Positions 1-64,000 are shown, numbered from the stretch's first letter. The stretch is DNA of 64,000 nt from Methanotrichaceae archaeon (GCA_963803145.1 CAWDLW010000024.1:20272-84271), one strand, 5' to 3'. A program made the numbers and translations. Notes: generated by a model not told the origin, from the letters alone.

Positions 1-5
1 ACTAT

Positions 6-1034
6 TTGGAGACTATTAGAAATAGTGGAAACTATTTGCTATCGGTGATAAATGATATCTTGGATTTCTCAAAGATCGATCTTGGAAAAATGGAGCTAGA
101 AAAACAGCCTTTCAATCTTAGAATACGCATCAAGGAATCGCTTGATCTTATAGCTCCAAAGGCTTCTGAAAAAGGAATTAATTTGTCTTTTGATATAGAT
201 CCAAGCACTCCGGAAATTATTGTAGGCGACCTTACTAGACTCCGCCAGGTCCTGGTTAATCTCCTCAACAACGCTGTTAAATTCACGGGCAAGGGGGAAG
301 TAACGATATCGGTAATCAGCCAAAAGCGTAGTGGCGGAGACTACGAAATCCATTATGCCATTAAGGATACAGGGATAGGAATACCTCAAGAGAAGATGAG
401 CCAATTGTTTCAGTCCTTTAGCCAGGTGGACCCATCAATTACTCGAAAATATGGAGGTACAGGTCTTGGCCTAGCTATAAGCAAGAGATTAGTGGAATTG
501 ATGAATGGGACGATTTGGGTCGAATCAGATGTAGGCAAGGGATCGGTATTCCACTTCACAATAATTGCAGAGGAAGCAACCGAGAGTCAGATAGAAGCCA
601 TGAAGCACGATCACGAGTCTATAACTATATCACCGCTGATCGATCAATATGCATTACGCATATTATTGGCTGAGGATAACCCAGTCAATCAGAAGGTAGC
701 TCTACAGATGCTCAAGAAGATAGGTTACAAAGCTGATATAGCTGCGAATGGAAAAGAAGTATTATCTGCCCTGGAACGCCAGTCTTATGATATAATTCTC
801 ATGGATGTGCAGATGCCGGAAATGGATGGTCTGGAAGCTGCCAAAAGAATACGCGAGCGGAGCGATAGGCCGAAGATCATTGCAATGACAGCCTTTGCTC
901 TTAAAGGCGATATGGATAGATGTCTTGATGCAGGGATGGATGATTACATAAGCAAGCCTATACAGCTGGAGGAGCTTCGGAATAAGCTTATCAAATGGGG
1001 AATGAACAGCAAAACGCCCGTTGTTTATTCGTAA
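6..1034 (+). CDS. Hybrid sensor histidine kinase/response regulator, 5'-truncated by the window edge
   Basis: INDILDFSKI (end of HisKA), NLLNNAVKFT (N box), DTGIGI (G1), GGTGLGLAI (G2), then a receiver domain (LLAEDN...MDVQMPEMDG...KP). Confidence 0.93.
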   Translation: METIRNSGNYLLSVINDILDFSKIDLGKMELEKQPFNLRIRIKESLDLIAPKASEKGINLSFDIDPSTPEIIVGDLTRLRQVLVNLLNNAVKFTGKGEVTISVISQKRSGGDYEIHYAIKDTGIGIPQEKMSQLFQSFSQVDPSITRKYGGTGLGLAISKRLVELMNGTIWVESDVGKGSVFHFTIIAEEATESQIEAMKHDHESITISPLIDQYALRILLAEDNPVNQKVALQMLKKIGYKADIAANGKEVLSALERQSYDIILMDVQMPEMDGLEAAKRIRERSDRPKIIAMTAFALKGDMDRCLDAGMDDYISKPIQLEELRNKLIKWGMNSKTPVVYS

Positions 1035-1365
1035 ACTGTGTGGAATTCCAATCTCCCGCACGCAATCATAGATATCCTACATGATCTCTGTTTTATTATC
1101 GTGGATCGTCTTCTTATCAAATTCATACTGCACACACATGATATTTTTGATCTCAGCCCTGCCAGACCTCTAAGGGATATTGGCCTCGGGTATAAGATAG
1201 AATATGCGGATCTTCGATTGCTATTGCAGGGGCTGTATTGAACCTTGGGACTTGAGAAAATAGGCTCAAAACTATGGGCGCTAGCTATCCTCCCTGCTTC
1301 TACATCTCGGACAAACGCAAGAGGAAGCTCGAGGCCCTGAGCGACATGTGACACCAGACTGGATA

Positions 1366-1965
1366 TTATATTATCAGCACCATGGCATACAAATCTGCTA
1401 TATCGGAGTATGATTTCAGCACCCGGATACTGTAACCTGCGTTCTTGGCCGTCTGGAATATATCGATTCCAAAGGCATCCATAGGCGGTCGCATGATATC
1501 CTTGTGTCTACAATCAAGAGTGCTAAAGTCATCTATCTTTGAGATATTTGGTCTCTCTTTAATCACGCAGGTATCACAAAGGGTGCATGGAGTTGCGCCC
1601 ATGGCAAAAGCCTTGTAGTATCCCAGGAGAAATGCAGCTCTCTCCATCTCGATTATCGCCGTATGAAGCTTCGTCCTGCACTCCTTTAGATGCTGGCGGC
1701 GCTGCTCTGGGGTAAACTCAGGATCTGGCGAAGTCTGGGAATGAACCAGAACTGCCGTCTTGTACTCTGCCAGGAGCCTGCGAGTTTCTTCTGGAGTAGG
1801 GCTGAATGGCGGGCAGCTTAATCTCTGTCCAAATGATGGGCATCCATACCTGCACTTGAACCTCACCCATTCAGAGACAACTACAATATCTGTAGAGATC
1901 AGCTTGAGATCTTTATGGATATTTTGGAGAGTGGTGATGAGATTTCTGGTACTCTCATCAGACAT
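1366..1965 (-). CDS. DUF2284-type Cys-rich predicted metal-binding protein
   Basis: KCRYGCPSFG..SCPP, CTLCDTC and CRH..MRPPMDAFGIDIF motifs. Confidence 0.75.
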   Translation of the reverse strand: MSDESTRNLITTLQNIHKDLKLISTDIVVVSEWVRFKCRYGCPSFGQRLSCPPFSPTPEETRRLLAEYKTAVLVHSQTSPDPEFTPEQRRQHLKECRTKLHTAIIEMERAAFLLGYYKAFAMGATPCTLCDTCVIKERPNISKIDDFSTLDCRHKDIMRPPMDAFGIDIFQTAKNAGYSIRVLKSYSDIADLYAMVLII

Positions 1966-2173
1966 CTCCTCTTCGGGGGTTTCATTGTTGTCCTCCTGGC
2001 GTTTATGCTATCTGACATTTCTCGCTACCTCTCTGGAAATTCTTTACTTTTCCGAATCGTCCAGCAATAACACTGTCTAATGAAGCCGGAGCCCATAGCA
2101 TCAAACCAGCCGAAACCATCGACCAGTGTATCATATATTTGAGACGGCAGATATTTGACTATATTACCAATGG

Positions 2174-2791
2174 TTAAGCGCCACTCCTTCTCGCAATCTC
2201 CATCGGAAGATCAACCACAAAGCAGGCCGCATCAACCACATTCCCATCGCTTGTTGCAACAATATCCTTCGCAACCTTAAGATGATGATCTACATTCATT
2301 TCTGTCCTTGCTGTTCCTCGAATCCCTCGAAGTGACATCATCTCCCGGATATGAGCCGACAGGCTGCCGCTCATGGATATCTGCTGGTCAAGCAAAAAAT
2401 CGACTCTGGCAGGTTCTACAAGAGCCAGGAGATCGATGATCTCAGATAGTGCCTGATCGGTGATCTCGGACATCCTGTAACTTCTGAAGATACCCCTAAT
2501 ATCTCTAAGCAACCCATCATCGCATAAATAAACAGGGCAGCCCTCAAGAATGCTTTCAACTGTTATCAGGACGTTGTATCCGTCAATTAGTATTTCTTTT
2601 CCGTTCAGCGCCTCCAGAGAAACAAGCTTTGCCATGCGGGCGGATGCCTGAACCGTTGCTACTACAACTCTCACTAGCACAAACCTCTGCCATTCAGGCA
2701 GACGATAATGATCGGCGACAAAACGTATCGCAGACTCCTTTGGGTAGCCGCGACCCAAGAGGTGGCGTACATCCTCAGCAGCAAGCCTCAG
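2174..2791 (-). CDS. DUF434-domain protein (PIN/NYN-like fold); start probably CTG at 2791, or TTG at 2758
   Basis: AAEDVRHLLGRGYPKESAI..V.DHYRL and IDGYNVLIT..CDDG..RDIRG motifs; the conserved-looking N-terminus extends upstream of the ORF-track start. Confidence 0.75.
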   Translation of the reverse strand: MRLAAEDVRHLLGRGYPKESAIRFVADHYRLPEWQRFVLVRVVVATVQASARMAKLVSLEALNGKEILIDGYNVLITVESILEGCPVYLCDDGLLRDIRGIFRSYRMSEITDQALSEIIDLLALVEPARVDFLLDQQISMSGSLSAHIREMMSLRGIRGTARTEMNVDHHLKVAKDIVATSDGNVVDAACFVVDLPMEIARRSGA

Positions 2792-3321
2792 CCTTTCAGG
2801 CGATTCTGGACCGACGCTCTCACATCCTTATATATATCATGTCCATAGGAATCGATGGCTACGATCATCGGCCCAAGGTTTTCGGCCTCGAACTCCCACA
2901 GGGCTTCAGCCATGCCCAGCTCCTGCAAGTGTACTCTCTTGACCTTCAGCTGTCTGGCAGCTGCAGCGCCACAGCCTCCGGGATATGCCAGATAAACTGC
3001 CCTGCCTCGGAATGGTTCGCCAGGCAGGCCGCCTTTGCCTATTATCGCCTTAACTCCAAGGTTCAGGATTTCCTCCGTATAGCGCGCCATTCTGCCGCTT
3101 GTTGTCGGGCCTGCAGATAGAACTTGATCATTCTTTATTAAGGGGCCGCAATGATACAGAACAGCGCCTTCAAGAGAGATGGGGCTGCCTTTTGATCGAA
3201 GCAGAGCATGCGCTTTATCACGCGCAGTATAAACAGTGCCGCTGAGATAGACCACATCTCCAGAGCGAAGTGATTTTATATCCTCGATTGAGAAGGGCGT
3301 CTTCAGCCTGTGTTCTGTCAT
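2788..3321 (-). CDS. Class I fumarate hydratase / Fe-S hydro-lyase, beta subunit
   Basis: GTVYTARDKAH, YHCGP, AGPTTSGRM, IGKGG; overlaps the alpha subunit stop (ATGA). Confidence 0.9.
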   Translation of the reverse strand: MTEHRLKTPFSIEDIKSLRSGDVVYLSGTVYTARDKAHALLRSKGSPISLEGAVLYHCGPLIKNDQVLSAGPTTSGRMARYTEEILNLGVKAIIGKGGLPGEPFRGRAVYLAYPGGCGAAAARQLKVKRVHLQELGMAEALWEFEAENLGPMIVAIDSYGHDIYKDVRASVQNRLKG

Positions 3322-4130
3322 CGGATCAACTCTGATGCGCTTCTATTGGCCCAGCACTGGAAGTTTATGGCTACGGGCAGCGAGGCAGTATGGCACGATG
3401 CCATTTCAATCTTTACGCCCAAAGCCGTTGTATCCCCGCCCAAGCCCATTGGACCGATCCCCAAAGCATTGATCTTTTTAAGAAGCTCAATCTCCCGCTC
3501 TGATGATCCCGGCATATTGAAGAGAGCTCGCTTTGCCAGACGTGCAGCCAGATCGAACGTCCCTCCTATTCCGATGCCCAGAAAAAGCGGCGGGCAGGCG
3601 TTGGCAGCGCGCTCTGCCACTGCTTTTAGAATGAATTCAAACGAATCATCAGCCGGATTCAGCATTCCAACAAGGCTCATATTCTCCGAGCCAGCACCTT
3701 TTGGAAAGGCCGTGATCTTCAAGCAGTTTCCATCAACTGATTCCATAATTATGTCAGGCATTATAATGCCCGTATTATCTCCCGTATTCTTTCGGGTCAG
3801 AGGATCAACTACATTGGGCCTTAGCGGAATTTCTTTTGTAGCAATCCTTACGCCCTCTGCAATAGCATTCTGTAAATCAAAGTCTAACCTGAGATCTCGT
3901 CCGACATCCAGATGGAATATCGGCAAACCGGTATCCTGGCAGAGAGGAAGCTTTGTCTCCTCAGCTATGTGGACGTTCTCAAGCATAAACTGAAGGTGGG
4001 ATCTTGCCACAGGGTTAGTCTCATTTTCCATAGCATGCTCGATCAGTTCTAAGACCCAATTTGGAAGCGATGTCTCAGCCTTCTGGAGCGTACGGATGGT
4101 TGCCTCTACAACCTCCGATTTTGACATCAT
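3318..4130 (-). CDS. Class I fumarate hydratase / Fe-S hydro-lyase, alpha subunit
   Basis: PLCQDTG, PKGAGSEN, ACPP, GIGPMGLGG.TT, CHTASLPVA..CWA. Confidence 0.9.
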   Translation of the reverse strand: MMSKSEVVEATIRTLQKAETSLPNWVLELIEHAMENETNPVARSHLQFMLENVHIAEETKLPLCQDTGLPIFHLDVGRDLRLDFDLQNAIAEGVRIATKEIPLRPNVVDPLTRKNTGDNTGIIMPDIIMESVDGNCLKITAFPKGAGSENMSLVGMLNPADDSFEFILKAVAERAANACPPLFLGIGIGGTFDLAARLAKRALFNMPGSSEREIELLKKINALGIGPMGLGGDTTALGVKIEMASCHTASLPVAINFQCWANRSASELIR

Positions 4131-4861
4131 CCTTTCTGCCCCTTTTTGCCAGGCTCGATCTTTATGGGCTTAGATTGATCAGGCAGCTCCAGCTTTGTGA
4201 CCTTGCCAAGAGCCCTCTCCATTGCATCTTTATGGAGATCCCCTGATGTATGGATGCCTCCTGGAGTGCCTCTCACTGCGCGGCATGGATACTGCTGACA
4301 AAACAGTCCAGCCATGGATGGAGCCTCATCAACAGTTTTTCCAATCAGGCCCTGTGCAGCATGCCAGGTTGAGCCGCAGGGTGAGCCGCGGATGACATTG
4401 ATTGAAGCTATCCTGCCGTCCTTTACCTTCACATCAAGCTCGGGCTTGCCGAGCTTTTCGGCAAATTCATCCACAGCAGGAACGCCGCATTTCTCAAGGG
4501 TACAGCAGATCTCATCGACCTCGATATGGATATTATACTTCTCGGCGATTTTCTCAAGCTCGCCGATGGATCCAGCACGGGCGATGCCCCCAGGAATTAT
4601 TGCTGCCTTAACACCGTGCTCTCCTGCAATCTTCACAATCTCCGGGGTTAGATCGGGATGGAATGTGTAAAGGATAAGGAGATCCGCATCGAATACCTTC
4701 GGATCGAGGTTTAAGCCCTTCACAAACTCTTCAGGGTCCTCGATGAAGCCGGGCAGATATTGAGGAACCTCGGCTGAGACTACCTGAAAATCGGTCTTCT
4801 CTTTTATTACCTGAATCAGGCGCTCGCCATACTTCCCTCGTTTTATTACTCCAACAAGCAT
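4127..4861 (-). CDS. DUF166-family protein
   Basis: HPDL, EICCTL, RGSPCGSTW, QYPCRA motifs; translationally coupled to the fumarase genes. Confidence 0.7.
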   Translation of the reverse strand: MLVGVIKRGKYGERLIQVIKEKTDFQVVSAEVPQYLPGFIEDPEEFVKGLNLDPKVFDADLLILYTFHPDLTPEIVKIAGEHGVKAAIIPGGIARAGSIGELEKIAEKYNIHIEVDEICCTLEKCGVPAVDEFAEKLGKPELDVKVKDGRIASINVIRGSPCGSTWHAAQGLIGKTVDEAPSMAGLFCQQYPCRAVRGTPGGIHTSGDLHKDAMERALGKVTKLELPDQSKPIKIEPGKKGQKG

Positions 4862-4968
4862 ATAAGAAGATCCGTGGGGTAACTTAATAGCCTTTTGCTG
4901 CTGTATTGCGTATTGAGAATTGCTTTAAAGATCATCATATATTAAAATAATATACTAAAATAAACGGA

Positions 4969-5625
4969 TTACTTGAACACATCCCCTGCCTCTTTGTACC
5001 AGAGCAAGAGGTCAAGGTGCGACATGGGTATTCCTACCTGCTTCGAAAATTCAATCATTTTCTTCTCGATATCCAGATAGGTTTTTTTCGAGAGGGATGT
5101 AGGGATCTCATCGATCACTCCCATTAGCTTGAGGTTTTTGAGGATATGCCTGTCAAGTATCGCCAGATCTTCTCCAAGCCCAATATTCCTTAGAAAATGG
5201 CTGGCCTCTTTATATCCTAGACCCATCACGTTTTGAACCAGCCACTCACGTGCAGCAAATGGGCTGCTGAAGCCCCTGATGATTGCTCTTAGCGATTGAT
5301 CTGAGAACATTTTGCGAGCAAGGCAGATGTATTCCGCCTTTCTTTCGTTGAACCTGACGCCGATAAGCTCCTTCTGGATTAGTTCTGACTGGCATCCGTC
5401 TATTAGGGATGTCCTGACAAGGCGCTCAACTGCAGCCCAGCATGTTTTAGCCCTTGACTGGGGAGTTAGAAGGCAGAAGACAAGCTCTCTGAAAAGGTCT
5501 TCATCGTTTGCAGTTTCCCAAATCTGCTTGAACTCCTTCAAACGTGATTCTATTCGGCCTTTTACGGGCGCGTAGAGTTCCATCAGCTCCTGTATACCTT
5601 TGTATTCCTTTTTTCCAAAGTCCAT
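4969..5625 (-). CDS. ogg: 8-oxoguanine N-glycosylase/DNA lyase (archaeal Ogg type)
   Basis: ELVFCLLTPQS, HhH motif GLGYKEASHFLRN.G, ILDRHI, Y..IE, DLLLW. Start set to ATG 5625 because the ORF-track start (5676) lies inside the IS terminal repeat. Confidence 0.85.
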   Translation of the reverse strand: MDFGKKEYKGIQELMELYAPVKGRIESRLKEFKQIWETANDEDLFRELVFCLLTPQSRAKTCWAAVERLVRTSLIDGCQSELIQKELIGVRFNERKAEYICLARKMFSDQSLRAIIRGFSSPFAAREWLVQNVMGLGYKEASHFLRNIGLGEDLAILDRHILKNLKLMGVIDEIPTSLSKKTYLDIEKKMIEFSKQVGIPMSHLDLLLWYKEAGDVFK

Positions 5626-5651
5626 CTCTGCTTCCTTGTCTATCTTATGTA

Positions 5652-7049
5652 CTGTACTCTCCAAGTTTCTCACCAATTTATAATCTCCATTCTATATCAA
5701 GTCATATCTTATATCCCTGTTCTTTGATTAGATAGAGTAAACCACTATCAGGAACTGGCAAATTAAAGTATTGTAATACATATATAAAGGCATCAATGAA
5801 TGCTTGAGCCTTTATACTATCTATCATATCTCCAATCGTTCTATTTTGTTGATTTCTTTCCACTGGTGGGTTTTTGAGTTCATATAAAACGATAGCTGTC
5901 CAGACTGAGAAAACCATCTGAATAAATCTTTCAATTGATCGTTTTCCTCTTAATTGATAATCCTTGAATCCCAATTTTTGATTTGACTCTCTATGAGCAG
6001 TCTCAATATCCCACCTATCCTCATAAATAGAAAGGATTTCTACCAAAGATAGTGAACAATTGGTGCTAATAAAGTAGTTGGCGTCACCATTTTTCTTTTT
6101 CTTTGAGATGACTAGCTTTACTTTGCCAATCTTATCTAAGATGACTTCTTTTTCGATTGCATAATATACCTTCTTCTTGCCGCGAACTTGGACTGTAGTT
6201 CTTCTATAATAAATTTCGTCAATCTGATTTGCCAAGTCCCTGACCTGAAAGGACATATCCTTATTTATCCATACCTTTTTATTAGACTTAATTTCACAAA
6301 CGACTTGATGACCTAAGTTCAGGCATTTAGTTATAAAATCAGCAGAAAACCACCAGCTGTCGAAAACAACATAAAGACTCAAGCCTTTTGGTATTTTTAA
6401 GGGCTCGATGATATCTTTATAAGCGATTTCTATTTTAGTCATGAAATCTTCACTGCTGTCTATCTCTTTAGTATACATTTTTGCTTTATGTGGTATAAAT
6501 ATACCTCTAGATTGGAGGACTGAGGTAACAAAGTTGTTACCCATAATATAGTCATCTTTGCAATGATCGTAAAACTTGCCCACGCCATCAGTACATTTCC
6601 CTTCCTTTTCATTATATGTATCGTCTATAATTAATAATATTTTGTCGCTTGCACTTAACTGAAGAGCTTCTATAAATAGATCCGCACTGCGCTGAGCTAC
6701 TTCGTTCTCATCCCAGATTGCATCACTAAAGAACCAATTATAGGAAGAGCGTGATTTCGTACATTCTCGATCCTTTGCCATAGCATCACTAAGGTGTGCG
6801 ATGGTCTTAGATTTATCACATACGCTCAGTGCTGAAATCATATCACAGAAAGAATTATAGCTCGGTATGGTGAATAAATCTTTAAATTCTTTTAGAAATG
6901 GCTCTAACTGTAATGGAATCTTAACTAATTTGATCATGACATAGTAAAATACTTTTATAAATAAATCTATTTTGTATCAAGAATTAATTTTAATGGTAAA
7001 AGAAAATATAGCTATAAATATAAAGCTATGAAAAAGTTGGAGAGTACAG
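5652..7049 (-). mobile_element. IS701-like insertion sequence, complete
   Basis: Imperfect TIRs CTGTACTCTCCAAGTTTCTCA (from 5652) and its near-complement TGAAAAAGTTGGAGAGTACAG (ending 7049); 7-bp direct repeat TTATGTA at 5645-5651 and 7050-7056; AT-rich interior. Confidence 0.88.
5702..6937 (-). CDS. DDE transposase (IS701/IS4-superfamily type)
   Basis: LIIDDT..EK.G, VVFDSWWF, Y..RWDIE..HRESNQKLG. Confidence 0.9.
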   Translation of the reverse strand: MIKLVKIPLQLEPFLKEFKDLFTIPSYNSFCDMISALSVCDKSKTIAHLSDAMAKDRECTKSRSSYNWFFSDAIWDENEVAQRSADLFIEALQLSASDKILLIIDDTYNEKEGKCTDGVGKFYDHCKDDYIMGNNFVTSVLQSRGIFIPHKAKMYTKEIDSSEDFMTKIEIAYKDIIEPLKIPKGLSLYVVFDSWWFSADFITKCLNLGHQVVCEIKSNKKVWINKDMSFQVRDLANQIDEIYYRRTTVQVRGKKKVYYAIEKEVILDKIGKVKLVISKKKKNGDANYFISTNCSLSLVEILSIYEDRWDIETAHRESNQKLGFKDYQLRGKRSIERFIQMVFSVWTAIVLYELKNPPVERNQQNRTIGDMIDSIKAQAFIDAFIYVLQYFNLPVPDSGLLYLIKEQGYKI

Positions 7050-7107
7050 TTATGTATATATTGGTTCGCGTGAGGCTGTTCAAACGCTTCTTGAATAAAA
7101 TTCATTC

Positions 7108-7170
7108 CCTTGTGTTTTTGTGCCTTTGTGGTTTAGTGCTATTAACTTAACCACAAAGGCACAAAGCTGT
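7108..7170. repeat. REP-like dispersed palindromic repeat, copy 1
   Basis: 17-bp perfect inverted repeat TTTGTGCCTTTGTGGTT (7117-7133) / AACCACAAAGGCACAAA (7149-7165); related copies at 41229 and 55571. Confidence 0.7.
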
Positions 7171-7262
7171 TGTTCTGAGATAAAGCTATTATTAGTTCTA
7201 GGTAGCCTCAATACAGTAGTAACAAAAATATTGAATAAAGGCAGTAGGAAGGGGAGATCTCT

Positions 7263-8012
7263 TCACGTCCCCAAGCTGAGCTTTACCTTGCCTATGCCCG
7301 ACTCTACATTGATACTCAGGTTAGTCTTTGATTTTCCATAGGCATCATTGGTGTAGGCTTTGCCAGTGCTCTTAAGGCCGCTGCCTGCTTCAACTGACCC
7401 GATTCCCTGGCTGACATAAACTATCGCTCCAGTATTCTTCGGAATCACGAGCACAAGGTTGCCTACGCCGGCCTTGATGCTGGCATTGAGGCTATTCCTC
7501 CAATTGCCGCTTAGATCGATGGTGATGTTGCCCGCACCGGACTGGATGCTTAACCCCGTCAGGGACATGTTGCTCAGAATAATGTTGCTCTCACCTGCGC
7601 CAAGAGTTGTTTGGAGGTTGATGGGAACATCATTATTTAGTCGCAATTTCCAGATGTAGGTGACGTTGCTGCCAAGAGATTTCACCGAGCTGGTGGGCTG
7701 CTGAACACTCAGGTTTCCAACATTGCCTGTCACAGTATAGCTGAGATCGGGCTTCCATGATGGCAGATTATAACTAAAATTGGCATCCAGTAGATCCTTC
7801 GCGCCTCCGAGAAGTGTGAGACTGCCTGCCCCCATTGTTACCTGAGCATTGACCGATTTTGCACCGCCCAAAGCAACTGATCTCGATTCATTCTGTATCG
7901 GGCCGGGCTTTTCGCTAGGGCCAACGCAGCCGAGAGCTGCAAGTACAATTGCGGCTAATAATAGCATGCATACTAAACTTGAGGGTTCGATTCTTGAGGG
8001 TTCTATTTTCAA
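7263..8012 (-). CDS. Predicted lipoprotein with repeated GxG beta units (DUF2154/toast-rack-like)
   Basis: Hydrophobic signal ending in ALGC lipobox; repeated MGAG/LGAG/SGAG/AGVG/GIG units. Confidence 0.65.
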   Translation of the reverse strand: MKIEPSRIEPSSLVCMLLLAAIVLAALGCVGPSEKPGPIQNESRSVALGGAKSVNAQVTMGAGSLTLLGGAKDLLDANFSYNLPSWKPDLSYTVTGNVGNLSVQQPTSSVKSLGSNVTYIWKLRLNNDVPINLQTTLGAGESNIILSNMSLTGLSIQSGAGNITIDLSGNWRNSLNASIKAGVGNLVLVIPKNTGAIVYVSQGIGSVEAGSGLKSTGKAYTNDAYGKSKTNLSINVESGIGKVKLSLGT

Positions 8013-8125
8013 GGTTTATCTCTCCCTATTATCATCATATTATCAATCAATGTTAAGGATCTTATGATATAAAATTATTAGGATGTGTTCGGCTACGTAT
8101 TAGACTACGTATCAGAATTAGAGTA

Positions 8126-8971
8126 TCAAATCGGCAAGCCCAGCCAGGCGAAGACTCCAATCATCCGCAGACCGATGAAAAACATCAAAGCTATGAAGAT
8201 ATATCTGAGCTGTCGCCCCGGGATAAGATGAGCGAATCGAACACCAAGCTGCGCCGCAGGCACGCTTGTGCCTGCGAGTAAGATAAACTGAAGAAGATCG
8301 ATGTAGCCTACCGAATACGCAGGTCTCCCTGAAACTCCCATCCCATTTATTGCATAAGAAGAGATTCCTCCAATGGAGTTCAAAGCAATCGCTACAGATG
8401 ATGTCCCGACCGCCTGAAGCATGCTGAATCCCATGCCCACGACCAACACAGGAACCATTAATACGCCGCCGCCAATGCCGCTCAATCCCGATACGATTCC
8501 GACTGGGAAGCCCCATAAAATGTAATGCAGAGGATCAGTTTTGGGCTTTGTACCGGGCTTTATTTTCCCGGCCAAAAGCAGACGAAGACCCCCTGCAAGA
8601 ACCACCACACCAAATATCGTTTTGAGTATATCTGCTGGGGTATGAGCTGCGATTGTTCCTCCTATGAATGCTCCGGCGAGCCCTGACAGCCCCATGATTA
8701 TCCCTGGCTTCCATAGAACTACTCCCCGGCAGCTATGCCCATAGCAGCCGCTGAGGGATGTTGGCAGAACCACTGCTAAACCTGTTCCAAACGCTACGCG
8801 AGTGGCGATCGTAGCATCGATGCCCATAGAGGTCAGAGCCCAGAGCTGAATAGGCACCATTATAAAGGCGCCGCCAACTCCCAAAAGGCCGCAGGCTGAG
8901 CCTACAAGTATGCCTGTTGCCATCAATACGAGCACATATATGAGCAGAGGTTCTGGTATCAGTATCACCAT
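8126..8971 (-). CDS. TauE/SafE (sulfite exporter/TSUP) family membrane protein
   Basis: Two repeats of GLLGVGGAFIMVP / GLSGIGGGVLMVP followed by A.GT; multiple TM segments. Confidence 0.88.
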   Translation of the reverse strand: MVILIPEPLLIYVLVLMATGILVGSACGLLGVGGAFIMVPIQLWALTSMGIDATIATRVAFGTGLAVVLPTSLSGCYGHSCRGVVLWKPGIIMGLSGLAGAFIGGTIAAHTPADILKTIFGVVVLAGGLRLLLAGKIKPGTKPKTDPLHYILWGFPVGIVSGLSGIGGGVLMVPVLVVGMGFSMLQAVGTSSVAIALNSIGGISSYAINGMGVSGRPAYSVGYIDLLQFILLAGTSVPAAQLGVRFAHLIPGRQLRYIFIALMFFIGLRMIGVFAWLGLPI

Positions 8972-9023
8972 ATCCTGTGATAGTAATGAACAGCATTTTG
9001 CCTTTTATTTTGACCCAGTTTGT

Positions 9024-10211
9024 TCAGGCGATCTTCAGCCCCTTGTGTTTCGCAAGTACCTCATCAGCCAGCTTATCCAAGGCCTTGAAGTCATCCTCCT
9101 TCGGGTAGCCTTTGATCACTACAGGCTCTATCAGTTCTACTTTCAGATTCGGTATTGCAGCCGTGATTTGATCTACAGTTCTGCCTCCCCAGCCGTATGA
9201 GCCGATTATCGATGCAAATCTGGTCTTGGGTCTCAGAGCGTTGGCAAGGATTGCTGCATACAATGCCATCGGATGTGCTCCCGCAAGAATTGTTGGTGAT
9301 CCGATGATAATCGTGGCTGCATCTACAAGCGCCTCTGCCAGCTCTCCAATATCCGTTCTTGTCAGGTCAAACTGCTTGACCATGATCCCTCTGGATATGA
9401 GCGCATCTACAAGGTGGTCTACCATTGCCTTTGTGGCACCATGCATGGAGACATAGGGAAGTACAACCTCATTCTTGACAGTATCTGAAACCCAATCGCG
9501 GTAGGCATTCAGTATGAACTCGGGCCTGTTATATAGAGGACCGTGGCTTGGAGCGATCACATTAATCTTCAGATCCTTTATCCTAGCCAAATGCTTCTGG
9601 ATATTTGACCTGAAAGGCATCATAATTTCTGCAAAATACCTTTTAGCAGACTCATATACAGTTGCCTCATCCGTTGCATACAGATTGCTTGTGGCCAGAT
9701 GCGATCCAAGGAAGTCACAGGTGAAGAGGATTTTATCTTCAGGCAGGTAAGTGAACATCGTGTCAGGCCAGTGGACCCAGGGGGCGTGAATGAACTCCAG
9801 CGTCTTTCCGCCAAGTGGGATATGCTCGCCGTCTTTAACCTCCTGCACTCGCTCTTTTGGAACAAGGCTGAAAGCTATCAGGAGATCTATGCATTTGCCT
9901 GATGCCACAACCTTGGCATCCGGGTAAAGCTCGATTAGCCTCTTGATGGTGCCTGAATGATCCTGCTCGGCATGCTGTGAAACGATATAATCCAGCTTCT
10001 TTACTCCGAGCGTACTGAGATTTTCTATGAGAACATCCAGCATCGTCGTATCGACGGCATCTATCAGAGCGACTTTATCGCTGCCTTGAATCAAATATGA
10101 GTTGTAGCTGGTTCCGTCAGGCAGAGGTATCAATGCATCGAAGAGCCTTCGGTCCCAGTCTATTGCACCAACCGATCTCACCCCGGGCCTTATATCCCTG
10201 ATCAGGCTCAT
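9024..10211 (-). CDS. fprA: Flavodiiron protein (FprA family)
   Basis: GTSYNSY, HAEQDH, PWVHWPD, CDFLGSH, PSHG; C-terminal flavodoxin domain (SMHGAT, GSYGWGG). Confidence 0.92.
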   Translation of the reverse strand: MSLIRDIRPGVRSVGAIDWDRRLFDALIPLPDGTSYNSYLIQGSDKVALIDAVDTTMLDVLIENLSTLGVKKLDYIVSQHAEQDHSGTIKRLIELYPDAKVVASGKCIDLLIAFSLVPKERVQEVKDGEHIPLGGKTLEFIHAPWVHWPDTMFTYLPEDKILFTCDFLGSHLATSNLYATDEATVYESAKRYFAEIMMPFRSNIQKHLARIKDLKINVIAPSHGPLYNRPEFILNAYRDWVSDTVKNEVVLPYVSMHGATKAMVDHLVDALISRGIMVKQFDLTRTDIGELAEALVDAATIIIGSPTILAGAHPMALYAAILANALRPKTRFASIIGSYGWGGRTVDQITAAIPNLKVELIEPVVIKGYPKEDDFKALDKLADEVLAKHKGLKIA

Positions 10212-10376
10212 TTATTTCACCGCTTCAAACGCATCCTTTGCCGCTCCACACTGAGGGCAAACCCAGTCATCAGGAAGGTTTTCGAAGGCTGTGCCGGGAG
10301 CAACTCCCGAGTCTGGATCTCCTTTCTCTGGATCATAAATATATCCACAAATTGTACATTGATATTTTTGGGCGAT
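10212..10376 (-). CDS. Rubredoxin (54 aa), absent from the ORF track; apparent ATC start
   Basis: Manual translation (I/M)[53 protein letters not shown]; two CxxCG motifs; stop abuts the fprA ATG. Confidence 0.93.
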
Positions 10377-10521
10377 TTTCGCACATCCATTTGATTTATC
10401 TCGAAATATCTGCTTTAAAATTATTGAGGCCGATTGTACTTAAACATTCTTTTAAAATTCAAAACGGATTAATCAGGGAGCTCGCCTCAAAACTTCCAAT
10501 TTGATAAAGGAGTGGATCTGA

Positions 10522-10719
10522 TTGGGCGGCGAAATTATCGGGCCGAATGAGGCGGCATTGATAAGATTCCTAAATAGTAGAGGCAAGTACTTCAGTATAT
10601 CTGATCCCGATGGCCTCAGAAAGCTCTCTAGAAGCTTTGCCTTTTCCGAGGGGATTGTGCGCAATACATTAGGCGCTATGGGATTCATTCCACTGAGCAT
10701 AGCCATGTTATATTACTAA
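10522..10719 (+). CDS. Possible small hypothetical protein (65 aa)
   Basis: TTG start after a GGAGTGG SD-like sequence; fills the gap before the Fe-S gene; no recognisable motif. Confidence 0.3.
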   Translation: MGGEIIGPNEAALIRFLNSRGKYFSISDPDGLRKLSRSFAFSEGIVRNTLGAMGFIPLSIAMLYY

Positions 10720-10751
10720 AGAAGGATAATACTCTAGATGGACCTGATTAA

Positions 10752-11447
10752 ATGGCCAAGAGAAAGGTAATCAAGATAGATGAATCCAAATGCACTGGCT
10801 GTGGTGAGTGCACTGCAGCCTGTGCCGAGGGTGCGATTGAGCTGAGGGATGGCAAGGCCAGAGTTGTAAGTGATCGATTCTGCGATGGTCTGGGCGCTTG
10901 CCTGGCAATATGTCCTGCAGGCGCCTTGACTATCGTTGAGCGTGAGACTGAAGAGTTCGATGAGCAGGCAGCCAAAGAGCACCAGATGGAGACGGTTATA
11001 CCTCTAACCCCTTGTACAGCTCCCGTCAGCATGACGCCGGATAAGCAGCCAAAAGCAGAAGCGGGAGTGCCAGTTCAGCCTTCCCAACTCACCAACTGGC
11101 CGATACAGATGAGATTAGCCCGTCCAGGTGCACCTTACTTTAAGGGTGCAAGTCTGCTTATAGCCGCAGATTGCACGGCCTTTGCCTATCCCAATATCCA
11201 GGATCTCCTAAGTGGCCGCGTAACTCTAGTGGGATGCCCAAAGCTCGATGACCAAAAGCAATTTGTGGATAAGCTGGCGAGCATCCTGAAGGAGAATGAT
11301 ATCAAGGACATAACAGTTCTGCATATGACAGTTCCCTGCTGCACCCAGATCACACGCCTCATCTCCCAGGCTGTGAAACAGGCTGGAAAGGAAATACCTG
11401 TTAGCGATTACATCGTGGGGATCCGGGGTCGGATTGAAAAAGGATGA
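10752..11447 (+). CDS. 4Fe-4S dicluster ferredoxin-domain protein
   Basis: CTGCGECTAAC, CDGLGACLAICP, then NWPIQ, ADC, GCPKLD, VPCC. Confidence 0.85.
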   Translation: MAKRKVIKIDESKCTGCGECTAACAEGAIELRDGKARVVSDRFCDGLGACLAICPAGALTIVERETEEFDEQAAKEHQMETVIPLTPCTAPVSMTPDKQPKAEAGVPVQPSQLTNWPIQMRLARPGAPYFKGASLLIAADCTAFAYPNIQDLLSGRVTLVGCPKLDDQKQFVDKLASILKENDIKDITVLHMTVPCCTQITRLISQAVKQAGKEIPVSDYIVGIRGRIEKG

Positions 11448-11527
11448 TTCCTCTTAAATCAAGAGTTAAGATCGCAAGATCAAGTGAGATTAGAAAAGTT
11501 TATTCCTTCCGGCGATAAGCTACGGCT

Positions 11528-12568
11528 ATGGAGGCCAGCCGTAAGTTCGATATCGCTGCCGTAGCAATAGTATTCCTGGTATTCATCGCCACGGTTTATC
11601 TAACAAAGGACTTCCTATCGACGATCTTGCTAAGCATTGTCATGACATTTCTTCTTAAGCCGGTCTATGCGAGATTGCTTCGGCTTACAAGGCAGCGGCA
11701 GATCTCATCGTTTCTTGCCATTCTTGTGGTATTCATTATAATTCTGGCTGTACTTTTGGGCATGACTAGTGTGCTTCTGATAGAGATATCGAACCTCCAA
11801 AAATCAGGAGATATTGCAGATATCACCGTAACCAATCTCTCTCAAGATCTCAATAAGTGGATGGAGACAAATCTCCCCGCGCCAGTATCGGGATACATAA
11901 AGGAAATAGGCGATATCCCTGCGACCATAGCCTCCTGGGCGCTTCCTATTATAGAGGCACAGCTATCGGGATTTGCATCCAACTTGCCGATATTATTTGC
12001 CCAATCGATCGTAGTAGTATTCTTTACTTACTATATACTCATTGACGGCAAATACTTTGTAAGAAAAGCAGTAGAGATTATGCCTAAAACGAGGATGGGA
12101 TTGGCTAGCCATTTCCTGCAGGAGCTGAACGCAATCTACACCACCCTTTTTACAGTTTACTTCACAACCTCGATGCTGAGCGGAATTCTGGCTGCGATCG
12201 GGTTCTTTCTGCTGGGGATACCTTATCCGCTGATCTGGGGAATCATCGTGGCCATCTTCACTCTAATACCTCTTCTTGGGCCACCTTTTGTGATCGTGCC
12301 CATTGCATTATATTATCTGCTGCTTAAGGATTATGCAATGGTGATTGCCCTAGTTGCCTTTGGAATTATTGCGCTCATGATCATACCGGAGAACGTCTTG
12401 CGACCGCAACTAGCGATAAGAAGCGCCAGAATCCATCCGATCGTCACAGTCCTTGCCTATACAGCACCAGTATTCGTTGTAGGGCTCATGGGGGTTATTA
12501 TCGGACCGGCCCTTTATGGGTTTCTTCTGGCGGTCTATAGGACAATTGTATATTATCGAGAGATCTAG
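11528..12568 (+). CDS. AI-2E (UPF0118) family transporter
   Basis: Multi-TM protein with FFTYYILIDG, LIPLLGP and ENVLRP...IHP motifs. Confidence 0.82.
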   Translation: MEASRKFDIAAVAIVFLVFIATVYLTKDFLSTILLSIVMTFLLKPVYARLLRLTRQRQISSFLAILVVFIIILAVLLGMTSVLLIEISNLQKSGDIADITVTNLSQDLNKWMETNLPAPVSGYIKEIGDIPATIASWALPIIEAQLSGFASNLPILFAQSIVVVFFTYYILIDGKYFVRKAVEIMPKTRMGLASHFLQELNAIYTTLFTVYFTTSMLSGILAAIGFFLLGIPYPLIWGIIVAIFTLIPLLGPPFVIVPIALYYLLLKDYAMVIALVAFGIIALMIIPENVLRPQLAIRSARIHPIVTVLAYTAPVFVVGLMGVIIGPALYGFLLAVYRTIVYYREI

Positions 12569-12748
12569 AATCCAGAAGTCTAGAGTCTAGTGGTCTATAA
12601 CCGAGCAGTTTGTGACCAATCCTCTGAAAACTTAGAGATATATAATCAGAGAGTTTGCGATCTTAAAACATTTCAGAACGCGAACAAGCATGGAAAGCTT
12701 TATCTCTTTTTATAGGCCATTAGTAGTTTCCAGTCCTACGGAGTTTTA

Positions 12749-14032
12749 ATGATGGGTTCGGAGAATTCTGGCGCGATTGAGGTCGCAGAGCTTCTGCTCA
12801 CTGCAGATATCTATAACCGCTCAGGGAATTTGACTGAGGATGACCTACCATCCAACATAAGGAAGCATTACTTCGATATCGATGCGAAGTGCATCAAGCG
12901 GCCAATATACGTGACGGGACAAGATATACAGCAAATATATGGGATAGACAATATTAAAAGTGTTATAAAAGATCTGCCGTTCGTTAGTTTTGAGGAGTTC
13001 GGATCGCAGCTCAAGCTCACAGTCTTTGACGTTGCAGCAAAGTGGTTTGCAAACCAGAAGCCCATACCGAGAATAATGTCGAACCCGGTATTGGCCTATT
13101 TCTACGAGAATTACAACTCATTAAAAGTTAGCTACTCAGAAGCCAAGAGAAACAATAAGCCTCTAAGCGCCGACCGCGAATGGATCGAATCAAGAATCAA
13201 GGAGCTCTGCAAAGATGCAAAGGAATCCGATGACCTTCTCAAGCTTGTGAACGTCAAGGCGCCTGAGGATGTTAGAGACTCCATTGAAGAGCTTGTGCTG
13301 ACGGATGATCAGAAGATGGAGATTGAGAAGATCGGCAAGGCTCTGGAGTACAGGTCTTACCTTAGAGATATCGGACTTTATGATATTGGAAAGCTTCTCT
13401 TCGTCGGACCGCCTGGAACAGGCAAGACATCGACTGCTCGCGCTCTCTCAAAGTGGTTCTCTTTGCCGATTGTAGAGGTCAGGCTGTCGATGGTAACCTC
13501 ACAATACCTGGGCGAGACCTCGAAGAATATCGATAAGGTCTTCGATCTTGCAAAGAAATTGTCCCCTTGCATTCTCTTTATAGATGAGTTCGACTTCGTT
13601 GCGAAGACTAGAACATCGGATGAGCATGGAGCAATTAAGAGGGCAGTGAACACTCTGCTCAAGGCAATAGATGAGATCAGCCTTGTTGAGGACGGAGTCT
13701 TGCTGCTTGCTGCTACGAATCACCCTCAACTCCTTGACTACGCCGCATGGAGGAGGTTTGATAAAGTCCTCAACTTCCCGTTGCCGGATGCTGAGATCAG
13801 GCGCAAAATTCTAGATAGCGTACTCTCAAGGATCAACAAAAAGGTGGATACTCAGGAGCTTGCAGAGCTGACCGATGGCTACTCAGGCTCTGACTTAAGG
13901 CTAGTGATCAGGGAAGCCGTTCTGAACGCTCTAATTGAAGATAGAAAGAACATAAACCAGGAGGATCTACTGAGATCCGTGGAAGATTTCGGCAAAAGGA
14001 TATCCGATTACAAGCGGAGCATAACCGCATGA
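12749..14032 (+). CDS. AAA+ family ATPase
   Basis: Walker A GPPGTGKT, Walker B ILFIDEFD, AATNHP..LD.A.WRRFD, GYSGSDL. Confidence 0.92.
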   Translation: MMGSENSGAIEVAELLLTADIYNRSGNLTEDDLPSNIRKHYFDIDAKCIKRPIYVTGQDIQQIYGIDNIKSVIKDLPFVSFEEFGSQLKLTVFDVAAKWFANQKPIPRIMSNPVLAYFYENYNSLKVSYSEAKRNNKPLSADREWIESRIKELCKDAKESDDLLKLVNVKAPEDVRDSIEELVLTDDQKMEIEKIGKALEYRSYLRDIGLYDIGKLLFVGPPGTGKTSTARALSKWFSLPIVEVRLSMVTSQYLGETSKNIDKVFDLAKKLSPCILFIDEFDFVAKTRTSDEHGAIKRAVNTLLKAIDEISLVEDGVLLLAATNHPQLLDYAAWRRFDKVLNFPLPDAEIRRKILDSVLSRINKKVDTQELAELTDGYSGSDLRLVIREAVLNALIEDRKNINQEDLLRSVEDFGKRISDYKRSITA

Positions 14033-14772
14033 AGATCACGCTTCTTGGAACAGGCGATGCCATAGGGACTCCCAAGATCGGCTGCAAATGTCCTGCCTGC
14101 ATGGATGCACTCCGTGGCGGAAGAAGCAGAAGGATGAGGTTCTCTGTTCTCGTTGAATCAGATGAGGACGAGGGAAGGGTGCTCGTGGATACGAGCCCGG
14201 ACCTCAGATGGCAGCTTCTGAAGAGAGATATAAGCTCAGTTGATGCAGTTATATGGACTCATGCACATTATGATCATTATGCAGGCTTTGGAGACTTTCA
14301 CCGCGTTCAGAGCCATGTGGATGTTTTTGCATTGAAGGATACAATGGATTATATCCTAAACTACCTCTACTTTCTGAAACCAATGCGCCACGATGTGCTG
14401 GCTTATGAGCCATTTGAGATTGCTGGAATGGAGTTCACTCTTTTTAAGGTAAATCACCCTCCAACAGAAACTGCTGGGGCTCTCATAACTAATGGATGTA
14501 AAAAAGTTGTTATAACCAGCGATACCAATCTCGATATTCCACAGGAGAGCCTGGATCTTATAAAGAATGCCGACCTGATGCTGGCAGATGCCATAATGCC
14601 CCCCGGCTACAATCTAAATAAGCACATGAATGCTGAGGAGGCAGTTTGCCTTGCCAGGAATTTGGGCGTAAAGGATCTCAGGCTCACTCACTTAAGCCAT
14701 CTTTATCCTCCGCATGAAATAGCCCTCAAGACCTGGCCTCTGGGCCACGATATGATGGAGATTGTCTTGTGA
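14029..14772 (+). CDS. MBL-fold metallo-hydrolase (PhnP-like)
   Basis: LLGTG..GTPKIGCKCPAC, THAHYDH, THLSH; ATGA overlap with the ATPase. Confidence 0.88.
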   Translation: MKITLLGTGDAIGTPKIGCKCPACMDALRGGRSRRMRFSVLVESDEDEGRVLVDTSPDLRWQLLKRDISSVDAVIWTHAHYDHYAGFGDFHRVQSHVDVFALKDTMDYILNYLYFLKPMRHDVLAYEPFEIAGMEFTLFKVNHPPTETAGALITNGCKKVVITSDTNLDIPQESLDLIKNADLMLADAIMPPGYNLNKHMNAEEAVCLARNLGVKDLRLTHLSHLYPPHEIALKTWPLGHDMMEIVL

Positions 14773-16326
14773 GCCTTTTCCGGATATTATCATTATCCGT
14801 TGCGTTCGTTCTTTTATTTCTCACAATCTCTGTTTTATCATCATCGCCTTCAGCCCATTCAAATAGCCTATCCGAATCAGAGTATAGGGGCAGTGGGCTA
14901 TCCCTGGAATATCCTGAAGATTGGATTGTGACGGCTTTTGGGAAAAGCCCATGCGGAAACCTGAGCATGCGGTCTCATGATGCATACATTTTCCTCACTT
15001 GGGTACGAGATCCAGGGGTTGAGCCGGAGAAGGTACTTGATCAAATAGATAAGACCTATAGTGGTGATGAAATAAAGATCATCTCATCGACGCATAGTCG
15101 AATGAGGATAAATGGTGAGAATGCTTCCGTCCTTGATCTTTATTACACAATGGGAAAATATGGCTCAAGGAAACGTTTTGCAGTCTGGAACTCAAGCGTG
15201 TCCGATAGGCTATTCTTCGCCACACTATCAAGCAGCAGCGAGAGCTACGACCTGAGCACCTTAGCCTTCAATCATATGCTTGAAACGTTCTCAGATGTGC
15301 GAGATAGAAGGGCAACAGCACTCAAGCAAAGGACTGTAAAGGGCGATGCTTGGGGCATTGTGCTTGAAGATCTGCTTGCAAGCTACAGCTATAAGGATAC
15401 GTCCACACTACTATCCAGGAAGGTGTATCTGGAAACTATGCATTCGCTAATGCCATCAAACGGGACTTATCAGCTCTCTTCAAGGGACCAAATAAAAGTC
15501 GATCCCCAGTTAGCGGCAGCTTCCAGGGCTGCCGCGGTGCAAGATCTGCTCAATCAAAAAGGCTATGAGACCAGGCTGATCCAGAGAGGCGGAAATATCT
15601 GGGTTGCTGCTCGGGATACCGCGGGCAGCTGGCAGCTTGTATCCTTGAACCCTAGGGAGCCTGGGAAGATGATAGGCGTCCCAATATATGATGGAGAGGA
15701 GGGCATAGTTTATACGGATATTTCAGACCTGGCTGAAGACAACCTAATGGATCTGGGCAATAGTATTACTAATAATAGCATCCAGAGCAGCCAGATCATA
15801 CGCAAAGATTGCGAGCCCTCCAGGTACGTTGAACTCAGAGAGGCCATCCTCGGAAAATAAATCCTGGACCGAAAACTTGCAGAAGGTTCTTGATAGCTAC
15901 GATTATGGCCAGAGCTATCGGGAGAACGTCTTCGACTGCTCAAATACTTCTCAGATATGCTGGTCGATTCTGCAGGGTAAGGGATACGATGCCAGGCTTA
16001 TGATGAGCTATAAGGGCCATCCGCTTGATCCCCATATGTGGGTCGTGGTGCGATATCCATACGAGGCTGAGAGATATGTGGCTATTGAGGCTACGAACAC
16101 GGATAAGAGCAAGAAGCTGATTCATCTTGGGATGATCACGATGAAAGATGACTACTATAAGGGTATAATGTACAATACCAGTGCGCAGTTTTCCTGGCTG
16201 CATCCTGAGGAAGGGAATCGTCAGCAGCTTATTATCGAGAATATAATACAAGAGTATAATTTTAAAACATTTAAAATTAGATGTTTAAGATTGTTTTTAT
16301 TCTTGCTTTGCCCTCTTCAGAGCTGA
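14769..16326 (+). pseudogene. Exported protein with a C-terminal transglutaminase/papain-like Cys-His-Glu domain, split by a frameshift near 15838 (ORFs 14769-15860 and 15829-16326)
   Basis: Signal peptide; ORF2 has FDCSN..HMWV..IEAT; ORF1 has a degenerate copy (LLASYSY..KGYETRL..IWV); the frames join if one base is removed at CTCAGAGAGG. Confidence 0.6.
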
Positions 16327-17901
16327 GCATCTTCTCCAGCTCATTTCTTACTAGCTCTCCGATCTGCGCCTGATCGATAATATGGCTTTGGCTTATGAGT
16401 TCATCCTTTTTGTCTACGAACACCGTCTCATGTTCTCCAAATATCCTAATAGGCTCGACAAAGAATGGTTTCTGCCCGTCTCTTAGCCGTTTTTGGGAGG
16501 CTTCCAATTTATATTTTAAGCCGTTGGTTCCGTAAAAGTAGTTCCTCAATGCTTTTTTGGTTATCTCTGTATAGCCATGGACTCCTAAGATATTGTTCTC
16601 ATTCCTGTCAATGTACTTTATTGCTTCATTTATTATGCTGTAAATACGATTTTCGAAGGTGCCCTCGATATTATAGCTCTCTGTATCGCCTCCATATGGA
16701 TTCCTCAGCAAAATCAGGATATCATTTAAATTGCCGTCACCTATCTTGCGGTAAACTATTATTTTATCTTCAGAAAGCCCTGTATATTCACAAACTGCAT
16801 CTACTATTTTGCCTGCACTAAGAAATCCTCTTACAAAAACAAATGCCCTCTCCGCTTTAGTGGGATTACAATTGAAGAGTCTTCCATCTTTATCCAGAGA
16901 TTATTTACCAGAAGTTCTTCAGTCGAGCTTTTCTTGGAATAATAGCAGGGAATCAGTATAGGAGGAAATAGCTGTCCATTACCTTCATTTGGGCTACCGT
17001 TCATAGTACCCAAGAAAGCGCGCTGAATGCCAAGCACTTCATCCTGCTGCTCGGCACCGGGATAATTCCTCAAATCGATGAGCGGCTTCATGGCATCGTA
17101 AATTGATCTGTTTATAGCCGCATAGTTATCTCCGAATTTATCGATCAGTATCTGGTTATCAATCATAATCAGGCTATCGATGCCTGTCCCTGCCTCCTTA
17201 GTCAACAGATCGTACATAGCAATTACGGCGCCAAGATCCCTCTGTCCTTCCTCAGTGTTCTTACGATCTGTCCCTTTTTCTGTCAGAATACCTAATGCAA
17301 ATATAGGAAACTTCAGTTCCTCTGCCCGTACAGAGCTGGTAATGGGGTTTATGAAGCCGGTTCCTGTTCCTCCTCCAAGAGAAGCTATGAAAAGTATGCT
17401 ATCGCAAAGTTTCAGTTGCCGAGTTTTATTTACTTCATCTGGTTTTATAGATAAAGTAGTGAAAGACCGAATGCCCTGCCGCCAGATGTAGCCGGCAAGC
17501 GGATTCTTTTCTCCTTTAAACTCGTCAGTTGCTATGGATTGTAAATCTTCATCGGTCTCAAAGATCTCAAAGATGCCCTTAAGATATTCTGCACGTCTAT
17601 CATAGCCTGAAGCCTTGAGATCAAAGCCATATTTGTTAGTTACATAATCCTTAGTTTTAGAGTGATCTTCTATGCCCCCATGGCAGATTAGATAAAAAGG
17701 ATAGTTGCCGCTGGTAAGACTACTATAGAAAGGATTATCCTGGACTTCATGGCTTGCAGAATCAAGCCAAATGCCTTTAACATCTCCAAAAGCCAAATAT
17801 CCTCCAAAAGAGAACTTAGGTAGATAGGCATCTTGGCTTTGGAGTAACTGCGTTAGGATGTTACCTCCAGTGCCACCTATCCCAACAACATATGGTCTCA
17901 A
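16277..17901 (-). CDS. Divergent tubulin/FtsZ-superfamily GTPase (CetZ-like), ~540 aa, with a single frameshift near 16901
   Basis: TTG start overlapping the upstream stop; YVVGIGGTGGN (T1), SLGGGTGTG (T4 signature), IMIDNQ (T6). The shifted frame reads SLDKDGRLFNCNPTKAERAFVFVRG and runs without a stop into ORF 16277-16711. Confidence 0.85.
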
Positions 17902-18482
17902 TGTAAATCCCTCACGAAGCCGGAAAATACAGGCAACAATAACATAATCTGGGATGCAATCAGAGTCAAATATCCTAAGTTCCAAAAACTATTATCCTTG
18001 AGGGGATATATAGTGCCAATGTAGATGGAAATTGATATTGAGATAACTAGTAATAAAGGCACAAAGTATACGATGATGTTTTTCAGAGCCCTAGGAATTA
18101 CATAATATCCATAGATTCTCGGAATGCTGAAGGCAAGTAGGCCAGTGAGCAATATTACAGCAGCACCAAGGATAATTAGACCAAATTCATAGGACGCAGC
18201 TGCAGGAATTTGGAAGTAATTCCAGTTCTCGAAAATAGTGGGAGTCAGAAAGTATAGAAATACTAAAGCTACAAAGAATAGGCTCCAGGATGAGAGTAGT
18301 ACGGTGTTGAAGTTGGAGCCCTGAGAGATATGAAGCGCCTTTTTTAGATCATTAATTTCAACATTGCTGGATACTATCTTATTTAGCCTTGCCCTGATCA
18401 TATTCAGGTATGCAAAATGCAGGAGCCCCCCTAACAACATAATGCCAGCCAAGATGGCCAGAAGTTCTATCTCATACATCAT
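17898..18482 (-). CDS. Integral membrane protein (~5 TM helices) coupled to the tubulin-like gene
   Basis: Hydrophobic segments throughout; 4-bp overlaps with both neighbours. Confidence 0.8.
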   Translation of the reverse strand: MMYEIELLAILAGIMLLGGLLHFAYLNMIRARLNKIVSSNVEINDLKKALHISQGSNFNTVLLSSWSLFFVALVFLYFLTPTIFENWNYFQIPAAASYEFGLIILGAAVILLTGLLAFSIPRIYGYYVIPRALKNIIVYFVPLLLVISISISIYIGTIYPLKDNSFWNLGYLTLIASQIMLLLPVFSGFVRDLH

Positions 18483-19978
18483 CTGTAGAACCTCCTCTCG
18501 ACGAATATGCCTGCTAAAATGGCGACTATAACGATCGCCAGAAGGTTGCCCACTGCCTGGATTGAGGCTAGTTCATAGCTGATCAGCTTTGAGTTTATTT
18601 GTTTGGGCCCGTCAAACCACGTGGACTCGTACTTTCCATATTGATCAGGAGATGTATAAGTGAAGTAGTAGTGGAATGGCTGGTTGCGGTCTGCCACATT
18701 GAAAGGCTCTATATCTTCAAAGAGGATGTCTGTGTAATTAGACCCCGAGATATGTTCCGATTGAGATGATACCGGCTTTTTCGGGGACGAAGGAGTATCC
18801 GTATAAAGGGTAACAGTCACAGTATCTCCCTCGTTGTTCTGGCTTTTCATGCCGAGCCCAAAGGTGTATTTCTGCCACCAGTAGTAGTTATCGCTTTCAG
18901 GCCGGATCATCGGATTGCTGACTCTTATCTTAGAGATGGGTCTCAGGACTGGACCAGACATAACTTCACTCCATGTGGTATTCTCTCCACCGATCACTCC
19001 ATCGGTACATGAATAACGGTAGCTGAAGTTCTTACCTGCATCGCTCTCGTCAAATATGCCTTTATCTTTAGTGCTGAAGATAATAGGATCGCCCACAAGG
19101 AACGGCTTCGTGATATTGTTTATCTCTGTATCGTTTAAGAGGATGTGAAGTGTAACCTGATTGATATTCTGTTGGCCCTTATCTGCTGAAGATACCAGAG
19201 GCGTGCTAGTATGATCATCCTCCAATGATGCTGTATATTGGATAAAGTCGTCCCATCTCGCGGGATTTGGGCTGACTTCCATACTGCTATTGTTTACTCT
19301 AGGCGGTATGTTGTATACACTCATATTAAGTTCGCCATAGCACCCGTCTTTAGGAAAGTCCTTCTGTATACTAGAGTAATAGTTATACTGCCCATCTGAG
19401 ACTTTGATCCTTAATTTTGCATCTCCTACCTTTTTGAGATAGCCAAAAGATTCGAGATCTGGAAAGATCCTCATAGTGGCATTGGTCTTTTCATCGTACT
19501 CATTCACTTGTATTATCTGAGTGCCTGTCTTGGCAGGTTTGAATTCCTTCTCTCCGGGCTCCTGTATCTCCAGATCAAGGAAAAGGGCTCTCCTAATTTC
19601 TATAGGGTTTTGGTTAGAAATCACAGCGCCAATCTTTATATTTTCATCTCTAGATACTGTGGTATTATTCGTAGGCGGGTAATATACCCACACCGCGGGA
19701 GGAATGTATTTCTGTGTAGTAAACGGTTCCTTATATAGCAGCTTTTTAAGGTAATCAAACTTATCCGGGTAGTTATTCTTCCAGCCTTCAACCTGCCGGA
19801 TGAAGTTATCTATATCTGGCGATCTCGGACTTCCACCATCACTGCTTCGAGATACTGATGGCGATGGCGGAGAGATATCTATGCTGGGACCTTGGCCCCC
19901 GTCCTGACCTGAGGCCAAATGGCCTAAAAGTGAAGCTGCATATAATAGTATGAACCCTATCAGAAGAGCCCTTTTCAT
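18479..19978 (-). CDS. Exported protein with beta-rich repeats and a C-terminal membrane anchor
   Basis: Signal peptide MKRALLIGFILL..; repeats VSPNPARWDDFIQYTASL and IRPESDNYYWWQKYTF; C-terminal TM followed by ERRFYR; many NxS/T sites. Confidence 0.8.
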   Translation of the reverse strand: MKRALLIGFILLYAASLLGHLASGQDGGQGPSIDISPPSPSVSRSSDGGSPRSPDIDNFIRQVEGWKNNYPDKFDYLKKLLYKEPFTTQKYIPPAVWVYYPPTNNTTVSRDENIKIGAVISNQNPIEIRRALFLDLEIQEPGEKEFKPAKTGTQIIQVNEYDEKTNATMRIFPDLESFGYLKKVGDAKLRIKVSDGQYNYYSSIQKDFPKDGCYGELNMSVYNIPPRVNNSSMEVSPNPARWDDFIQYTASLEDDHTSTPLVSSADKGQQNINQVTLHILLNDTEINNITKPFLVGDPIIFSTKDKGIFDESDAGKNFSYRYSCTDGVIGGENTTWSEVMSGPVLRPISKIRVSNPMIRPESDNYYWWQKYTFGLGMKSQNNEGDTVTVTLYTDTPSSPKKPVSSQSEHISGSNYTDILFEDIEPFNVADRNQPFHYYFTYTSPDQYGKYESTWFDGPKQINSKLISYELASIQAVGNLLAIVIVAILAGIFVERRFYR

Positions 19979-19979
19979 A

Positions 19980-21621
19980 CTATGCCCTCATGACATCAAA
20001 CCGAACCGTTTTGTGCCAAGGCTGATTTTTCCACACAAGCTCCTTCCATTCCTGGGTATCGGATTTATACTCTTGGATGAGATTCGATCTTGTCCAGACC
20101 AATCCATCATTGGTATAAATAAGCTCGATTTTCAAGCTGGGCTCAGGTGATCTTACGGTGACTTTATAATCGAAGCGAGGAGTATTAAGTATAGAGACAT
20201 ATGTCATATTTTTAAACGCTACATCTATATTGGGACCCGTGAACTCTCCTAAGACTGAGTTGTCTGCAACAAATCTATATCTGCCGCTTCCAATTGCTTC
20301 TGCAAAGCTAGGATCAAAGCTGATGCCTGCCCAAGTAAGGGTATTGTTATCGCCATTATAGGTAACGGTGCCCCTATCTGTCCACATATCGCATCTTGGT
20401 GGAGCGGTCTGAAGTTTAACATCGAAACGCGGCTCCCTAGATTCTACCTGTACTGAATAGGTATATGGCGTAAAGATCGTGCCGTTCCTGGGCAGAACAG
20501 TCCAGTTTTTCAGAGCTATCGGAGCCAGGCTCGGCCCGGGATAATATCTCCCAGTACCCTTATATGTGGTTGTTACAGGCACCTCCGCATCCTTATAATA
20601 ACAGCTGAAAAAGTAATTGGACTCCCCTTTTGCGTCTGTTGTGGAGGAAGGTCGGATACCATTCCATGTCAGAGTCTTCCATTGGCTTACATTTTCATAA
20701 CTCAATCTCCCGGCGGAATTATAATTCCCACTGCTCACATCTAGAACATTCAGCTCGACATCGATTGCCTTTGATGAGTTTATATCGATGCTATATGTGA
20801 AGGGCGTATCTGAAGTTCCGTTCTCTGGAGTAACACTGCTGTTCCGATACGCTATTGCAATAGGCCAAAATGGTCCCTGAAAGATCTCTGAATTCGTTCT
20901 TCCTGCGAACTTAAAGTAAGCTATATTGAAGTTGAAGCCCAAAGTTTTATTATCCCATCTTAGAGTTTGGAGTGTATTTGGCGTTGCATATTCTTTGCTT
21001 CCTAGATCGGTCCAAGGACCATTCATCGGAGGGCCCGACAAGAAGGCTTAGTTATCCCATAGCTCCCATAAGACAGTCACTTCGTAGCTATACTGATCCT
21101 CATTGTTGCCTTGTGCTGGATCAACCATTGGGCTCATAAATTCAAAGAAAGGCTTGCATAGTTGAGGATGCCCTTCATAATTCTCAAGTGTGATGCTTTT
21201 CCCAAAAGAGGAGATATGGTTGCACGATACCAAGCATTATCCCAGATACTAGTATCATTTTTATTTTGGACCCAAGTTTTGAAATCGCCTCTGGATAAAT
21301 CTGGAGAGCGGAAGTTTACGTCGAATGTAGTGTAAGTCGTTGAATGAGGATTTACGTTTACACTTTGTGCATCAAATCTTTTGAATACATCTGGATTATT
21401 TATGTCAGAATCCCACATCAAGATTTACAGTGTAAAGCATGTTATAATTAATACCATTATTAATAGGAACAATATAATTGACAGTACTTATTTACATCAA
21501 ACGGTTCTTTATTTAAGCCTGATTGCGCGAAGGAAATTGCATCTTGAGCATTGGAAAGAGGCATGACTAGCAGCAATAAAAGCAACAAAACGTGCATCAG
21601 CGCCGACCAAGAAGAGCCCAT
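19980..21621 (-). pseudogene. Exported repeat protein (~545 aa if intact); 5' third broken by several single-base indels
   Basis: ATG 21621 gives signal peptide MGSSWSALMHVLLLLLLLVMPLSNAQD; fragments 21134-21421, 21048-21233 and 19980-21041 lie in successive frames and share the VxPxxG....(Y/F)xY repeat. Confidence 0.7.
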
Positions 21622-21745
21622 TTTAATTACCACCCTACATATGTGGTAGAATAGGAAAAGTTAGCCTTAATAAGCCTTTGCATTAGAGCTTCCTTAAGGC
21701 TAAAACTATTTGAAAATAGCTGCATTATTCTCTGCGATAATCAAG

Positions 21746-22891
21746 CTAAACTCCCAGTGCCTTGCTTGCAGCCTCGACTCCTGCGCCACGCTCTGCCAGG
21801 CGTCCTTCTTTGGCCAGCACCAGCTCCAGGGTCTGAATGGTCCTGAGGACATCTCCCTGGGAGCAGATGCCCATTGTTCCTATTCTGAAGATCTTCCCTT
21901 TCAGCTTCTCCTGGCCGCCTGAGACTATGACGCCCTGCTTCTTCATGCCGCCTCTGAGCTTATCATCGGTGATGCCCTCTGGCATCTTCATAGCAGTGAC
22001 TGTATTGGAGTAGTGGGAATGCTCGTTAACCGTTGGAAACAGCTCGATTCCAAGTGCCTTTGCTGCAGCCCTCACTGCCTCGGCCTGTTTTGCAGTCCTG
22101 GCTCTTCTGGCAGCGAAGCCCTCTTCCTTTGCCATATGCAAAGCCTCCTGAAGAGCATAGAATAGAGGAACCGCAGGAGTATACGGCGTCTGTGCAGGGC
22201 TTTTTCTTACGCTCTTAAGATGGGCTTTGAGATCAGCATAATAGCTGGCGCTCTTTGCCTGGAATCTCTCTTCCGCCCTAGGGGAAACAGCGACAACGGC
22301 CAGGCCCGGAGGCACAGCCAGGGCCTTCTGTGAGCCAGTAATTGCAATATCGATGTTCCACTCATCCGTCAGGAACTCATTGCCTCCAATAGATGAGATC
22401 CCGTCCACAATGAAGATAGCATCGTGCTTTCTAACAAGCTTGCCTATCTCCTTGGCAGGATTGGTCAGGCCCACGGAGGTCTCATTATGAACCATCGCCA
22501 CTGCCTTTGCTCCATTTTCCAGAGCGTCTTCAACCTTGTCCAAATTGAAGGGCGTTCCCCAGTCAAAGGCTAAGGGTATTGCCTTTCCGTATCTTTCACC
22601 AATCTCAGTGAATCGTTCCCCGAATTTGCCGTTGGATATCGTTATAATCTTATCTTCTCGGCCAATTATGCCAGCGACAGCGCCATCCATACCTACTGTG
22701 CCGCTGCCGGTCATTACCACTATCTCGTTCTTAGTCTCGAAAAATTCCTTCAAAAGCATGCGGCAGTCATCGTAAATCGCTCCAAACTCGCCGCTCCTGT
22801 GGCTGATCATCGGCCTTGACATGGTGCGTAAGACTCTCGGCGCTACCTTGACAGGCCCCGGAATCATAAGAAGTGTATCCTCTATATCCAT
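21746..22891 (-). CDS. Class V PLP-dependent aminotransferase (serine-pyruvate/alanine-glyoxylate type)
   Basis: LMIPGP, GSGT, VHNETSVG, IVDGISS, PLP lysine in GSQKAL, TPYTP, FRIGTMG. Confidence 0.9.
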   Translation of the reverse strand: MDIEDTLLMIPGPVKVAPRVLRTMSRPMISHRSGEFGAIYDDCRMLLKEFFETKNEIVVMTGSGTVGMDGAVAGIIGREDKIITISNGKFGERFTEIGERYGKAIPLAFDWGTPFNLDKVEDALENGAKAVAMVHNETSVGLTNPAKEIGKLVRKHDAIFIVDGISSIGGNEFLTDEWNIDIAITGSQKALAVPPGLAVVAVSPRAEERFQAKSASYYADLKAHLKSVRKSPAQTPYTPAVPLFYALQEALHMAKEEGFAARRARTAKQAEAVRAAAKALGIELFPTVNEHSHYSNTVTAMKMPEGITDDKLRGGMKKQGVIVSGGQEKLKGKIFRIGTMGICSQGDVLRTIQTLELVLAKEGRLAERGAGVEAASKALGV

Positions 22892-22931
22892 GAGATCCCT
22901 CTAATTATACTTTCAGGCAGCCTATATAAAA

Positions 22932-23567
22932 CTAGCCTCTATAAGTATCTTTTATACGCTGCGCCGTGGCCCAGGAGCGTCTTGCACAGGGCGGCAGGTC
23001 TCCCTTATCTTTTACCCAATTTTCTAAAAATTCTACTGTTTCTGGATCTCCTGGGTAACCGCTGCCTATTCTGCAGCCCATCGACTTTTCCAGCTCTCTG
23101 ACAGATTCATCTCTTCTCACCTTGGCAAGAATTGATGCCCCAGAGACAACCTTATGATTCTCATCTGCCTTGTGCTCGGCAACAATTTCCATTGTTGTGC
23201 CGCTGGTGGTTCTTACTCTATCGGCAAACCGTTGTGCATTTACATCACAAGCATCCAATATTGCCCTATCGGCTGAAAGATGCTGCAGTACCTGCGAAAA
23301 GCATCGCACCATTATATCGTTCATAGTCATTGCTTGGCGCAGCTCGTCTATGATTCCAGGCGGGACCTCCAGAATATAGTGATCGCTCGCAATACTGAGG
23401 ATCTTCTTTGCCAAAATCTCCCGTCTAGCTGGCGTGAGCTGTTTGGAATCCCGAACTCCCATGGCTGCAAGATCGAATAGTCTTTCCTCGTCGATAACGA
23501 GACCTGCAATAATCATGGAGCCTACTACAGGTCCTTTGCCCGCCTCATCCACGCCAAGGAGGTGCAT
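22932..23567 (-). CDS. rnhB: Ribonuclease HII
   Basis: GVDEAGKGPVVG, DSKQL, EHKAD, ASILAKV.RD, GSGYP.D. Confidence 0.95.
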   Translation of the reverse strand: MHLLGVDEAGKGPVVGSMIIAGLVIDEERLFDLAAMGVRDSKQLTPARREILAKKILSIASDHYILEVPPGIIDELRQAMTMNDIMVRCFSQVLQHLSADRAILDACDVNAQRFADRVRTTSGTTMEIVAEHKADENHKVVSGASILAKVRRDESVRELEKSMGCRIGSGYPGDPETVEFLENWVKDKGDLPPCARRSWATAQRIKDTYRG

Positions 23568-23665
23568 TGCTGAGCTATTTTCAGTGAATGTATTTCAAGT
23601 GTTCTGAGGTATGCAAATACTAAATAATTTGGCGAGCGCTTAGAAGCACTCGCGCACAGGACGAT

Positions 23666-24349
23666 TCACAGCCGGATGTCGTTAACTGTTATCGTGTTGA
23701 AGGGATACTGAGTATCCACGTAGATGACATCGCCCGTATCATAGATTCCCCAGCCGCCGTTGTTTATGTTTCCATTGGCGTTATAGAAGCTAAGCATTCC
23801 TGGAAGTGTGGTAGTTGGCTTATCGCTATCTAAATCGGAGTCCCTCACTCTGCTTCCGGGAGGATATATCATCGGACCATCCAAGGGATAGCCAGTTATC
23901 CTGATGTCGCCTGCGCTCACTATTCCCGGATTGAGGTCAAGGTATACTGGATCTATGATGCTGTAGGACTTGTCGCCATCCATATCGAAGAACCTCAGCT
24001 CTGCAGCAGGGTAACGATATGTTCCAAATCTTATCAGAGTTTTATCGTGGTCAGGATCTACTGCATTTACCTGACTCCCTGGTTGAAAAGATCCAAAAGG
24101 AGTAACTCTTACATCGTCTTCGCTCACTGTTCCGTCAGCGGAATTTATGTTTATGTAGACAGGATCAGTCGGCTCGAATATGCCATTATCATTTAAGTCT
24201 ATGAAGGCGAACTCAGGTCCAGCATAAAATGGGCTGAGAGCCTTGGCCTCATCAGAATCGCCTAACACTACCTTAGATCCGTATTCCTGTGCGATAGCTG
24301 GCGCTGATAGCAAAAATGCCAGCAGAAGGATTTTACAGATGGATTTCAT
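23666..24349 (-). CDS. Exported protein with repeated Ca-binding-like DxDxxG loops
   Basis: Signal peptide; repeats DLNDNG..DPVY, DMDGDK..DPVY and NANGN..DVIY, each followed by D(V/I)R; paralog at 59860. Confidence 0.75.
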   Translation of the reverse strand: MKSICKILLLAFLLSAPAIAQEYGSKVVLGDSDEAKALSPFYAGPEFAFIDLNDNGIFEPTDPVYININSADGTVSEDDVRVTPFGSFQPGSQVNAVDPDHDKTLIRFGTYRYPAAELRFFDMDGDKSYSIIDPVYLDLNPGIVSAGDIRITGYPLDGPMIYPPGSRVRDSDLDSDKPTTTLPGMLSFYNANGNINNGGWGIYDTGDVIYVDTQYPFNTITVNDIRL

Positions 24350-24560
24350 AATTTTACCCCCATACTTTGCCTTAATATGCTCGAAGTAATTTAACCTTTC
24401 TATTGGATATATATCATTATTACTATCGGAAGATATATTAACGAATATCGATAAGTAATAATGCCGATAGATAATTTTGCATCGCCAAACTTAAGTTTGG
24501 ATGGGAAGGTTTATACACTAGTATACGGTGATTGAGTAATACAACTATACAGTTATATGA

Positions 24561-24635
24561 AGCGGGGTAGGGTAGTCAGGATATCCCGACGGGCTCATAA
24601 CCCGTAGATCAGTAGTTCAAATCTACTCCCCGCTA
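24561..24635 (+). tRNA. Initiator tRNA-Met (CAT)
   Basis: Acceptor stem AGCGGGG/CCCCGCT with A1-U72; anticodon arm ACGGG-CTCATAA-CCCGT with three G-C pairs; T arm AGTAG-TTCAAAT-CTACT; CCA not encoded. Confidence 0.95.
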
Positions 24636-24813
24636 TTGTTCTACCAGCAAATTCGGATCTTGAAATTAATTACTCATACTAATTGGCCTTATCTACAATA
24701 TAACTTGGAAACCATTGCTTATTGGGTCCGTCGCAGCTTGTTGTTTGTTTAGATCTTTTATCTTTCATCAGAATCGAAACCATTAAGGTCTATTTAGCCC
24801 AAAGGATCTTCTC

Positions 24814-25548
24814 ATGACTTTCTCATTCTTCCCGGCCGTCGATCTTCGCGGCGGCAAGTGCGTGCAGCTGGTAGGCGGCGTTCCGGGGACTGAAGTAGTT
24901 TCCCTAGACAATCCTTTGGCAGAGGCCGAGCGCTGGGTTTCAGAGGGGGCAGATCATCTGCATATCATCGACCTTGATGGCGCTATTCAGGGAAAGAGGA
25001 TCAATTCGACCATCCTAAGCGAGATCGTTAGGAATCTCGACATATTCATCCAGGTTGGAGGCGGCATCAGGACAAAAGAGGACGTGAGATCGCTCCTGGA
25101 CTTGGACGTCGATCGGGTGATCCTCGGCACTGCCGCCCTAAAGAATCCCGATATGGTCAAGGAGCTATCTGAGGAATACGGCTCAGAAAGAATCATGGTT
25201 GCCCTGGACGTGAAGAAGGGAAATGTGACGACTGAAGGCTGGCAGAGGTCGCTTCCCAAACAAGCCGTCGATCTCGGCAGGCTCTTCGAGGAAAAGGGTG
25301 CAGGATCAATCCTGTTTACAAATATCGATGTTGAAGGCCAGCAAAAGGGCATAAATATCGCTCCAACCATTCAGCTGATCGAGGCTGTGAAGATTCCAGT
25401 GGTCGCGGCAGGAGGAGTCACGACTATAAATGATGTCCTGGCTCTGAGGAATGCGGGCGCGTCCGGTGCAGTTGCAGGTACTGCAATCTATACAGGAAAG
25501 CTCAGCGTCAGAAAAACTCTGGATGCACTAAGGGGGGCAATAAATTGA
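24814..25548 (+). CDS. hisA: ProFAR isomerase
   Basis: PAVDLRGGKCVQL, HIIDLDGA, QVGGGIR, FTNIDVEG, AAGGV. Confidence 0.95.
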   Translation: MTFSFFPAVDLRGGKCVQLVGGVPGTEVVSLDNPLAEAERWVSEGADHLHIIDLDGAIQGKRINSTILSEIVRNLDIFIQVGGGIRTKEDVRSLLDLDVDRVILGTAALKNPDMVKELSEEYGSERIMVALDVKKGNVTTEGWQRSLPKQAVDLGRLFEEKGAGSILFTNIDVEGQQKGINIAPTIQLIEAVKIPVVAAGGVTTINDVLALRNAGASGAVAGTAIYTGKLSVRKTLDALRGAIN

Positions 25549-26108
25549 GGAAAGGCAAGGCGAATTTCAAGCGTAGAGATTTGCTATCAAGCGTTAGCAT
25601 CGATCTCGATGGCTCAGGAAAAGCCAATCTCTCATCAGGCTCGGCATTTCTAGATCATATGCTGAGTGCTTTTTCTAGAACTGGGCTGATTGATCTGGAT
25701 GCAAAGACTAGCGATGACAGTTATAGCGGCTATAGGGATCTGGGGAACGCCATCGGCCTTGCAATTGATAGCGCTCTCGGAGATCGAGATGGTATCCGCA
25801 GATACGGAAGCGCTACCATACCCATGGATGAATCCCTGTCTGATGTGGCCCTGGACTTCAGCGGCAGAGCCTATATCGTATTTGAGGGAAACTTCAAAGG
25901 CGACAGGATCGGCGATCTTGAGACACAGGAGATAAAGCCGTTCCTTGAGGCCCTTGCTGATGGAGCGCGCATGACTCTGCACATTAGATTCTATGGCGAG
26001 AATGATCACCATAAGGCAGAGAGCATCTTCAAGGCGCTTGGTTTTGCAGTGCGGCAGGCTGTGATAAAGGAAGGCAAAGGCATTCCAAGTACTAAAGGCG
26101 TGATCTAG
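25545..26108 (+). CDS. hisB: Imidazoleglycerol-phosphate dehydratase homolog with a degenerate first metal motif
   Basis: FLDHML, GIRRYG...PMDE, NDHHKAE..FKA and PSTKG present; first DxHHxxED motif replaced by DDSYSGYRD. Confidence 0.8.
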   Translation: MRKGKANFKRRDLLSSVSIDLDGSGKANLSSGSAFLDHMLSAFSRTGLIDLDAKTSDDSYSGYRDLGNAIGLAIDSALGDRDGIRRYGSATIPMDESLSDVALDFSGRAYIVFEGNFKGDRIGDLETQEIKPFLEALADGARMTLHIRFYGENDHHKAESIFKALGFAVRQAVIKEGKGIPSTKGVI

Positions 26109-26319
26109 AGCTTTATATTAATTTTTTGAGCACCCGAAGATAATTCATTATGGACATCTAGATATTTAATGCTTACATTAAAACAGCCAAGGATGAGCTT
26201 CATAATAATGCTGTCGCATTGAATGAGTACATCGAGACAAAGATGAGTATAAAAGGATGAGGAGGCTCCAACTAAATCAAAGAATGAAAAAGGCGCAAGG
26301 CATCAGCGCTTGAAGCTTC

Positions 26320-27570
26320 CTATTTTTTGATCGGCGTTCTTGCAGTTTTTGACTTTGCAGCTGGTGCCATTGGTGCGGCCGGTTTCCTGGGGGCTTTTAT
26401 GGATTTCTTTATGGCAGATACCTGTGCATTGGGCTTGCTTGATGCTAATGCAGCCTTTACGGCTGAAGTTTTTTCTACTTTGGCACTGCTTGAAGCCGAT
26501 GTATCTACTTGGGTTCCCAGATCTTTAGCTTTTGATGCTATCGGCGTCCTGGGTGTCCTTGTGGATTTCTTTGTTGCGGATATCTGAGCTTTGGGTTCCT
26601 GCGATCCGGCCAAACCAGCGGCTGGAACTCTACTTGCCCTTTTGACTCTGGTTTTAACAGATCCATCGTTTTCAGCTGCTTTTATAGAAGGATCTATTGA
26701 GGCATTATCAGTTAAGCTATTGCTGATTTCAGTTGTGTTTAAAGTGGTGGCATTCGCATTAGCTGCATTCATCAGTGCATTAGTAGCATTTATTGAGGCA
26801 TTAGATGTGTTATTTTCATGTGCCTTACTAGAGTTGATATTAGAAACAACCTCAGTAGTTGTGCTCGCTTTTGGTGCAGCTGCACTATAATAAGAACTGT
26901 CGCCTGAAGAGCTGTCGTCCACAGAGCTATGTTCCTCGCTATTGGCGCGGGCCCAATCGACAATTATCCTGGAGCCACCTTTTGCCGTTTTGCTGCCTGA
27001 TTGGACAGATGTTGTATTTGATGAGTTTATTGAGCGCATAGGATTCGGCCATTTGCCTAACTTTTCAGCCTTGGCAAATGCCGCTCTTGCATCATCAAAT
27101 CTCTTCAGTGCAAAAAGAGAGCGTCCTTTGTTATAGAGAGCCTCCCCATCTGATGAGTTCAAAAGCAGCGCTTTATCAAAGCATTTGATGGAATTATCAT
27201 AATTTCCAAGGGCATATAGTGCATTGCCTTTGTACCTCCACGCATTAGCGTTTGTTGAGTTATCGGATATGGCTTTATCGAAGCACACTATTGACTCGTT
27301 ATATTTACCTTGCTCAAGTAATTTCATGCCCTTCTCTTGCCAACCATCTATTACCGCGATGCTCCCTTTGCCCTGCAGGCCGAAGGAAGAACCGTCAAAT
27401 GCTCCTACAGCTCTGTTGGATAAAATATCATATACCAGATATCCGGCCAGAGAGGTTAAAGAGATTAATATTAGGATTATTAGGATGTTATACATCCTTG
27501 AATTGTTTTTCGTTAATGCCTTGCGGATTGACTCCGGGAAGGCACCTCCTGATTCAGCGGTGTCCCTCAT
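26320..27570 (-). CDS. Membrane-anchored TPR protein with a Ser/Asn-rich linker and Lys/Ala/Pro-rich tail
   Basis: N-terminal TM; three TPR-like repeats (WQEKG, AWRYKGNAL, ALYNKGRSL); low-complexity C-terminus. Confidence 0.8.
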   Translation of the reverse strand: MRDTAESGGAFPESIRKALTKNNSRMYNILIILILISLTSLAGYLVYDILSNRAVGAFDGSSFGLQGKGSIAVIDGWQEKGMKLLEQGKYNESIVCFDKAISDNSTNANAWRYKGNALYALGNYDNSIKCFDKALLLNSSDGEALYNKGRSLFALKRFDDARAAFAKAEKLGKWPNPMRSINSSNTTSVQSGSKTAKGGSRIIVDWARANSEEHSSVDDSSSGDSSYYSAAAPKASTTTEVVSNINSSKAHENNTSNASINATNALMNAANANATTLNTTEISNSLTDNASIDPSIKAAENDGSVKTRVKRASRVPAAGLAGSQEPKAQISATKKSTRTPRTPIASKAKDLGTQVDTSASSSAKVEKTSAVKAALASSKPNAQVSAIKKSIKAPRKPAAPMAPAAKSKTARTPIKK

Positions 27571-27741
27571 ACTTAGGAAGTTATTTTTTTAAGTTTATAA
27601 CTTTTACGGTAGAGATAAATTAATAGAGTTATATTTGGTTTTGGGCATTTTGCTATTTTCGAGAGAGTATGTTATCTATTGTATAGATTGCGCCTGCACG
27701 TTTCAGCAAAGTTCAATAACAACTACCGAAAATATGAGCTT

Positions 27742-28395
27742 ATGAATGCCGTTTTGATATTGTCGGGCGGCTTGGACTCGACCACCATGCTTTACAAGAT
27801 GCGATCCGCTGGCTATCACATTCATGCACTGACATTCAACTACGCTCAGAGACATAAGAAGGAGATCGACTGCGCCAGGAATATCACTGGTCTTCTCAAT
27901 ATCCCCCATAAAGTTGTAGATCTGACCCGTATTTCAGGACTTCTAGGTGACAGTGCGCTTCTAGGTGGAAAGGAGGTACCGAAATGCCATTATACGGAGG
28001 ATGCTGCCAGACAGACGATTGTTCCCAATAGAAACATGATAATGCTCTCCATAGCCGCTGGCTATGCTGAGGCACATGAGATTCCCGAGGTCTTCTACGC
28101 TGCTCATAGAAATGATTCAGCAATCTATCCCGATTGCAGGGCAGAGTTTGTAGAAGCAATGATACCCGCCATAAGGTTAGCAACTGCGTGGCACCCTGTG
28201 GAGCTCAGAGCTCCTTTCATTAACATGACCAAGGCAGAGATAGTGAAGTTAGGCATTGATTTGAATGTGCCCTATGAGCTAACTTGGTCATGCTATAGAG
28301 GGGAGGAGAAGCCATGCGGGTCATGTCCCACTTGCATCGAACGCGAAGAGGCATTCGCTCTGAATAACGCAATAGATCCTCTAATTAATGGCTAG
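27742..28395 (+). CDS. queC: 7-cyano-7-deazaguanine synthase
   Basis: SGGLDS, YAQRH..E, VPNRN, YPDCR, TWSCY...CGSCPTC. Confidence 0.95.
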   Translation: MNAVLILSGGLDSTTMLYKMRSAGYHIHALTFNYAQRHKKEIDCARNITGLLNIPHKVVDLTRISGLLGDSALLGGKEVPKCHYTEDAARQTIVPNRNMIMLSIAAGYAEAHEIPEVFYAAHRNDSAIYPDCRAEFVEAMIPAIRLATAWHPVELRAPFINMTKAEIVKLGIDLNVPYELTWSCYRGEEKPCGSCPTCIEREEAFALNNAIDPLING

Positions 28396-28450
28396 GCTAT
28401 GTTATCACGTGTAACTGTGTAATTCCCCGAAAAGGCACAAAAAGGATATA

Positions 28451-29697
28451 CCCCTCTTCGTGACCTACCAGGAATGTATAGCCTTTTTTCCGATATTTAG
28501 AGAATTCGCTAAAGAAACTAACTTTGTAGCTAAGAAAACTATTGGGACAACCTTTTTTTCGACACTAGGCTGTGTATATTGATGTATTTTGTTCAATCCT
28601 AAGGTATTTTTAGCTATATTGAAGAAAACTTCTATTTCAAGCCTATAATACTTAAAACTCTTCCATTGATAGATTAAATTCTTAAATTCGTTAACAATAT
28701 GAATCCATTTTTCTAATTTATATTTATTGTGAGAAAATGCATCTAAAGGCGGATTAAGTTCGTAAATTATTTGATCTAAATTGGTGTTATTCCTTGGATA
28801 AATAATCGGAATCAAGTAAAATTGATTGATTAACGCATGATAATTCTTTTTTGACGTAAAGCCTTTATCACAGATGATTAAATCGCCTGAATGTATTTTT
28901 CTTGAATTGAAAAGCCTTTCTACAAAAGGAATAAGTATTTTTGAATCATTAGGACAATCTTTATGAATTTCAAATCCAATAAGATTATCATCAAGATCTA
29001 TAGCCAAAATTAACTTAAATCCTACGAAATAGCCTATGGAAGGGTAATAAGACCATTTATATTTTTTATTCTTCTTACCTATTTTATCCTTGTTTCTCCA
29101 AATATTAAGGTCAATTACGATTGGAGAGGTATCAATAATTATAGTTCTTTGCTTTTTATCTCTTTTACGGCGTTCAGACTGGAATGTTTTGCTAAAAAAA
29201 TGGAACAATGAGTCATAACTTAAATCAAACATAGATTTATAGACTTTTTGCGCATTTATCGTTGAATCAATATCCAATAGCTTTTGTAACTCTGAATTCA
29301 TATTTATTTCTGAAATTATAGAGGAAATATCTCTTTCAAACAAGCTTGATAGGACTATAATTTTTATTGCTAATACGAAATTATCTATATCATATATTTT
29401 TAACTTGGATGCAATTTTCCTAGATCGCTGAGATCCGATAATTTCAAGTATTTTGAGCACTATTATCCCTTTTGGGTGCTTATAATTAGGAATCAGAGGA
29501 GATAACATCAATAATACCTTCCTTTGGTGGTGCAACCTAGTTATAAGCGCCCAAATTACTTAAAATTAACTATTGAAAGTTTAATTCCAGATCAAATCAA
29601 GACCCATAATTTGTTTTCTAATCGAAGTTAAAATTTCTAAGTAAATTTAAATTAAATTGATAGAATTAGTTTGTTTTAAAGAGAGTTTGAAGAGGGG
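28451..29697 (-). mobile_element. Insertion sequence (IS4/IS5-superfamily DDE type)
   Basis: Ends CCCCTCTTC (28451) / GAAGAGGGG (to 29697), each flanked by TA; very AT-rich interior. Confidence 0.75.
28465..29508 (-). CDS. DDE transposase
   Basis: IIIDTS, GFKL, ND, ICDKGF, R..IE.FF..AK..L; ATG 29508 follows AAGGAAGG. Confidence 0.85.
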   Translation of the reverse strand: MLSPLIPNYKHPKGIIVLKILEIIGSQRSRKIASKLKIYDIDNFVLAIKIIVLSSLFERDISSIISEINMNSELQKLLDIDSTINAQKVYKSMFDLSYDSLFHFFSKTFQSERRKRDKKQRTIIIDTSPIVIDLNIWRNKDKIGKKNKKYKWSYYPSIGYFVGFKLILAIDLDDNLIGFEIHKDCPNDSKILIPFVERLFNSRKIHSGDLIICDKGFTSKKNYHALINQFYLIPIIYPRNNTNLDQIIYELNPPLDAFSHNKYKLEKWIHIVNEFKNLIYQWKSFKYYRLEIEVFFNIAKNTLGLNKIHQYTQPSVEKKVVPIVFLATKLVSLANSLNIGKKAIHSW

Positions 29698-29824
29698 TAA
29701 TGGCGTTATCACCCGTAACCATTGCTACTGCGCTCTCATGCCTAACGAAAATATCTTGAAAAATAATCTCTTAGCAATGAAATGCTTCTATACAGACTAA
29801 TCATAAGAATTTGGGACTCAATTC

Positions 29825-31705
29825 CTATCGATCATCTTTGAACAAAAGCTTCATCTCATATATCCCGGATTCATTTTGTTTCTTAATATCAAATCCCATC
29901 TTATTGAAGAGTCTGAAGACCGGCTGGTTTCCTATAAGAACTTCTGCTGTGAATCCTATGAGACCATTTCTCTTGGCTAAGTGAGTGAGTTCCGAGATTA
30001 ACTCTGTTCCTACTCCCTGTTTCTGGTATTGATCCCCAACAACGAGCGCAATATCCGCTGTATCCATATCTCTGTTTAAGCTGTACTGTCCAATGCCGGT
30101 TATGGTTTCTTTGCCGGACTCACCCAGAACTGCCAAAATAGTAAGCTTCTGGGTATAATCTATTACCACGAATTTCTGTAGCGTCTCGTGAGGTATGTCT
30201 CTTCGGGCAGAAATAAACCTTTGATACATGCTTTCATCCGACAAAGAATAGAAGAAATCCTTGAGCATAGGCTCATCGCTGATCTTCACCGGCCGGAGAA
30301 CTATCTCAAGTCCAGTTTTAGTGATCCTTCGAGTCTCCAGCTCTTCTGGGTACTCTCCCTTAATCCCGGCAATAAATGCCTGATCCTTGAATATCAGTGA
30401 GAGCTTCTTGGCTTCTTCTATGAGCCAGGGCCTGAACATCGGATGCGCTATTGCTATCAAATCCATAGCCCTCTCACGGATGCATCTGCCATGGAGGTAA
30501 GCTATCCCGAACTCCGTAACTACGTAATGAATATCGCCTCTAGTCAGAGTGACGCCAGCCCCCTCTTTTAGGAACGGCACAATTCTTGATACGCTTCCGT
30601 TGTCGGCAGTTGAAGGCAATGCCAGGATTGTTTTCCCTCCCGGTGCGAGCACAGCGCCTCTCATAAAGTCGGCCTGTCCTCCGATACCGCTGTAGAACAT
30701 TTTGCCTATAGATTCGGCCGTGGCTTGGCCGGTCAGATCAACCTCCAGGGCGCTGTTTATTGCCGTCATGCGCTTATTTTGGGCTATAATTAGAGGATTG
30801 TTAGTATAATCAATAGTCCTGAACTCAATTGATGGGTTATCATCGATAAAGTCATAGGTCTCCTTCTTTCCCATACAAAAGGTGGCAATGGTCTTTCCTG
30901 GATTAATGGACTTCTCTGTATTGTCTACAACGCCATTCCTCATTAGCTCGACAATACCGTCATTCAGGAGTTCAGTATGTATTCCCAAATGCTTTTTGTC
31001 TCCAAAACATGAGGCGATTGCATTTGGTATGCTTCCATATCCCATCTGAATCGTTGAACCGTCTTCAATTATACTTGAGACATGGCTTCCAATTCTCTGA
31101 GCTGTATCATCAGGAACATGCTCTATGTATTCAAGCAACGGCTCATCATGGGGCACGATGAAATCTACGTTCTCGATATCTACCTTGCCATCTCCCTGAA
31201 CATGCGGCATATTGGAATTTGCCTGAGCTATAACCAGAGCTGCTTTTTCAATCGCCGATTTGACAATATCTACACTTACTCCCAGGTTCATCTCTCCATT
31301 TTTATCCGGAGGCGTCGTCTGGATTAAAGCTACATCAATCCCAAACCGATCCGTACGGATTAAATCAGGAACCGCAGATAAAAATATAGGCGTGTAATCT
31401 GCTACACCTCTATTTATCGCCTTTCGAGTGCTATCCCCAATGAAAAAAGATCTCAATCTGAAGTTATCCCTGAACTTTTCATCTGTATAGGGAGCGACAC
31501 CAAGGGTTACAATGTTTATCAGCTCAGCATCCAGGAATGCCTTGGGATTTTTATCGATATAGCTTAATAACGCTTGAACGAGATATTGAGGTTCACCGCA
31601 GCCTGTACCTATGAATATTTTGTTCCCGGGGTGAATCTCCTGGAATACGAAGCGTTCAGCCTTGAACTTTCCAGGCCAATTCTTTTTGATTTCGTCCCAA
31701 TCCAT
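29825..31705 (-). CDS. Acetyl-CoA hydrolase/CoA-transferase-family domain fused to a C-terminal Pat-type GNAT acetyltransferase (paralog A)
   Basis: GCGEP, LGVSVD, GIHTE, INSALEVDLTGQ, SGIGGQADF, YVVTEFG, IAHP; GNAT part LRPV..DE...FF.SLS.ES.Y.RF and YQKQGVG. Confidence 0.88.
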   Translation of the reverse strand: MDWDEIKKNWPGKFKAERFVFQEIHPGNKIFIGTGCGEPQYLVQALLSYIDKNPKAFLDAELINIVTLGVAPYTDEKFRDNFRLRSFFIGDSTRKAINRGVADYTPIFLSAVPDLIRTDRFGIDVALIQTTPPDKNGEMNLGVSVDIVKSAIEKAALVIAQANSNMPHVQGDGKVDIENVDFIVPHDEPLLEYIEHVPDDTAQRIGSHVSSIIEDGSTIQMGYGSIPNAIASCFGDKKHLGIHTELLNDGIVELMRNGVVDNTEKSINPGKTIATFCMGKKETYDFIDDNPSIEFRTIDYTNNPLIIAQNKRMTAINSALEVDLTGQATAESIGKMFYSGIGGQADFMRGAVLAPGGKTILALPSTADNGSVSRIVPFLKEGAGVTLTRGDIHYVVTEFGIAYLHGRCIRERAMDLIAIAHPMFRPWLIEEAKKLSLIFKDQAFIAGIKGEYPEELETRRITKTGLEIVLRPVKISDEPMLKDFFYSLSDESMYQRFISARRDIPHETLQKFVVIDYTQKLTILAVLGESGKETITGIGQYSLNRDMDTADIALVVGDQYQKQGVGTELISELTHLAKRNGLIGFTAEVLIGNQPVFRLFNKMGFDIKKQNESGIYEMKLLFKDDR

Positions 31706-31829
31706 CGGCTTACCTCCGGTTCCTATAATTTTTACAGTTGGATCTTAGATATGTTAAAGTAATGATCACTTCATGTCGTGGCCAAAGAGTTAGCCTAATC
31801 AGAAAAAAGGAAGGAGGTCCGCTCTCTCA

Positions 31830-33821
31830 CTATTTGGTGATGAGCGGTATGTTGTGCACAGATTCCGGGTTAGCCAGAGCAGACAGATCGCCGGTCTCCT
31901 TGCCCAGAGCTTTCGCCTTAATGACACGGCGCATGATCTTGCCTGACCTTGTCTTGGGTACATCCTTGACGAAGAAGACCCGGTCGGGATATGCTACAGG
32001 GCCGAGCACCTTGCGGACATGAGTGGAGATATCTTTCTTCAGGTCCTCGCTCTCCTGGATACCTTCCTTGAGTATGACGAAGGCGACGATCTTCTCGCCC
32101 TTGACCTCATCGGGCTCGCCTATGACTGCTGCCTCTGCGACCTTCGGGTGGGACACAGCTGCTGATTCGACTTCAGCGTTGGAGATTCTATGTCCAGCCA
32201 CCTTCAGCACATCGTCGATTCTGCCCTGAATCCACCAGTAGCCATCCTTGTCTCTGGTGGCCTTATCGCCTGCAAGGTACGTTCCTGGCTTTGTCTGCCA
32301 GTACATCTCCCAGTACTCCTTCTTGTACCTGACCTCATCTCTGAAGAATGCACGGAGCATGCTTGGCCAGGGGGTCTTATTGACGATGTTTCCACCGAAG
32401 CCCAGCGGGACGGAGTTGGCATTCTCATCAAAGATATCGGTGTTGAATCCGGGCAGAGGGAATGCTACCGATCCGGGCTTCTCAGGCGTCATGGGAAGCG
32501 GGGCTATGACATGGCATCCTGTTTCGGTCTGCCACCAGGTATCCATAATGGGTGCCTGATCTGCGCCGATATTCTTTCTGAACCAGATGTATGCCTCGGG
32601 GTTAAGCGGTTCGCCCACGGATGCCAGAATCCTGATGGAGGACAGATCGTACTTCTTGACGTACTCCTCACCTGTTTTCATGAACATCCTAATGGCCGTA
32701 GGTGCCGTATAAAATACAGAGACACCATATTGCTCAATGATGGACCACCATCGGCCCAGGTCTGGGAAGTCCGGAGAGCCCTCGTATAGGATGCTACTTG
32801 CGCCAAGGGAAAGCGGGCCGTAGACAACATAGCTGTGTCCTGTGATCCAGCCTGCATCGGCTGTACACCAGTAGACATCGTCCTCGTGGATATCCAGAAC
32901 CCAGGAGCAGGTTTGAGCAGGGCCTACAGCGTATCCGCCGTGGACGTGCTCGATACCCTTGGGCTTGCCAGTTGTGCCCGAGGTGTACAGAATGAACAGC
33001 CTATCCTCTGGATCGAGCTGAGCGGTCTCACACTGGGCGGACTGTTCTTTTACAGCCTCATCATAGTAGATATCGCGGCCTTCTGTCATGGGGATCTGCT
33101 GGCCTGTTCTTCTCACAACTAATACTTTCTTTACAGAGGGTGCAGTCTTGAGGGCCTCATCCACATTGGGTTTGAGAGGAAGAGGTTTGCCGCGCCTGTA
33201 GAAGCCGTCGGAGGTAACGACCACTTTGGCCTCGGCATCATTGACCCTGCTGTTCAAGCCGCCGGAAGAAAATCCGGAGAAGACCACTGTATGAATGGCA
33301 CCAATCTTGGCGCAGGCCAGCATTGTGATAGGTAACTCTGGAATCATGGGGAGGTAGCAGACTACTCTGTCGCCCTTCTCGACGCCCAGTCTCTTGAGGG
33401 CGTTAGCGAGCTTGTTGACCTCGCGGTAGAGCTCATAATAAGTAATGGTTCTGGTATCTCCCAGGGGCTCCCCTATGAAGTAGTATGCAACCTTGTTCCG
33501 CTTTGCTGAGCGCGCATGTCTATCAACGGCATTGTAGGCAGCGTTGATCCTGCCGCCCATGAACCACTTGTAGTAAGGCTTGTCTGACTCATCGAGGATC
33601 TGGGTGTAAGGCTGGTACCAATCTGCATATGTCTGGGCCATCTCATCCCAGAAGTCTACGTAATTTGCGGAGCACCACTCACGCATCTCTTTCTCAGTCT
33701 TGAAGCCTTTCTTCTTCATCCATTGATATACGTTGGAATGCTCAATAATCCATTGCGGCGTGTTGAAAATTCTGGTCTCTTCTTGGAGAACAGACGTTTT
33801 TGCTGTGTCGGCTGATCTCAT
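31830..33821 (-). CDS. acs: AMP-forming acetyl-CoA synthetase
   Basis: [57 protein letters not shown]; alternative start 33836. Confidence 0.96.
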
Positions 33822-33824
33822 GAG

Positions 33825-33932
33825 ATAACATAACATGTTATGGTATATTAGGATTTCGCCATCTCTTCAATCAATTATGATCAGGGCTGGACGAATGCTT
33901 TATCAATCTCATATCATGGTATACTATAATAT
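33825..33932. promoter_or_regulatory. Divergent acs/RHH promoter region with two 22-bp imperfect palindromes
   Basis: ATAACATAACATGTTATGGTAT (33825-33846, one mismatched pair) and ATATCATGGTATACTATAATAT (33911-33932, two mismatched pairs); both contain ATGGTAT. Confidence 0.5.
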
Positions 33933-34152
33933 GAAACAATTGTCCGTGATGGTTGATGACGATATTATGGAGGCCATTGAGAACCGCATCAAAGCCTCCG
34001 GCCGAAGTAAAAGCGATGTCATCAGGGATCTTTTAGTGATAGGTCTGAAAAAACCTCCGTCATCCGCCTATAGAGACCTTATCAATGATGCTATTGCTCA
34101 GCACGAGAAAAATTTTCATGCATCCGATTCAAGGGCAGATGAAAGCGATTAG
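33931..34152 (+). CDS. Ribbon-helix-helix (CopG-like) DNA-binding protein
   Basis: MKQLSVMVDDDIMEAIE..IKASGRSKSDVIRDLL fits the RHH pattern. Confidence 0.8.
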   Translation: MKQLSVMVDDDIMEAIENRIKASGRSKSDVIRDLLVIGLKKPPSSAYRDLINDAIAQHEKNFHASDSRADESD

Positions 34153-34283
34153 ATTTTAGAGCCCTCATATAATAAAGGCATCTAAATTTCCTGCAGTATT
34201 TTTTAGAAATTCCTAAAGGTTCCTATTCATTGAAGGTTTTTAACCCTTATAGTAACACCAAAACAAAGACGCATGAGCTTGCA

Positions 34284-36203
34284 TCAGGAATTCTTCTTCT
34301 TGAACATGAGATTAACCTTAAAAACCCCAGATTCGTTTTCCATTTTGACATCGAAGCCCATCTTCTTGATCAATGTGAAGATCGGCTGGTTTTTAGCAAG
34401 TGCATCACCAGTAAACCCCAGAAGGCCCTGTCTCTTAGCCAGGTTAGTAAGATAGGAGATAAGCTCAGACCCAATGCCCTGGTTATGGTAATCATCCCTC
34501 ACAGCCAGGGCCAGGTCTGCAGTCTGCATGTCTGAATTGAGGCCATACTGGCCCAGACCTATTATCTTCTCTTTGCCATCAATGTTCAGGGTAGCAAGGA
34601 TGACCTTATCCCTAGTGTGATCTATCACAATGAAGCTCTGCAACCTTTCATGCGGCATACCCTTCCTGGTCGTCAAGAATCTATGGTACATGCTCTCGTC
34701 TGATAGAGAGTAAAAGAACTCCCTTATCAGAGGCTCATCGCTGATTTTCACTGGTCTCAACAATATTTCCAGGCCAGTCTTTGTCTTCCTCTGAATCTCC
34801 AGATCTTCAGGATACTCGCCTTCTTTACCAGATATGAAAGCCTGATCAGAGTAGATAATAAATTGCTTCTTGGCTTCATCTATCAGCCAGGGTCTGAACC
34901 TTGGATGTGCTATAGATATCAGATCCATTGCCCTCTCGCGTATGCTCTTGCCGTGAAGGTGGGCAATCCCATACTCAGTCACTACATAGTGGATATCGCC
35001 TCTGGTTAGGGTGACGCCTGATCCCTCTCGAAGAAAAGGCACAATTCTGGATATTCGGCCATCGTCAGCAGTGGAAGGCAACGCCAATATCGTTTTCCCG
35101 CTGGGTGCGAGCACAGCTCCTCTCATGAAGTCTGCTTGGCCACCTATGCCACTATAGAACATTTTGCCTATAGATTCTGCAGTAGCTTGGCCTGTCAGAT
35201 CAACCTCCAAGGCACTGTTTATGGCCGTCATACGCTTGTTCTGGGCAATGATCAGAGGATTATTGGTATAATCTATAGTCCTGAACTCGACGGAAGTATT
35301 TCCATCAACAAAATCATAAGTCTCTTTCTTGCCCATACAGATAGTAGCAATGGTCTTGCCAGGGTTAATGGATTTCTGGGAATTGTCTATCACACCCTCG
35401 GCCATGAGGTCGGCAATGCCATCGCTGAACAGCTCGGTATGAACTCCAAGATGCTTCTTGTCTCTGAGGCTAGAGAGGATAGCGTTGGGCAGGCGACCAT
35501 AGCCTACCTGAATGGTGGAACCATCCTCTACTATGCGGGCTACATAGCTGCCTATCTTCCTGGCAGTATCTCCTGGAACTTGCGCCTGATATTCCAGCAG
35601 CGGCTCCTCGTGGAGCACCAAGAAATCCACGTCATCGATCTGAGTCCAGCCATCTCCCTGAATCTCTGGCATTCTGGGGTTGGCCTGGGCTACGACCAGC
35701 GCTGATTTATCGATTGCCGCTCTAGTTATATCAACGCTGACCCCCAGGTTAATCCTGCCAAGACTATCTGGAGGGGAGATCTGTATCAAGGCCACATCAA
35801 TGGGTATTTTGCCGGTCTTTATCAGATCGGGGACTGCGGAAAGAAATATGGGAGTATAATCTGCGGCGCCTTTATTCACTGCCCTTCGAGTGCTATCGCC
35901 TATGAAGAATGAGTTCAATCTAAAGTTGGACCTGAACTTATCATCAGTATAAGGAGCAATGCCCAGGGTAACTAAGTTTATCAGCTCAGCATCCAGGAAC
36001 GCATTAGGATGTGATCTAATATAGTTTAAGAGGGACTGCACAAGGTATTGAGGCTCTCCGCAGCCGGTGCCGATGAAGACCCTATCGCCTGCATGGATAT
36101 TGCGGAATATACCTGCCTCAGAGATGAACTTCTCAGGCCAAAGCTGTTTCAGCGTACTCAGGTCATTGATAGCTCCATTCGTCCCAGATATCCCAATCGG
36201 CAA
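34284..36203 (-). CDS. Acetyl-CoA hydrolase/CoA-transferase-family domain fused to a C-terminal Pat-type GNAT acetyltransferase (paralog B)
   Basis: Same architecture as 29825-31705 with long identical peptide stretches; GVHTE; YHNQGIG. Confidence 0.88.
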   Translation of the reverse strand: MPIGISGTNGAINDLSTLKQLWPEKFISEAGIFRNIHAGDRVFIGTGCGEPQYLVQSLLNYIRSHPNAFLDAELINLVTLGIAPYTDDKFRSNFRLNSFFIGDSTRRAVNKGAADYTPIFLSAVPDLIKTGKIPIDVALIQISPPDSLGRINLGVSVDITRAAIDKSALVVAQANPRMPEIQGDGWTQIDDVDFLVLHEEPLLEYQAQVPGDTARKIGSYVARIVEDGSTIQVGYGRLPNAILSSLRDKKHLGVHTELFSDGIADLMAEGVIDNSQKSINPGKTIATICMGKKETYDFVDGNTSVEFRTIDYTNNPLIIAQNKRMTAINSALEVDLTGQATAESIGKMFYSGIGGQADFMRGAVLAPSGKTILALPSTADDGRISRIVPFLREGSGVTLTRGDIHYVVTEYGIAHLHGKSIRERAMDLISIAHPRFRPWLIDEAKKQFIIYSDQAFISGKEGEYPEDLEIQRKTKTGLEILLRPVKISDEPLIREFFYSLSDESMYHRFLTTRKGMPHERLQSFIVIDHTRDKVILATLNIDGKEKIIGLGQYGLNSDMQTADLALAVRDDYHNQGIGSELISYLTNLAKRQGLLGFTGDALAKNQPIFTLIKKMGFDVKMENESGVFKVNLMFKKKNS

Positions 36204-36339
36204 GAGACCTCACAATCTTAAAGTTGAGTTTAAATAATGCGCAAGCTCATTCATCACAAACTAATCTTAGTTAAGGAGATCTCCTTGATGTCGTATACAT
36301 ATTTGCTGCTTACTGGTTCCTTATCTGTTGGCAGTTCTT

Positions 36340-38799
36340 TCACATTTGCAGCATAACTTTAGTTTTCGCAGGAGGCATATACCTCTTAAGCATTAGCGAT
36401 AGCGATATCACGGTTATGGAGCTCATTGCCATTGCTAGACCAGCATACTCGGGCCTGAAAGTAATTCCAAAGAATGGATAAAGAACCCCTGCCGCCAGAG
36501 GTATGAGGGCTGCATTGTAGGCAAAGGCCCAGAATATGTTCAGCTTCACTCTTGAGATCACCTTCCTGCTCAGCTGGATAGCGGCTACAGCATCCAGAAG
36601 ATTATCCCTTATAAGCACAATCTCTCCAGTCTCTATAGCCACATCTGTGCCGCTGCCTATGGCTATTCCTACATCTGATTGAGCTAGGGCTGGTGCATCG
36701 TTAATTCCGTCCCCAACAAAAGCGACAACATTGCCCTGCTCCTGGAGCTTCTTCACTTCCTGCGCCTTCTGCTCAGGCAGAACTTCGGCGAAGACATTGT
36801 CGATGCCAATCTGCTTAGCTACAGCAGTAGCGCTCCTAGCATTATCGCCAGTAATCATCGCTACTTTTAGATTCATGTCCTTAAGTTCAGCAATAGCTGC
36901 TCCGGCGGAATCCTTCAGTCTGTCTGCTATTGCTATTATTCCGGATACTTTGCCGTCAATGGCAATTAAGATCGCAGTCTTTCCCTGCTCCTGGAAATCG
37001 GCTGCTCTTGCAAGTGCTTCATCAGTGATAGCTATGCCTTGGTCGGATAAGTGCATCCCATTTCCAGCTACCACCGTTTTTCCATCGATGGTAGCGATAA
37101 CACCCTTGCCTGCTATAGCATCGAAGCTGCTGGCCGTGGCTAGTGCGAGTCCATCCGATTCCGCCTTTCTGACCACCGCCTCTGCCAGAGGATGCTCTGA
37201 GCTCTTTTCGGCACTTGCTGCAAGCCTGAGGAGTTCCCTCTCATCCATGTCGTAGGCTACTATATCTGTCACATCTGGCCTGCCTAATGTCAGGGTACCA
37301 GTCTTATCGAATACTACTGTATTCAGCTTCTCTGATAACTCCAGTGCCTCCCCGTTCTTGATGAGGACTCCGAGTTCAGCGCCTCTGCCGATTCCAACTG
37401 TGATTGCTGTTGGTGAGGCAAGGCCCAGCGCACAAGGACATGCTACGACGAGAACAGATATCAGGGCTGTTAGGGCAAAGAGCAATGTGCTGCCGAGGAT
37501 GAAGTACCAGACAATGAATGCCGCGAAGGCAATTGTAAGCACAGTTGGTATAAAGTAGGTTACAGCTCTATCGGCAATCCTCTGGATTGGCGGCCTTGAC
37601 CCTTGAGCCTGCTCAACGAGAGATATGATCTGAGAGAGGACGGTATCTTTTCCTACCTTAGTTGCTCTTAACCTCAGGACACCGTTCTTGTTCAATGTGC
37701 CTCCGACCACATTCTTGCCTGGATCTTTCAGAACAGGGATCGGCTCACCAGTGATCATGGATTCATCTACATAGCTCTCGCCGCCGACCACGATGCCATC
37801 AACAGGTATCTTCTCACCAGGGCGGACCAGGATTATATCGCCAACCTGGACATCCTCTACAGGCACTTCCGTTTCGCTATTATCCCTGAGGACGGTGGCT
37901 GTCTTGGGTCGGAGTCCGATAAGCTTTTTGATGGCCTCTGAGGTTCTGCCCTTGGCTCTTGATTCCAGGTATCTACCAAGCGTAAGAAAGGATGCGAGCA
38001 TCAGGGCTGTCTCATAGAACATGAACTCAGGGGTCAATACAATCCTGAAGGTGCCCATTATGCTGGAGACGTAGGCTACGCCTATGCCCATTGAGTACAT
38101 TACGTCCATGTTCAGGTTTCTATTTCTCAGAGACCGGGTAGCGGCACTGAATATTGGATAGCTCACATAGATGAATGGCAGAATAGAGATGGCAAGCATC
38201 AGGTAGCCCATGGGAACGGCCATCAGGACTTCCCCGGAGAAACGATCTAGAGGCAGGTACATCAGACCCATCAGGAACAGGCTGAACGTGAAACCTACAG
38301 CCATCCTGCGGAATTTGTCTTTGAGATCATTCTCCCTGGCCTCCTTCTCCAGGTCGGCAGAGACCTCTTCTCCAGCAACGCCAAGGTACTGGTATCCTGT
38401 ATCCTCGACAGCTTTTTTCAGATCCGCAAGGGATGTCATCCTGGGATTGTAGGTGATATAAGCCTTCTCTGCAGCCAGATTGACATTGGCCTCAACTACG
38501 CCATCCAGCTTCTTGAAGGCAATTTCAAGTGCTCCCACGCACATGGCGCAGACCATGCCGCCGATCTTCAGGACGACCTTCTCGTCTACTACGTCATAGC
38601 CTGCATCCCTAATTGCTTTCTCCAGATCTACCAGCTTCAGTTTTTCCGGATTATATTCTACGTACGCCATCTCAGTGGCTAGATTTACCTCTGCCTGGCG
38701 TACTCCATCTAGGCTCTTCAAGGATTTTTCAATTGCAGAGACACAGGCTGCACAAACCATCCCTATAATCTTAAGCTCTGCCTTCTTGTATTCCGTCAT
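36340..38799 (-). CDS. copA: Cu(I)-type heavy-metal P1B ATPase
   Basis: Two GMxCxxC HMA domains, [26 protein letters not shown] and MAMSS. Confidence 0.93.
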
Positions 38800-39084
38800 G
38801 GCTCATCCTTTCATACTGCTTTCTTCTTTGGCTTCTGAGCTACAGGTTACATTCTCTATCATATTTCGTTCACATCGTTTAAATGCTATCTTTAGCAATC
38901 TTGGAGCCACTTTAGATGAAGCTGGCTGTGTGGCAACTTCAGATAAAGCTAGCTGTAAAGGCAGAATCTCGTTGGGCTATGCTTATGATGTTTCTTCAAG
39001 GGTATTCCTTGAGCTGGCAATTGCTAATATGTGAAGCATGCATAGGATTTATACTGTGGGGAGTCATCCAACTTTGGTTCTCAT

Positions 39085-39694
39085 ATGCTCAAGATAACTC
39101 CATACCTCGGCATAATCGTGCTGATAGTCTCCCTCGGGGGTATCTTCTACCCCAAGCTATGGCTACTTCTTGATGTTAGTCTTCGCAAGCTTGATCATCA
39201 TAAGCCCTTTCAGAGGAAGATGGTTCTGCGGAAATCTGTGTCCACGCGGGAGCTTCAACGATTTCTGGCTCGGCAGGATAAGCAGGTTCAAGAAGATTCC
39301 AGATTTAATGAGAAGTTTATGGTTTAGAGTTCCTATCTTCTTTGCCATGATGGGCTTCATGATTTGGAGGATTCTGGGAACTCAAGGATTAGTGGATAAG
39401 ATAGGCATGGTCTTCGTAGCCATGTGCATATTGACCACATCAATCTCCATATTATTTGGCATCTCCATAGCCCCTAGAGCCTGGTGCACCTTTTGTCCTA
39501 TGGGCACTCTCCAAAGGACAATGGGAGGCAGCAGGTATCAGCTCAAAGTGGATACGGATAAGTGCATAGAGTGCGAAAAGTGCCAGAAGGTGTGTCCTAT
39601 GCAGCTTCCGGTGAACGAAATCCTGGAGAAGCCTGATTGTATAAAATGCGCCAGGTGTATCGAGGTATGTCCTAAGGATGCTCTGAGCTTCTGA
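39085..39694 (+). pseudogene. Membrane 4Fe-4S binding protein (NapH/MauN-like) with an apparent +1 frameshift near 39160
   Basis: MLKITPYLGIIVLIVSLGGIFYPKL joins GYFLMLVF..GRWFCGNLCPRGS if one T is removed; RAWCTFCP and two CxxCxxCxxxCP motifs. Confidence 0.75.
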
Positions 39695-39768
39695 AATCAA
39701 GAGGACAAAAACCTGGGCTGATTAAGCAAGCCTAACAGTAAAGGATGATAAGTCCTCAGCCCAGCTAT

Positions 39769-40146
39769 TTACCAGAGCACGAGGTAGACTTTTTCTCCTT
39801 CCTTCCTACCTCTGACAAGCTGGCAATGTCTGAGTATGGCAAACTGGTTTTCGAGCTTGCTTGGTGGCAGCTTGAACTTCTCTGCAAGCTCCTCCCTGGT
39901 GGCTTTGCCCTTGGATTTAATGAACTCATAGATATCCTTCTGTTGATCGGTCAGGCCGTCAGTTCCTGTAAGGCCATGGCTCTCTCTGAATATCATCTTC
40001 GAGCGCTCAGCCCAGGGATCACAAACTCTGATCCTGTGGCTCACATCTATATAACAGTCTTCGCAGAGGGTCTGGCCTCCAGAAATGGAGACCTCATCTT
40101 CAGTTATCTCCCTGCCGCAGCTCTGGCATTTCAAATTGTTTGCCAT
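39769..40146 (-). CDS. Small protein with an N-terminal CxxC/CxxC zinc finger and a C-terminal winged-HTH-like domain
   Basis: CQSC...LCEDC; IYEFIKSKGKATREELAEKF...FAILRHC.LVRG. Confidence 0.7.
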   Translation of the reverse strand: MANNLKCQSCGREITEDEVSISGGQTLCEDCYIDVSHRIRVCDPWAERSKMIFRESHGLTGTDGLTDQQKDIYEFIKSKGKATREELAEKFKLPPSKLENQFAILRHCQLVRGRKEGEKVYLVLW

Positions 40147-40373
40147 TTCACGTCGCCTCCATCGTATTCTATTATAAGGCTGTTGTTGGGGTTGATATAA
40201 TAAACATTAGCCTCGTTAACATGCAACCGGATCATAAGAGCATGAGAGAGGATATCAGATCCGTCATCTAGAAATCTTTGGTAATATTTCGCGCAAGTCA
40301 TAATGAAGAGGACAGCAGTGAGATTTGGGATGAGATCACTAGAGGTCAGATCCAACTTAGTTTATGGAGGCGC

Positions 40374-40450
40374 TCTGACGGAAGACAATAGATGAGAAAG
40401 ATATTACCCCAATCCTGGTGAAGCCTATACATGCTGATTTCTCCGTCAGA
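40374..40450 (+). ncRNA. Candidate C/D-box guide sRNA
   Basis: Terminal stem TCTGACGGA/TCCGTCAGA; C-like TAGATGA; C'-like TGGTGA; 12-nt spacer; D box CTGA at 40434; D' degenerate. Confidence 0.35.
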
Positions 40451-40647
40451 TAGCTGTACAATCGTGAGAACTCAGGAGCTATAATCGATTTGTATCTGAC
40501 ATATTTATATTACAAATAACTTATTACCATCTGCTATATTTCCGATTTATACCTTTGCCATTAAATCCCGATCGTTATCTTTATAGTTTAGTTATTTATT
40601 ATAGTTATTTGGGGTCGCAAATAAACTTAAGGAGTATGTGAGTAGCA

Positions 40648-41103
40648 ATGAGTGAAAGAGCATTGGCTTTGATGGTTCTTGCCTTGCTGTCCACTGTGGC
40701 CATGGGGAGTGCAGATCCTCTCTTCTTCCCGCTTAGTGAGCATACAATGGCAAAGGAGATATGTCCAAATGCAGTTCCCTGTGATAGAACTTATACATTC
40801 ACTACAAACGATGAGCAGGCGGTCTCCTGGCTCCTGATCTTCAGAGATGCCCGTGCTCATACCGTGGAATGGAGATGGTATTATCCTGAGGGTAGAACCT
40901 ATGATCGCAGCTTCAGCGTCATACCTCCTATTGATGGATTCGATGGCATATGGGCTGCGCCGGTCTGGAGCTGCCTGAAGATCAGCGGGACTGAAGTCGC
41001 GCGCATGCCTGGCAATTGGAAAGTTGATATAATAGTTGATTTCAGGAAAATACAGACGGAGTACTTCACGATCCTTGCGCCGAATGCCTGTGGAGCGGCT
41101 TGA
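40648..41103 (+). CDS. Exported hypothetical protein
   Basis: Signal peptide; VEWRWYYPEG and PGNWKVDI suggest an Ig-like beta-sandwich. Confidence 0.7.
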   Translation: MSERALALMVLALLSTVAMGSADPLFFPLSEHTMAKEICPNAVPCDRTYTFTTNDEQAVSWLLIFRDARAHTVEWRWYYPEGRTYDRSFSVIPPIDGFDGIWAAPVWSCLKISGTEVARMPGNWKVDIIVDFRKIQTEYFTILAPNACGAA

Positions 41104-41228
41104 GACGGCATCGATGGCAGTAAAGATATTAGGGAGTCCCTCCAATACATGTCTGTAGAACATAGCGCAAGCTCTGCGCTCAATTTTTTGCTTTAAGAAT
41201 AGCTGTCTCACGCTGTCCCGAAAGATTT

Positions 41229-41290
41229 CTTTATGTTTTTATATCTTTGTGGTTTAGTGCTGTTGGTTTCACTACAAAGGGCCCAGGCTT
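41229..41290. repeat. REP-like dispersed repeat, copy 2 (degenerate)
   Basis: Aligns with 7108-7170, including the identical core CTTTGTGGTTTAGTGCT. Confidence 0.65.
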
Positions 41291-41424
41291 AAGACATAAC
41301 GCCATTACATTCAAAACTGCTTTTTTGGCAATCGAGCTTTTCATGGTTTTACCATTCTCAATATTGAATGGACGATGAGTATTAAATCTAAAATGTGCTT
41401 TTAGAATAGGAATGGTGCTTGAGC

Positions 41425-42147
41425 ATGATGGACCTTGAGTTTGGAGGCAGAAGCAAGAAGCCCGATATCCGCTGGCTTTTCGATATGAATGAAGTAATCT
41501 ATGATAAAAGCTGGCTGGAGAATGCTGAGAACCTTGAGCTTTATTACATGTATCGCGACCTTTACCTGAGCAATGCAGACAAAGACAAGTTGATTGCTCA
41601 AGGTCTAAGATACGATATTACAATTATCCCACCGCGCATGCTGGGTGTCGAGTATGTGAAGACAGCCGGACACTATCACCCTATTCCTCCAGGCGGCACT
41701 GTATCTTATCCGGAGCTTTATGAGGTTCTCGAGGGCGAAGCGATATACCTCATTCAGAAGCAGGATATGAGCGATGTTGTAGCAGTTTATGCCTCTGGGG
41801 GGGAAAAGGTTCTAGTCCCACCCACCTATGGCCATATCACAATAAACCGGTCAAACAAGATACTGAAGATGGCAAACCTGGTGGCCAGAGACTTCTCGTC
41901 AATCTATGATCCAATCAAGGAGAGTGGAGGAGGCGCTTACTTCTACACCACACAAGGCTACATTAAGAATGAACGCTGCCCTGAGGCTGCTGAGCTTCGG
42001 AGAATAGAGGCCCCGGATAACAGTCAGCTGAGAAAGCTCGGCATGTCTAAAGGAAAGGAAATATATCCCCTGATAAAAGAGCCAGGAAGGCTGGATTATC
42101 TTGTGCACCCTGATAAGCACCTGGAGCTTTTCAAGGGCCTGATTTAG
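41425..42147 (+). CDS. Cupin-type glucose-6-phosphate isomerase
   Basis: LRYDITIIPP, EYVKTAGHYH, YPELYEVL.G, VPP.YGH.TIN, GGAY. Confidence 0.85.
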   Translation: MMDLEFGGRSKKPDIRWLFDMNEVIYDKSWLENAENLELYYMYRDLYLSNADKDKLIAQGLRYDITIIPPRMLGVEYVKTAGHYHPIPPGGTVSYPELYEVLEGEAIYLIQKQDMSDVVAVYASGGEKVLVPPTYGHITINRSNKILKMANLVARDFSSIYDPIKESGGGAYFYTTQGYIKNERCPEAAELRRIEAPDNSQLRKLGMSKGKEIYPLIKEPGRLDYLVHPDKHLELFKGLI

Positions 42148-42161
42148 GAGCAGATGAGCGC

Positions 42162-43097
42162 ATGGAGTTTCCAAACCTCTTCGGCCTCTCGCGCTACCGC
42201 GCACATATCGAGATGCTTCGCCCGCCGCTGGCGCCCATGGACCTGGCAATGCCTGCGGCCGCGGCGCTACTGGCGAGCTATGCAGTGAGCGGAAGCCTTC
42301 CTCCTCTCTTTCCATTCCTTATTGCTACAGTCGGAGCATATTGTGCTATAACAAGCTCATACGTCTACAATGATTGCTGCGATGTGGATGTGGATAAGGT
42401 TGCCATGCCTGATCGGCCGCTGCCATCAGCGCGGCTCAGCAGACGTGAGGCATTGATATGGTCGCTGTTACTGTTCTGTGTGGCAGCCGCAACTGCGCTC
42501 TATCTGAATCCTGAAAGCTTCGCCGCTCTGGTTGCAGCCACTATCATGATCACTATCTACTCCTCTTGGGCAAAGAGGAGCACACCGTTTTCCTGGATCT
42601 TTGTTGGCCTTGCCTTTGGCCTTGTTCCCTTGGGCGTCTGGCTGGCGATGGAGCCTGCAGGACTTCTGAAGGCGGGAACAAGCATTCATCCAGCAGCGAT
42701 TATGCTGTCGGCCATGATCTGCATCACGGATTGGGGGTTCACCAACTGTGACGCATCGCGGGATACAGTAGGCGACACGGAAAAGGGAATACCAACGACT
42801 CCGGCGACCTACGGAATACCGTCAACTGCGAAGATGGTGGCAGCATTCTGGGTTATAGGCATCGTTCTATCTCTCGCCCTCGGAGTCTCAGCCGGTCTCG
42901 GACTGCTTTATATGGCCGCAGCGGCCATCGCCGGATGCTGGCTACTTTTGCAAAATCTGGAATTTGTAAAGAATCCGATTGCAAAGCGCGGAGATAAGCT
43001 GTTCTATCAATCGGCCAACTATAGGGCGGTGCTATTTGCTGCGCTAATCCTGGATGTGCTGCTCAGAGTAGCTGTGCCCGGAATTGGCTGGCTATAG
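42162..43097 (+). CDS. UbiA-family prenyltransferase
   Basis: NDCCDVDVD...PDRPLPS, YS..KR, D..RD..GD..KG; multiple TM segments. Confidence 0.85.
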   Translation: MEFPNLFGLSRYRAHIEMLRPPLAPMDLAMPAAAALLASYAVSGSLPPLFPFLIATVGAYCAITSSYVYNDCCDVDVDKVAMPDRPLPSARLSRREALIWSLLLFCVAAATALYLNPESFAALVAATIMITIYSSWAKRSTPFSWIFVGLAFGLVPLGVWLAMEPAGLLKAGTSIHPAAIMLSAMICITDWGFTNCDASRDTVGDTEKGIPTTPATYGIPSTAKMVAAFWVIGIVLSLALGVSAGLGLLYMAAAAIAGCWLLLQNLEFVKNPIAKRGDKLFYQSANYRAVLFAALILDVLLRVAVPGIGWL

Positions 43098-43168
43098 TTT
43101 GTATTGTAAAATATTTCTTTACAAGAAACCATTTATACGCAGTTATCGAAAAACCCATAAAGTAAAGA

Positions 43169-43549
43169 GTGAAGATGATGATCCACAAAGACCGCATATT
43201 CTCCTTCAAGGAAATTGGGAGCGAAGATGACCTAGTAGAGGCTATGATGAACCACAATTGGCCTCTTTGCTACAGCTTCTATTACGGCAAGCTGCTCTAT
43301 TTGAACGACAGCGAAAGCGAGGCTGATCCTGAGTACGCTGTTGTGACCATCGATAAGACTGAGGGCCATCATGGAATTCATGGCCGTGAGGTTGGGAGAA
43401 TCAGGCCTCGGAGCATGGATGCCACCTCGGTACATAAGTTCATTCAGGATATGTCTGCGGGCCATTATAGCAGCGAGGAGCCAGTCTCTGCCCAGGTTGA
43501 GCCGATCTGGCACCATAGCTGCCAGCTATGCAGGCTGGAGGAAGAGTGA
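43169..43549 (+). CDS. Hypothetical protein
   Basis: Clean ORF between genes; WPLC..F, LNDS....EYAV, C-terminal HHSCQLC. Confidence 0.65.
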   Translation: MKMMIHKDRIFSFKEIGSEDDLVEAMMNHNWPLCYSFYYGKLLYLNDSESEADPEYAVVTIDKTEGHHGIHGREVGRIRPRSMDATSVHKFIQDMSAGHYSSEEPVSAQVEPIWHHSCQLCRLEEE

Positions 43550-43669
43550 GCAAACTTTCTTTTTTTGCGATCACTAATCGTATAAGGTAGCCAGCTATTG
43601 ATTACCATACTGCAGCAGACTACGAGATCAAAATAATTGCAATGATGGTAGTTGATTCATCAATCCGCA

Positions 43670-44539
43670 TTAATCCAGCAAATCCTGATGATCTCTTAAC
43701 TTTAGGTTGGATTCAAATGATTTTGCAATGAGAGGATTTGCAGCCATCTCCGGAATACCCAGTTCCTTCAGAACAAGCCTGCACAACTCCATAGGCTCTA
43801 TTGTCGGATGGCAGCGGCTCACATTGATAACTGCCTCATGAATGTGCTGAAGGTACTCTAGTCCATTATCCATCCGCTGGTATACCATGCTATCCTTCTG
43901 CGGATCATCCCAGGCGGCTAGCAAGTGATTGATGCTTCCAGTAGCCTTTAAGTTTTTAATAGATCTTACCGATTCTAACGCATCTTCATAAATTGGAAGG
44001 TCTCCTGTGATGGGAATTGCATCCCCGGAAAAGAGGGCACCAACATCCGGAAGCAAAATGGAGATCGAACCCTTGGAGTGGCCTCCCGTATGCAGCACCT
44101 TTGCGCTCATTTCATCATCTAAGCCAATAACATCTCCATCCTGAAGGATGCGATCAATCTTAACAGATCCTCCAACAAGTGACTTGAAGCCGGGAACTGG
44201 TCGCTCCTTAAACTGCAAATCCACATCTTCAATCCATGATCTCTCGGCAGCATGGCTTGCAACATCACAGTTTGTTGCAGCTTTGATAGCAGATGCTGCT
44301 CCAATATGATCTGGATGAGAATGAGTGAGTATAATCAGGGATATCTCTTCAGGGCTTCTCCCTGTACTTCTAAGATAATCGAAGATAACTTTCTCTCCAG
44401 AGGCAACACCGCTATCGATGAGACAGACTTTCTTGCCGTAAATAAGGTAAACGTACACAAAGCGGTCGATTTTTCTGCCAGATGGATCGATCAGATGGAA
44501 TGGGATCTTCAGTGCGTGAATGTTCTTTGTGATCTGCAT
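43670..44539 (-). CDS. MBL-fold metallo-hydrolase
   Basis: LIDSG, THSHPDHIG, TGGHSKGS, FSGDA. Confidence 0.85.
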   Translation of the reverse strand: MQITKNIHALKIPFHLIDPSGRKIDRFVYVYLIYGKKVCLIDSGVASGEKVIFDYLRSTGRSPEEISLIILTHSHPDHIGAASAIKAATNCDVASHAAERSWIEDVDLQFKERPVPGFKSLVGGSVKIDRILQDGDVIGLDDEMSAKVLHTGGHSKGSISILLPDVGALFSGDAIPITGDLPIYEDALESVRSIKNLKATGSINHLLAAWDDPQKDSMVYQRMDNGLEYLQHIHEAVINVSRCHPTIEPMELCRLVLKELGIPEMAANPLIAKSFESNLKLRDHQDLLD

Positions 44540-44642
44540 AAAACGCCTCGCTCGGATAATATGCATATTGAGTAGCGCCGAAGTACAAAACTCTTCTTGC
44601 TTAAATGGTTAGAATCTTAGAAGGCTGAACAATTATGAATAA

Positions 44643-45776
44643 TTAATATCTGAGCATCGCCCCCATCCCACCAATCGATTCCAGAAAAGCATCATCCTCC
44701 ACCAGTGCCACTTCCGCCCCAGTCCTCTGCGCAAGCTCATAAAATTGCTCTGCAATATTCTCCTCCGACATATGTCCTCCGCAGCTTGGGCAGCTCGACT
44801 GCTGAATTTCCGGAATGAGCCTGCAGCTTTGACACACCATGCCGGGAATCTGAAAGTTGTTCAATACAAGTGTCTTCACCCTTCCCTGTTCAAGCGCCTC
44901 CCTGACCTCTTCAGATCCGTAGGCAGCAGGCATACCCTTGAAGATCGCAGCCTTCAACTCAGCAGCAACAGCCTTTCCGATGCTACTGCTATCCGCTAGG
45001 GCAACGTCACTCCCCAACCCGATAAGTTCAGATGGCAGGGCATCCATCGATAGATCAAGAGTTCCGAGAAGTTTGCTATTCAGTGAAGATGGCAGCATCT
45101 GAATAAGTTGATTCTTGGCATCACCCGGACCCGCGATTACAAGACCATTGATAATCGCCTGACCCTCGAGACTCTTCAGGTCATCTATGACCTCTTTGAG
45201 GAATGATTTTATAGCTCCTTTCCTCAAGCGGTTGAACCGCATCTGGCTCCATCCGCCCTTTTTGTGTTTGTTCATAAGATCAATCGATGCCTTTCCCTTC
45301 TCAACAATTGTGTTCGACCTTACCAGAAATAGCCTGGCTTCCCGCGAGTCAACAAGCAAAAGCCAGTAATCTGCATAATCATTGCTGAGTCGCGCCAGAG
45401 GAAGCAGGAAAGGCGATCTGTCCCATACAACCAACGGCTCGACCTCTAGGCCAAGCCTGTACGTTTGCAGTAATCCCTGTGAAGCTGAGGCAAAAATGGC
45501 CCGTCCTCTTTCGCCTTTCACAGGCAGAGCAGAAAGTGCAGATTCTGCCAGTGCTAGGGCGGAAGCATATGATTCCTGAAGGTTTTCCGGCAGGGCCTTT
45601 CTGATCAATTTAAGCCTGGAATTTACGAAGGATATGTCCCTTTTATTGATAGTTGTATACACCGAAAGAACTGTGTCCTTGTCATCCTGAACCTCTGCTA
45701 AAGCTTTGAGGTCTATATCTGATACAGGCACTAGGCCATCAGCTGTGGCAGACTTCGTATCCTCTCTGAACTTCAT
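44643..45776 (-). CDS. eRF1-superfamily release-factor homolog (baeRF-type, GGWSQ loop)
   Basis: KHKKGGWSQMRF, IAGPG.AK, AYG..EV..AL..GRV..L, CxxC..CxxC ribbon, GG.GA.LRY; no NIKS motif seen. Confidence 0.8.
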   Translation of the reverse strand: MKFREDTKSATADGLVPVSDIDLKALAEVQDDKDTVLSVYTTINKRDISFVNSRLKLIRKALPENLQESYASALALAESALSALPVKGERGRAIFASASQGLLQTYRLGLEVEPLVVWDRSPFLLPLARLSNDYADYWLLLVDSREARLFLVRSNTIVEKGKASIDLMNKHKKGGWSQMRFNRLRKGAIKSFLKEVIDDLKSLEGQAIINGLVIAGPGDAKNQLIQMLPSSLNSKLLGTLDLSMDALPSELIGLGSDVALADSSSIGKAVAAELKAAIFKGMPAAYGSEEVREALEQGRVKTLVLNNFQIPGMVCQSCRLIPEIQQSSCPSCGGHMSEENIAEQFYELAQRTGAEVALVEDDAFLESIGGMGAMLRY

Positions 45777-45854
45777 AATATAACTTACGCGGGAAAGTTA
45801 GAAAAGGCTTCCTCTACTTTCGTCCTGCGGCTAGTCTTTATATTCTTTCCGTAA

Positions 45855-46964
45855 ATGTTAAATGTGATGAGAACTGGCGCCACAGATCTGCCGCTTCATA
45901 CTGGATCCGCGCCTCCCTGGCTCTTCAAGCGAATGTGCCGTCTGGCGGGCGAGGTAGTAGAGGTGCTTGTGTATGAGTATGGCCCGGAAGAGTTCTTGCG
46001 CCGAATCTCGGATCCTTACTGGTTCCAGGCGTTTGCCTGCGTGCTTGGCTTTGACTGGCACTCATCAGGCACAACTACTGTCACAACGGGTGCCCTGAAG
46101 CAGGCTCTTTCGCCTGAAAAACATGGAATAGGCGTGGCAGGAGGAAAGGGCAGAACGTCCAGCAGATCGCCGGATGATATTCAAAGGCTGGGCGATGCTT
46201 TTTCCATAACCTCGAGAAAAGTGGATGAGCTTATCCGAGTAAGCAGGATGTCCGCAAAGGTGGACAGCGCGTTAGTTCAGGATGGCTACCAGATATATCA
46301 TCATGCTTTCTTTTTCACTGAGAGAGGAGAATGGGCAGTTGTACAGCAGGGAATGAACGGAAGTTATGCCCGCAGATACCACTGGCTTTCCGACAATTTA
46401 AGGAGCTTTGTTGAGGAGCCGCACTCAGCTATATGCTCTCAGAGGCGTGAACAGTCTGCCCTGGATCTAACTGCTCATGAAAGTGCTGAGAACAGAAAGG
46501 CTACCCTTGATCTAGTCAGGGATGGTCCATCCCACCTGGGAGGACAGCGCAGCCTCTTCGATTTCGATGCCTCAAAACCTAATACCCCTGCCGAATTCTC
46601 CATGCCCCGGCGCCATGAGCTTTTAGCCACGCTCGATATCAGCAAGGAGGGAAGAAAGGCTCTGCAGATGGCATATGAACTTCAGCCCTCAAGCTATGAG
46701 GATCTCATTGCACTGAGGGGCATAGGAGGAAGCAAAATCAGAGCCTTAGCGCTGATTTCGGAGCTTATCTATGGCGCAAGTCCGAGCTGGCGCGATCCGG
46801 CCAAATACAGCTTTGCACATGGTGGAAAGGATGGAACGCCATTCCCTGTTGATCGTGAGACCTACGATCATTCCATCCGTACACTTAAGGAGGCGCTTGA
46901 GGGCACTGAGCTTGATAGAAAAGAGAAGTATGAGGCGATTAAGCGGCTTTCGAGATATGCATAA
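45855..46964 (+). CDS. DUF763-domain protein
   Basis: DLPLH.G.APPWL, DP.WFQ...GFDWHSSGTTT, AKVD...QDGY..YHH, SFAHGGKDG.PFPVD. Confidence 0.85.
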   Translation: MLNVMRTGATDLPLHTGSAPPWLFKRMCRLAGEVVEVLVYEYGPEEFLRRISDPYWFQAFACVLGFDWHSSGTTTVTTGALKQALSPEKHGIGVAGGKGRTSSRSPDDIQRLGDAFSITSRKVDELIRVSRMSAKVDSALVQDGYQIYHHAFFFTERGEWAVVQQGMNGSYARRYHWLSDNLRSFVEEPHSAICSQRREQSALDLTAHESAENRKATLDLVRDGPSHLGGQRSLFDFDASKPNTPAEFSMPRRHELLATLDISKEGRKALQMAYELQPSSYEDLIALRGIGGSKIRALALISELIYGASPSWRDPAKYSFAHGGKDGTPFPVDRETYDHSIRTLKEALEGTELDRKEKYEAIKRLSRYA

Positions 46965-47118
46965 CCTTTTTAAAAATCTAGGATAAATCCTTGCCCAATT
47001 CTTCGGAAGCTCTTAACTTGAATAGAATAATATCTGCCATATTACATTAACAAATCTTTATCATGGCAAAGCTATAACTGCTGCCTCACGATAAGAATAT
47101 ATTGATGATTTTGGAAGT

Positions 47119-47772
47119 TTAGGAAGTATCTGGTGGAGCGTGGTTATCATGGCTTATCTCAATGCGCTTCAGAATTTTTGTAAATCCAAATACAACAAGC
47201 CAAATTAAAATATTTATTAATAATAATTTAGTATAAGTATCAAAAAATATATCTATATTGGAGTTATGTTTTACGGCTTCTATCGTTCGTAAGAATAGAG
47301 CCCATTCCATTAAGAAATATAGAGCAATATACGAATATAGATTAAATCTTCTCCTAGCTACCAAAATAATTGTCACTATAATTACAATAAAAGATAAGAA
47401 ATAAATCCAATTATTCATCAGAACTATATATGGTCTAAAATTTATGATTTCATTTTCATAAAAATATTTCAACATTGATAACGATAAGTAAAATGCAAAA
47501 AAAAGTATTATTCCATGGATTAAAAATACTATGTCTTGGCTGATTGAAAATTTATGATAAATTATAAATTTTTTTGGAGAATAAAAAATTATTCTTTGAT
47601 CTGTATAAAAGATTGCGGCTAAAATTAGAGGACTGACTAAGATAAAATATCGAACTTGATTAATATCCAAAAAATATGCTTGTAGTTTGATATAAATAAA
47701 GGTGTAAGAAAATATTAATAACATATTCGAGGCTGAATAGGATATGAATTTATTTGAAAGATCTATATCCAT
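47119..47772 (-). CDS. AT-rich multi-pass membrane protein
   Basis: About six Ile/Phe-rich hydrophobic segments; begins 12 bp after the VWA gene. Confidence 0.65.
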   Translation of the reverse strand: MDIDLSNKFISYSASNMLLIFSYTFIYIKLQAYFLDINQVRYFILVSPLILAAIFYTDQRIIFYSPKKFIIYHKFSISQDIVFLIHGIILFFAFYLSLSMLKYFYENEIINFRPYIVLMNNWIYFLSFIVIIVTIILVARRRFNLYSYIALYFLMEWALFLRTIEAVKHNSNIDIFFDTYTKLLLINILIWLVVFGFTKILKRIEISHDNHAPPDTS

Positions 47773-47784
47773 TTTTATAGGCTC

Positions 47785-49185
47785 CTATATTTTGCCAAAC
47801 AGATAAGCTAGAATGCTCCAAATGCCAGGTGTGGCAGGTGTGGAAGCAGTTTGTTTCTTAGGCGATTCTGTATCAATATTTATTTTATCCTCAACTAAAT
47901 TTATATTGCCATTATATCCATCCATCCAAGAATAGGATAAATAAGATCGGGGTGTGTCTTTGCTTATGGTTGCCAATGTGACATTTTTTGAATCTTCTCC
48001 GATAGAAACTGGCAGTTTTTCTAAATGTAAACTAGTGGGAATTGTTACTATTGTCTCGCTTTCTGGATCCAGCCCTTCTTTAAGCCTAAATGCAATAATA
48101 TTTGGTTTATCTGCATTTGTTTGATTATTGATGGCAATCCCAATCGGTGTTATTTTATTTAATGATCCATTTACTTGTATGGAACTATAAAGTCCAGGAT
48201 CAATATAGTTGTAAAAAGATTCAAAGATTGTTACATCATTGGCTACAGGAGCGCTGGTGGCGTTTTGAAGGGCTTCTATCAATGCAGCCAACAGATCATT
48301 TTCAAGATATTTAGGATCAGGTGGCGTTGGTAAGAATTGAATCCGATCTACAATATCGCTTGGATATCCAGCTAACTCCATCAAATTGTCCACCATAGAT
48401 TTGGCGTCATTTTCATCTCTTTTTAAGTCAAGAGCTATTATATATATTGAATAGTTTTTTTGCTTAGCTTTTTCTATTAGCCTTTTTTGGACTGGAGTGA
48501 ACTCGCTTTTTCCAGTTACTAATATAACGAATTTGGATATTCTATGGAATCTATCTTGTTTTATATTATCCAAAATATTAATCGATGCATTAATAGGACT
48601 CGAAAGATTCGTACCTGCCATTTCGTTAGCATAATAATAATAATTTTTGGTATTGTTTCCAAATACTGGGTATTTATCTATATCGTCACTTAATCTTTTT
48701 GCACTTACGAGCTTAACATTACTACTTTCATTACTTTTAAAGGGATTTATGCTATTTAAACTATTATATATAAAACTGATATTGTCATTAAAACTTACGA
48801 TAGTTAAGTTTAACTGTTTAGTTTTATATCGATCATTAGTTGTTATATCTTTTATGAAATTAGGAACCGCGCCAGCTACGGCGTGCGCCTGTGAAACATC
48901 TCCACCATAACTGAAACTTCCTGAGCTATCGAGCGCCAATACAAAATCATAATAATCTACCTTTGGAATTTTGATTTTGTATATTAGGTTCGGATATCCG
49001 TTCGATCCATCTATGGTTTTGATCACGCTGACATTGGTATTTGTATCATTATTGTATCTAGGAGCACCTGAGATAATACTGCTAATGGAAGAGATATTTT
49101 TATCAGTTACTTGACATAAACCACTATTGACAATTAATAATATAACCAAAAGAATTATACAACATTTAATTACCCCTCTAATCAT
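47785..49185 (-). CDS. Exported von Willebrand factor A (VWA) domain protein
   Basis: Signal peptide; FVLALDSSGS (MIDAS DxSxS), GTNLS, VILVTG, IYIIAL; short hydrophobic C-terminus; alternative start 49212. Confidence 0.78.
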   Translation of the reverse strand: MIRGVIKCCIILLVILLIVNSGLCQVTDKNISSISSIISGAPRYNNDTNTNVSVIKTIDGSNGYPNLIYKIKIPKVDYYDFVLALDSSGSFSYGGDVSQAHAVAGAVPNFIKDITTNDRYKTKQLNLTIVSFNDNISFIYNSLNSINPFKSNESSNVKLVSAKRLSDDIDKYPVFGNNTKNYYYYANEMAGTNLSSPINASINILDNIKQDRFHRISKFVILVTGKSEFTPVQKRLIEKAKQKNYSIYIIALDLKRDENDAKSMVDNLMELAGYPSDIVDRIQFLPTPPDPKYLENDLLAALIEALQNATSAPVANDVTIFESFYNYIDPGLYSSIQVNGSLNKITPIGIAINNQTNADKPNIIAFRLKEGLDPESETIVTIPTSLHLEKLPVSIGEDSKNVTLATISKDTPRSYLSYSWMDGYNGNINLVEDKINIDTESPKKQTASTPATPGIWSILAYLFGKI

Positions 49186-49506
49186 ATTTTGGAAGCCTCC
49201 ATCCCTCGCCATATAGCAGATAAGTGCTAACCTTGCAATTGCTTGCTTGAAACTTTTGGTACATAAATATTTCTAAGAATAAGAGCGCATTTATCATCAG
49301 AAGCAACTTATATTAATTCTTAATGGAATCCTTAATGCAGAGGACAATAATCTTAAAGAGTCTTTATAATTGTAGTCTCATCGAGGAAACACGGTACTCA
49401 TCTCCGAACCATTTGGATCCAATGCCAAAAAATTTTATAAACATCCCTGCGCTTGTGCATCTATATATTAAACAAATTGTTTTTAATTTTATACATGGGG
49501 CAATAA

Positions 49507-50644
49507 GAGGATTCCTATTTACTTGTATCCTAAGGGCGGTTTTTTTAAATCGACTCTAGATTTGCCTTACGATGTTCGCTATTCTTGGTCTAACCTGTTT
49601 TTTTTCAGTTAATTCTCGATAGCATCCGCTATCCCTAAATGACATTTGCCTTTTTAAGAGTACAAAGCTGATACAAGTTAAAAGCGAAAGCGGTAACTAT
49701 CATTTTCACATGCACTCTTCTGACTGATGTAACAAGCACTCTTCCAGCCTCGAAAACCCTCTTGATTACAGCATGGGGCCTTTCGCCAGGCGATCTGAGG
49801 ATACTGATCAACTGATTGCGTTCTTTATCAAGATCAGAAAGAGGTTTATCAGTAGTCCTGCGCTTCATTGTAAAATCAATACCTTTGGCCTTCACACCGA
49901 AATATCCTCTATCTCTGAAAACTGGCACGCCAGGGATAGAGAGATCAACCTGACTGTCATGCAGTGATGCAGTCGAGGTCTCTATATCACGTATTAGGCT
50001 GTAATCGATATCAGTTATTTGATGTAACTTATATCCGAAGTGAGTTTCATTGCCTTTCTTAGCCCATGTGCCATCCTTGCTGCGACGTGTCTTAGCCTCA
50101 TCGCCACGTGGTTTCTTTGACTCCGATGATCCTGGATCTGCTTCTATAAAGGTAGCATCCTGAACAATTCCGCGTCTGATCTTCAATCCTTTTGCATCCA
50201 ACTGTCTTTGAAGTTCAGCCCAAACAAGCCTATCTGTTCCTGTCTCCGCCATTCGTTCTTTGAATGACCATATAGTTCTGGAATCAGGGAACTGATCAGG
50301 AAAACCAAGAAATGCCATAAATGATATGCGATCAGCCATTTGCCGTTCAACAGCCAGATCGCTCAGGCCATACCACTGCTGGAGAATCAGGATCCTGAAC
50401 ATTAGAATAACATCACAGTTGGGCCTTCCTCCCTTCTCGGTCTTATTAGTATACATCCCTTCCAGAAGAGGACGAAAGGGAACCCAATTGATCAATCCAG
50501 ATACTTGAGCTAATTTAGACTCCTCTTGCTTTGCATTTAGACCTTTCAATACCCAAGTAGTAAAAGAATCCATAACAATAAATACTATTTGCTGTATTTA
50601 ACACTTTCGATGCTAAAGCAGGGGGTAGGTTTATAGGAATCCTC
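49507..50644 (-). mobile_element. IS5-family insertion sequence, complete
   Basis: TIR GAGGATTCCTAT (49507) / ATAGGAATCCTC (to 50644); 4-bp direct repeat ATAA at 49503-49506 and 50645-50648. Confidence 0.92.
49635..50573 (-). CDS. IS5-family transposase
   Basis: GGRP, LQQWYGLSD..E..DR.SF..F, PD..TI, DATFIEA, FGYKLH, HDS, DRGY, R...E. Confidence 0.93.
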   Translation of the reverse strand: MDSFTTWVLKGLNAKQEESKLAQVSGLINWVPFRPLLEGMYTNKTEKGGRPNCDVILMFRILILQQWYGLSDLAVERQMADRISFMAFLGFPDQFPDSRTIWSFKERMAETGTDRLVWAELQRQLDAKGLKIRRGIVQDATFIEADPGSSESKKPRGDEAKTRRSKDGTWAKKGNETHFGYKLHQITDIDYSLIRDIETSTASLHDSQVDLSIPGVPVFRDRGYFGVKAKGIDFTMKRRTTDKPLSDLDKERNQLISILRSPGERPHAVIKRVFEAGRVLVTSVRRVHVKMIVTAFAFNLYQLCTLKKANVI

Positions 50645-50981
50645 ATAAATTTGCGCGGTACTGATAGTATATTTGAATATAGACTTTTTTCTATGCGGAA
50701 ACTACTCGGTGCTAGTGAAAGTATTAGATCTAGGAGAAACGTCTTCCGGAATAGAAGGATAATAGACTACTCGACCTTTTGCCATCAACTTGAAATTATA
50801 TACAGAATACCTCCCTTATCCAAGATCAACTTATGCTTAGGGTCCTTATGATCAACTTCGAGTTCTCACCATCTTTTAATAAGGTGATTTCACGTTCAGA
50901 CATGAGAATAGACTGTACTTCCTGCACAAGGTTTATTGCCTTTAAGCTGAACGTGAAGTCCGGCAATTTATGAGGAATGCT

Positions 50982-51488
50982 ATGCGACTTTCGATGGACT
51001 TGGAGTTACAGGATATACCAGGGCAGCTGCTTTTGGCACTACAGCCCTTGAAGGATAACAAGGCCAACATAATCAGCGTGGTTCATCACAGGGAGCGCAA
51101 GACCCCACGTGGCATGATACCAGTTCGCTTTGTCGTGGAGATGGATAGATCCAAACTGGATATAGTTAAAACTCAGCTCAAGAACAGCGGCGTCGCAGTG
51201 GTTCGGGCTGGAGAGGATCGATTCATCGAAGCGGTTTCGGTTGTTTTAGTCGGCCATATAATTAATAGCGACCTTGGAGATACTATTCGCAGGATCGATT
51301 CCACAGGCTTTGCTGAGGTCATGGATCTGGCATTATCAATGCCGGGAATCGATGAACCATCATCCGCTTACCTAAGGATCCGTGCTACGGGAAAGGCAGA
51401 GATTCAGAAGTCTCTGATGATGCTGCGTGAAATAGGCGCTGAGAAGAAGCTGCTTGTGATTGAGCCCATTGAGGCTGAGGCAGTATGA
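50982..51488 (+). CDS. ACT-domain amino-acid-binding protein coupled to homoserine dehydrogenase
   Basis: LELQDIPGQL..AL.P....ANIISVVH; second ACT-like half GHII..DL.DTI; ATGA overlap with hom. Confidence 0.82.
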   Translation: MRLSMDLELQDIPGQLLLALQPLKDNKANIISVVHHRERKTPRGMIPVRFVVEMDRSKLDIVKTQLKNSGVAVVRAGEDRFIEAVSVVLVGHIINSDLGDTIRRIDSTGFAEVMDLALSMPGIDEPSSAYLRIRATGKAEIQKSLMMLREIGAEKKLLVIEPIEAEAV

Positions 51489-52492
51489 GAGAAGTTAAAG
51501 CATCTCTAGTGGGCTATGGCATAGTTGGCCATGGCGTTGTTGAAGTCCTTCACCGAAAAGAGCGCATGCTACAAGAAATGGGGCTTGATCTAAAGCTGAT
51601 AAGTGTTACGGATCATACAGGCACAATCATATGCGAGGACGGAGTCGATGTTGATAAGATCCTGGGCGAGAAGACGCTTTCTAATGTAGCCACCTCGAGC
51701 ATGAAGGGCAAAGAGGCAATAGCCGCAATTGACTCCGACCTCGTAATAGAGGTCACTCCTACAAACATTGTCCACGGCCAGCCGGGTCTCGGGCACATGG
51801 AAGCCGCGCTCTCAAGCGGAAAACATGTAGTGACATCCAACAAAGGACCTCTTGTCGTGGCCTACAACAATCTCAAAAAGCTTGCCGAAGACAATGATGT
51901 GATGCTGAAATTCGAGGCCACAGTCGGAGGCACGATGCCACTCATCAACCTGGTCGAGCGCACGCTCGTTGGAAATACATTTTACGGCATCAGAGGCATC
52001 TTCAATGGAACGTGCAACTATATCCTGACCAGAATGTCCCAGGAGAACATTCCTTACACCCATGCCCTGAGCGAGGCCCAGGATTTAGGGATTGCCGAGG
52101 CTGACCCGAGCTACGATGTGGAAGGCGTGGATACTGCAGGAAAAGTAGTGATCCTGGCAAACGCCTTGTTTAATATGAACATAAAATACAGCGATGTCGA
52201 TGTTACGGGCATCACAGGTGTAACTCCAGAGGCCATCGCACTCGCAAAGGAAAAGGGATATCTAATCAAGCTCATAGGAGACGTGCCAGCCCTGACTGTC
52301 AAACCAACCCTTGTTCCAATAGGCAGCCCGATAGCAGTTGCAGGGACGCTCAACTCTGCTGCAATCTACACAGACCTGTCGGGAACGATAACGGTTACAG
52401 GCCTCGGCGCAGGTTCAATCGAGACCGCAAGCGCGATATTGAGTGATATAGTAAGCATCTATAGCACAAAGAGGATGAACTCGACATCTTAA
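51485..52492 (+). CDS. hom: Homoserine dehydrogenase
   Basis: GYGIVG, HVVTSNKGP, EATVGG..P, GIFNGTCNYIL, G.AEADP..DVEG.D...K, GAG..ETA. Confidence 0.94.
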   Translation: MREVKASLVGYGIVGHGVVEVLHRKERMLQEMGLDLKLISVTDHTGTIICEDGVDVDKILGEKTLSNVATSSMKGKEAIAAIDSDLVIEVTPTNIVHGQPGLGHMEAALSSGKHVVTSNKGPLVVAYNNLKKLAEDNDVMLKFEATVGGTMPLINLVERTLVGNTFYGIRGIFNGTCNYILTRMSQENIPYTHALSEAQDLGIAEADPSYDVEGVDTAGKVVILANALFNMNIKYSDVDVTGITGVTPEAIALAKEKGYLIKLIGDVPALTVKPTLVPIGSPIAVAGTLNSAAIYTDLSGTITVTGLGAGSIETASAILSDIVSIYSTKRMNSTS

Positions 52493-52505
52493 ACATGATC
52501 CGCTT

Positions 52506-54176
52506 ATGACCAGCTTCCTGAGCTTTGCAAAGCTCTGCCAGAACGTTGAAGGAGTCAGTGCAACCCTCGAGAAGATCGACCTAGTCGCAGCATTCCTGGC
52601 AGGGCTTGATGACAATGAGCTGGCCATAGCATCAAACTTCGTAATGGGCGTCATCTTTCCTCCAAGTTTGGATCTTGAGCTGGGAGTTGGGCCCAGCATA
52701 CTTTATGAAGCTCTTATGCGTGCATGCGGTTGCCCTTGGAGTGAGGTGGAAGACCTTCTCAGAGCGACTGGCGATCCAGGCATCGTCGCATCCAAGGTCG
52801 TGGAGAAGCGAAAGCCTCTGAACTTCGCGGCATTTGTGGGCAGCGATGATCTCACAATATCCGATGTTTATCAAAGGTTCTTGGATATCTCCAAAGCATC
52901 GGGCAAAAAAAGCCAGGATGCGAAAGTTAAGAATCTCCAGTATCTCTTCAGCCAGACATCGCCGCTCGAAGCACTATACATAGCCAGACTGGCGATAGAG
53001 GATCTGAGAATAGGCGTTGGCGAGGGAGGCGTTCGTGATGCAATTGCTAAAGCATTTGGTCGGTCGGCCGTTGAGGTTGAACGCGGCCACAACCTGACAA
53101 ACGATATGGGCCTTGTAGCTGTGAGCGCCAAGAAAGATACATTATCCAAGCTGAATGTAATGATCAACCACCCCATCAAGATGATGCTGGCTCAGCTTGA
53201 AGAAAATATCCCCACAGCCTTTAAGGAGCTTGGCACAGCCGCGATTGAATGGAAGTTCGATGGCGCTCGTGTCCAGATCCATAAGGATGGAGAGAAGGTA
53301 CGCATCTTCTCAAGAAGGCTTGAGAATGTCACATCATCTCTTCCGGAGATCACCAAGGCGATATTGAAGAATATCCACGCAAAGAGCGCAATACTTGATG
53401 GCGAAACAGTCGCCATCGGAGAAAATGGGAGACCGAGAGCGTTTCAGGATATACTAAAGAGGTTTCGCAGGAAATACAACGTAGATAAGCTTGCAGCTGA
53501 GATACCTCTGCACCTGTTCCTGTTTGACATGATTTATCTAGACGATAGAAGCATTATCGATCTTCCTTTATCTGAGCGCAGAGAGCTCCTGGTTAAAACT
53601 GCAGGCGCCCTAGCAGCTGAGCAGGTTATTTCAGATAGACCTGAGGTCGCTGAAGAGATCTACAAGAAAGCCCTAGATGCAGGCCATGAAGGTATAATGC
53701 TCAAGAATCCTTCATCTGCTTATTTGCCTGGAAAAAGGGGGAAGAACTGGCTGAAGATCAAGCCAATCATGGAGACGCTCGACCTAATAGTAATAGGCGC
53801 AAAATGGGGTGAAGGCAGAAGGGCCAGGTTTTTGGGTTCCTACAGGCTAGCATGCCGAGAGCCTGAGACAGGGGATCTACTGGACGTAGGCTGGGTAGCA
53901 ACTGGTCTAACTGACGAGATGCTGGCAGAGCTCACTGAGACATTCAAAAACCTTATCATAGTCCAGAGAGGCATGGAGGTTGAACTGAAACCTGCTATGA
54001 TATTTGAGGTGGCCTATGAGGAGATCCAAAGGAGCCAAAATTACTCATCGGGTTACGCTTTGCGCTTCCCCAGATTGATTGCGGTCAGACATGATAAATC
54101 CCTGGATGAGGCAGATTCCCTTGAGAGGGTGGAACGTCTATATAAAATGCAGAGAGGCCGGGGCACCTCTGCTTGA
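52506..54176 (+). CDS. lig: ATP-dependent DNA ligase
   Basis: EWKFDGAR, ILDGE, FD, HEGIMLK, WLKIK, ALRFPR. Confidence 0.95.
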   Translation: MTSFLSFAKLCQNVEGVSATLEKIDLVAAFLAGLDDNELAIASNFVMGVIFPPSLDLELGVGPSILYEALMRACGCPWSEVEDLLRATGDPGIVASKVVEKRKPLNFAAFVGSDDLTISDVYQRFLDISKASGKKSQDAKVKNLQYLFSQTSPLEALYIARLAIEDLRIGVGEGGVRDAIAKAFGRSAVEVERGHNLTNDMGLVAVSAKKDTLSKLNVMINHPIKMMLAQLEENIPTAFKELGTAAIEWKFDGARVQIHKDGEKVRIFSRRLENVTSSLPEITKAILKNIHAKSAILDGETVAIGENGRPRAFQDILKRFRRKYNVDKLAAEIPLHLFLFDMIYLDDRSIIDLPLSERRELLVKTAGALAAEQVISDRPEVAEEIYKKALDAGHEGIMLKNPSSAYLPGKRGKNWLKIKPIMETLDLIVIGAKWGEGRRARFLGSYRLACREPETGDLLDVGWVATGLTDEMLAELTETFKNLIIVQRGMEVELKPAMIFEVAYEEIQRSQNYSSGYALRFPRLIAVRHDKSLDEADSLERVERLYKMQRGRGTSA

Positions 54177-54221
54177 GATAATTTAAGATAATAATTGAGA
54201 TAATAAGCTTGAGATAATAAG
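54173..54221. repeat. Short degenerate tandem repeat (about four copies of T(G/A)AGATAAT) between lig and hisD
   Basis: TTGAGATAAT, TAAGATAATAA, TTGAGATAATAAG, TTGAGATAATAAG. Confidence 0.6.
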
Positions 54222-54240
54222 GTTGTAATTGCTTAAGGCG

Positions 54241-55530
54241 ATGATAATGATAACCAAAAGGCTTGAAGAATTAAATGATGATGACCTGAAAAGCCTGTTT
54301 TCCCGCGAGGTGGGAATACAGGATGTTCTGCCAGATGTAAACAATATCCTGATAGATGTCGGATCCGAAGGAGATAAGGCCCTTTTCAAATATGAAGAAA
54401 AGTTCGATGGCGTGAAGCTCGAGAACCTGATGGTCAGCCAGGAGGAGATCGCCGCCGCTTATGAGGCTGTAGATGAGAAGCTCATAAACTCCCTTCAGGA
54501 GGCGGCATTGAATATTATGGCGTTCCATAATGAGCAGCAGGAAAGGGACCTCTGGATGACTGAGATATCGCCTGGAGTGATCGTCGGCCAGAAGGTCGTG
54601 CCCCTGGATTCGGTGGGAGCCTATGTTCCCGGAGGCCGCGCCACTTACCCAAGCTCAGCTCTTATGAGCGTAATTCCCGCCAAGGTTGCCGGAGTACCGA
54701 GGGTCATAGTATGCACTCCTCCGAAGGCAGATGGAACTGTGGCGCCGCTCACACTCGTAGCTGCAGATTTGGCAGGTGCTGACGAGATTTATAAGCTCGG
54801 AGGAGTTCAGGCGATAGCTGCAATGGCCTTCGGAACAGAGACGGTTCCCAAAGTCAACAAGATTGTAGGGCCTGGGAACGTTTACGTTACAGCCGCAAAG
54901 ATGCTTGTACGAGGGACAGTTGAGATCGATTTTCCAGCTGGTCCGAGCGAGGTTTTGATTATAGCCGATCGCTGTGTAGATCCTGGAGTTCTGGCGGCGG
55001 ATATGATCGCCCAGTGCGAGCACGATCCTCAGTCAATAGCTGTATTGATCTCGATGGACGAGCTCTTGGCAAGCGCGGTGATTGAGGAGATAGAGATACA
55101 ATCGAAGAGCGCAGAGCGTGCGGAGATAATCCAAAAGAGCCTGGAGCATAGCGCGGTTCTTGCGGCAACTAGCATGGCGGAGGCTGTGGACTTTGCAAAT
55201 GCATTTGCGCCTGAGCACCTGGAGATTATAGTAACGGATCCCCTCTCAGTGCTTCGATTGATCACCAATGCGGGCAGTATATTTATCGGAGGCTATACGC
55301 CTGTTGCAGCAGGCGATTATGCAAGCGGCACAAACCATATACTTCCAACGTCAGGCTATGCCAGGACCTTTTCAGGCCTGAATGTCGATCATTTCACAAA
55401 GAAGATCACCGTCCAGATGATAACGGATAAGGGTCTCGAAAGCCTCGAGGAGACAATAACTTCTCTTGCAGAGGCAGAGGGCCTAAAAGCGCATGCTCAG
55501 TCTGTCAGGAGGCGGCTTGAGCCAAAGTAG
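54241..55530 (+). CDS. hisD: Histidinol dehydrogenase
   Basis: [51 protein letters not shown]. Confidence 0.96.
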
Positions 55531-55570
55531 CTGGTGAAATTTTGTCTTGGGTGGCATTCAAAACTCACTA

Positions 55571-55669
55571 ACTAAACCACAGAGGCACAAAGGACGAGAA
55601 AGATAAAGGATAGTGAAATACAAAGACAAGTCTTTAAGGCCGTCTTTGTGCCTTTGGTCTTTTGTGGTT
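55571..55669. repeat. REP/MITE-like element, copy 3 of the dispersed repeat family
   Basis: ACTAAACCACAGAGGCACAAAGG ... GTCTTTGTGCCTTTGGTCTTTTGTGGTT, inverted arms around ~50 bp. Confidence 0.6.
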
Positions 55670-55968
55670 CCGGTCATAATTGAGCCAAGAAATTACATAT
55701 ACCATTATATGAAACAGTGCTAGCAACAGATTTGCTAATATTATTTCAATATTTTACCATCAAGTTAGATTTAAGATCGTTAAACAAATAATAGATAGGC
55801 TATGTGTCAGATCTGCGGATGTGGAATAGATCCCGGCAGCCAGGATTCCATGATTACTAAGAATTACAGGTGCATTGAATGCGGCAGAAGTTTTAAGGGA
55901 CTGGAGATCGTGCCAAGCTGTCAGTTCTGCGGTTCGAGTAAGGTAAAACGCCATGTAGGCAGGCAACA

Positions 55969-56829
55969 ATGACTGAGCATTTTCTTGAGATGGCCAAGGC
56001 CCAAGTAAAGGTAGCTGACGGAAAGATCGAGGTTTTGACAGATCCTCAGATCAGATGCTGTCCCTTGAGAAGAGATCTTTACGGCATTAAAGAAGAAAGC
56101 CGGGAAACTGTTGAGAATGTCTTGAAAAGCCATATCGAAGATCTGGGAATGTATAGCCCTAAAAGGGTTTTAGAGCTGAAAGAAAGGCCCGTCAGCTTCG
56201 GAGCATCAGAGATTTTGGCTGATGCAATGGCTGAAGGCCTGTTAGATGCCGCCGTTGTTGTCTGTGAGGGCGCGGGAACAGTGATAGTGGCAAAGCCTGA
56301 GGTTCTCCAGGCTATCGGCGCCCATATGACGGGTCTAATGAGAACAGAGCCCATAAGAGAGGTTCAAGAGGGACTGGAAGGAAAAGGCTGCATTCTCTTA
56401 GACAGGCTATGCACGATCGATCAGGCCAGAGGCTTTGAAAGGGCGGCAGAGGCTGGCTTTAGAAGAATTGCGGTAACTATAGCTGGCAAATATGCGTTTG
56501 TTGCTAAAAAGCTGCGAGAGCTTGGGGAAATTGTAGGAAAGGAGCCGATAATCCTGGCGGTACATACTACGGGCATAAGCGAGGCAGAGGCAGAAGAGCT
56601 AGCAAATGGCTGCGACATCGTCTGGTCATGTGCATCAAAGGCTGTGAGGGAGATCGTCGGAGAAAAGGCGAGGCTACAGATAGGTATCTCCATTCCTGTC
56701 TTTGCGCTGACAAAGGCTGGAAAGCGGCTTGTGCTCAATCGAGCATTGAACTTCGAAGATGGCCTTGTGATCAATAGGGCGAGTTTGCCGATGGTGCCTA
56801 GAGGGAAGCAGCCTGAGCCGCTGCTGTAA
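55969..56829 (+). CDS. Methanogenesis marker 8 protein (DUF2099)
   Basis: CPL, FGASE, LDAAVVVCEGAGTV, TEPI, IDQ..G, VHTTG, CASK. Confidence 0.85.
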   Translation: MTEHFLEMAKAQVKVADGKIEVLTDPQIRCCPLRRDLYGIKEESRETVENVLKSHIEDLGMYSPKRVLELKERPVSFGASEILADAMAEGLLDAAVVVCEGAGTVIVAKPEVLQAIGAHMTGLMRTEPIREVQEGLEGKGCILLDRLCTIDQARGFERAAEAGFRRIAVTIAGKYAFVAKKLRELGEIVGKEPIILAVHTTGISEAEAEELANGCDIVWSCASKAVREIVGEKARLQIGISIPVFALTKAGKRLVLNRALNFEDGLVINRASLPMVPRGKQPEPLL

Positions 56830-56992
56830 TTATTGTGAGCTCTTGATAATAGCCGATGGCAAAGATAGGAAGGTAGAATGGCTTCATGAGTACATGCGAG
56901 TGATTAAGGCTAAACTCGAAGGCGACAGTCTCTCGCCAACCTGCCCAATGATATGGATATCTTTTTTATGTTCAGCTATATAACTCCAATAT

Positions 56993-57865
56993 ATGTTTAA
57001 GCTTGGCGAATACTGCGAGAATGATGCGAAGTCCCTTATCAATTACCTGAAGAAGGCTGGATTTAAGGTAGACATGAGGCCATATCTCACAGCTGTGCCC
57101 CACTCTTCATCCTTCCTGAAGGGGAAGCTGAGTGAACTCAAAGGCCAGGTTGAAGATATAGAAAAATACGAGCAATACCTTGCAGCCATTAAATCGGTGC
57201 TGCCTGCAAGCACGAACCATGAGGATTTTAGGGAACGCTTTCTTACGGAGGTCGAACCTTCCTGGAAGGAGATGGATGAGCTGCGAGTGAGATCCTCAGA
57301 CCCATCGATTGTGCTATCAGATGATGAACAGGATAGGATGGAAAAATCTCTAGAGAATCTTGCAAATTTGATAATAATCTACGAATTTGCCATGAATGTA
57401 TTAACCCTCAACGATATTAAAGTAGGCGAGCATGCAGGTGAAAAGTTAACTGATCCTATTCTTATGATAAGAGTCGAAGCTGATGAATGCAGTCCTGATC
57501 AGAAGATGCTAATCCGAGAAATGAAGGTATTGCTGGAGAAAGTCTACGATGTATACATCGATGAATTCTCAACGCCGTTATACCGGGACCTCGATGAAGA
57601 ATTCCGCGATGATTTTTTTGCCGAGTCTACGAAGATCATGACTTTGGGACTGCTGATAGAGAATCTGGTGGAAGAACCCTCAGAAGGAAAGATGGATATC
57701 GAATCATTTGCGGACGAAAGGTGTTTTCTTGAGCTGGAGGGAGAGGAAAAGTCTATTTCGCTTACCATCGATGCCAGCATGGTCGCTGAGGATATAGCCA
57801 GGGTTCTTGAAAAGAACGGTGTGATCAAGATCAAAGGAGATACTATAAAATGGAAAGCTAGATAG
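56993..57865 (+). CDS. Acidic hypothetical protein
   Basis: 290-aa clean ORF; C-terminal RVLEKNGVIKIKG resembles a wHTH end. Confidence 0.7.
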   Translation: MFKLGEYCENDAKSLINYLKKAGFKVDMRPYLTAVPHSSSFLKGKLSELKGQVEDIEKYEQYLAAIKSVLPASTNHEDFRERFLTEVEPSWKEMDELRVRSSDPSIVLSDDEQDRMEKSLENLANLIIIYEFAMNVLTLNDIKVGEHAGEKLTDPILMIRVEADECSPDQKMLIREMKVLLEKVYDVYIDEFSTPLYRDLDEEFRDDFFAESTKIMTLGLLIENLVEEPSEGKMDIESFADERCFLELEGEEKSISLTIDASMVAEDIARVLEKNGVIKIKGDTIKWKAR

Positions 57866-58172
57866 GGAAAATAATTTCATGTTAATTCTTTTTATTTAAA
57901 ATGGGTCGGAGGAAGATGTATATAAAATGCTGGTATGGCGAATTTGCGATAAACTTTTCGATGGCAAGATAAATTAATCCAAAGTGAGCTACAGCAATAT
58001 AATATGAACAAAATTATTTAACAACCCCGTAAGAAGCCCAATTAACTAGCGGTATTTCCACTGCGGTGCCTTTCGTCCAGGATTTCTTCGATTTGGCAAT
58101 ACCGGGTCTTTTCGTCGCGCACTAAGGCTCAATACTATTAAGTGCTTCAGCTACTTCCAAATCCTCTTGAAG

Positions 58173-58841
58173 TCACTGCAGCAGCCTGCTCTTCATGATA
58201 TCCTTCTTATCGAGAACCCTGATGCAATCACCAATGTCCGTCTGCAGACATTTCTCACTATCACCATTGGAAGCAAACGCAGCTTGATTTCTTAATAAAT
58301 CAATTTCTTTATCTTTCAAATACATCATATCTTGGATCAGGTCCATATCATGGCGCAGACGTTCGATCTCGCTCTTAGATTGAAAGTTCTCTATTCGAAG
58401 TTGGTCACGATCGTTACTCAGTTGGCCATCAGTGGATTTGGGTTTTTCAGTGGCCAGAACTCTGAGATAGCATTCTTTGATAAATAGCGGCTCTAATTCT
58501 ATGGACCTATAATAGCAACTCATAGCCGCTTCATGCTTGCCAAGCTTAAGCGTTGCATCGCCCTTGATAATCAAAACAAGAGGATTATCCGGATTTAGAT
58601 CAAGGGATAAATCACAATAGTGCACTGCTTGGCTGTACAGCTTCATAGAGAACAATACATCTGCTTTTGCACCTAGGGCTTCCCAGCTTTCCGGATTCTC
58701 TTCAATTTCTGAATCAATTATTGATAAGGCGTCATCGAGGTCTCTTAAGGAAGAACCAAAATCATTCTTTAAGAATGAGTGGCCATCTATTTTAGGTTCA
58801 GCACTATCCCTAGCAATTCCCTCTTGCATATTACCCCTCAC
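58173..58841 (-). CDS. TPR protein with a C-terminal coiled-coil
   Basis: ALGAKADVLF..A...DL.L.LNP, KGDATLKLG..A..Y..SIELEP; heptad-like EIERLRHDM..KDKEIDLLR. Confidence 0.75.
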   Translation of the reverse strand: MRGNMQEGIARDSAEPKIDGHSFLKNDFGSSLRDLDDALSIIDSEIEENPESWEALGAKADVLFSMKLYSQAVHYCDLSLDLNPDNPLVLIIKGDATLKLGKHEAAMSCYYRSIELEPLFIKECYLRVLATEKPKSTDGQLSNDRDQLRIENFQSKSEIERLRHDMDLIQDMMYLKDKEIDLLRNQAAFASNGDSEKCLQTDIGDCIRVLDKKDIMKSRLLQ

Positions 58842-59060
58842 TCCTTTTATAAACTTAAAGCATATATATAACTTTCTACATTAGAATTTGAATAAGTTAA
58901 GCAAAGGCTCCTGTGTCAATTGGCAGATTCCGAATTCCATCAATGATATTCTGGAGTTCCAAATTTAAGCCTGCACGGTAACCTTGCCATAAGTCCGCAA
59001 TCTGATTGCTTAGGGCTTGGCCGGGATAAGCATTAGAATGAAGTGCAACAATATCTATTA

Positions 59061-59471
59061 CTAAGCGGCCTGGGGCAGGCTGTCGAATCCTTCTCGCCAT
59101 GAATTCATTATCAGGAATCTAATATATTCGATAGCTTTTATAAAGCCGTCTGCTTTTTCTTTTGCGACTTTACACCCATCGATTGTTAAAGTGTATCTCT
59201 TGGCCCTCATGTCGCTAAGATCAGTTGCGAAACTTATAACGCCTTCGCGTTCCAGGGAATATAAAATAGGGTAAACAGCACTCAAACCTAGAAGAACATT
59301 GCTTCTAATAAATATCGCCCTGATTATGTCGTAGCCAGTGGACCTAGGGTGTTCATTCAGTATTGATAGTATTAGGACCTCTCTGTTCGATTTTATTAGC
59401 TTCTCTAGCCATATCCCAAAATCTCTATTTTTTGGGCTATCAGAAAATAGGAGCCCTCTTGCGTCATCCAT
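59061..59471 (-). CDS. PadR-family transcriptional regulator
   Basis: LILSIL...P..GYDI....VYPILYSLEREG.I...AKRYTLT..G. Confidence 0.82.
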   Translation of the reverse strand: MDDARGLLFSDSPKNRDFGIWLEKLIKSNREVLILSILNEHPRSTGYDIIRAIFIRSNVLLGLSAVYPILYSLEREGVISFATDLSDMRAKRYTLTIDGCKVAKEKADGFIKAIEYIRFLIMNSWREGFDSLPQAA

Positions 59472-59859
59472 TACTACCCCTTCTATCTAATATAATTGGG
59501 AGAGCTATCTAATAAATTTATCGCTGGATATTTCATCATTGAGGAAAAATTGAATGAAATTGTTTGTATAATATAGCACTCTGCATCATAAATATTTCAA
59601 ATTAGCAAGCAATGCAGACATTAGCTATCAATCCTTCAAGATGCAAAACAAGAAAATTTAAATCCAATGCAAAATATCCATATTATGATATGAGATTTAA
59701 CCGTATGTTTCCATAATTATTTCATTTTTTGAAGCGAGATTAATTCTTTGTATTGAAGCAAAGTTAATTTTTTATATTTTAGTTAAATATCCTCACAATA
59801 ATACCGAAAATTGGTAGGTTAATTTAGGGAAAATAGAATAATTTCAGGTGGGAAATTAT

Positions 59860-60978
59860 ATGAAAAGCTATTCGAAAATTGCGCTGATAGCCGTTAGCAT
59901 CTTGCTTGTCTTGGGCACGGCATTGGCACAAGATTGTTCCTTTGGGAGCAAGGTTTTGCCAGGAGATCCTGATATCGGTCGGCTCCTTAAGAATATAGAT
60001 GTGCAAGGCAAAGAACAAGCATTGATAGGCTTTTGGGATATTGGACCAAATCCAGATATTTATGATGCAGAAGATATCGTTTATTTAGATCTACGGCCCA
60101 CTGGAGTGGTAAACGCCAATGACGTCAGGCTTACATCATATGGTGATAAACCTCCTGGAAGCAAGGTAACTGCTTTTGATAATGATATCGGAAAGGAACT
60201 TAAGCCATTAAAATTCGCTTATATAGGGTTCTTGAATTTAGAAGGTAGTGAATTATACGATATAGAGGACCCTGTTTATCTCCATCAAAACTCACTAGAA
60301 CATATTGACCTAAATTTTGGTTCAAATGTGGACCAACAGTTCTGCGAGGGGTTCATAAATTTCGACACGGCTGGTAAAAAAAGTTGCTGCGGAAAATGCG
60401 CAGGGGCTATAACCATAAAATTTACCGACAAATATAGTTTATGTGTATTCGATGAGATCGCTGATCCTAAACCAATGGATTGTGGGGTTTGCGATGGGAA
60501 AAACGTTGAGGTGATTAAAGGGACAAGCAAATATTACTATCATATTTGTGGTACAAATAAGCTAAAGATATTAGATGCATCACTTTCAAAGGCAGTAGAT
60601 TCGTTAAATAAAACTATCACAAGTGATAGAGAATATATAGGATATTTAACAAATACAGTTAACAATTTATCCAAGAATTCTCAGCATATAGTTACAAACG
60701 ATGTTAGATTGAACACGATCGGCTCAAATTGTGCTGGTACAAAAGTTTTGGACTTCGACCTGGATCATAACAAATTACTATCCAATATAATATTGGTCAC
60801 TTTCCCAGCATATCCGAAGAATCTAGGCGCAATACGCTACTATGACACTAACGGGAATGGAATATATGACGACCCAGACGATATATATCTAGATATCTCA
60901 ATGCCTGGTGATAGTCCCATAGGGCAAGTATCTATTAACGATGTACGTTTGACCCAGAAATGTTGTGCAGAGGCTTGA
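59860..60978 (+). CDS. Exported protein with D(V/I)RL repeats and a Cys-rich insertion; paralog of 23666-24349
   Basis: Signal peptide; FGSKVLPGD.D, NDVRLT..G..PGSKV..D.D, YYDTNGNGIYD..D.IYLD; alternative start GTG 59848. Confidence 0.78.
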   Translation: MKSYSKIALIAVSILLVLGTALAQDCSFGSKVLPGDPDIGRLLKNIDVQGKEQALIGFWDIGPNPDIYDAEDIVYLDLRPTGVVNANDVRLTSYGDKPPGSKVTAFDNDIGKELKPLKFAYIGFLNLEGSELYDIEDPVYLHQNSLEHIDLNFGSNVDQQFCEGFINFDTAGKKSCCGKCAGAITIKFTDKYSLCVFDEIADPKPMDCGVCDGKNVEVIKGTSKYYYHICGTNKLKILDASLSKAVDSLNKTITSDREYIGYLTNTVNNLSKNSQHIVTNDVRLNTIGSNCAGTKVLDFDLDHNKLLSNIILVTFPAYPKNLGAIRYYDTNGNGIYDDPDDIYLDISMPGDSPIGQVSINDVRLTQKCCAEA

Positions 60979-60995
60979 TATTCGAAGAAGATTTG

Positions 60996-61027
60996 AATGT
61001 GAATAAGGTATGATTCTTATTCACATT
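60996..61027 (+). terminator. Hairpin downstream of the 59860 gene
   Basis: 12-bp perfect stem AATGTGAATAAG / CTTATTCACATT followed by a T-rich tract. Confidence 0.5.
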
Positions 61028-61277
61028 TTATCTTCCCCATTATTTACAGCTAGATAGAGGGCTACTTATAAATTTATAGAATTAATGGCATATTGCTGGA
61101 TAAAACTATAGAACTTTTGCACTCTTCTGGCTTGGTTTATCGCAAAGATAAGAGTTTCATATGAAGTTAAGATGGAACTAACATAAATGTTAGATAAAAT
61201 ATATATAAAAAATAGATTTAAATCTAATTGAAGACTATCGTCGTTATAGTAAAACTAAAAACTGTAAAGGTGGAAAT

Positions 61278-62036
61278 ATGAGAAAACAATCGATGATATT
61301 ACTGCTAATTGTAACATTAGCAGTAGTCGGGCTATTTATGGATGAAAGCGTAGCGCAACCCACTCCAGGAGGTTTCCCTTATGCGATACCTAATGTGGGA
61401 CCAAGTAGCCCCTCTGGTTATCAAGTGCCCAATCCTTCCGGAAGTCAATCCGGTCTTGTACCATATAACCCCTTTGGTTATGAAGGACCTGTTCCGCCCG
61501 AGAATCAACTTAGTCCTATCCCAGGAGAAGAATCGAATTCAGAACATCCTACAGAAGGTCCGCAGGCAGCAATTCCCTCACATGCGCCTTCTGCAAACAC
61601 AGGTAATGTTTTGGAAAATCTAGAAGGGGGACAAACTCTTGATACCCAAAGTATAATTGCAAATTTCGGTTCTGAACCGGAATCCTCATCAGAAGGAGTT
61701 TCAGGTGTTGCTACAAGTGCTCCTACTCCAAAGCTCTTTGCTGCTCCTCCAGCACCTAGTGGCATCCAGATTTGGGCGTTTTACAACGGCCAGTGGACAC
61801 AAGGACCTTCGTCAGTATCTCTATATCAACAAGAGAATATAGCGGTATTGAATGATCAGACCCAAAACCTATGGGGATATGATTCGAATGGCTTCCCGAT
61901 GTGGTCTAACTGGGGATTTAGATGGCCAGGATTCACGTTTTCTTCATTCTATGGGGACCAGAGGGGTTGGCATTTGGTAGCAATGTGGGGCAGTAGATCC
62001 GGATGGAGCAACGTATTACCTATATATGTCTGGTAG
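61278..62036 (+). CDS. Exported protein with a Pro/Ser-rich linker and a Trp-rich C-terminal domain
   Basis: Signal peptide; low-complexity middle; ends FYGDQRGWH....SNVLPIYVW. Confidence 0.75.
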   Translation: MRKQSMILLLIVTLAVVGLFMDESVAQPTPGGFPYAIPNVGPSSPSGYQVPNPSGSQSGLVPYNPFGYEGPVPPENQLSPIPGEESNSEHPTEGPQAAIPSHAPSANTGNVLENLEGGQTLDTQSIIANFGSEPESSSEGVSGVATSAPTPKLFAAPPAPSGIQIWAFYNGQWTQGPSSVSLYQQENIAVLNDQTQNLWGYDSNGFPMWSNWGFRWPGFTFSSFYGDQRGWHLVAMWGSRSGWSNVLPIYVW

Positions 62037-62336
62037 ACATCTCTAATTTTCATATATTTTTATTTAGAGTAGTTTAAAATTCTGAGCTTATCCCTAAAGT
62101 TATTGCATCTTTAATTCAAGCATAGCTTTTTTTGAAAAAATGCATATCCTATGTCCTTAAATATGGATATGTGATAACATTTTTGTAGTTCAGCATAGAG
62201 GATTGTTTAGGGATAAGCCCTATATGAAAAGTAAGAATCGGTAACACTTCCATTGAATTACCGATCGCATGCAACCAACAATAACTTTATTAATAGAAAT
62301 TCAAATTTTCGAGATAATTGGTGGGAGGGTTTAGCT

Positions 62337-62942
62337 TTGAAGTATATATTTCCCATATTGGCATTGGCCCTAACTATCAGCCTGACTTCAGGAACCATCA
62401 GCTATCTAGGCCCATATAAAATCTCCTTTGATATTCCGGGCTCTAATTCAACGCTAGTTGTAGTAGGGCCCTTGAACGCCTGGGATAGCGTTACTGGAAA
62501 GGATTATGTGCAGTATGTTGGCCTGATAAACATACCGGATACAATCATAACATATCTGGATATCAATATAACTGTCCTGAGGCAGTATCCTTCAGCCCTT
62601 GTATTGAACAGATCTCTATTCCAAGCAGAAGTGAACAACTGTTTTGAAAACGCGTCCCCTATGGATATTGATGAGACTTACTGGCGAAAAATTGATGGAC
62701 GGCCAGCGATAGTGAAGATTCGAACCAATACCTCTTCTAATACCACTGAAATGGCTGCCATATCCTGTATCGATGCGAAGGATGATAAAGGAAAGACTTT
62801 CATCATTCTTGGGGTAGAACCAGATGGAGTAAATCCCTCAATGAATGAAACGGAATTTGAGTGGCTTATGGATTCATTCCATATTCTTTCTGGGCCAAAC
62901 CTGTTACAATCAATCGCGATTCCTTGCTTAGCTGCCGCATAG
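62337..62942 (+). CDS. Exported hypothetical protein
   Basis: TTG start after GGGAGGG; signal peptide; LGPYKISFD, IDGRPA, MDSFHI. Confidence 0.65.
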   Translation: MKYIFPILALALTISLTSGTISYLGPYKISFDIPGSNSTLVVVGPLNAWDSVTGKDYVQYVGLINIPDTIITYLDINITVLRQYPSALVLNRSLFQAEVNNCFENASPMDIDETYWRKIDGRPAIVKIRTNTSSNTTEMAAISCIDAKDDKGKTFIILGVEPDGVNPSMNETEFEWLMDSFHILSGPNLLQSIAIPCLAAA

Positions 62943-63285
62943 ATCCCCCATCCGCATAGGAGATTGTAGAAGTTACCCAATATGTCCCACTTTTTTCGGC
63001 TACGATGGGATAGCTGATCGTCTGTTGGCTTCCCGGAGACAGGAAGACTGTTTTGGCTCCGGAGTCTGCCGAGACCCCTGGAGTAAAGCCAGGTGTAACT
63101 GTAACTTGAATGCCGTCGTCTCCGTTGTAGGAAAGCATAAGGTTCACCGTTGCGGTCTCACCAACAGCTACGGTTGACGGTTGCACCTGTTGGTTGGCAG
63201 TTAATGCAAATGCTGCAGCTTGACCGCTAATGATACCAATCCCAATGAGCAGAAGAATTGGCACTGACACTCCCACTTGACTCAT
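62866..63285 (-). CDS. Small exported protein with a single Ig-like domain
   Basis: Signal peptide; QVQPSTVAVGETATV, LSPG...ISY.I.A..SGTY. Confidence 0.7.
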   Translation of the reverse strand: MSQVGVSVPILLLIGIGIISGQAAAFALTANQQVQPSTVAVGETATVNLMLSYNGDDGIQVTVTPGFTPGVSADSGAKTVFLSPGSQQTISYPIVAEKSGTYWVTSTISYADGGSMRQLSKESRLIVTGLAQKEYGMNP

Positions 63286-63386
63286 TAGGTATTATTCTCC
63301 GCAGCTCAAGATTTAAAGATACCTTTTATATGAAATTTATATGAAAACTAAAGATAGGGCCTAATGCCTCTTACATAAATTACTTA

Positions 63387-63917
63387 TTGTTGGCCAAGAT
63401 AGATGTCCCAGCAATGGATGTTTCGTATTCCGCCTGGCAGCAATTAGCAGAAGAGAGATTGACGCTTAAAGGGGAAAACTTCTCTTTTCTCTTTGATCGG
63501 CGGTATATGAACAGGCTCAACCGGATGAGCAAGGTTTTCTTCGAGGCCTACGCCAGGGCAACCAAAGAGCTGGCTGCCCAGGAGGACCGATTCCCAAGCC
63601 TGAGTGAAATAGATGCTAGGATGGAAAGCGGCTCAGTCTATGCATTCAAGGACCGTCTCATCAAAAATACCGAGTTCTTTGAAGAGGTCAAGATCTCTTG
63701 GGTAACATACCTTGTGCCAAAAGCGAAGATGTTCGTAGATGCGTCAGGCACCTATACTGAACTCGCGTTCAACTTCGACGAGGGCACAGTTGTGTTTCCC
63801 ACCAGGAGAAAGGTGCCAACCAAGGCGGAAGCCTCTTTGCCAGAATTGGAGAAATCCGGCCAACAGCAGAAAGACATAGTTTCCATCGAAGCAGAGAAGG
63901 ATTCTCTGAATCGATAG
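63387..63917 (+). CDS. Hypothetical protein
   Basis: 176-aa clean ORF divergent from 63285; no recognisable motif. Confidence 0.6.
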   Translation: MLAKIDVPAMDVSYSAWQQLAEERLTLKGENFSFLFDRRYMNRLNRMSKVFFEAYARATKELAAQEDRFPSLSEIDARMESGSVYAFKDRLIKNTEFFEEVKISWVTYLVPKAKMFVDASGTYTELAFNFDEGTVVFPTRRKVPTKAEASLPELEKSGQQQKDIVSIEAEKDSLNR

Positions 63918-64000
63918 ATATAGCGGCCGATACACTGCAAGATGCAGCTCACTCGGAGCGTGCGCCAGAGTCGCCTGCAAATGCCGCGGGAGAGACTGCT

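Follow-up and report, generated by a model that had tools for sequence, protein, structure and literature searches.

Four consecutive genes at positions 16277 to 21621 of the 64,000-nucleotide stretch of Methanotrichaceae DNA analysed here (the window) link what appears to be a deeply divergent tubulin-superfamily GTPase to a multi-pass membrane protein and to two exported proteins that share an Ig-like repeat. The best reading of this operon is a trans-membrane module in which a cytoplasmic tubulin-like protein would be connected to an extracellular scaffold of Ig domains. Taken as a whole, a single membrane-spanning assembly of the operon products, encoded by genes inherited vertically within the Methanotrichaceae, a lineage of filamentous methanogens, is the best explanation of the findings, and it is held tentatively.

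ORF calls and three-frame translation place all four genes on the minus strand. Gene 1 (19980-21621), which is disrupted in the window, encodes a secreted protein of Ig/FN3-like repeats; gene 2 (18479-19978), intact at 499 aa, an exported protein with a C-terminal TM anchor; gene 3 (17898-18482), also intact (194 aa), a five-TM membrane protein; and gene 4 (16277-17901), split in the window, the divergent GTPase, with ~541 codons beginning at a TTG start codon at 17901. The genes are translationally coupled: genes 1 and 2 are separated by a 1-bp gap at 19979, genes 2 and 3 share a 4-nt ATGA overlap (18479-18482), and genes 3 and 4 a 4-nt TTGA overlap (17898-17901). A first-pass annotation had described this anatomy, in which these three junctions couple a minus-strand block of genes for a tubulin-like GTPase, a 5-TM protein and two related exported proteins, one membrane-anchored and one secreted, and the description is borne out. 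The 124-bp intergenic region upstream of gene 1 (21622-21745, same strand) is presumed from its sequence to hold the promoter and leader, and a GGTGGT Shine-Dalgarno-like element can be read ~9 nt ahead of the gene 1 ATG.

Conservation was assessed by comparing the window with two Methanotrichaceae genomes, L001 and L002, whose GTPases are 83% and 43% identical to that of the window, so that the evidence comes from three related genomes of one family. In both relatives found (2/2), the four genes are intact and in the same order as in the window, which bears out the co-conservation that the first-pass annotation had proposed to check. The 1-bp gap or the 4-nt start/stop overlaps are present in 3/3 genomes, and in all three the operon is flanked by RNase HII and aminotransferase genes on one side and by the downstream region on the other. 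Between the window and L001, dN/dS lies at 0.10-0.25 across all genes or gene parts (gene 1, 0.25 in its 5' part and 0.10 in its 3' part; gene 2, 0.14; gene 3, 0.22; gene 4, 0.14 and 0.13). Purifying selection acts on the operon genes. The impression that the block is AT-rich is correct to a modest degree for the window (42.2% GC, vs 46.0% and 48.1% in the flanks), but it does not describe the operon in general, because in L002 the operon is GC-richer (56.3%) than its flanks (53.2% and 54.9%). The sign of the offset in L001 agrees with that in the window and is opposite to that in L002, a reversal that leaves AT-richness unsupported as a pointer to foreign origin.

The product of gene 4 is, as judged from its sequence, a member of the tubulin superfamily at the edge of detection. 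Its layout comprises a T1 loop (GIGGxGG), a ~70-aa insert after H1, a T4 loop (GGGTGTG), a T6 Asn, a C-terminal domain and a ~130-aa helical extension; the intact orthologues are 543 aa (L001) and 514 aa (L002) long. The motifs VVGIGGTGGN, GGGTGTG and IDN, which had been picked out earlier, are all present in the three-frame translation. GIGGxGG and GGGTGTG occur in 3/3 sequences and align with T1 and T4 of FtsZ, and (I/M)DNQ aligns with FtsZ IPN(D/Q) at T6, by phmmer, hhalign and MAFFT. The Pfam Tubulin profile (PF00091) matches the N-terminal piece in the window at E 3.6e-9 (37.6 bits; cutoff 33), in line with the ~540-aa tubulin-like protein that had been claimed; the intact orthologues reach 29.4 and 32.6 bits, below the cutoff, and the match spans only profile positions ~95-187. 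With hhalign, the probability of a match to E. coli FtsZ was 73% over 85 columns, in an alignment that ends at T6. On these grounds the tubulin match is very probably not due to chance.

Beyond T6 the resemblance fades. At T7, MAFFT aligns YPG of gene 4 with FtsZ RPG, after which a single acidic position is common to all three GTPase sequences. Because the activating motif of T7 is not conserved, dynamic GTP-driven polymerisation of the gene 4 product is uncertain. No HMM for FtsZ_C, Tubulin_C or CetZ_C matched the C-terminal domain in the window piece or the two orthologues, and its homology to the C-domain of FtsZ and tubulin cannot be demonstrated by sequence. A fold model of the GTPase was poor (mean pLDDT 38.6), and its Foldseek matches were weak (best E 9e-4, TM 0.1-0.34); at this low confidence, the order of strands and helices matches the full two-domain pattern of FtsZ and tubulin. 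No paralogue of gene 4 was found in the 106 kb examined.

The partners of the GTPase are predicted to lie in and outside the membrane. Gene 3 has five hydrophobic segments in 3/3 orthologues by hydropathy, in agreement with the ~5-TM protein proposed earlier, and its predicted topology is N-out, C-in. The first loop, which is K/R-rich in 3/3, measures ~35 aa and contains an invariant QGSNFN; no Pfam or NCBIfam family matched the protein. Gene 1 encodes a signal peptide, a ~135-aa N-terminal domain and four Ig/FN3-like repeats, with intact orthologues of 546 aa (L001) and 671 aa (L002). In gene 2, a signal peptide and an S/P/G-rich linker are accompanied by an extracellular region in which the gene 1 repeat occurs at least twice, and the C-terminal TM anchor precedes a 6-aa tail, ERR-x-YR, kept in 3/3 orthologues. 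No archaeosortase C-terminal sorting motif (PGF-CTERM and the like) was matched in gene 2 among NCBIfam and Pfam models at E<=1. The two exported proteins are related, as the first-pass annotation held: a jackhmmer search from one gene 2 unit recruited every gene 1 and gene 2 protein and none of 56 decoys. The division between cytoplasm and exterior also appears in sequon density, at 0.18 per 100 aa in the GTPase, which has no hydrophobic segment, and 1.8-2.4 per 100 aa in genes 1 and 2, with their signal peptides.

The common repeat, ~100 aa long, matched no Pfam family. Modelling indicates that it is a seven-stranded beta-sandwich of Ig/FN3-like type: AlphaFold2, supplied with an alignment of 18 repeats, returned seven strands at pLDDT 92.2 and pTM 0.85, and Foldseek against the PDB gave 22 matches at E<=0.001, led by FnIII-like domains from GH3 glycosidases (TMq 0.61-0.71), with Ig-like domains next.

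In the window itself, intact ORFs are limited to genes 2 and 3. Relative to L001, gene 1 has five single-base indels (near 21485, 21407, 21205, 21051 and 21025) and is spread over at least five frame pieces, the largest intact one being 19983-21047, while a 1-nt deletion at ~16900 divides gene 4 into an N piece (16900-17901) and a C piece (16280-16897). A seventh single-base indel lies at 15843, in the convergent neighbour gene. With genes 1 and 4 both disrupted, this copy may be inactive, a point that the original operon reading under-weighted, though it was right that all four genes are there. From the indels in genes 1 and 4 it follows that the copy has either lost its activity recently or been mis-assembled locally; should the sequence be right, the organism apparently dispenses with both genes. 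The dN/dS values imply that inactivation, if any, was very recent.

That all seven indels are assembly or sequencing errors, and that this organism too has an intact, functional operon, is a serious possibility, though on balance a doubtful one. The protein encoded by every frame piece is still conserved, dN/dS remains low, and the five indels of gene 1 are bunched in its first 600 nt (P=0.0065 if they were spread uniformly over the gene), as a single poorly assembled stretch could explain. On the other hand, the seven single-base indels in coding sequence are confined to the operon and its convergent neighbour, and the other 6,150 nt of aligned coding sequence has none (P=0.011, uniform), long homopolymers are found at none of them, and the three transposase ORFs in the window would fit a genome that is accumulating pseudogenes.

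In the trans-membrane module that is our preferred reading, the gene 4 product would be a cytoplasmic, deeply divergent GTPase expected to bind GTP and to self-associate into filaments or rings. The conserved basic cytoplasmic loop of the gene 3 protein would tether it to the membrane. Gene 2 would supply a type-I membrane glycoprotein of Ig/FN3-like domains, which the secreted gene 1 protein, of the same domain type, would bind or extend outside the cell. The likely job of such a module would be to control, from within the cell, where an extracellular Ig-domain scaffold is placed or how it is organised, perhaps at division sites or at the poles of cells in a sheathed filament. The trans-envelope role offered in the first-pass annotation, in an appendage, a plug or a sheath, is conjectural.

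A different role for the GTPase, acting at the membrane as a nucleotide-dependent switch or an assembly factor rather than as a cytoskeletal polymer, is unlikely but would suit some of its features; for instance, it might control the export, insertion or turnover of the Ig-repeat proteins via the 5-TM protein. Its T7 loop without a conserved activating motif and its C-terminal domain, unrecognisable by HMMs, are compatible with such a switch, as is the precedent of FtsZl1, in which filament formation by superfamily members is doubted (PMC2875224). However, the same source states that all characterised members of the superfamily form filaments (PMC2875224), and gene 4 retains the T1, T4 and T6 elements along with, in the low-confidence model, the secondary-structure order noted above.

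The FtsZl1 system itself, described as membrane-remodelling or vesicle-forming (Makarova and Koonin, 2010), is an improbable identity for the gene 4 system. FtsZl1/Tubulin_2 proteins are described as highly divergent GTPases, encoded in conserved operons with membrane-associated or secreted proteins, and the membrane is their suggested site of action (PMC2875224). The operon partners of gene 4 are likewise membrane-associated, and Tubulin_2 (PF13809) gives weak matches (E 3.8e-4 to 0.01), but these score 20.3, 15.6 and 15.5 bits against a cutoff of 27 and cover only 26-54 residues around T4. In FtsZl1, as described there, T6-H7 is not identifiable and a coiled-coil is present (PMC2875224), whereas the T6 Asn of gene 4 aligns to FtsZ. 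In 3/3 genomes the operon itself is free of vWA genes; three vWA-domain genes do occur ~2 kb upstream in L002, beyond two housekeeping genes, and are absent from the window and L001. Nor does the operon include the P-loop GTPase, kinase or OmpA partners described for those systems. Gene 4 as FtsZl1 was therefore rejected on the sub-cutoff PF13809 score and the missing vWA partner.

An ordinary CetZ or FtsZ paralogue that is a chance neighbour of unrelated envelope genes is a very unlikely description of gene 4. The FtsZ equivalog model TIGR00065 scores 26.9 bits against a cutoff of 295.2, on which gene 4 was rejected as an FtsZ orthologue. The C-terminal domain had been likened to that of CetZ; the string cited, GRLFNCNPTKAERAFVFVRG, is present, but neither CetZ_C (PF21011) nor FtsZ_C matched in Pfam searches of the window C piece (E<=1) or of the two intact orthologues (E<=10), and the likeness is not supported. 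CetZ is the second-ranked cluster in the ESM Atlas (score 0.93), and the Methanosaeta CetZ structure 3zid is among the Foldseek matches of the poor GTPase model. Nevertheless, solved CetZ chains in the PDB (E 0.034 and 0.93) do no better than FtsZ or Asgard tubulin (E 0.016). The GTPase, divergent as held earlier, shows no preference for CetZ over FtsZ or tubulin. The 4-nt overlaps with neighbouring genes, moreover, persist at 43% identity, which argues against chance adjacency. Like the gene 4 product, CetZ is a cytoplasmic GTPase of the tubulin superfamily from archaea, found in the same class of organisms, and both proteins are helical at the C-terminal end. They differ in that the gene 4 product is ~150 aa longer, with its N-domain insert and C-terminal extension, lacks CetZ_C, and is fixed in an operon with TM and Ig-repeat proteins, although some CetZ genes adjoin surface-structure genes, for example in the type IV pili regulons found in Thermococcales (PMC9856176).

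Scarcely credible is a chromosomally integrated remnant of a plasmid or virus TubZ- or PhuZ-type partition system: the ESM Atlas does list viral tubulin-like clusters (0.90-0.92) and the window operon lies 4-6 GC points under its flanks, but that offset flips in L002, tblastn found no match at E<=1 in 72,556 plasmid or 50,697 phage records, the chromosomal position is identical in three species, integrase and DNA-binding adaptor genes are absent, the nearest tRNA is 3 kb off within a blastn segment that aligns to L001, and gene 4 was rejected as a TubZ/PhuZ partition protein on the lack of plasmid or phage matches and on neighbours that encode TM and exported proteins.

The four-gene architecture was not found in the parts of the literature searched, in keeping with the first-pass remark that no such system had been characterised. 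A further comparison is with the non-canonical archaeal tubulin-superfamily groups, namely the Halo.Tub and CetZ-like groups of Santana-Molina et al. 2023 and the 'non-canonical TSF' of Brown and Duggin 2023. These are described as divergent tubulin-like Halobacterota proteins of unstable phylogenetic position, with unrecognisable C-termini and neighbours of unknown function (PMC9871819; PMC9856176), and Halo.Tub is said to occur in several quasi-tandem copies with coiled-coil neighbours (PMC9871819). Gene 4 is instead single-copy in the 106 kb examined and adjoins genes for TM and Ig-repeat proteins. A more general parallel is FtsZ with its anchors (SepF in archaea; FtsA and ZipA in bacteria), in which a cytoplasmic polymer acts through a membrane adaptor on envelope construction outside. 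By analogy, the operon might follow the same logic with different parts: a GTPase that is no FtsZ orthologue, a 5-TM protein of no known family as candidate adaptor and, in place of wall-synthesis enzymes, Ig-like repeat proteins outside the cell.

The minus strand of the window carries four consecutive genes between positions 16277 and 21621. Gene 1 (19980-21621), encoding a secreted repeat protein, is broken into pieces spread over three frames: in order, a signal peptide piece, three short conserved pieces and a 355-codon open stretch (19983-21047). Gene 2 (18479-19978), for an anchored exported protein of 499 aa, and gene 3 (17898-18482), for a 5-TM protein of 194 aa, are intact. Gene 4, encoding a divergent GTPase of the tubulin superfamily, starts with a TTG at 17901; the N-terminal part, which is tubulin-like, stays in one frame as far as ~16900, and the rest is read in another frame to 16280. 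A first-pass annotation made from the sequence alone had described a tightly coupled operon, and the junctions it reported are present: genes 1 and 2 are separated by 1 bp, genes 2 and 3 overlap by an ATGA, and genes 3 and 4 by a TTGA. The motifs it quoted were likewise all found in the window sequence.

Relatives were sought in one scan of species-representative genomes, which reaches close relatives only, and 70 pattern matches were examined. Two of these, L001 and L002, both loci in Methanotrichaceae MAGs, encode a relative, with GTPase identities of 83 and 43%, respectively. All four genes are intact in both loci and lie in the same order as in the window, and in all three genomes the genes for RNase HII and a class-V aminotransferase precede the operon. 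The L001 proteins are 546, 499, 207 and 543 aa in length; of the junctions between their genes, one is a gap of 1 bp and two are overlaps of 4 nt. The L002 proteins are 671, 478, 227 and 514 aa, and its genes would be joined by three 4-nt overlaps, given start codons chosen to match the N-termini of the orthologues. Because the operon is intact in both L001 and L002, it cannot be a remnant that has decayed in every relative, and the view that the neighbouring genes are not co-conserved fails as well in the three genomes compared.

Alignment of the operon region of the window with L001 revealed 11 indels, four of which are multiples of three, while one is a single base just upstream of the gene 1 start. 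Single-base indels occur at five places in gene 1 (near 21485, 21407, 21205, 21051 and 21025) and once in gene 4 (~16900), and a further one is found at ~15843 in the convergent neighbour (14769-16326, plus strand). None was seen in 6,150 nt of other aligned coding sequence, comprising the genes for an AI-2E transporter, an AAA ATPase, an MBL-fold protein, the aminotransferase, RNase HII, HisA and HisB. The placement of all seven single-base coding indels has a probability of P=0.011 under a uniform error model, and a long homopolymer was found at none of the seven sites. This pattern favours either a genuine and recent decay of the genes or a single local stretch of poor assembly. Any decay of the operon would be recent, because dN/dS between the window and L001 stays at 0.10-0.25 (gene 1, 0.25 and 0.10 for its two parts; gene 2, 0.14; gene 3, 0.22; gene 4, 0.14 and 0.13 for its two parts), compared with 0.02-0.08 for three housekeeping neighbours. 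These low values also mean that all four are real genes under purifying selection in the lineage. The convergent neighbour, a signal-peptide protein split into 363 and 165 aa in the window and whole in L001 (481 aa), has a dN/dS of 0.18 against L001 and a sub-threshold match to Transglut_core3 in its C-terminal part (E 0.015).

Family searches with the GTPase pointed to the tubulin superfamily at large. The N-terminal piece from the window passes Pfam Tubulin (E 3.6e-9, 37.6 bits, cutoff 33), matching the second half of the profile only, and the intact L001 and L002 orthologues score just under the cutoff (29.4 and 32.6 bits). The NCBIfam FtsZ equivalog gave 26.9 bits vs a cutoff of 295.2, and the score for Tubulin_2, the FtsZl1 family, stays under its cutoff. 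FtsZ_C, CetZ_C, TubZ-like_C and Tubulin_C were not matched even at E<=10, in searches where HMMER filters discard most weak matches. Against solved structures, the single sequence reached a best E of 0.0019, and the profile matched Asgard tubulin and FtsZ best (E 0.016), followed by two CetZ chains (E 0.034 and 0.93) and beta-tubulin (0.09-0.15); judged by these profile matches, no subfamily is preferred. The nearest entries in the ESM Atlas were an archaeal cluster of 60 members (0.95) and then a CetZ cluster (0.93), and this result is a lead toward a GTPase family extending beyond the three genomes rather than a placement. No GTPase paralogue was found in the 106 kb searched, and tblastn gave no match in plasmids or phages at E<=1.

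The GTPase was aligned by hhalign with E. coli FtsZ from H3 to just beyond the T6 Asn, at a probability of 73% over 85 columns, and reliable alignment to FtsZ is limited to about these 85 columns. In a MAFFT alignment with FtsZ, the T1, T4 and T6 loops and the start of T7 (YPG vs RPG) are in register, and the GTPase has an insert of ~70 residues after H1. Following YPG, a single acidic position is common to the three sequences, and a hydrolysis-activating T7 motif is therefore doubtful. An AlphaFold2 model of the full-length protein, built from a 4-row alignment, was poor (mean pLDDT 38.6), with ~130 residues of predicted helices after the core (pLDDT 52-76 there). Foldseek matches to this model were mostly FtsZ, tubulin, TubZ and CetZ chains, all weak (best E 9e-4, TM 0.1-0.34), so that subfamilies were not separated and the model suggests consistency with the superfamily only. 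Both runs in which the C-terminal extension of the GTPase (L001 residues 405-543) was co-folded with the 5-TM protein scored 0.00, where the mark is 0.32; the fold of the partner is itself uncertain, and the result counts neither way on binding.

The proteins encoded by genes 1, 2 and 3 matched no family in Pfam, NCBIfam or PDB sequences. Five hydrophobic segments are present in gene 3 products from all three loci, and the first loop of ~35 residues contains 5-8 Lys/Arg and an invariant QGSNFN motif; by the positive-inside rule, this protein would be oriented N-out, C-in. At the 5' end of gene 3, an in-frame 39-nt indel separates window 18440-18482 from L001 9381-9424, leaving the L001 N-terminus 13 residues longer than that of the window, with L002 longer still. 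In the gene 2 product, a signal peptide and an S/P/G-rich linker are joined to a large ectodomain, and a single C-terminal TM segment is followed by a tail of six residues, ERR-x-YR, kept in 3/3 orthologues; the gene 1 product has a signal peptide only. N-glycosylation sequons number 1.8-2.4 per 100 aa in these two proteins vs 0.18 in the GTPase, which fits a location outside for the former and inside for the latter.

The first-pass annotation had also considered the two exported proteins to be related, and a common repeat bears this out. A unit of ~100 aa is present in four copies in gene 1 of L001 and five in that of L002, and one phmmer round recovers three of the four L001 units at E 1e-5 or lower. 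Seeded with the last gene 2 unit, jackhmmer recruited every gene 1 and gene 2 protein, six in all, and left out all 56 decoys (reversed, 6; shuffled, 6; other window ORFs, 44), and the gene 1 and gene 2 proteins are therefore related. Profile-profile comparison of whole gene 1 with whole gene 2 was weak (probability 9.7%, E 0.0033), and their kinship is clear only in the repeat. An AlphaFold2 model of the unit from an 18-row alignment (pLDDT 92.2, pTM 0.85) has seven strands. Among its 22 Foldseek matches at E<=0.001 are FnIII-like domains from GH3 glycosidases (TMq 0.61-0.71) and various Ig-like domains, and the repeat is thus modelled as an Ig/FN3-like sandwich of a generic type, without a functional namesake. 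When solved structures were searched by sequence, the best E values were 0.6 for the repeat profile and 0.33 for gene 2, and no ESM Atlas cluster at 0.9 or above was found for gene 2.

A foreign origin of the operon might be suspected from its GC content of 42.2% vs 46.0 and 48.1% in the window flanks, an offset resembled by L001, but the L002 operon is GC-richer than its flanks, and because the sign differs between genomes this origin was rejected. The nearest tRNA lies 3 kb off, and there is no sign of a mobile element at the operon. The rest of the window is normal chromosomal sequence that includes genes for acetyl-CoA synthetase, histidine biosynthesis and DNA ligase as well as three transposase ORFs. 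These DDE transposase ORFs (5705-6937, 28468-29535 and 49638-50573, all minus strand) each lie in a low-GC patch (31-41% vs a window mean of 44.8%). Beside one of them, two ORFs that match no Pfam family (217 and 475 aa; 47119-49212, minus strand) occupy the lowest-GC kilobases of the window (28-33%) and may constitute a small foreign island. The acetyl-CoA synthetase gene (31830-33836, minus strand) lies within 29825-36203 between two paralogous fusions of acetyl-CoA hydrolase/transferase with a GNAT acetyltransferase (29825-31705 and 34284-36203, minus strand), and a small RHH gene also lies between the fusion genes. Upstream of RNase HII, a gene at 23666-24349 (minus strand) encodes a protein of 227 aa with a signal peptide that belongs to no known family. 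A tRNA-Met gene is located at 24561-24635 (plus strand). In L002, three tandem genes for surface proteins that combine vWA with DUF11 (1-3849) lie just upstream of RNase HII, on the operon strand and ~2 kb from it; they are missing at the corresponding position in the window and L001. Also in L002, a 191-aa gene (11574-12149, plus strand) follows the GTPase after 68 nt on the same strand, a place where the next gene in the window and L001 is convergent. Its homology to the downstream neighbour in the window is unsupported (blastp E 0.29), and it carries a weak papain-fold hint (E 0.17).

The four genes are co-inherited, translationally coupled and under selection, and their products are a cytoplasmic tubulin-superfamily protein, a polytopic membrane protein, a membrane-anchored protein lying mostly outside and a secreted protein, the last two built from the same domain. 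In the proposed mechanism, the GTPase would bind GTP and self-associate at the membrane via the 5-TM protein, which would pair within the membrane with the gene 2 anchor, and the gene 1 product would extend or cap an external scaffold. Taken as a whole, this reading of the operon as a four-gene trans-membrane module is tentative, and we place it somewhat below an even chance. A candidate role is the positioning of an envelope structure at the septa or poles of a sheathed filament. A study of Methanotrichaceae describes thin appendages for which pilus genes could not be identified (PMC10598746), so that unexplained surface structures exist in the family. The boldest reading, a novel trans-membrane machine built on tubulin and restricted to sheathed filamentous methanogens, seems improbable; here, a cytoplasmic ring or filament of the GTPase would act through the 5-TM adaptor to position and template an extracellular Ig-domain lattice, which could serve as the spacer plug or the cross-wall between cells, as new hoops of the sheath, or as the thin appendages described in that study (PMC10598746).

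The operon offers a compact, testable parts list, in which a divergent tubulin is translationally coupled to a candidate membrane adaptor and two surface Ig-domain proteins, in an arrangement kept down to 43% identity. To our knowledge, archaeal tubulin-superfamily proteins besides FtsZ and CetZ have been catalogued without known partners or functions, and we know of no assembly machinery for the sheath, plugs or filament growth of these organisms. If the parts cooperate, a cytoskeletal GTPase of an archaeon would be directly tied, at the genetic level, to the building of the cell envelope. The broken window copy also allows a natural comparison of lineages with and without a working module.

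Literature searches did not find the four-gene arrangement, and gave nothing for Methanothrix, sheath and tubulin together. FtsZl1 systems likewise combine a divergent tubulin and membrane-associated proteins within one operon, but are described as differing in having no T6-H7, in a coiled-coil, and in vWA, GTPase, kinase and OmpA partners (PMC2875224). The vWA genes of L002 recall the FtsZl1-vWA association, though two housekeeping genes intervene. The GTPase may belong to the Halo.Tub or CetZ-like groups of Halobacterota (PMC9871819) or to the 'non-canonical TSF' (PMC9856176). The genomic context described for Halo.Tub, quasi-tandem copies and coiled-coil neighbours, is unlike the four-gene operon (PMC9871819). 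We regard the operon as a tubulin-superfamily module with a new set of partners.
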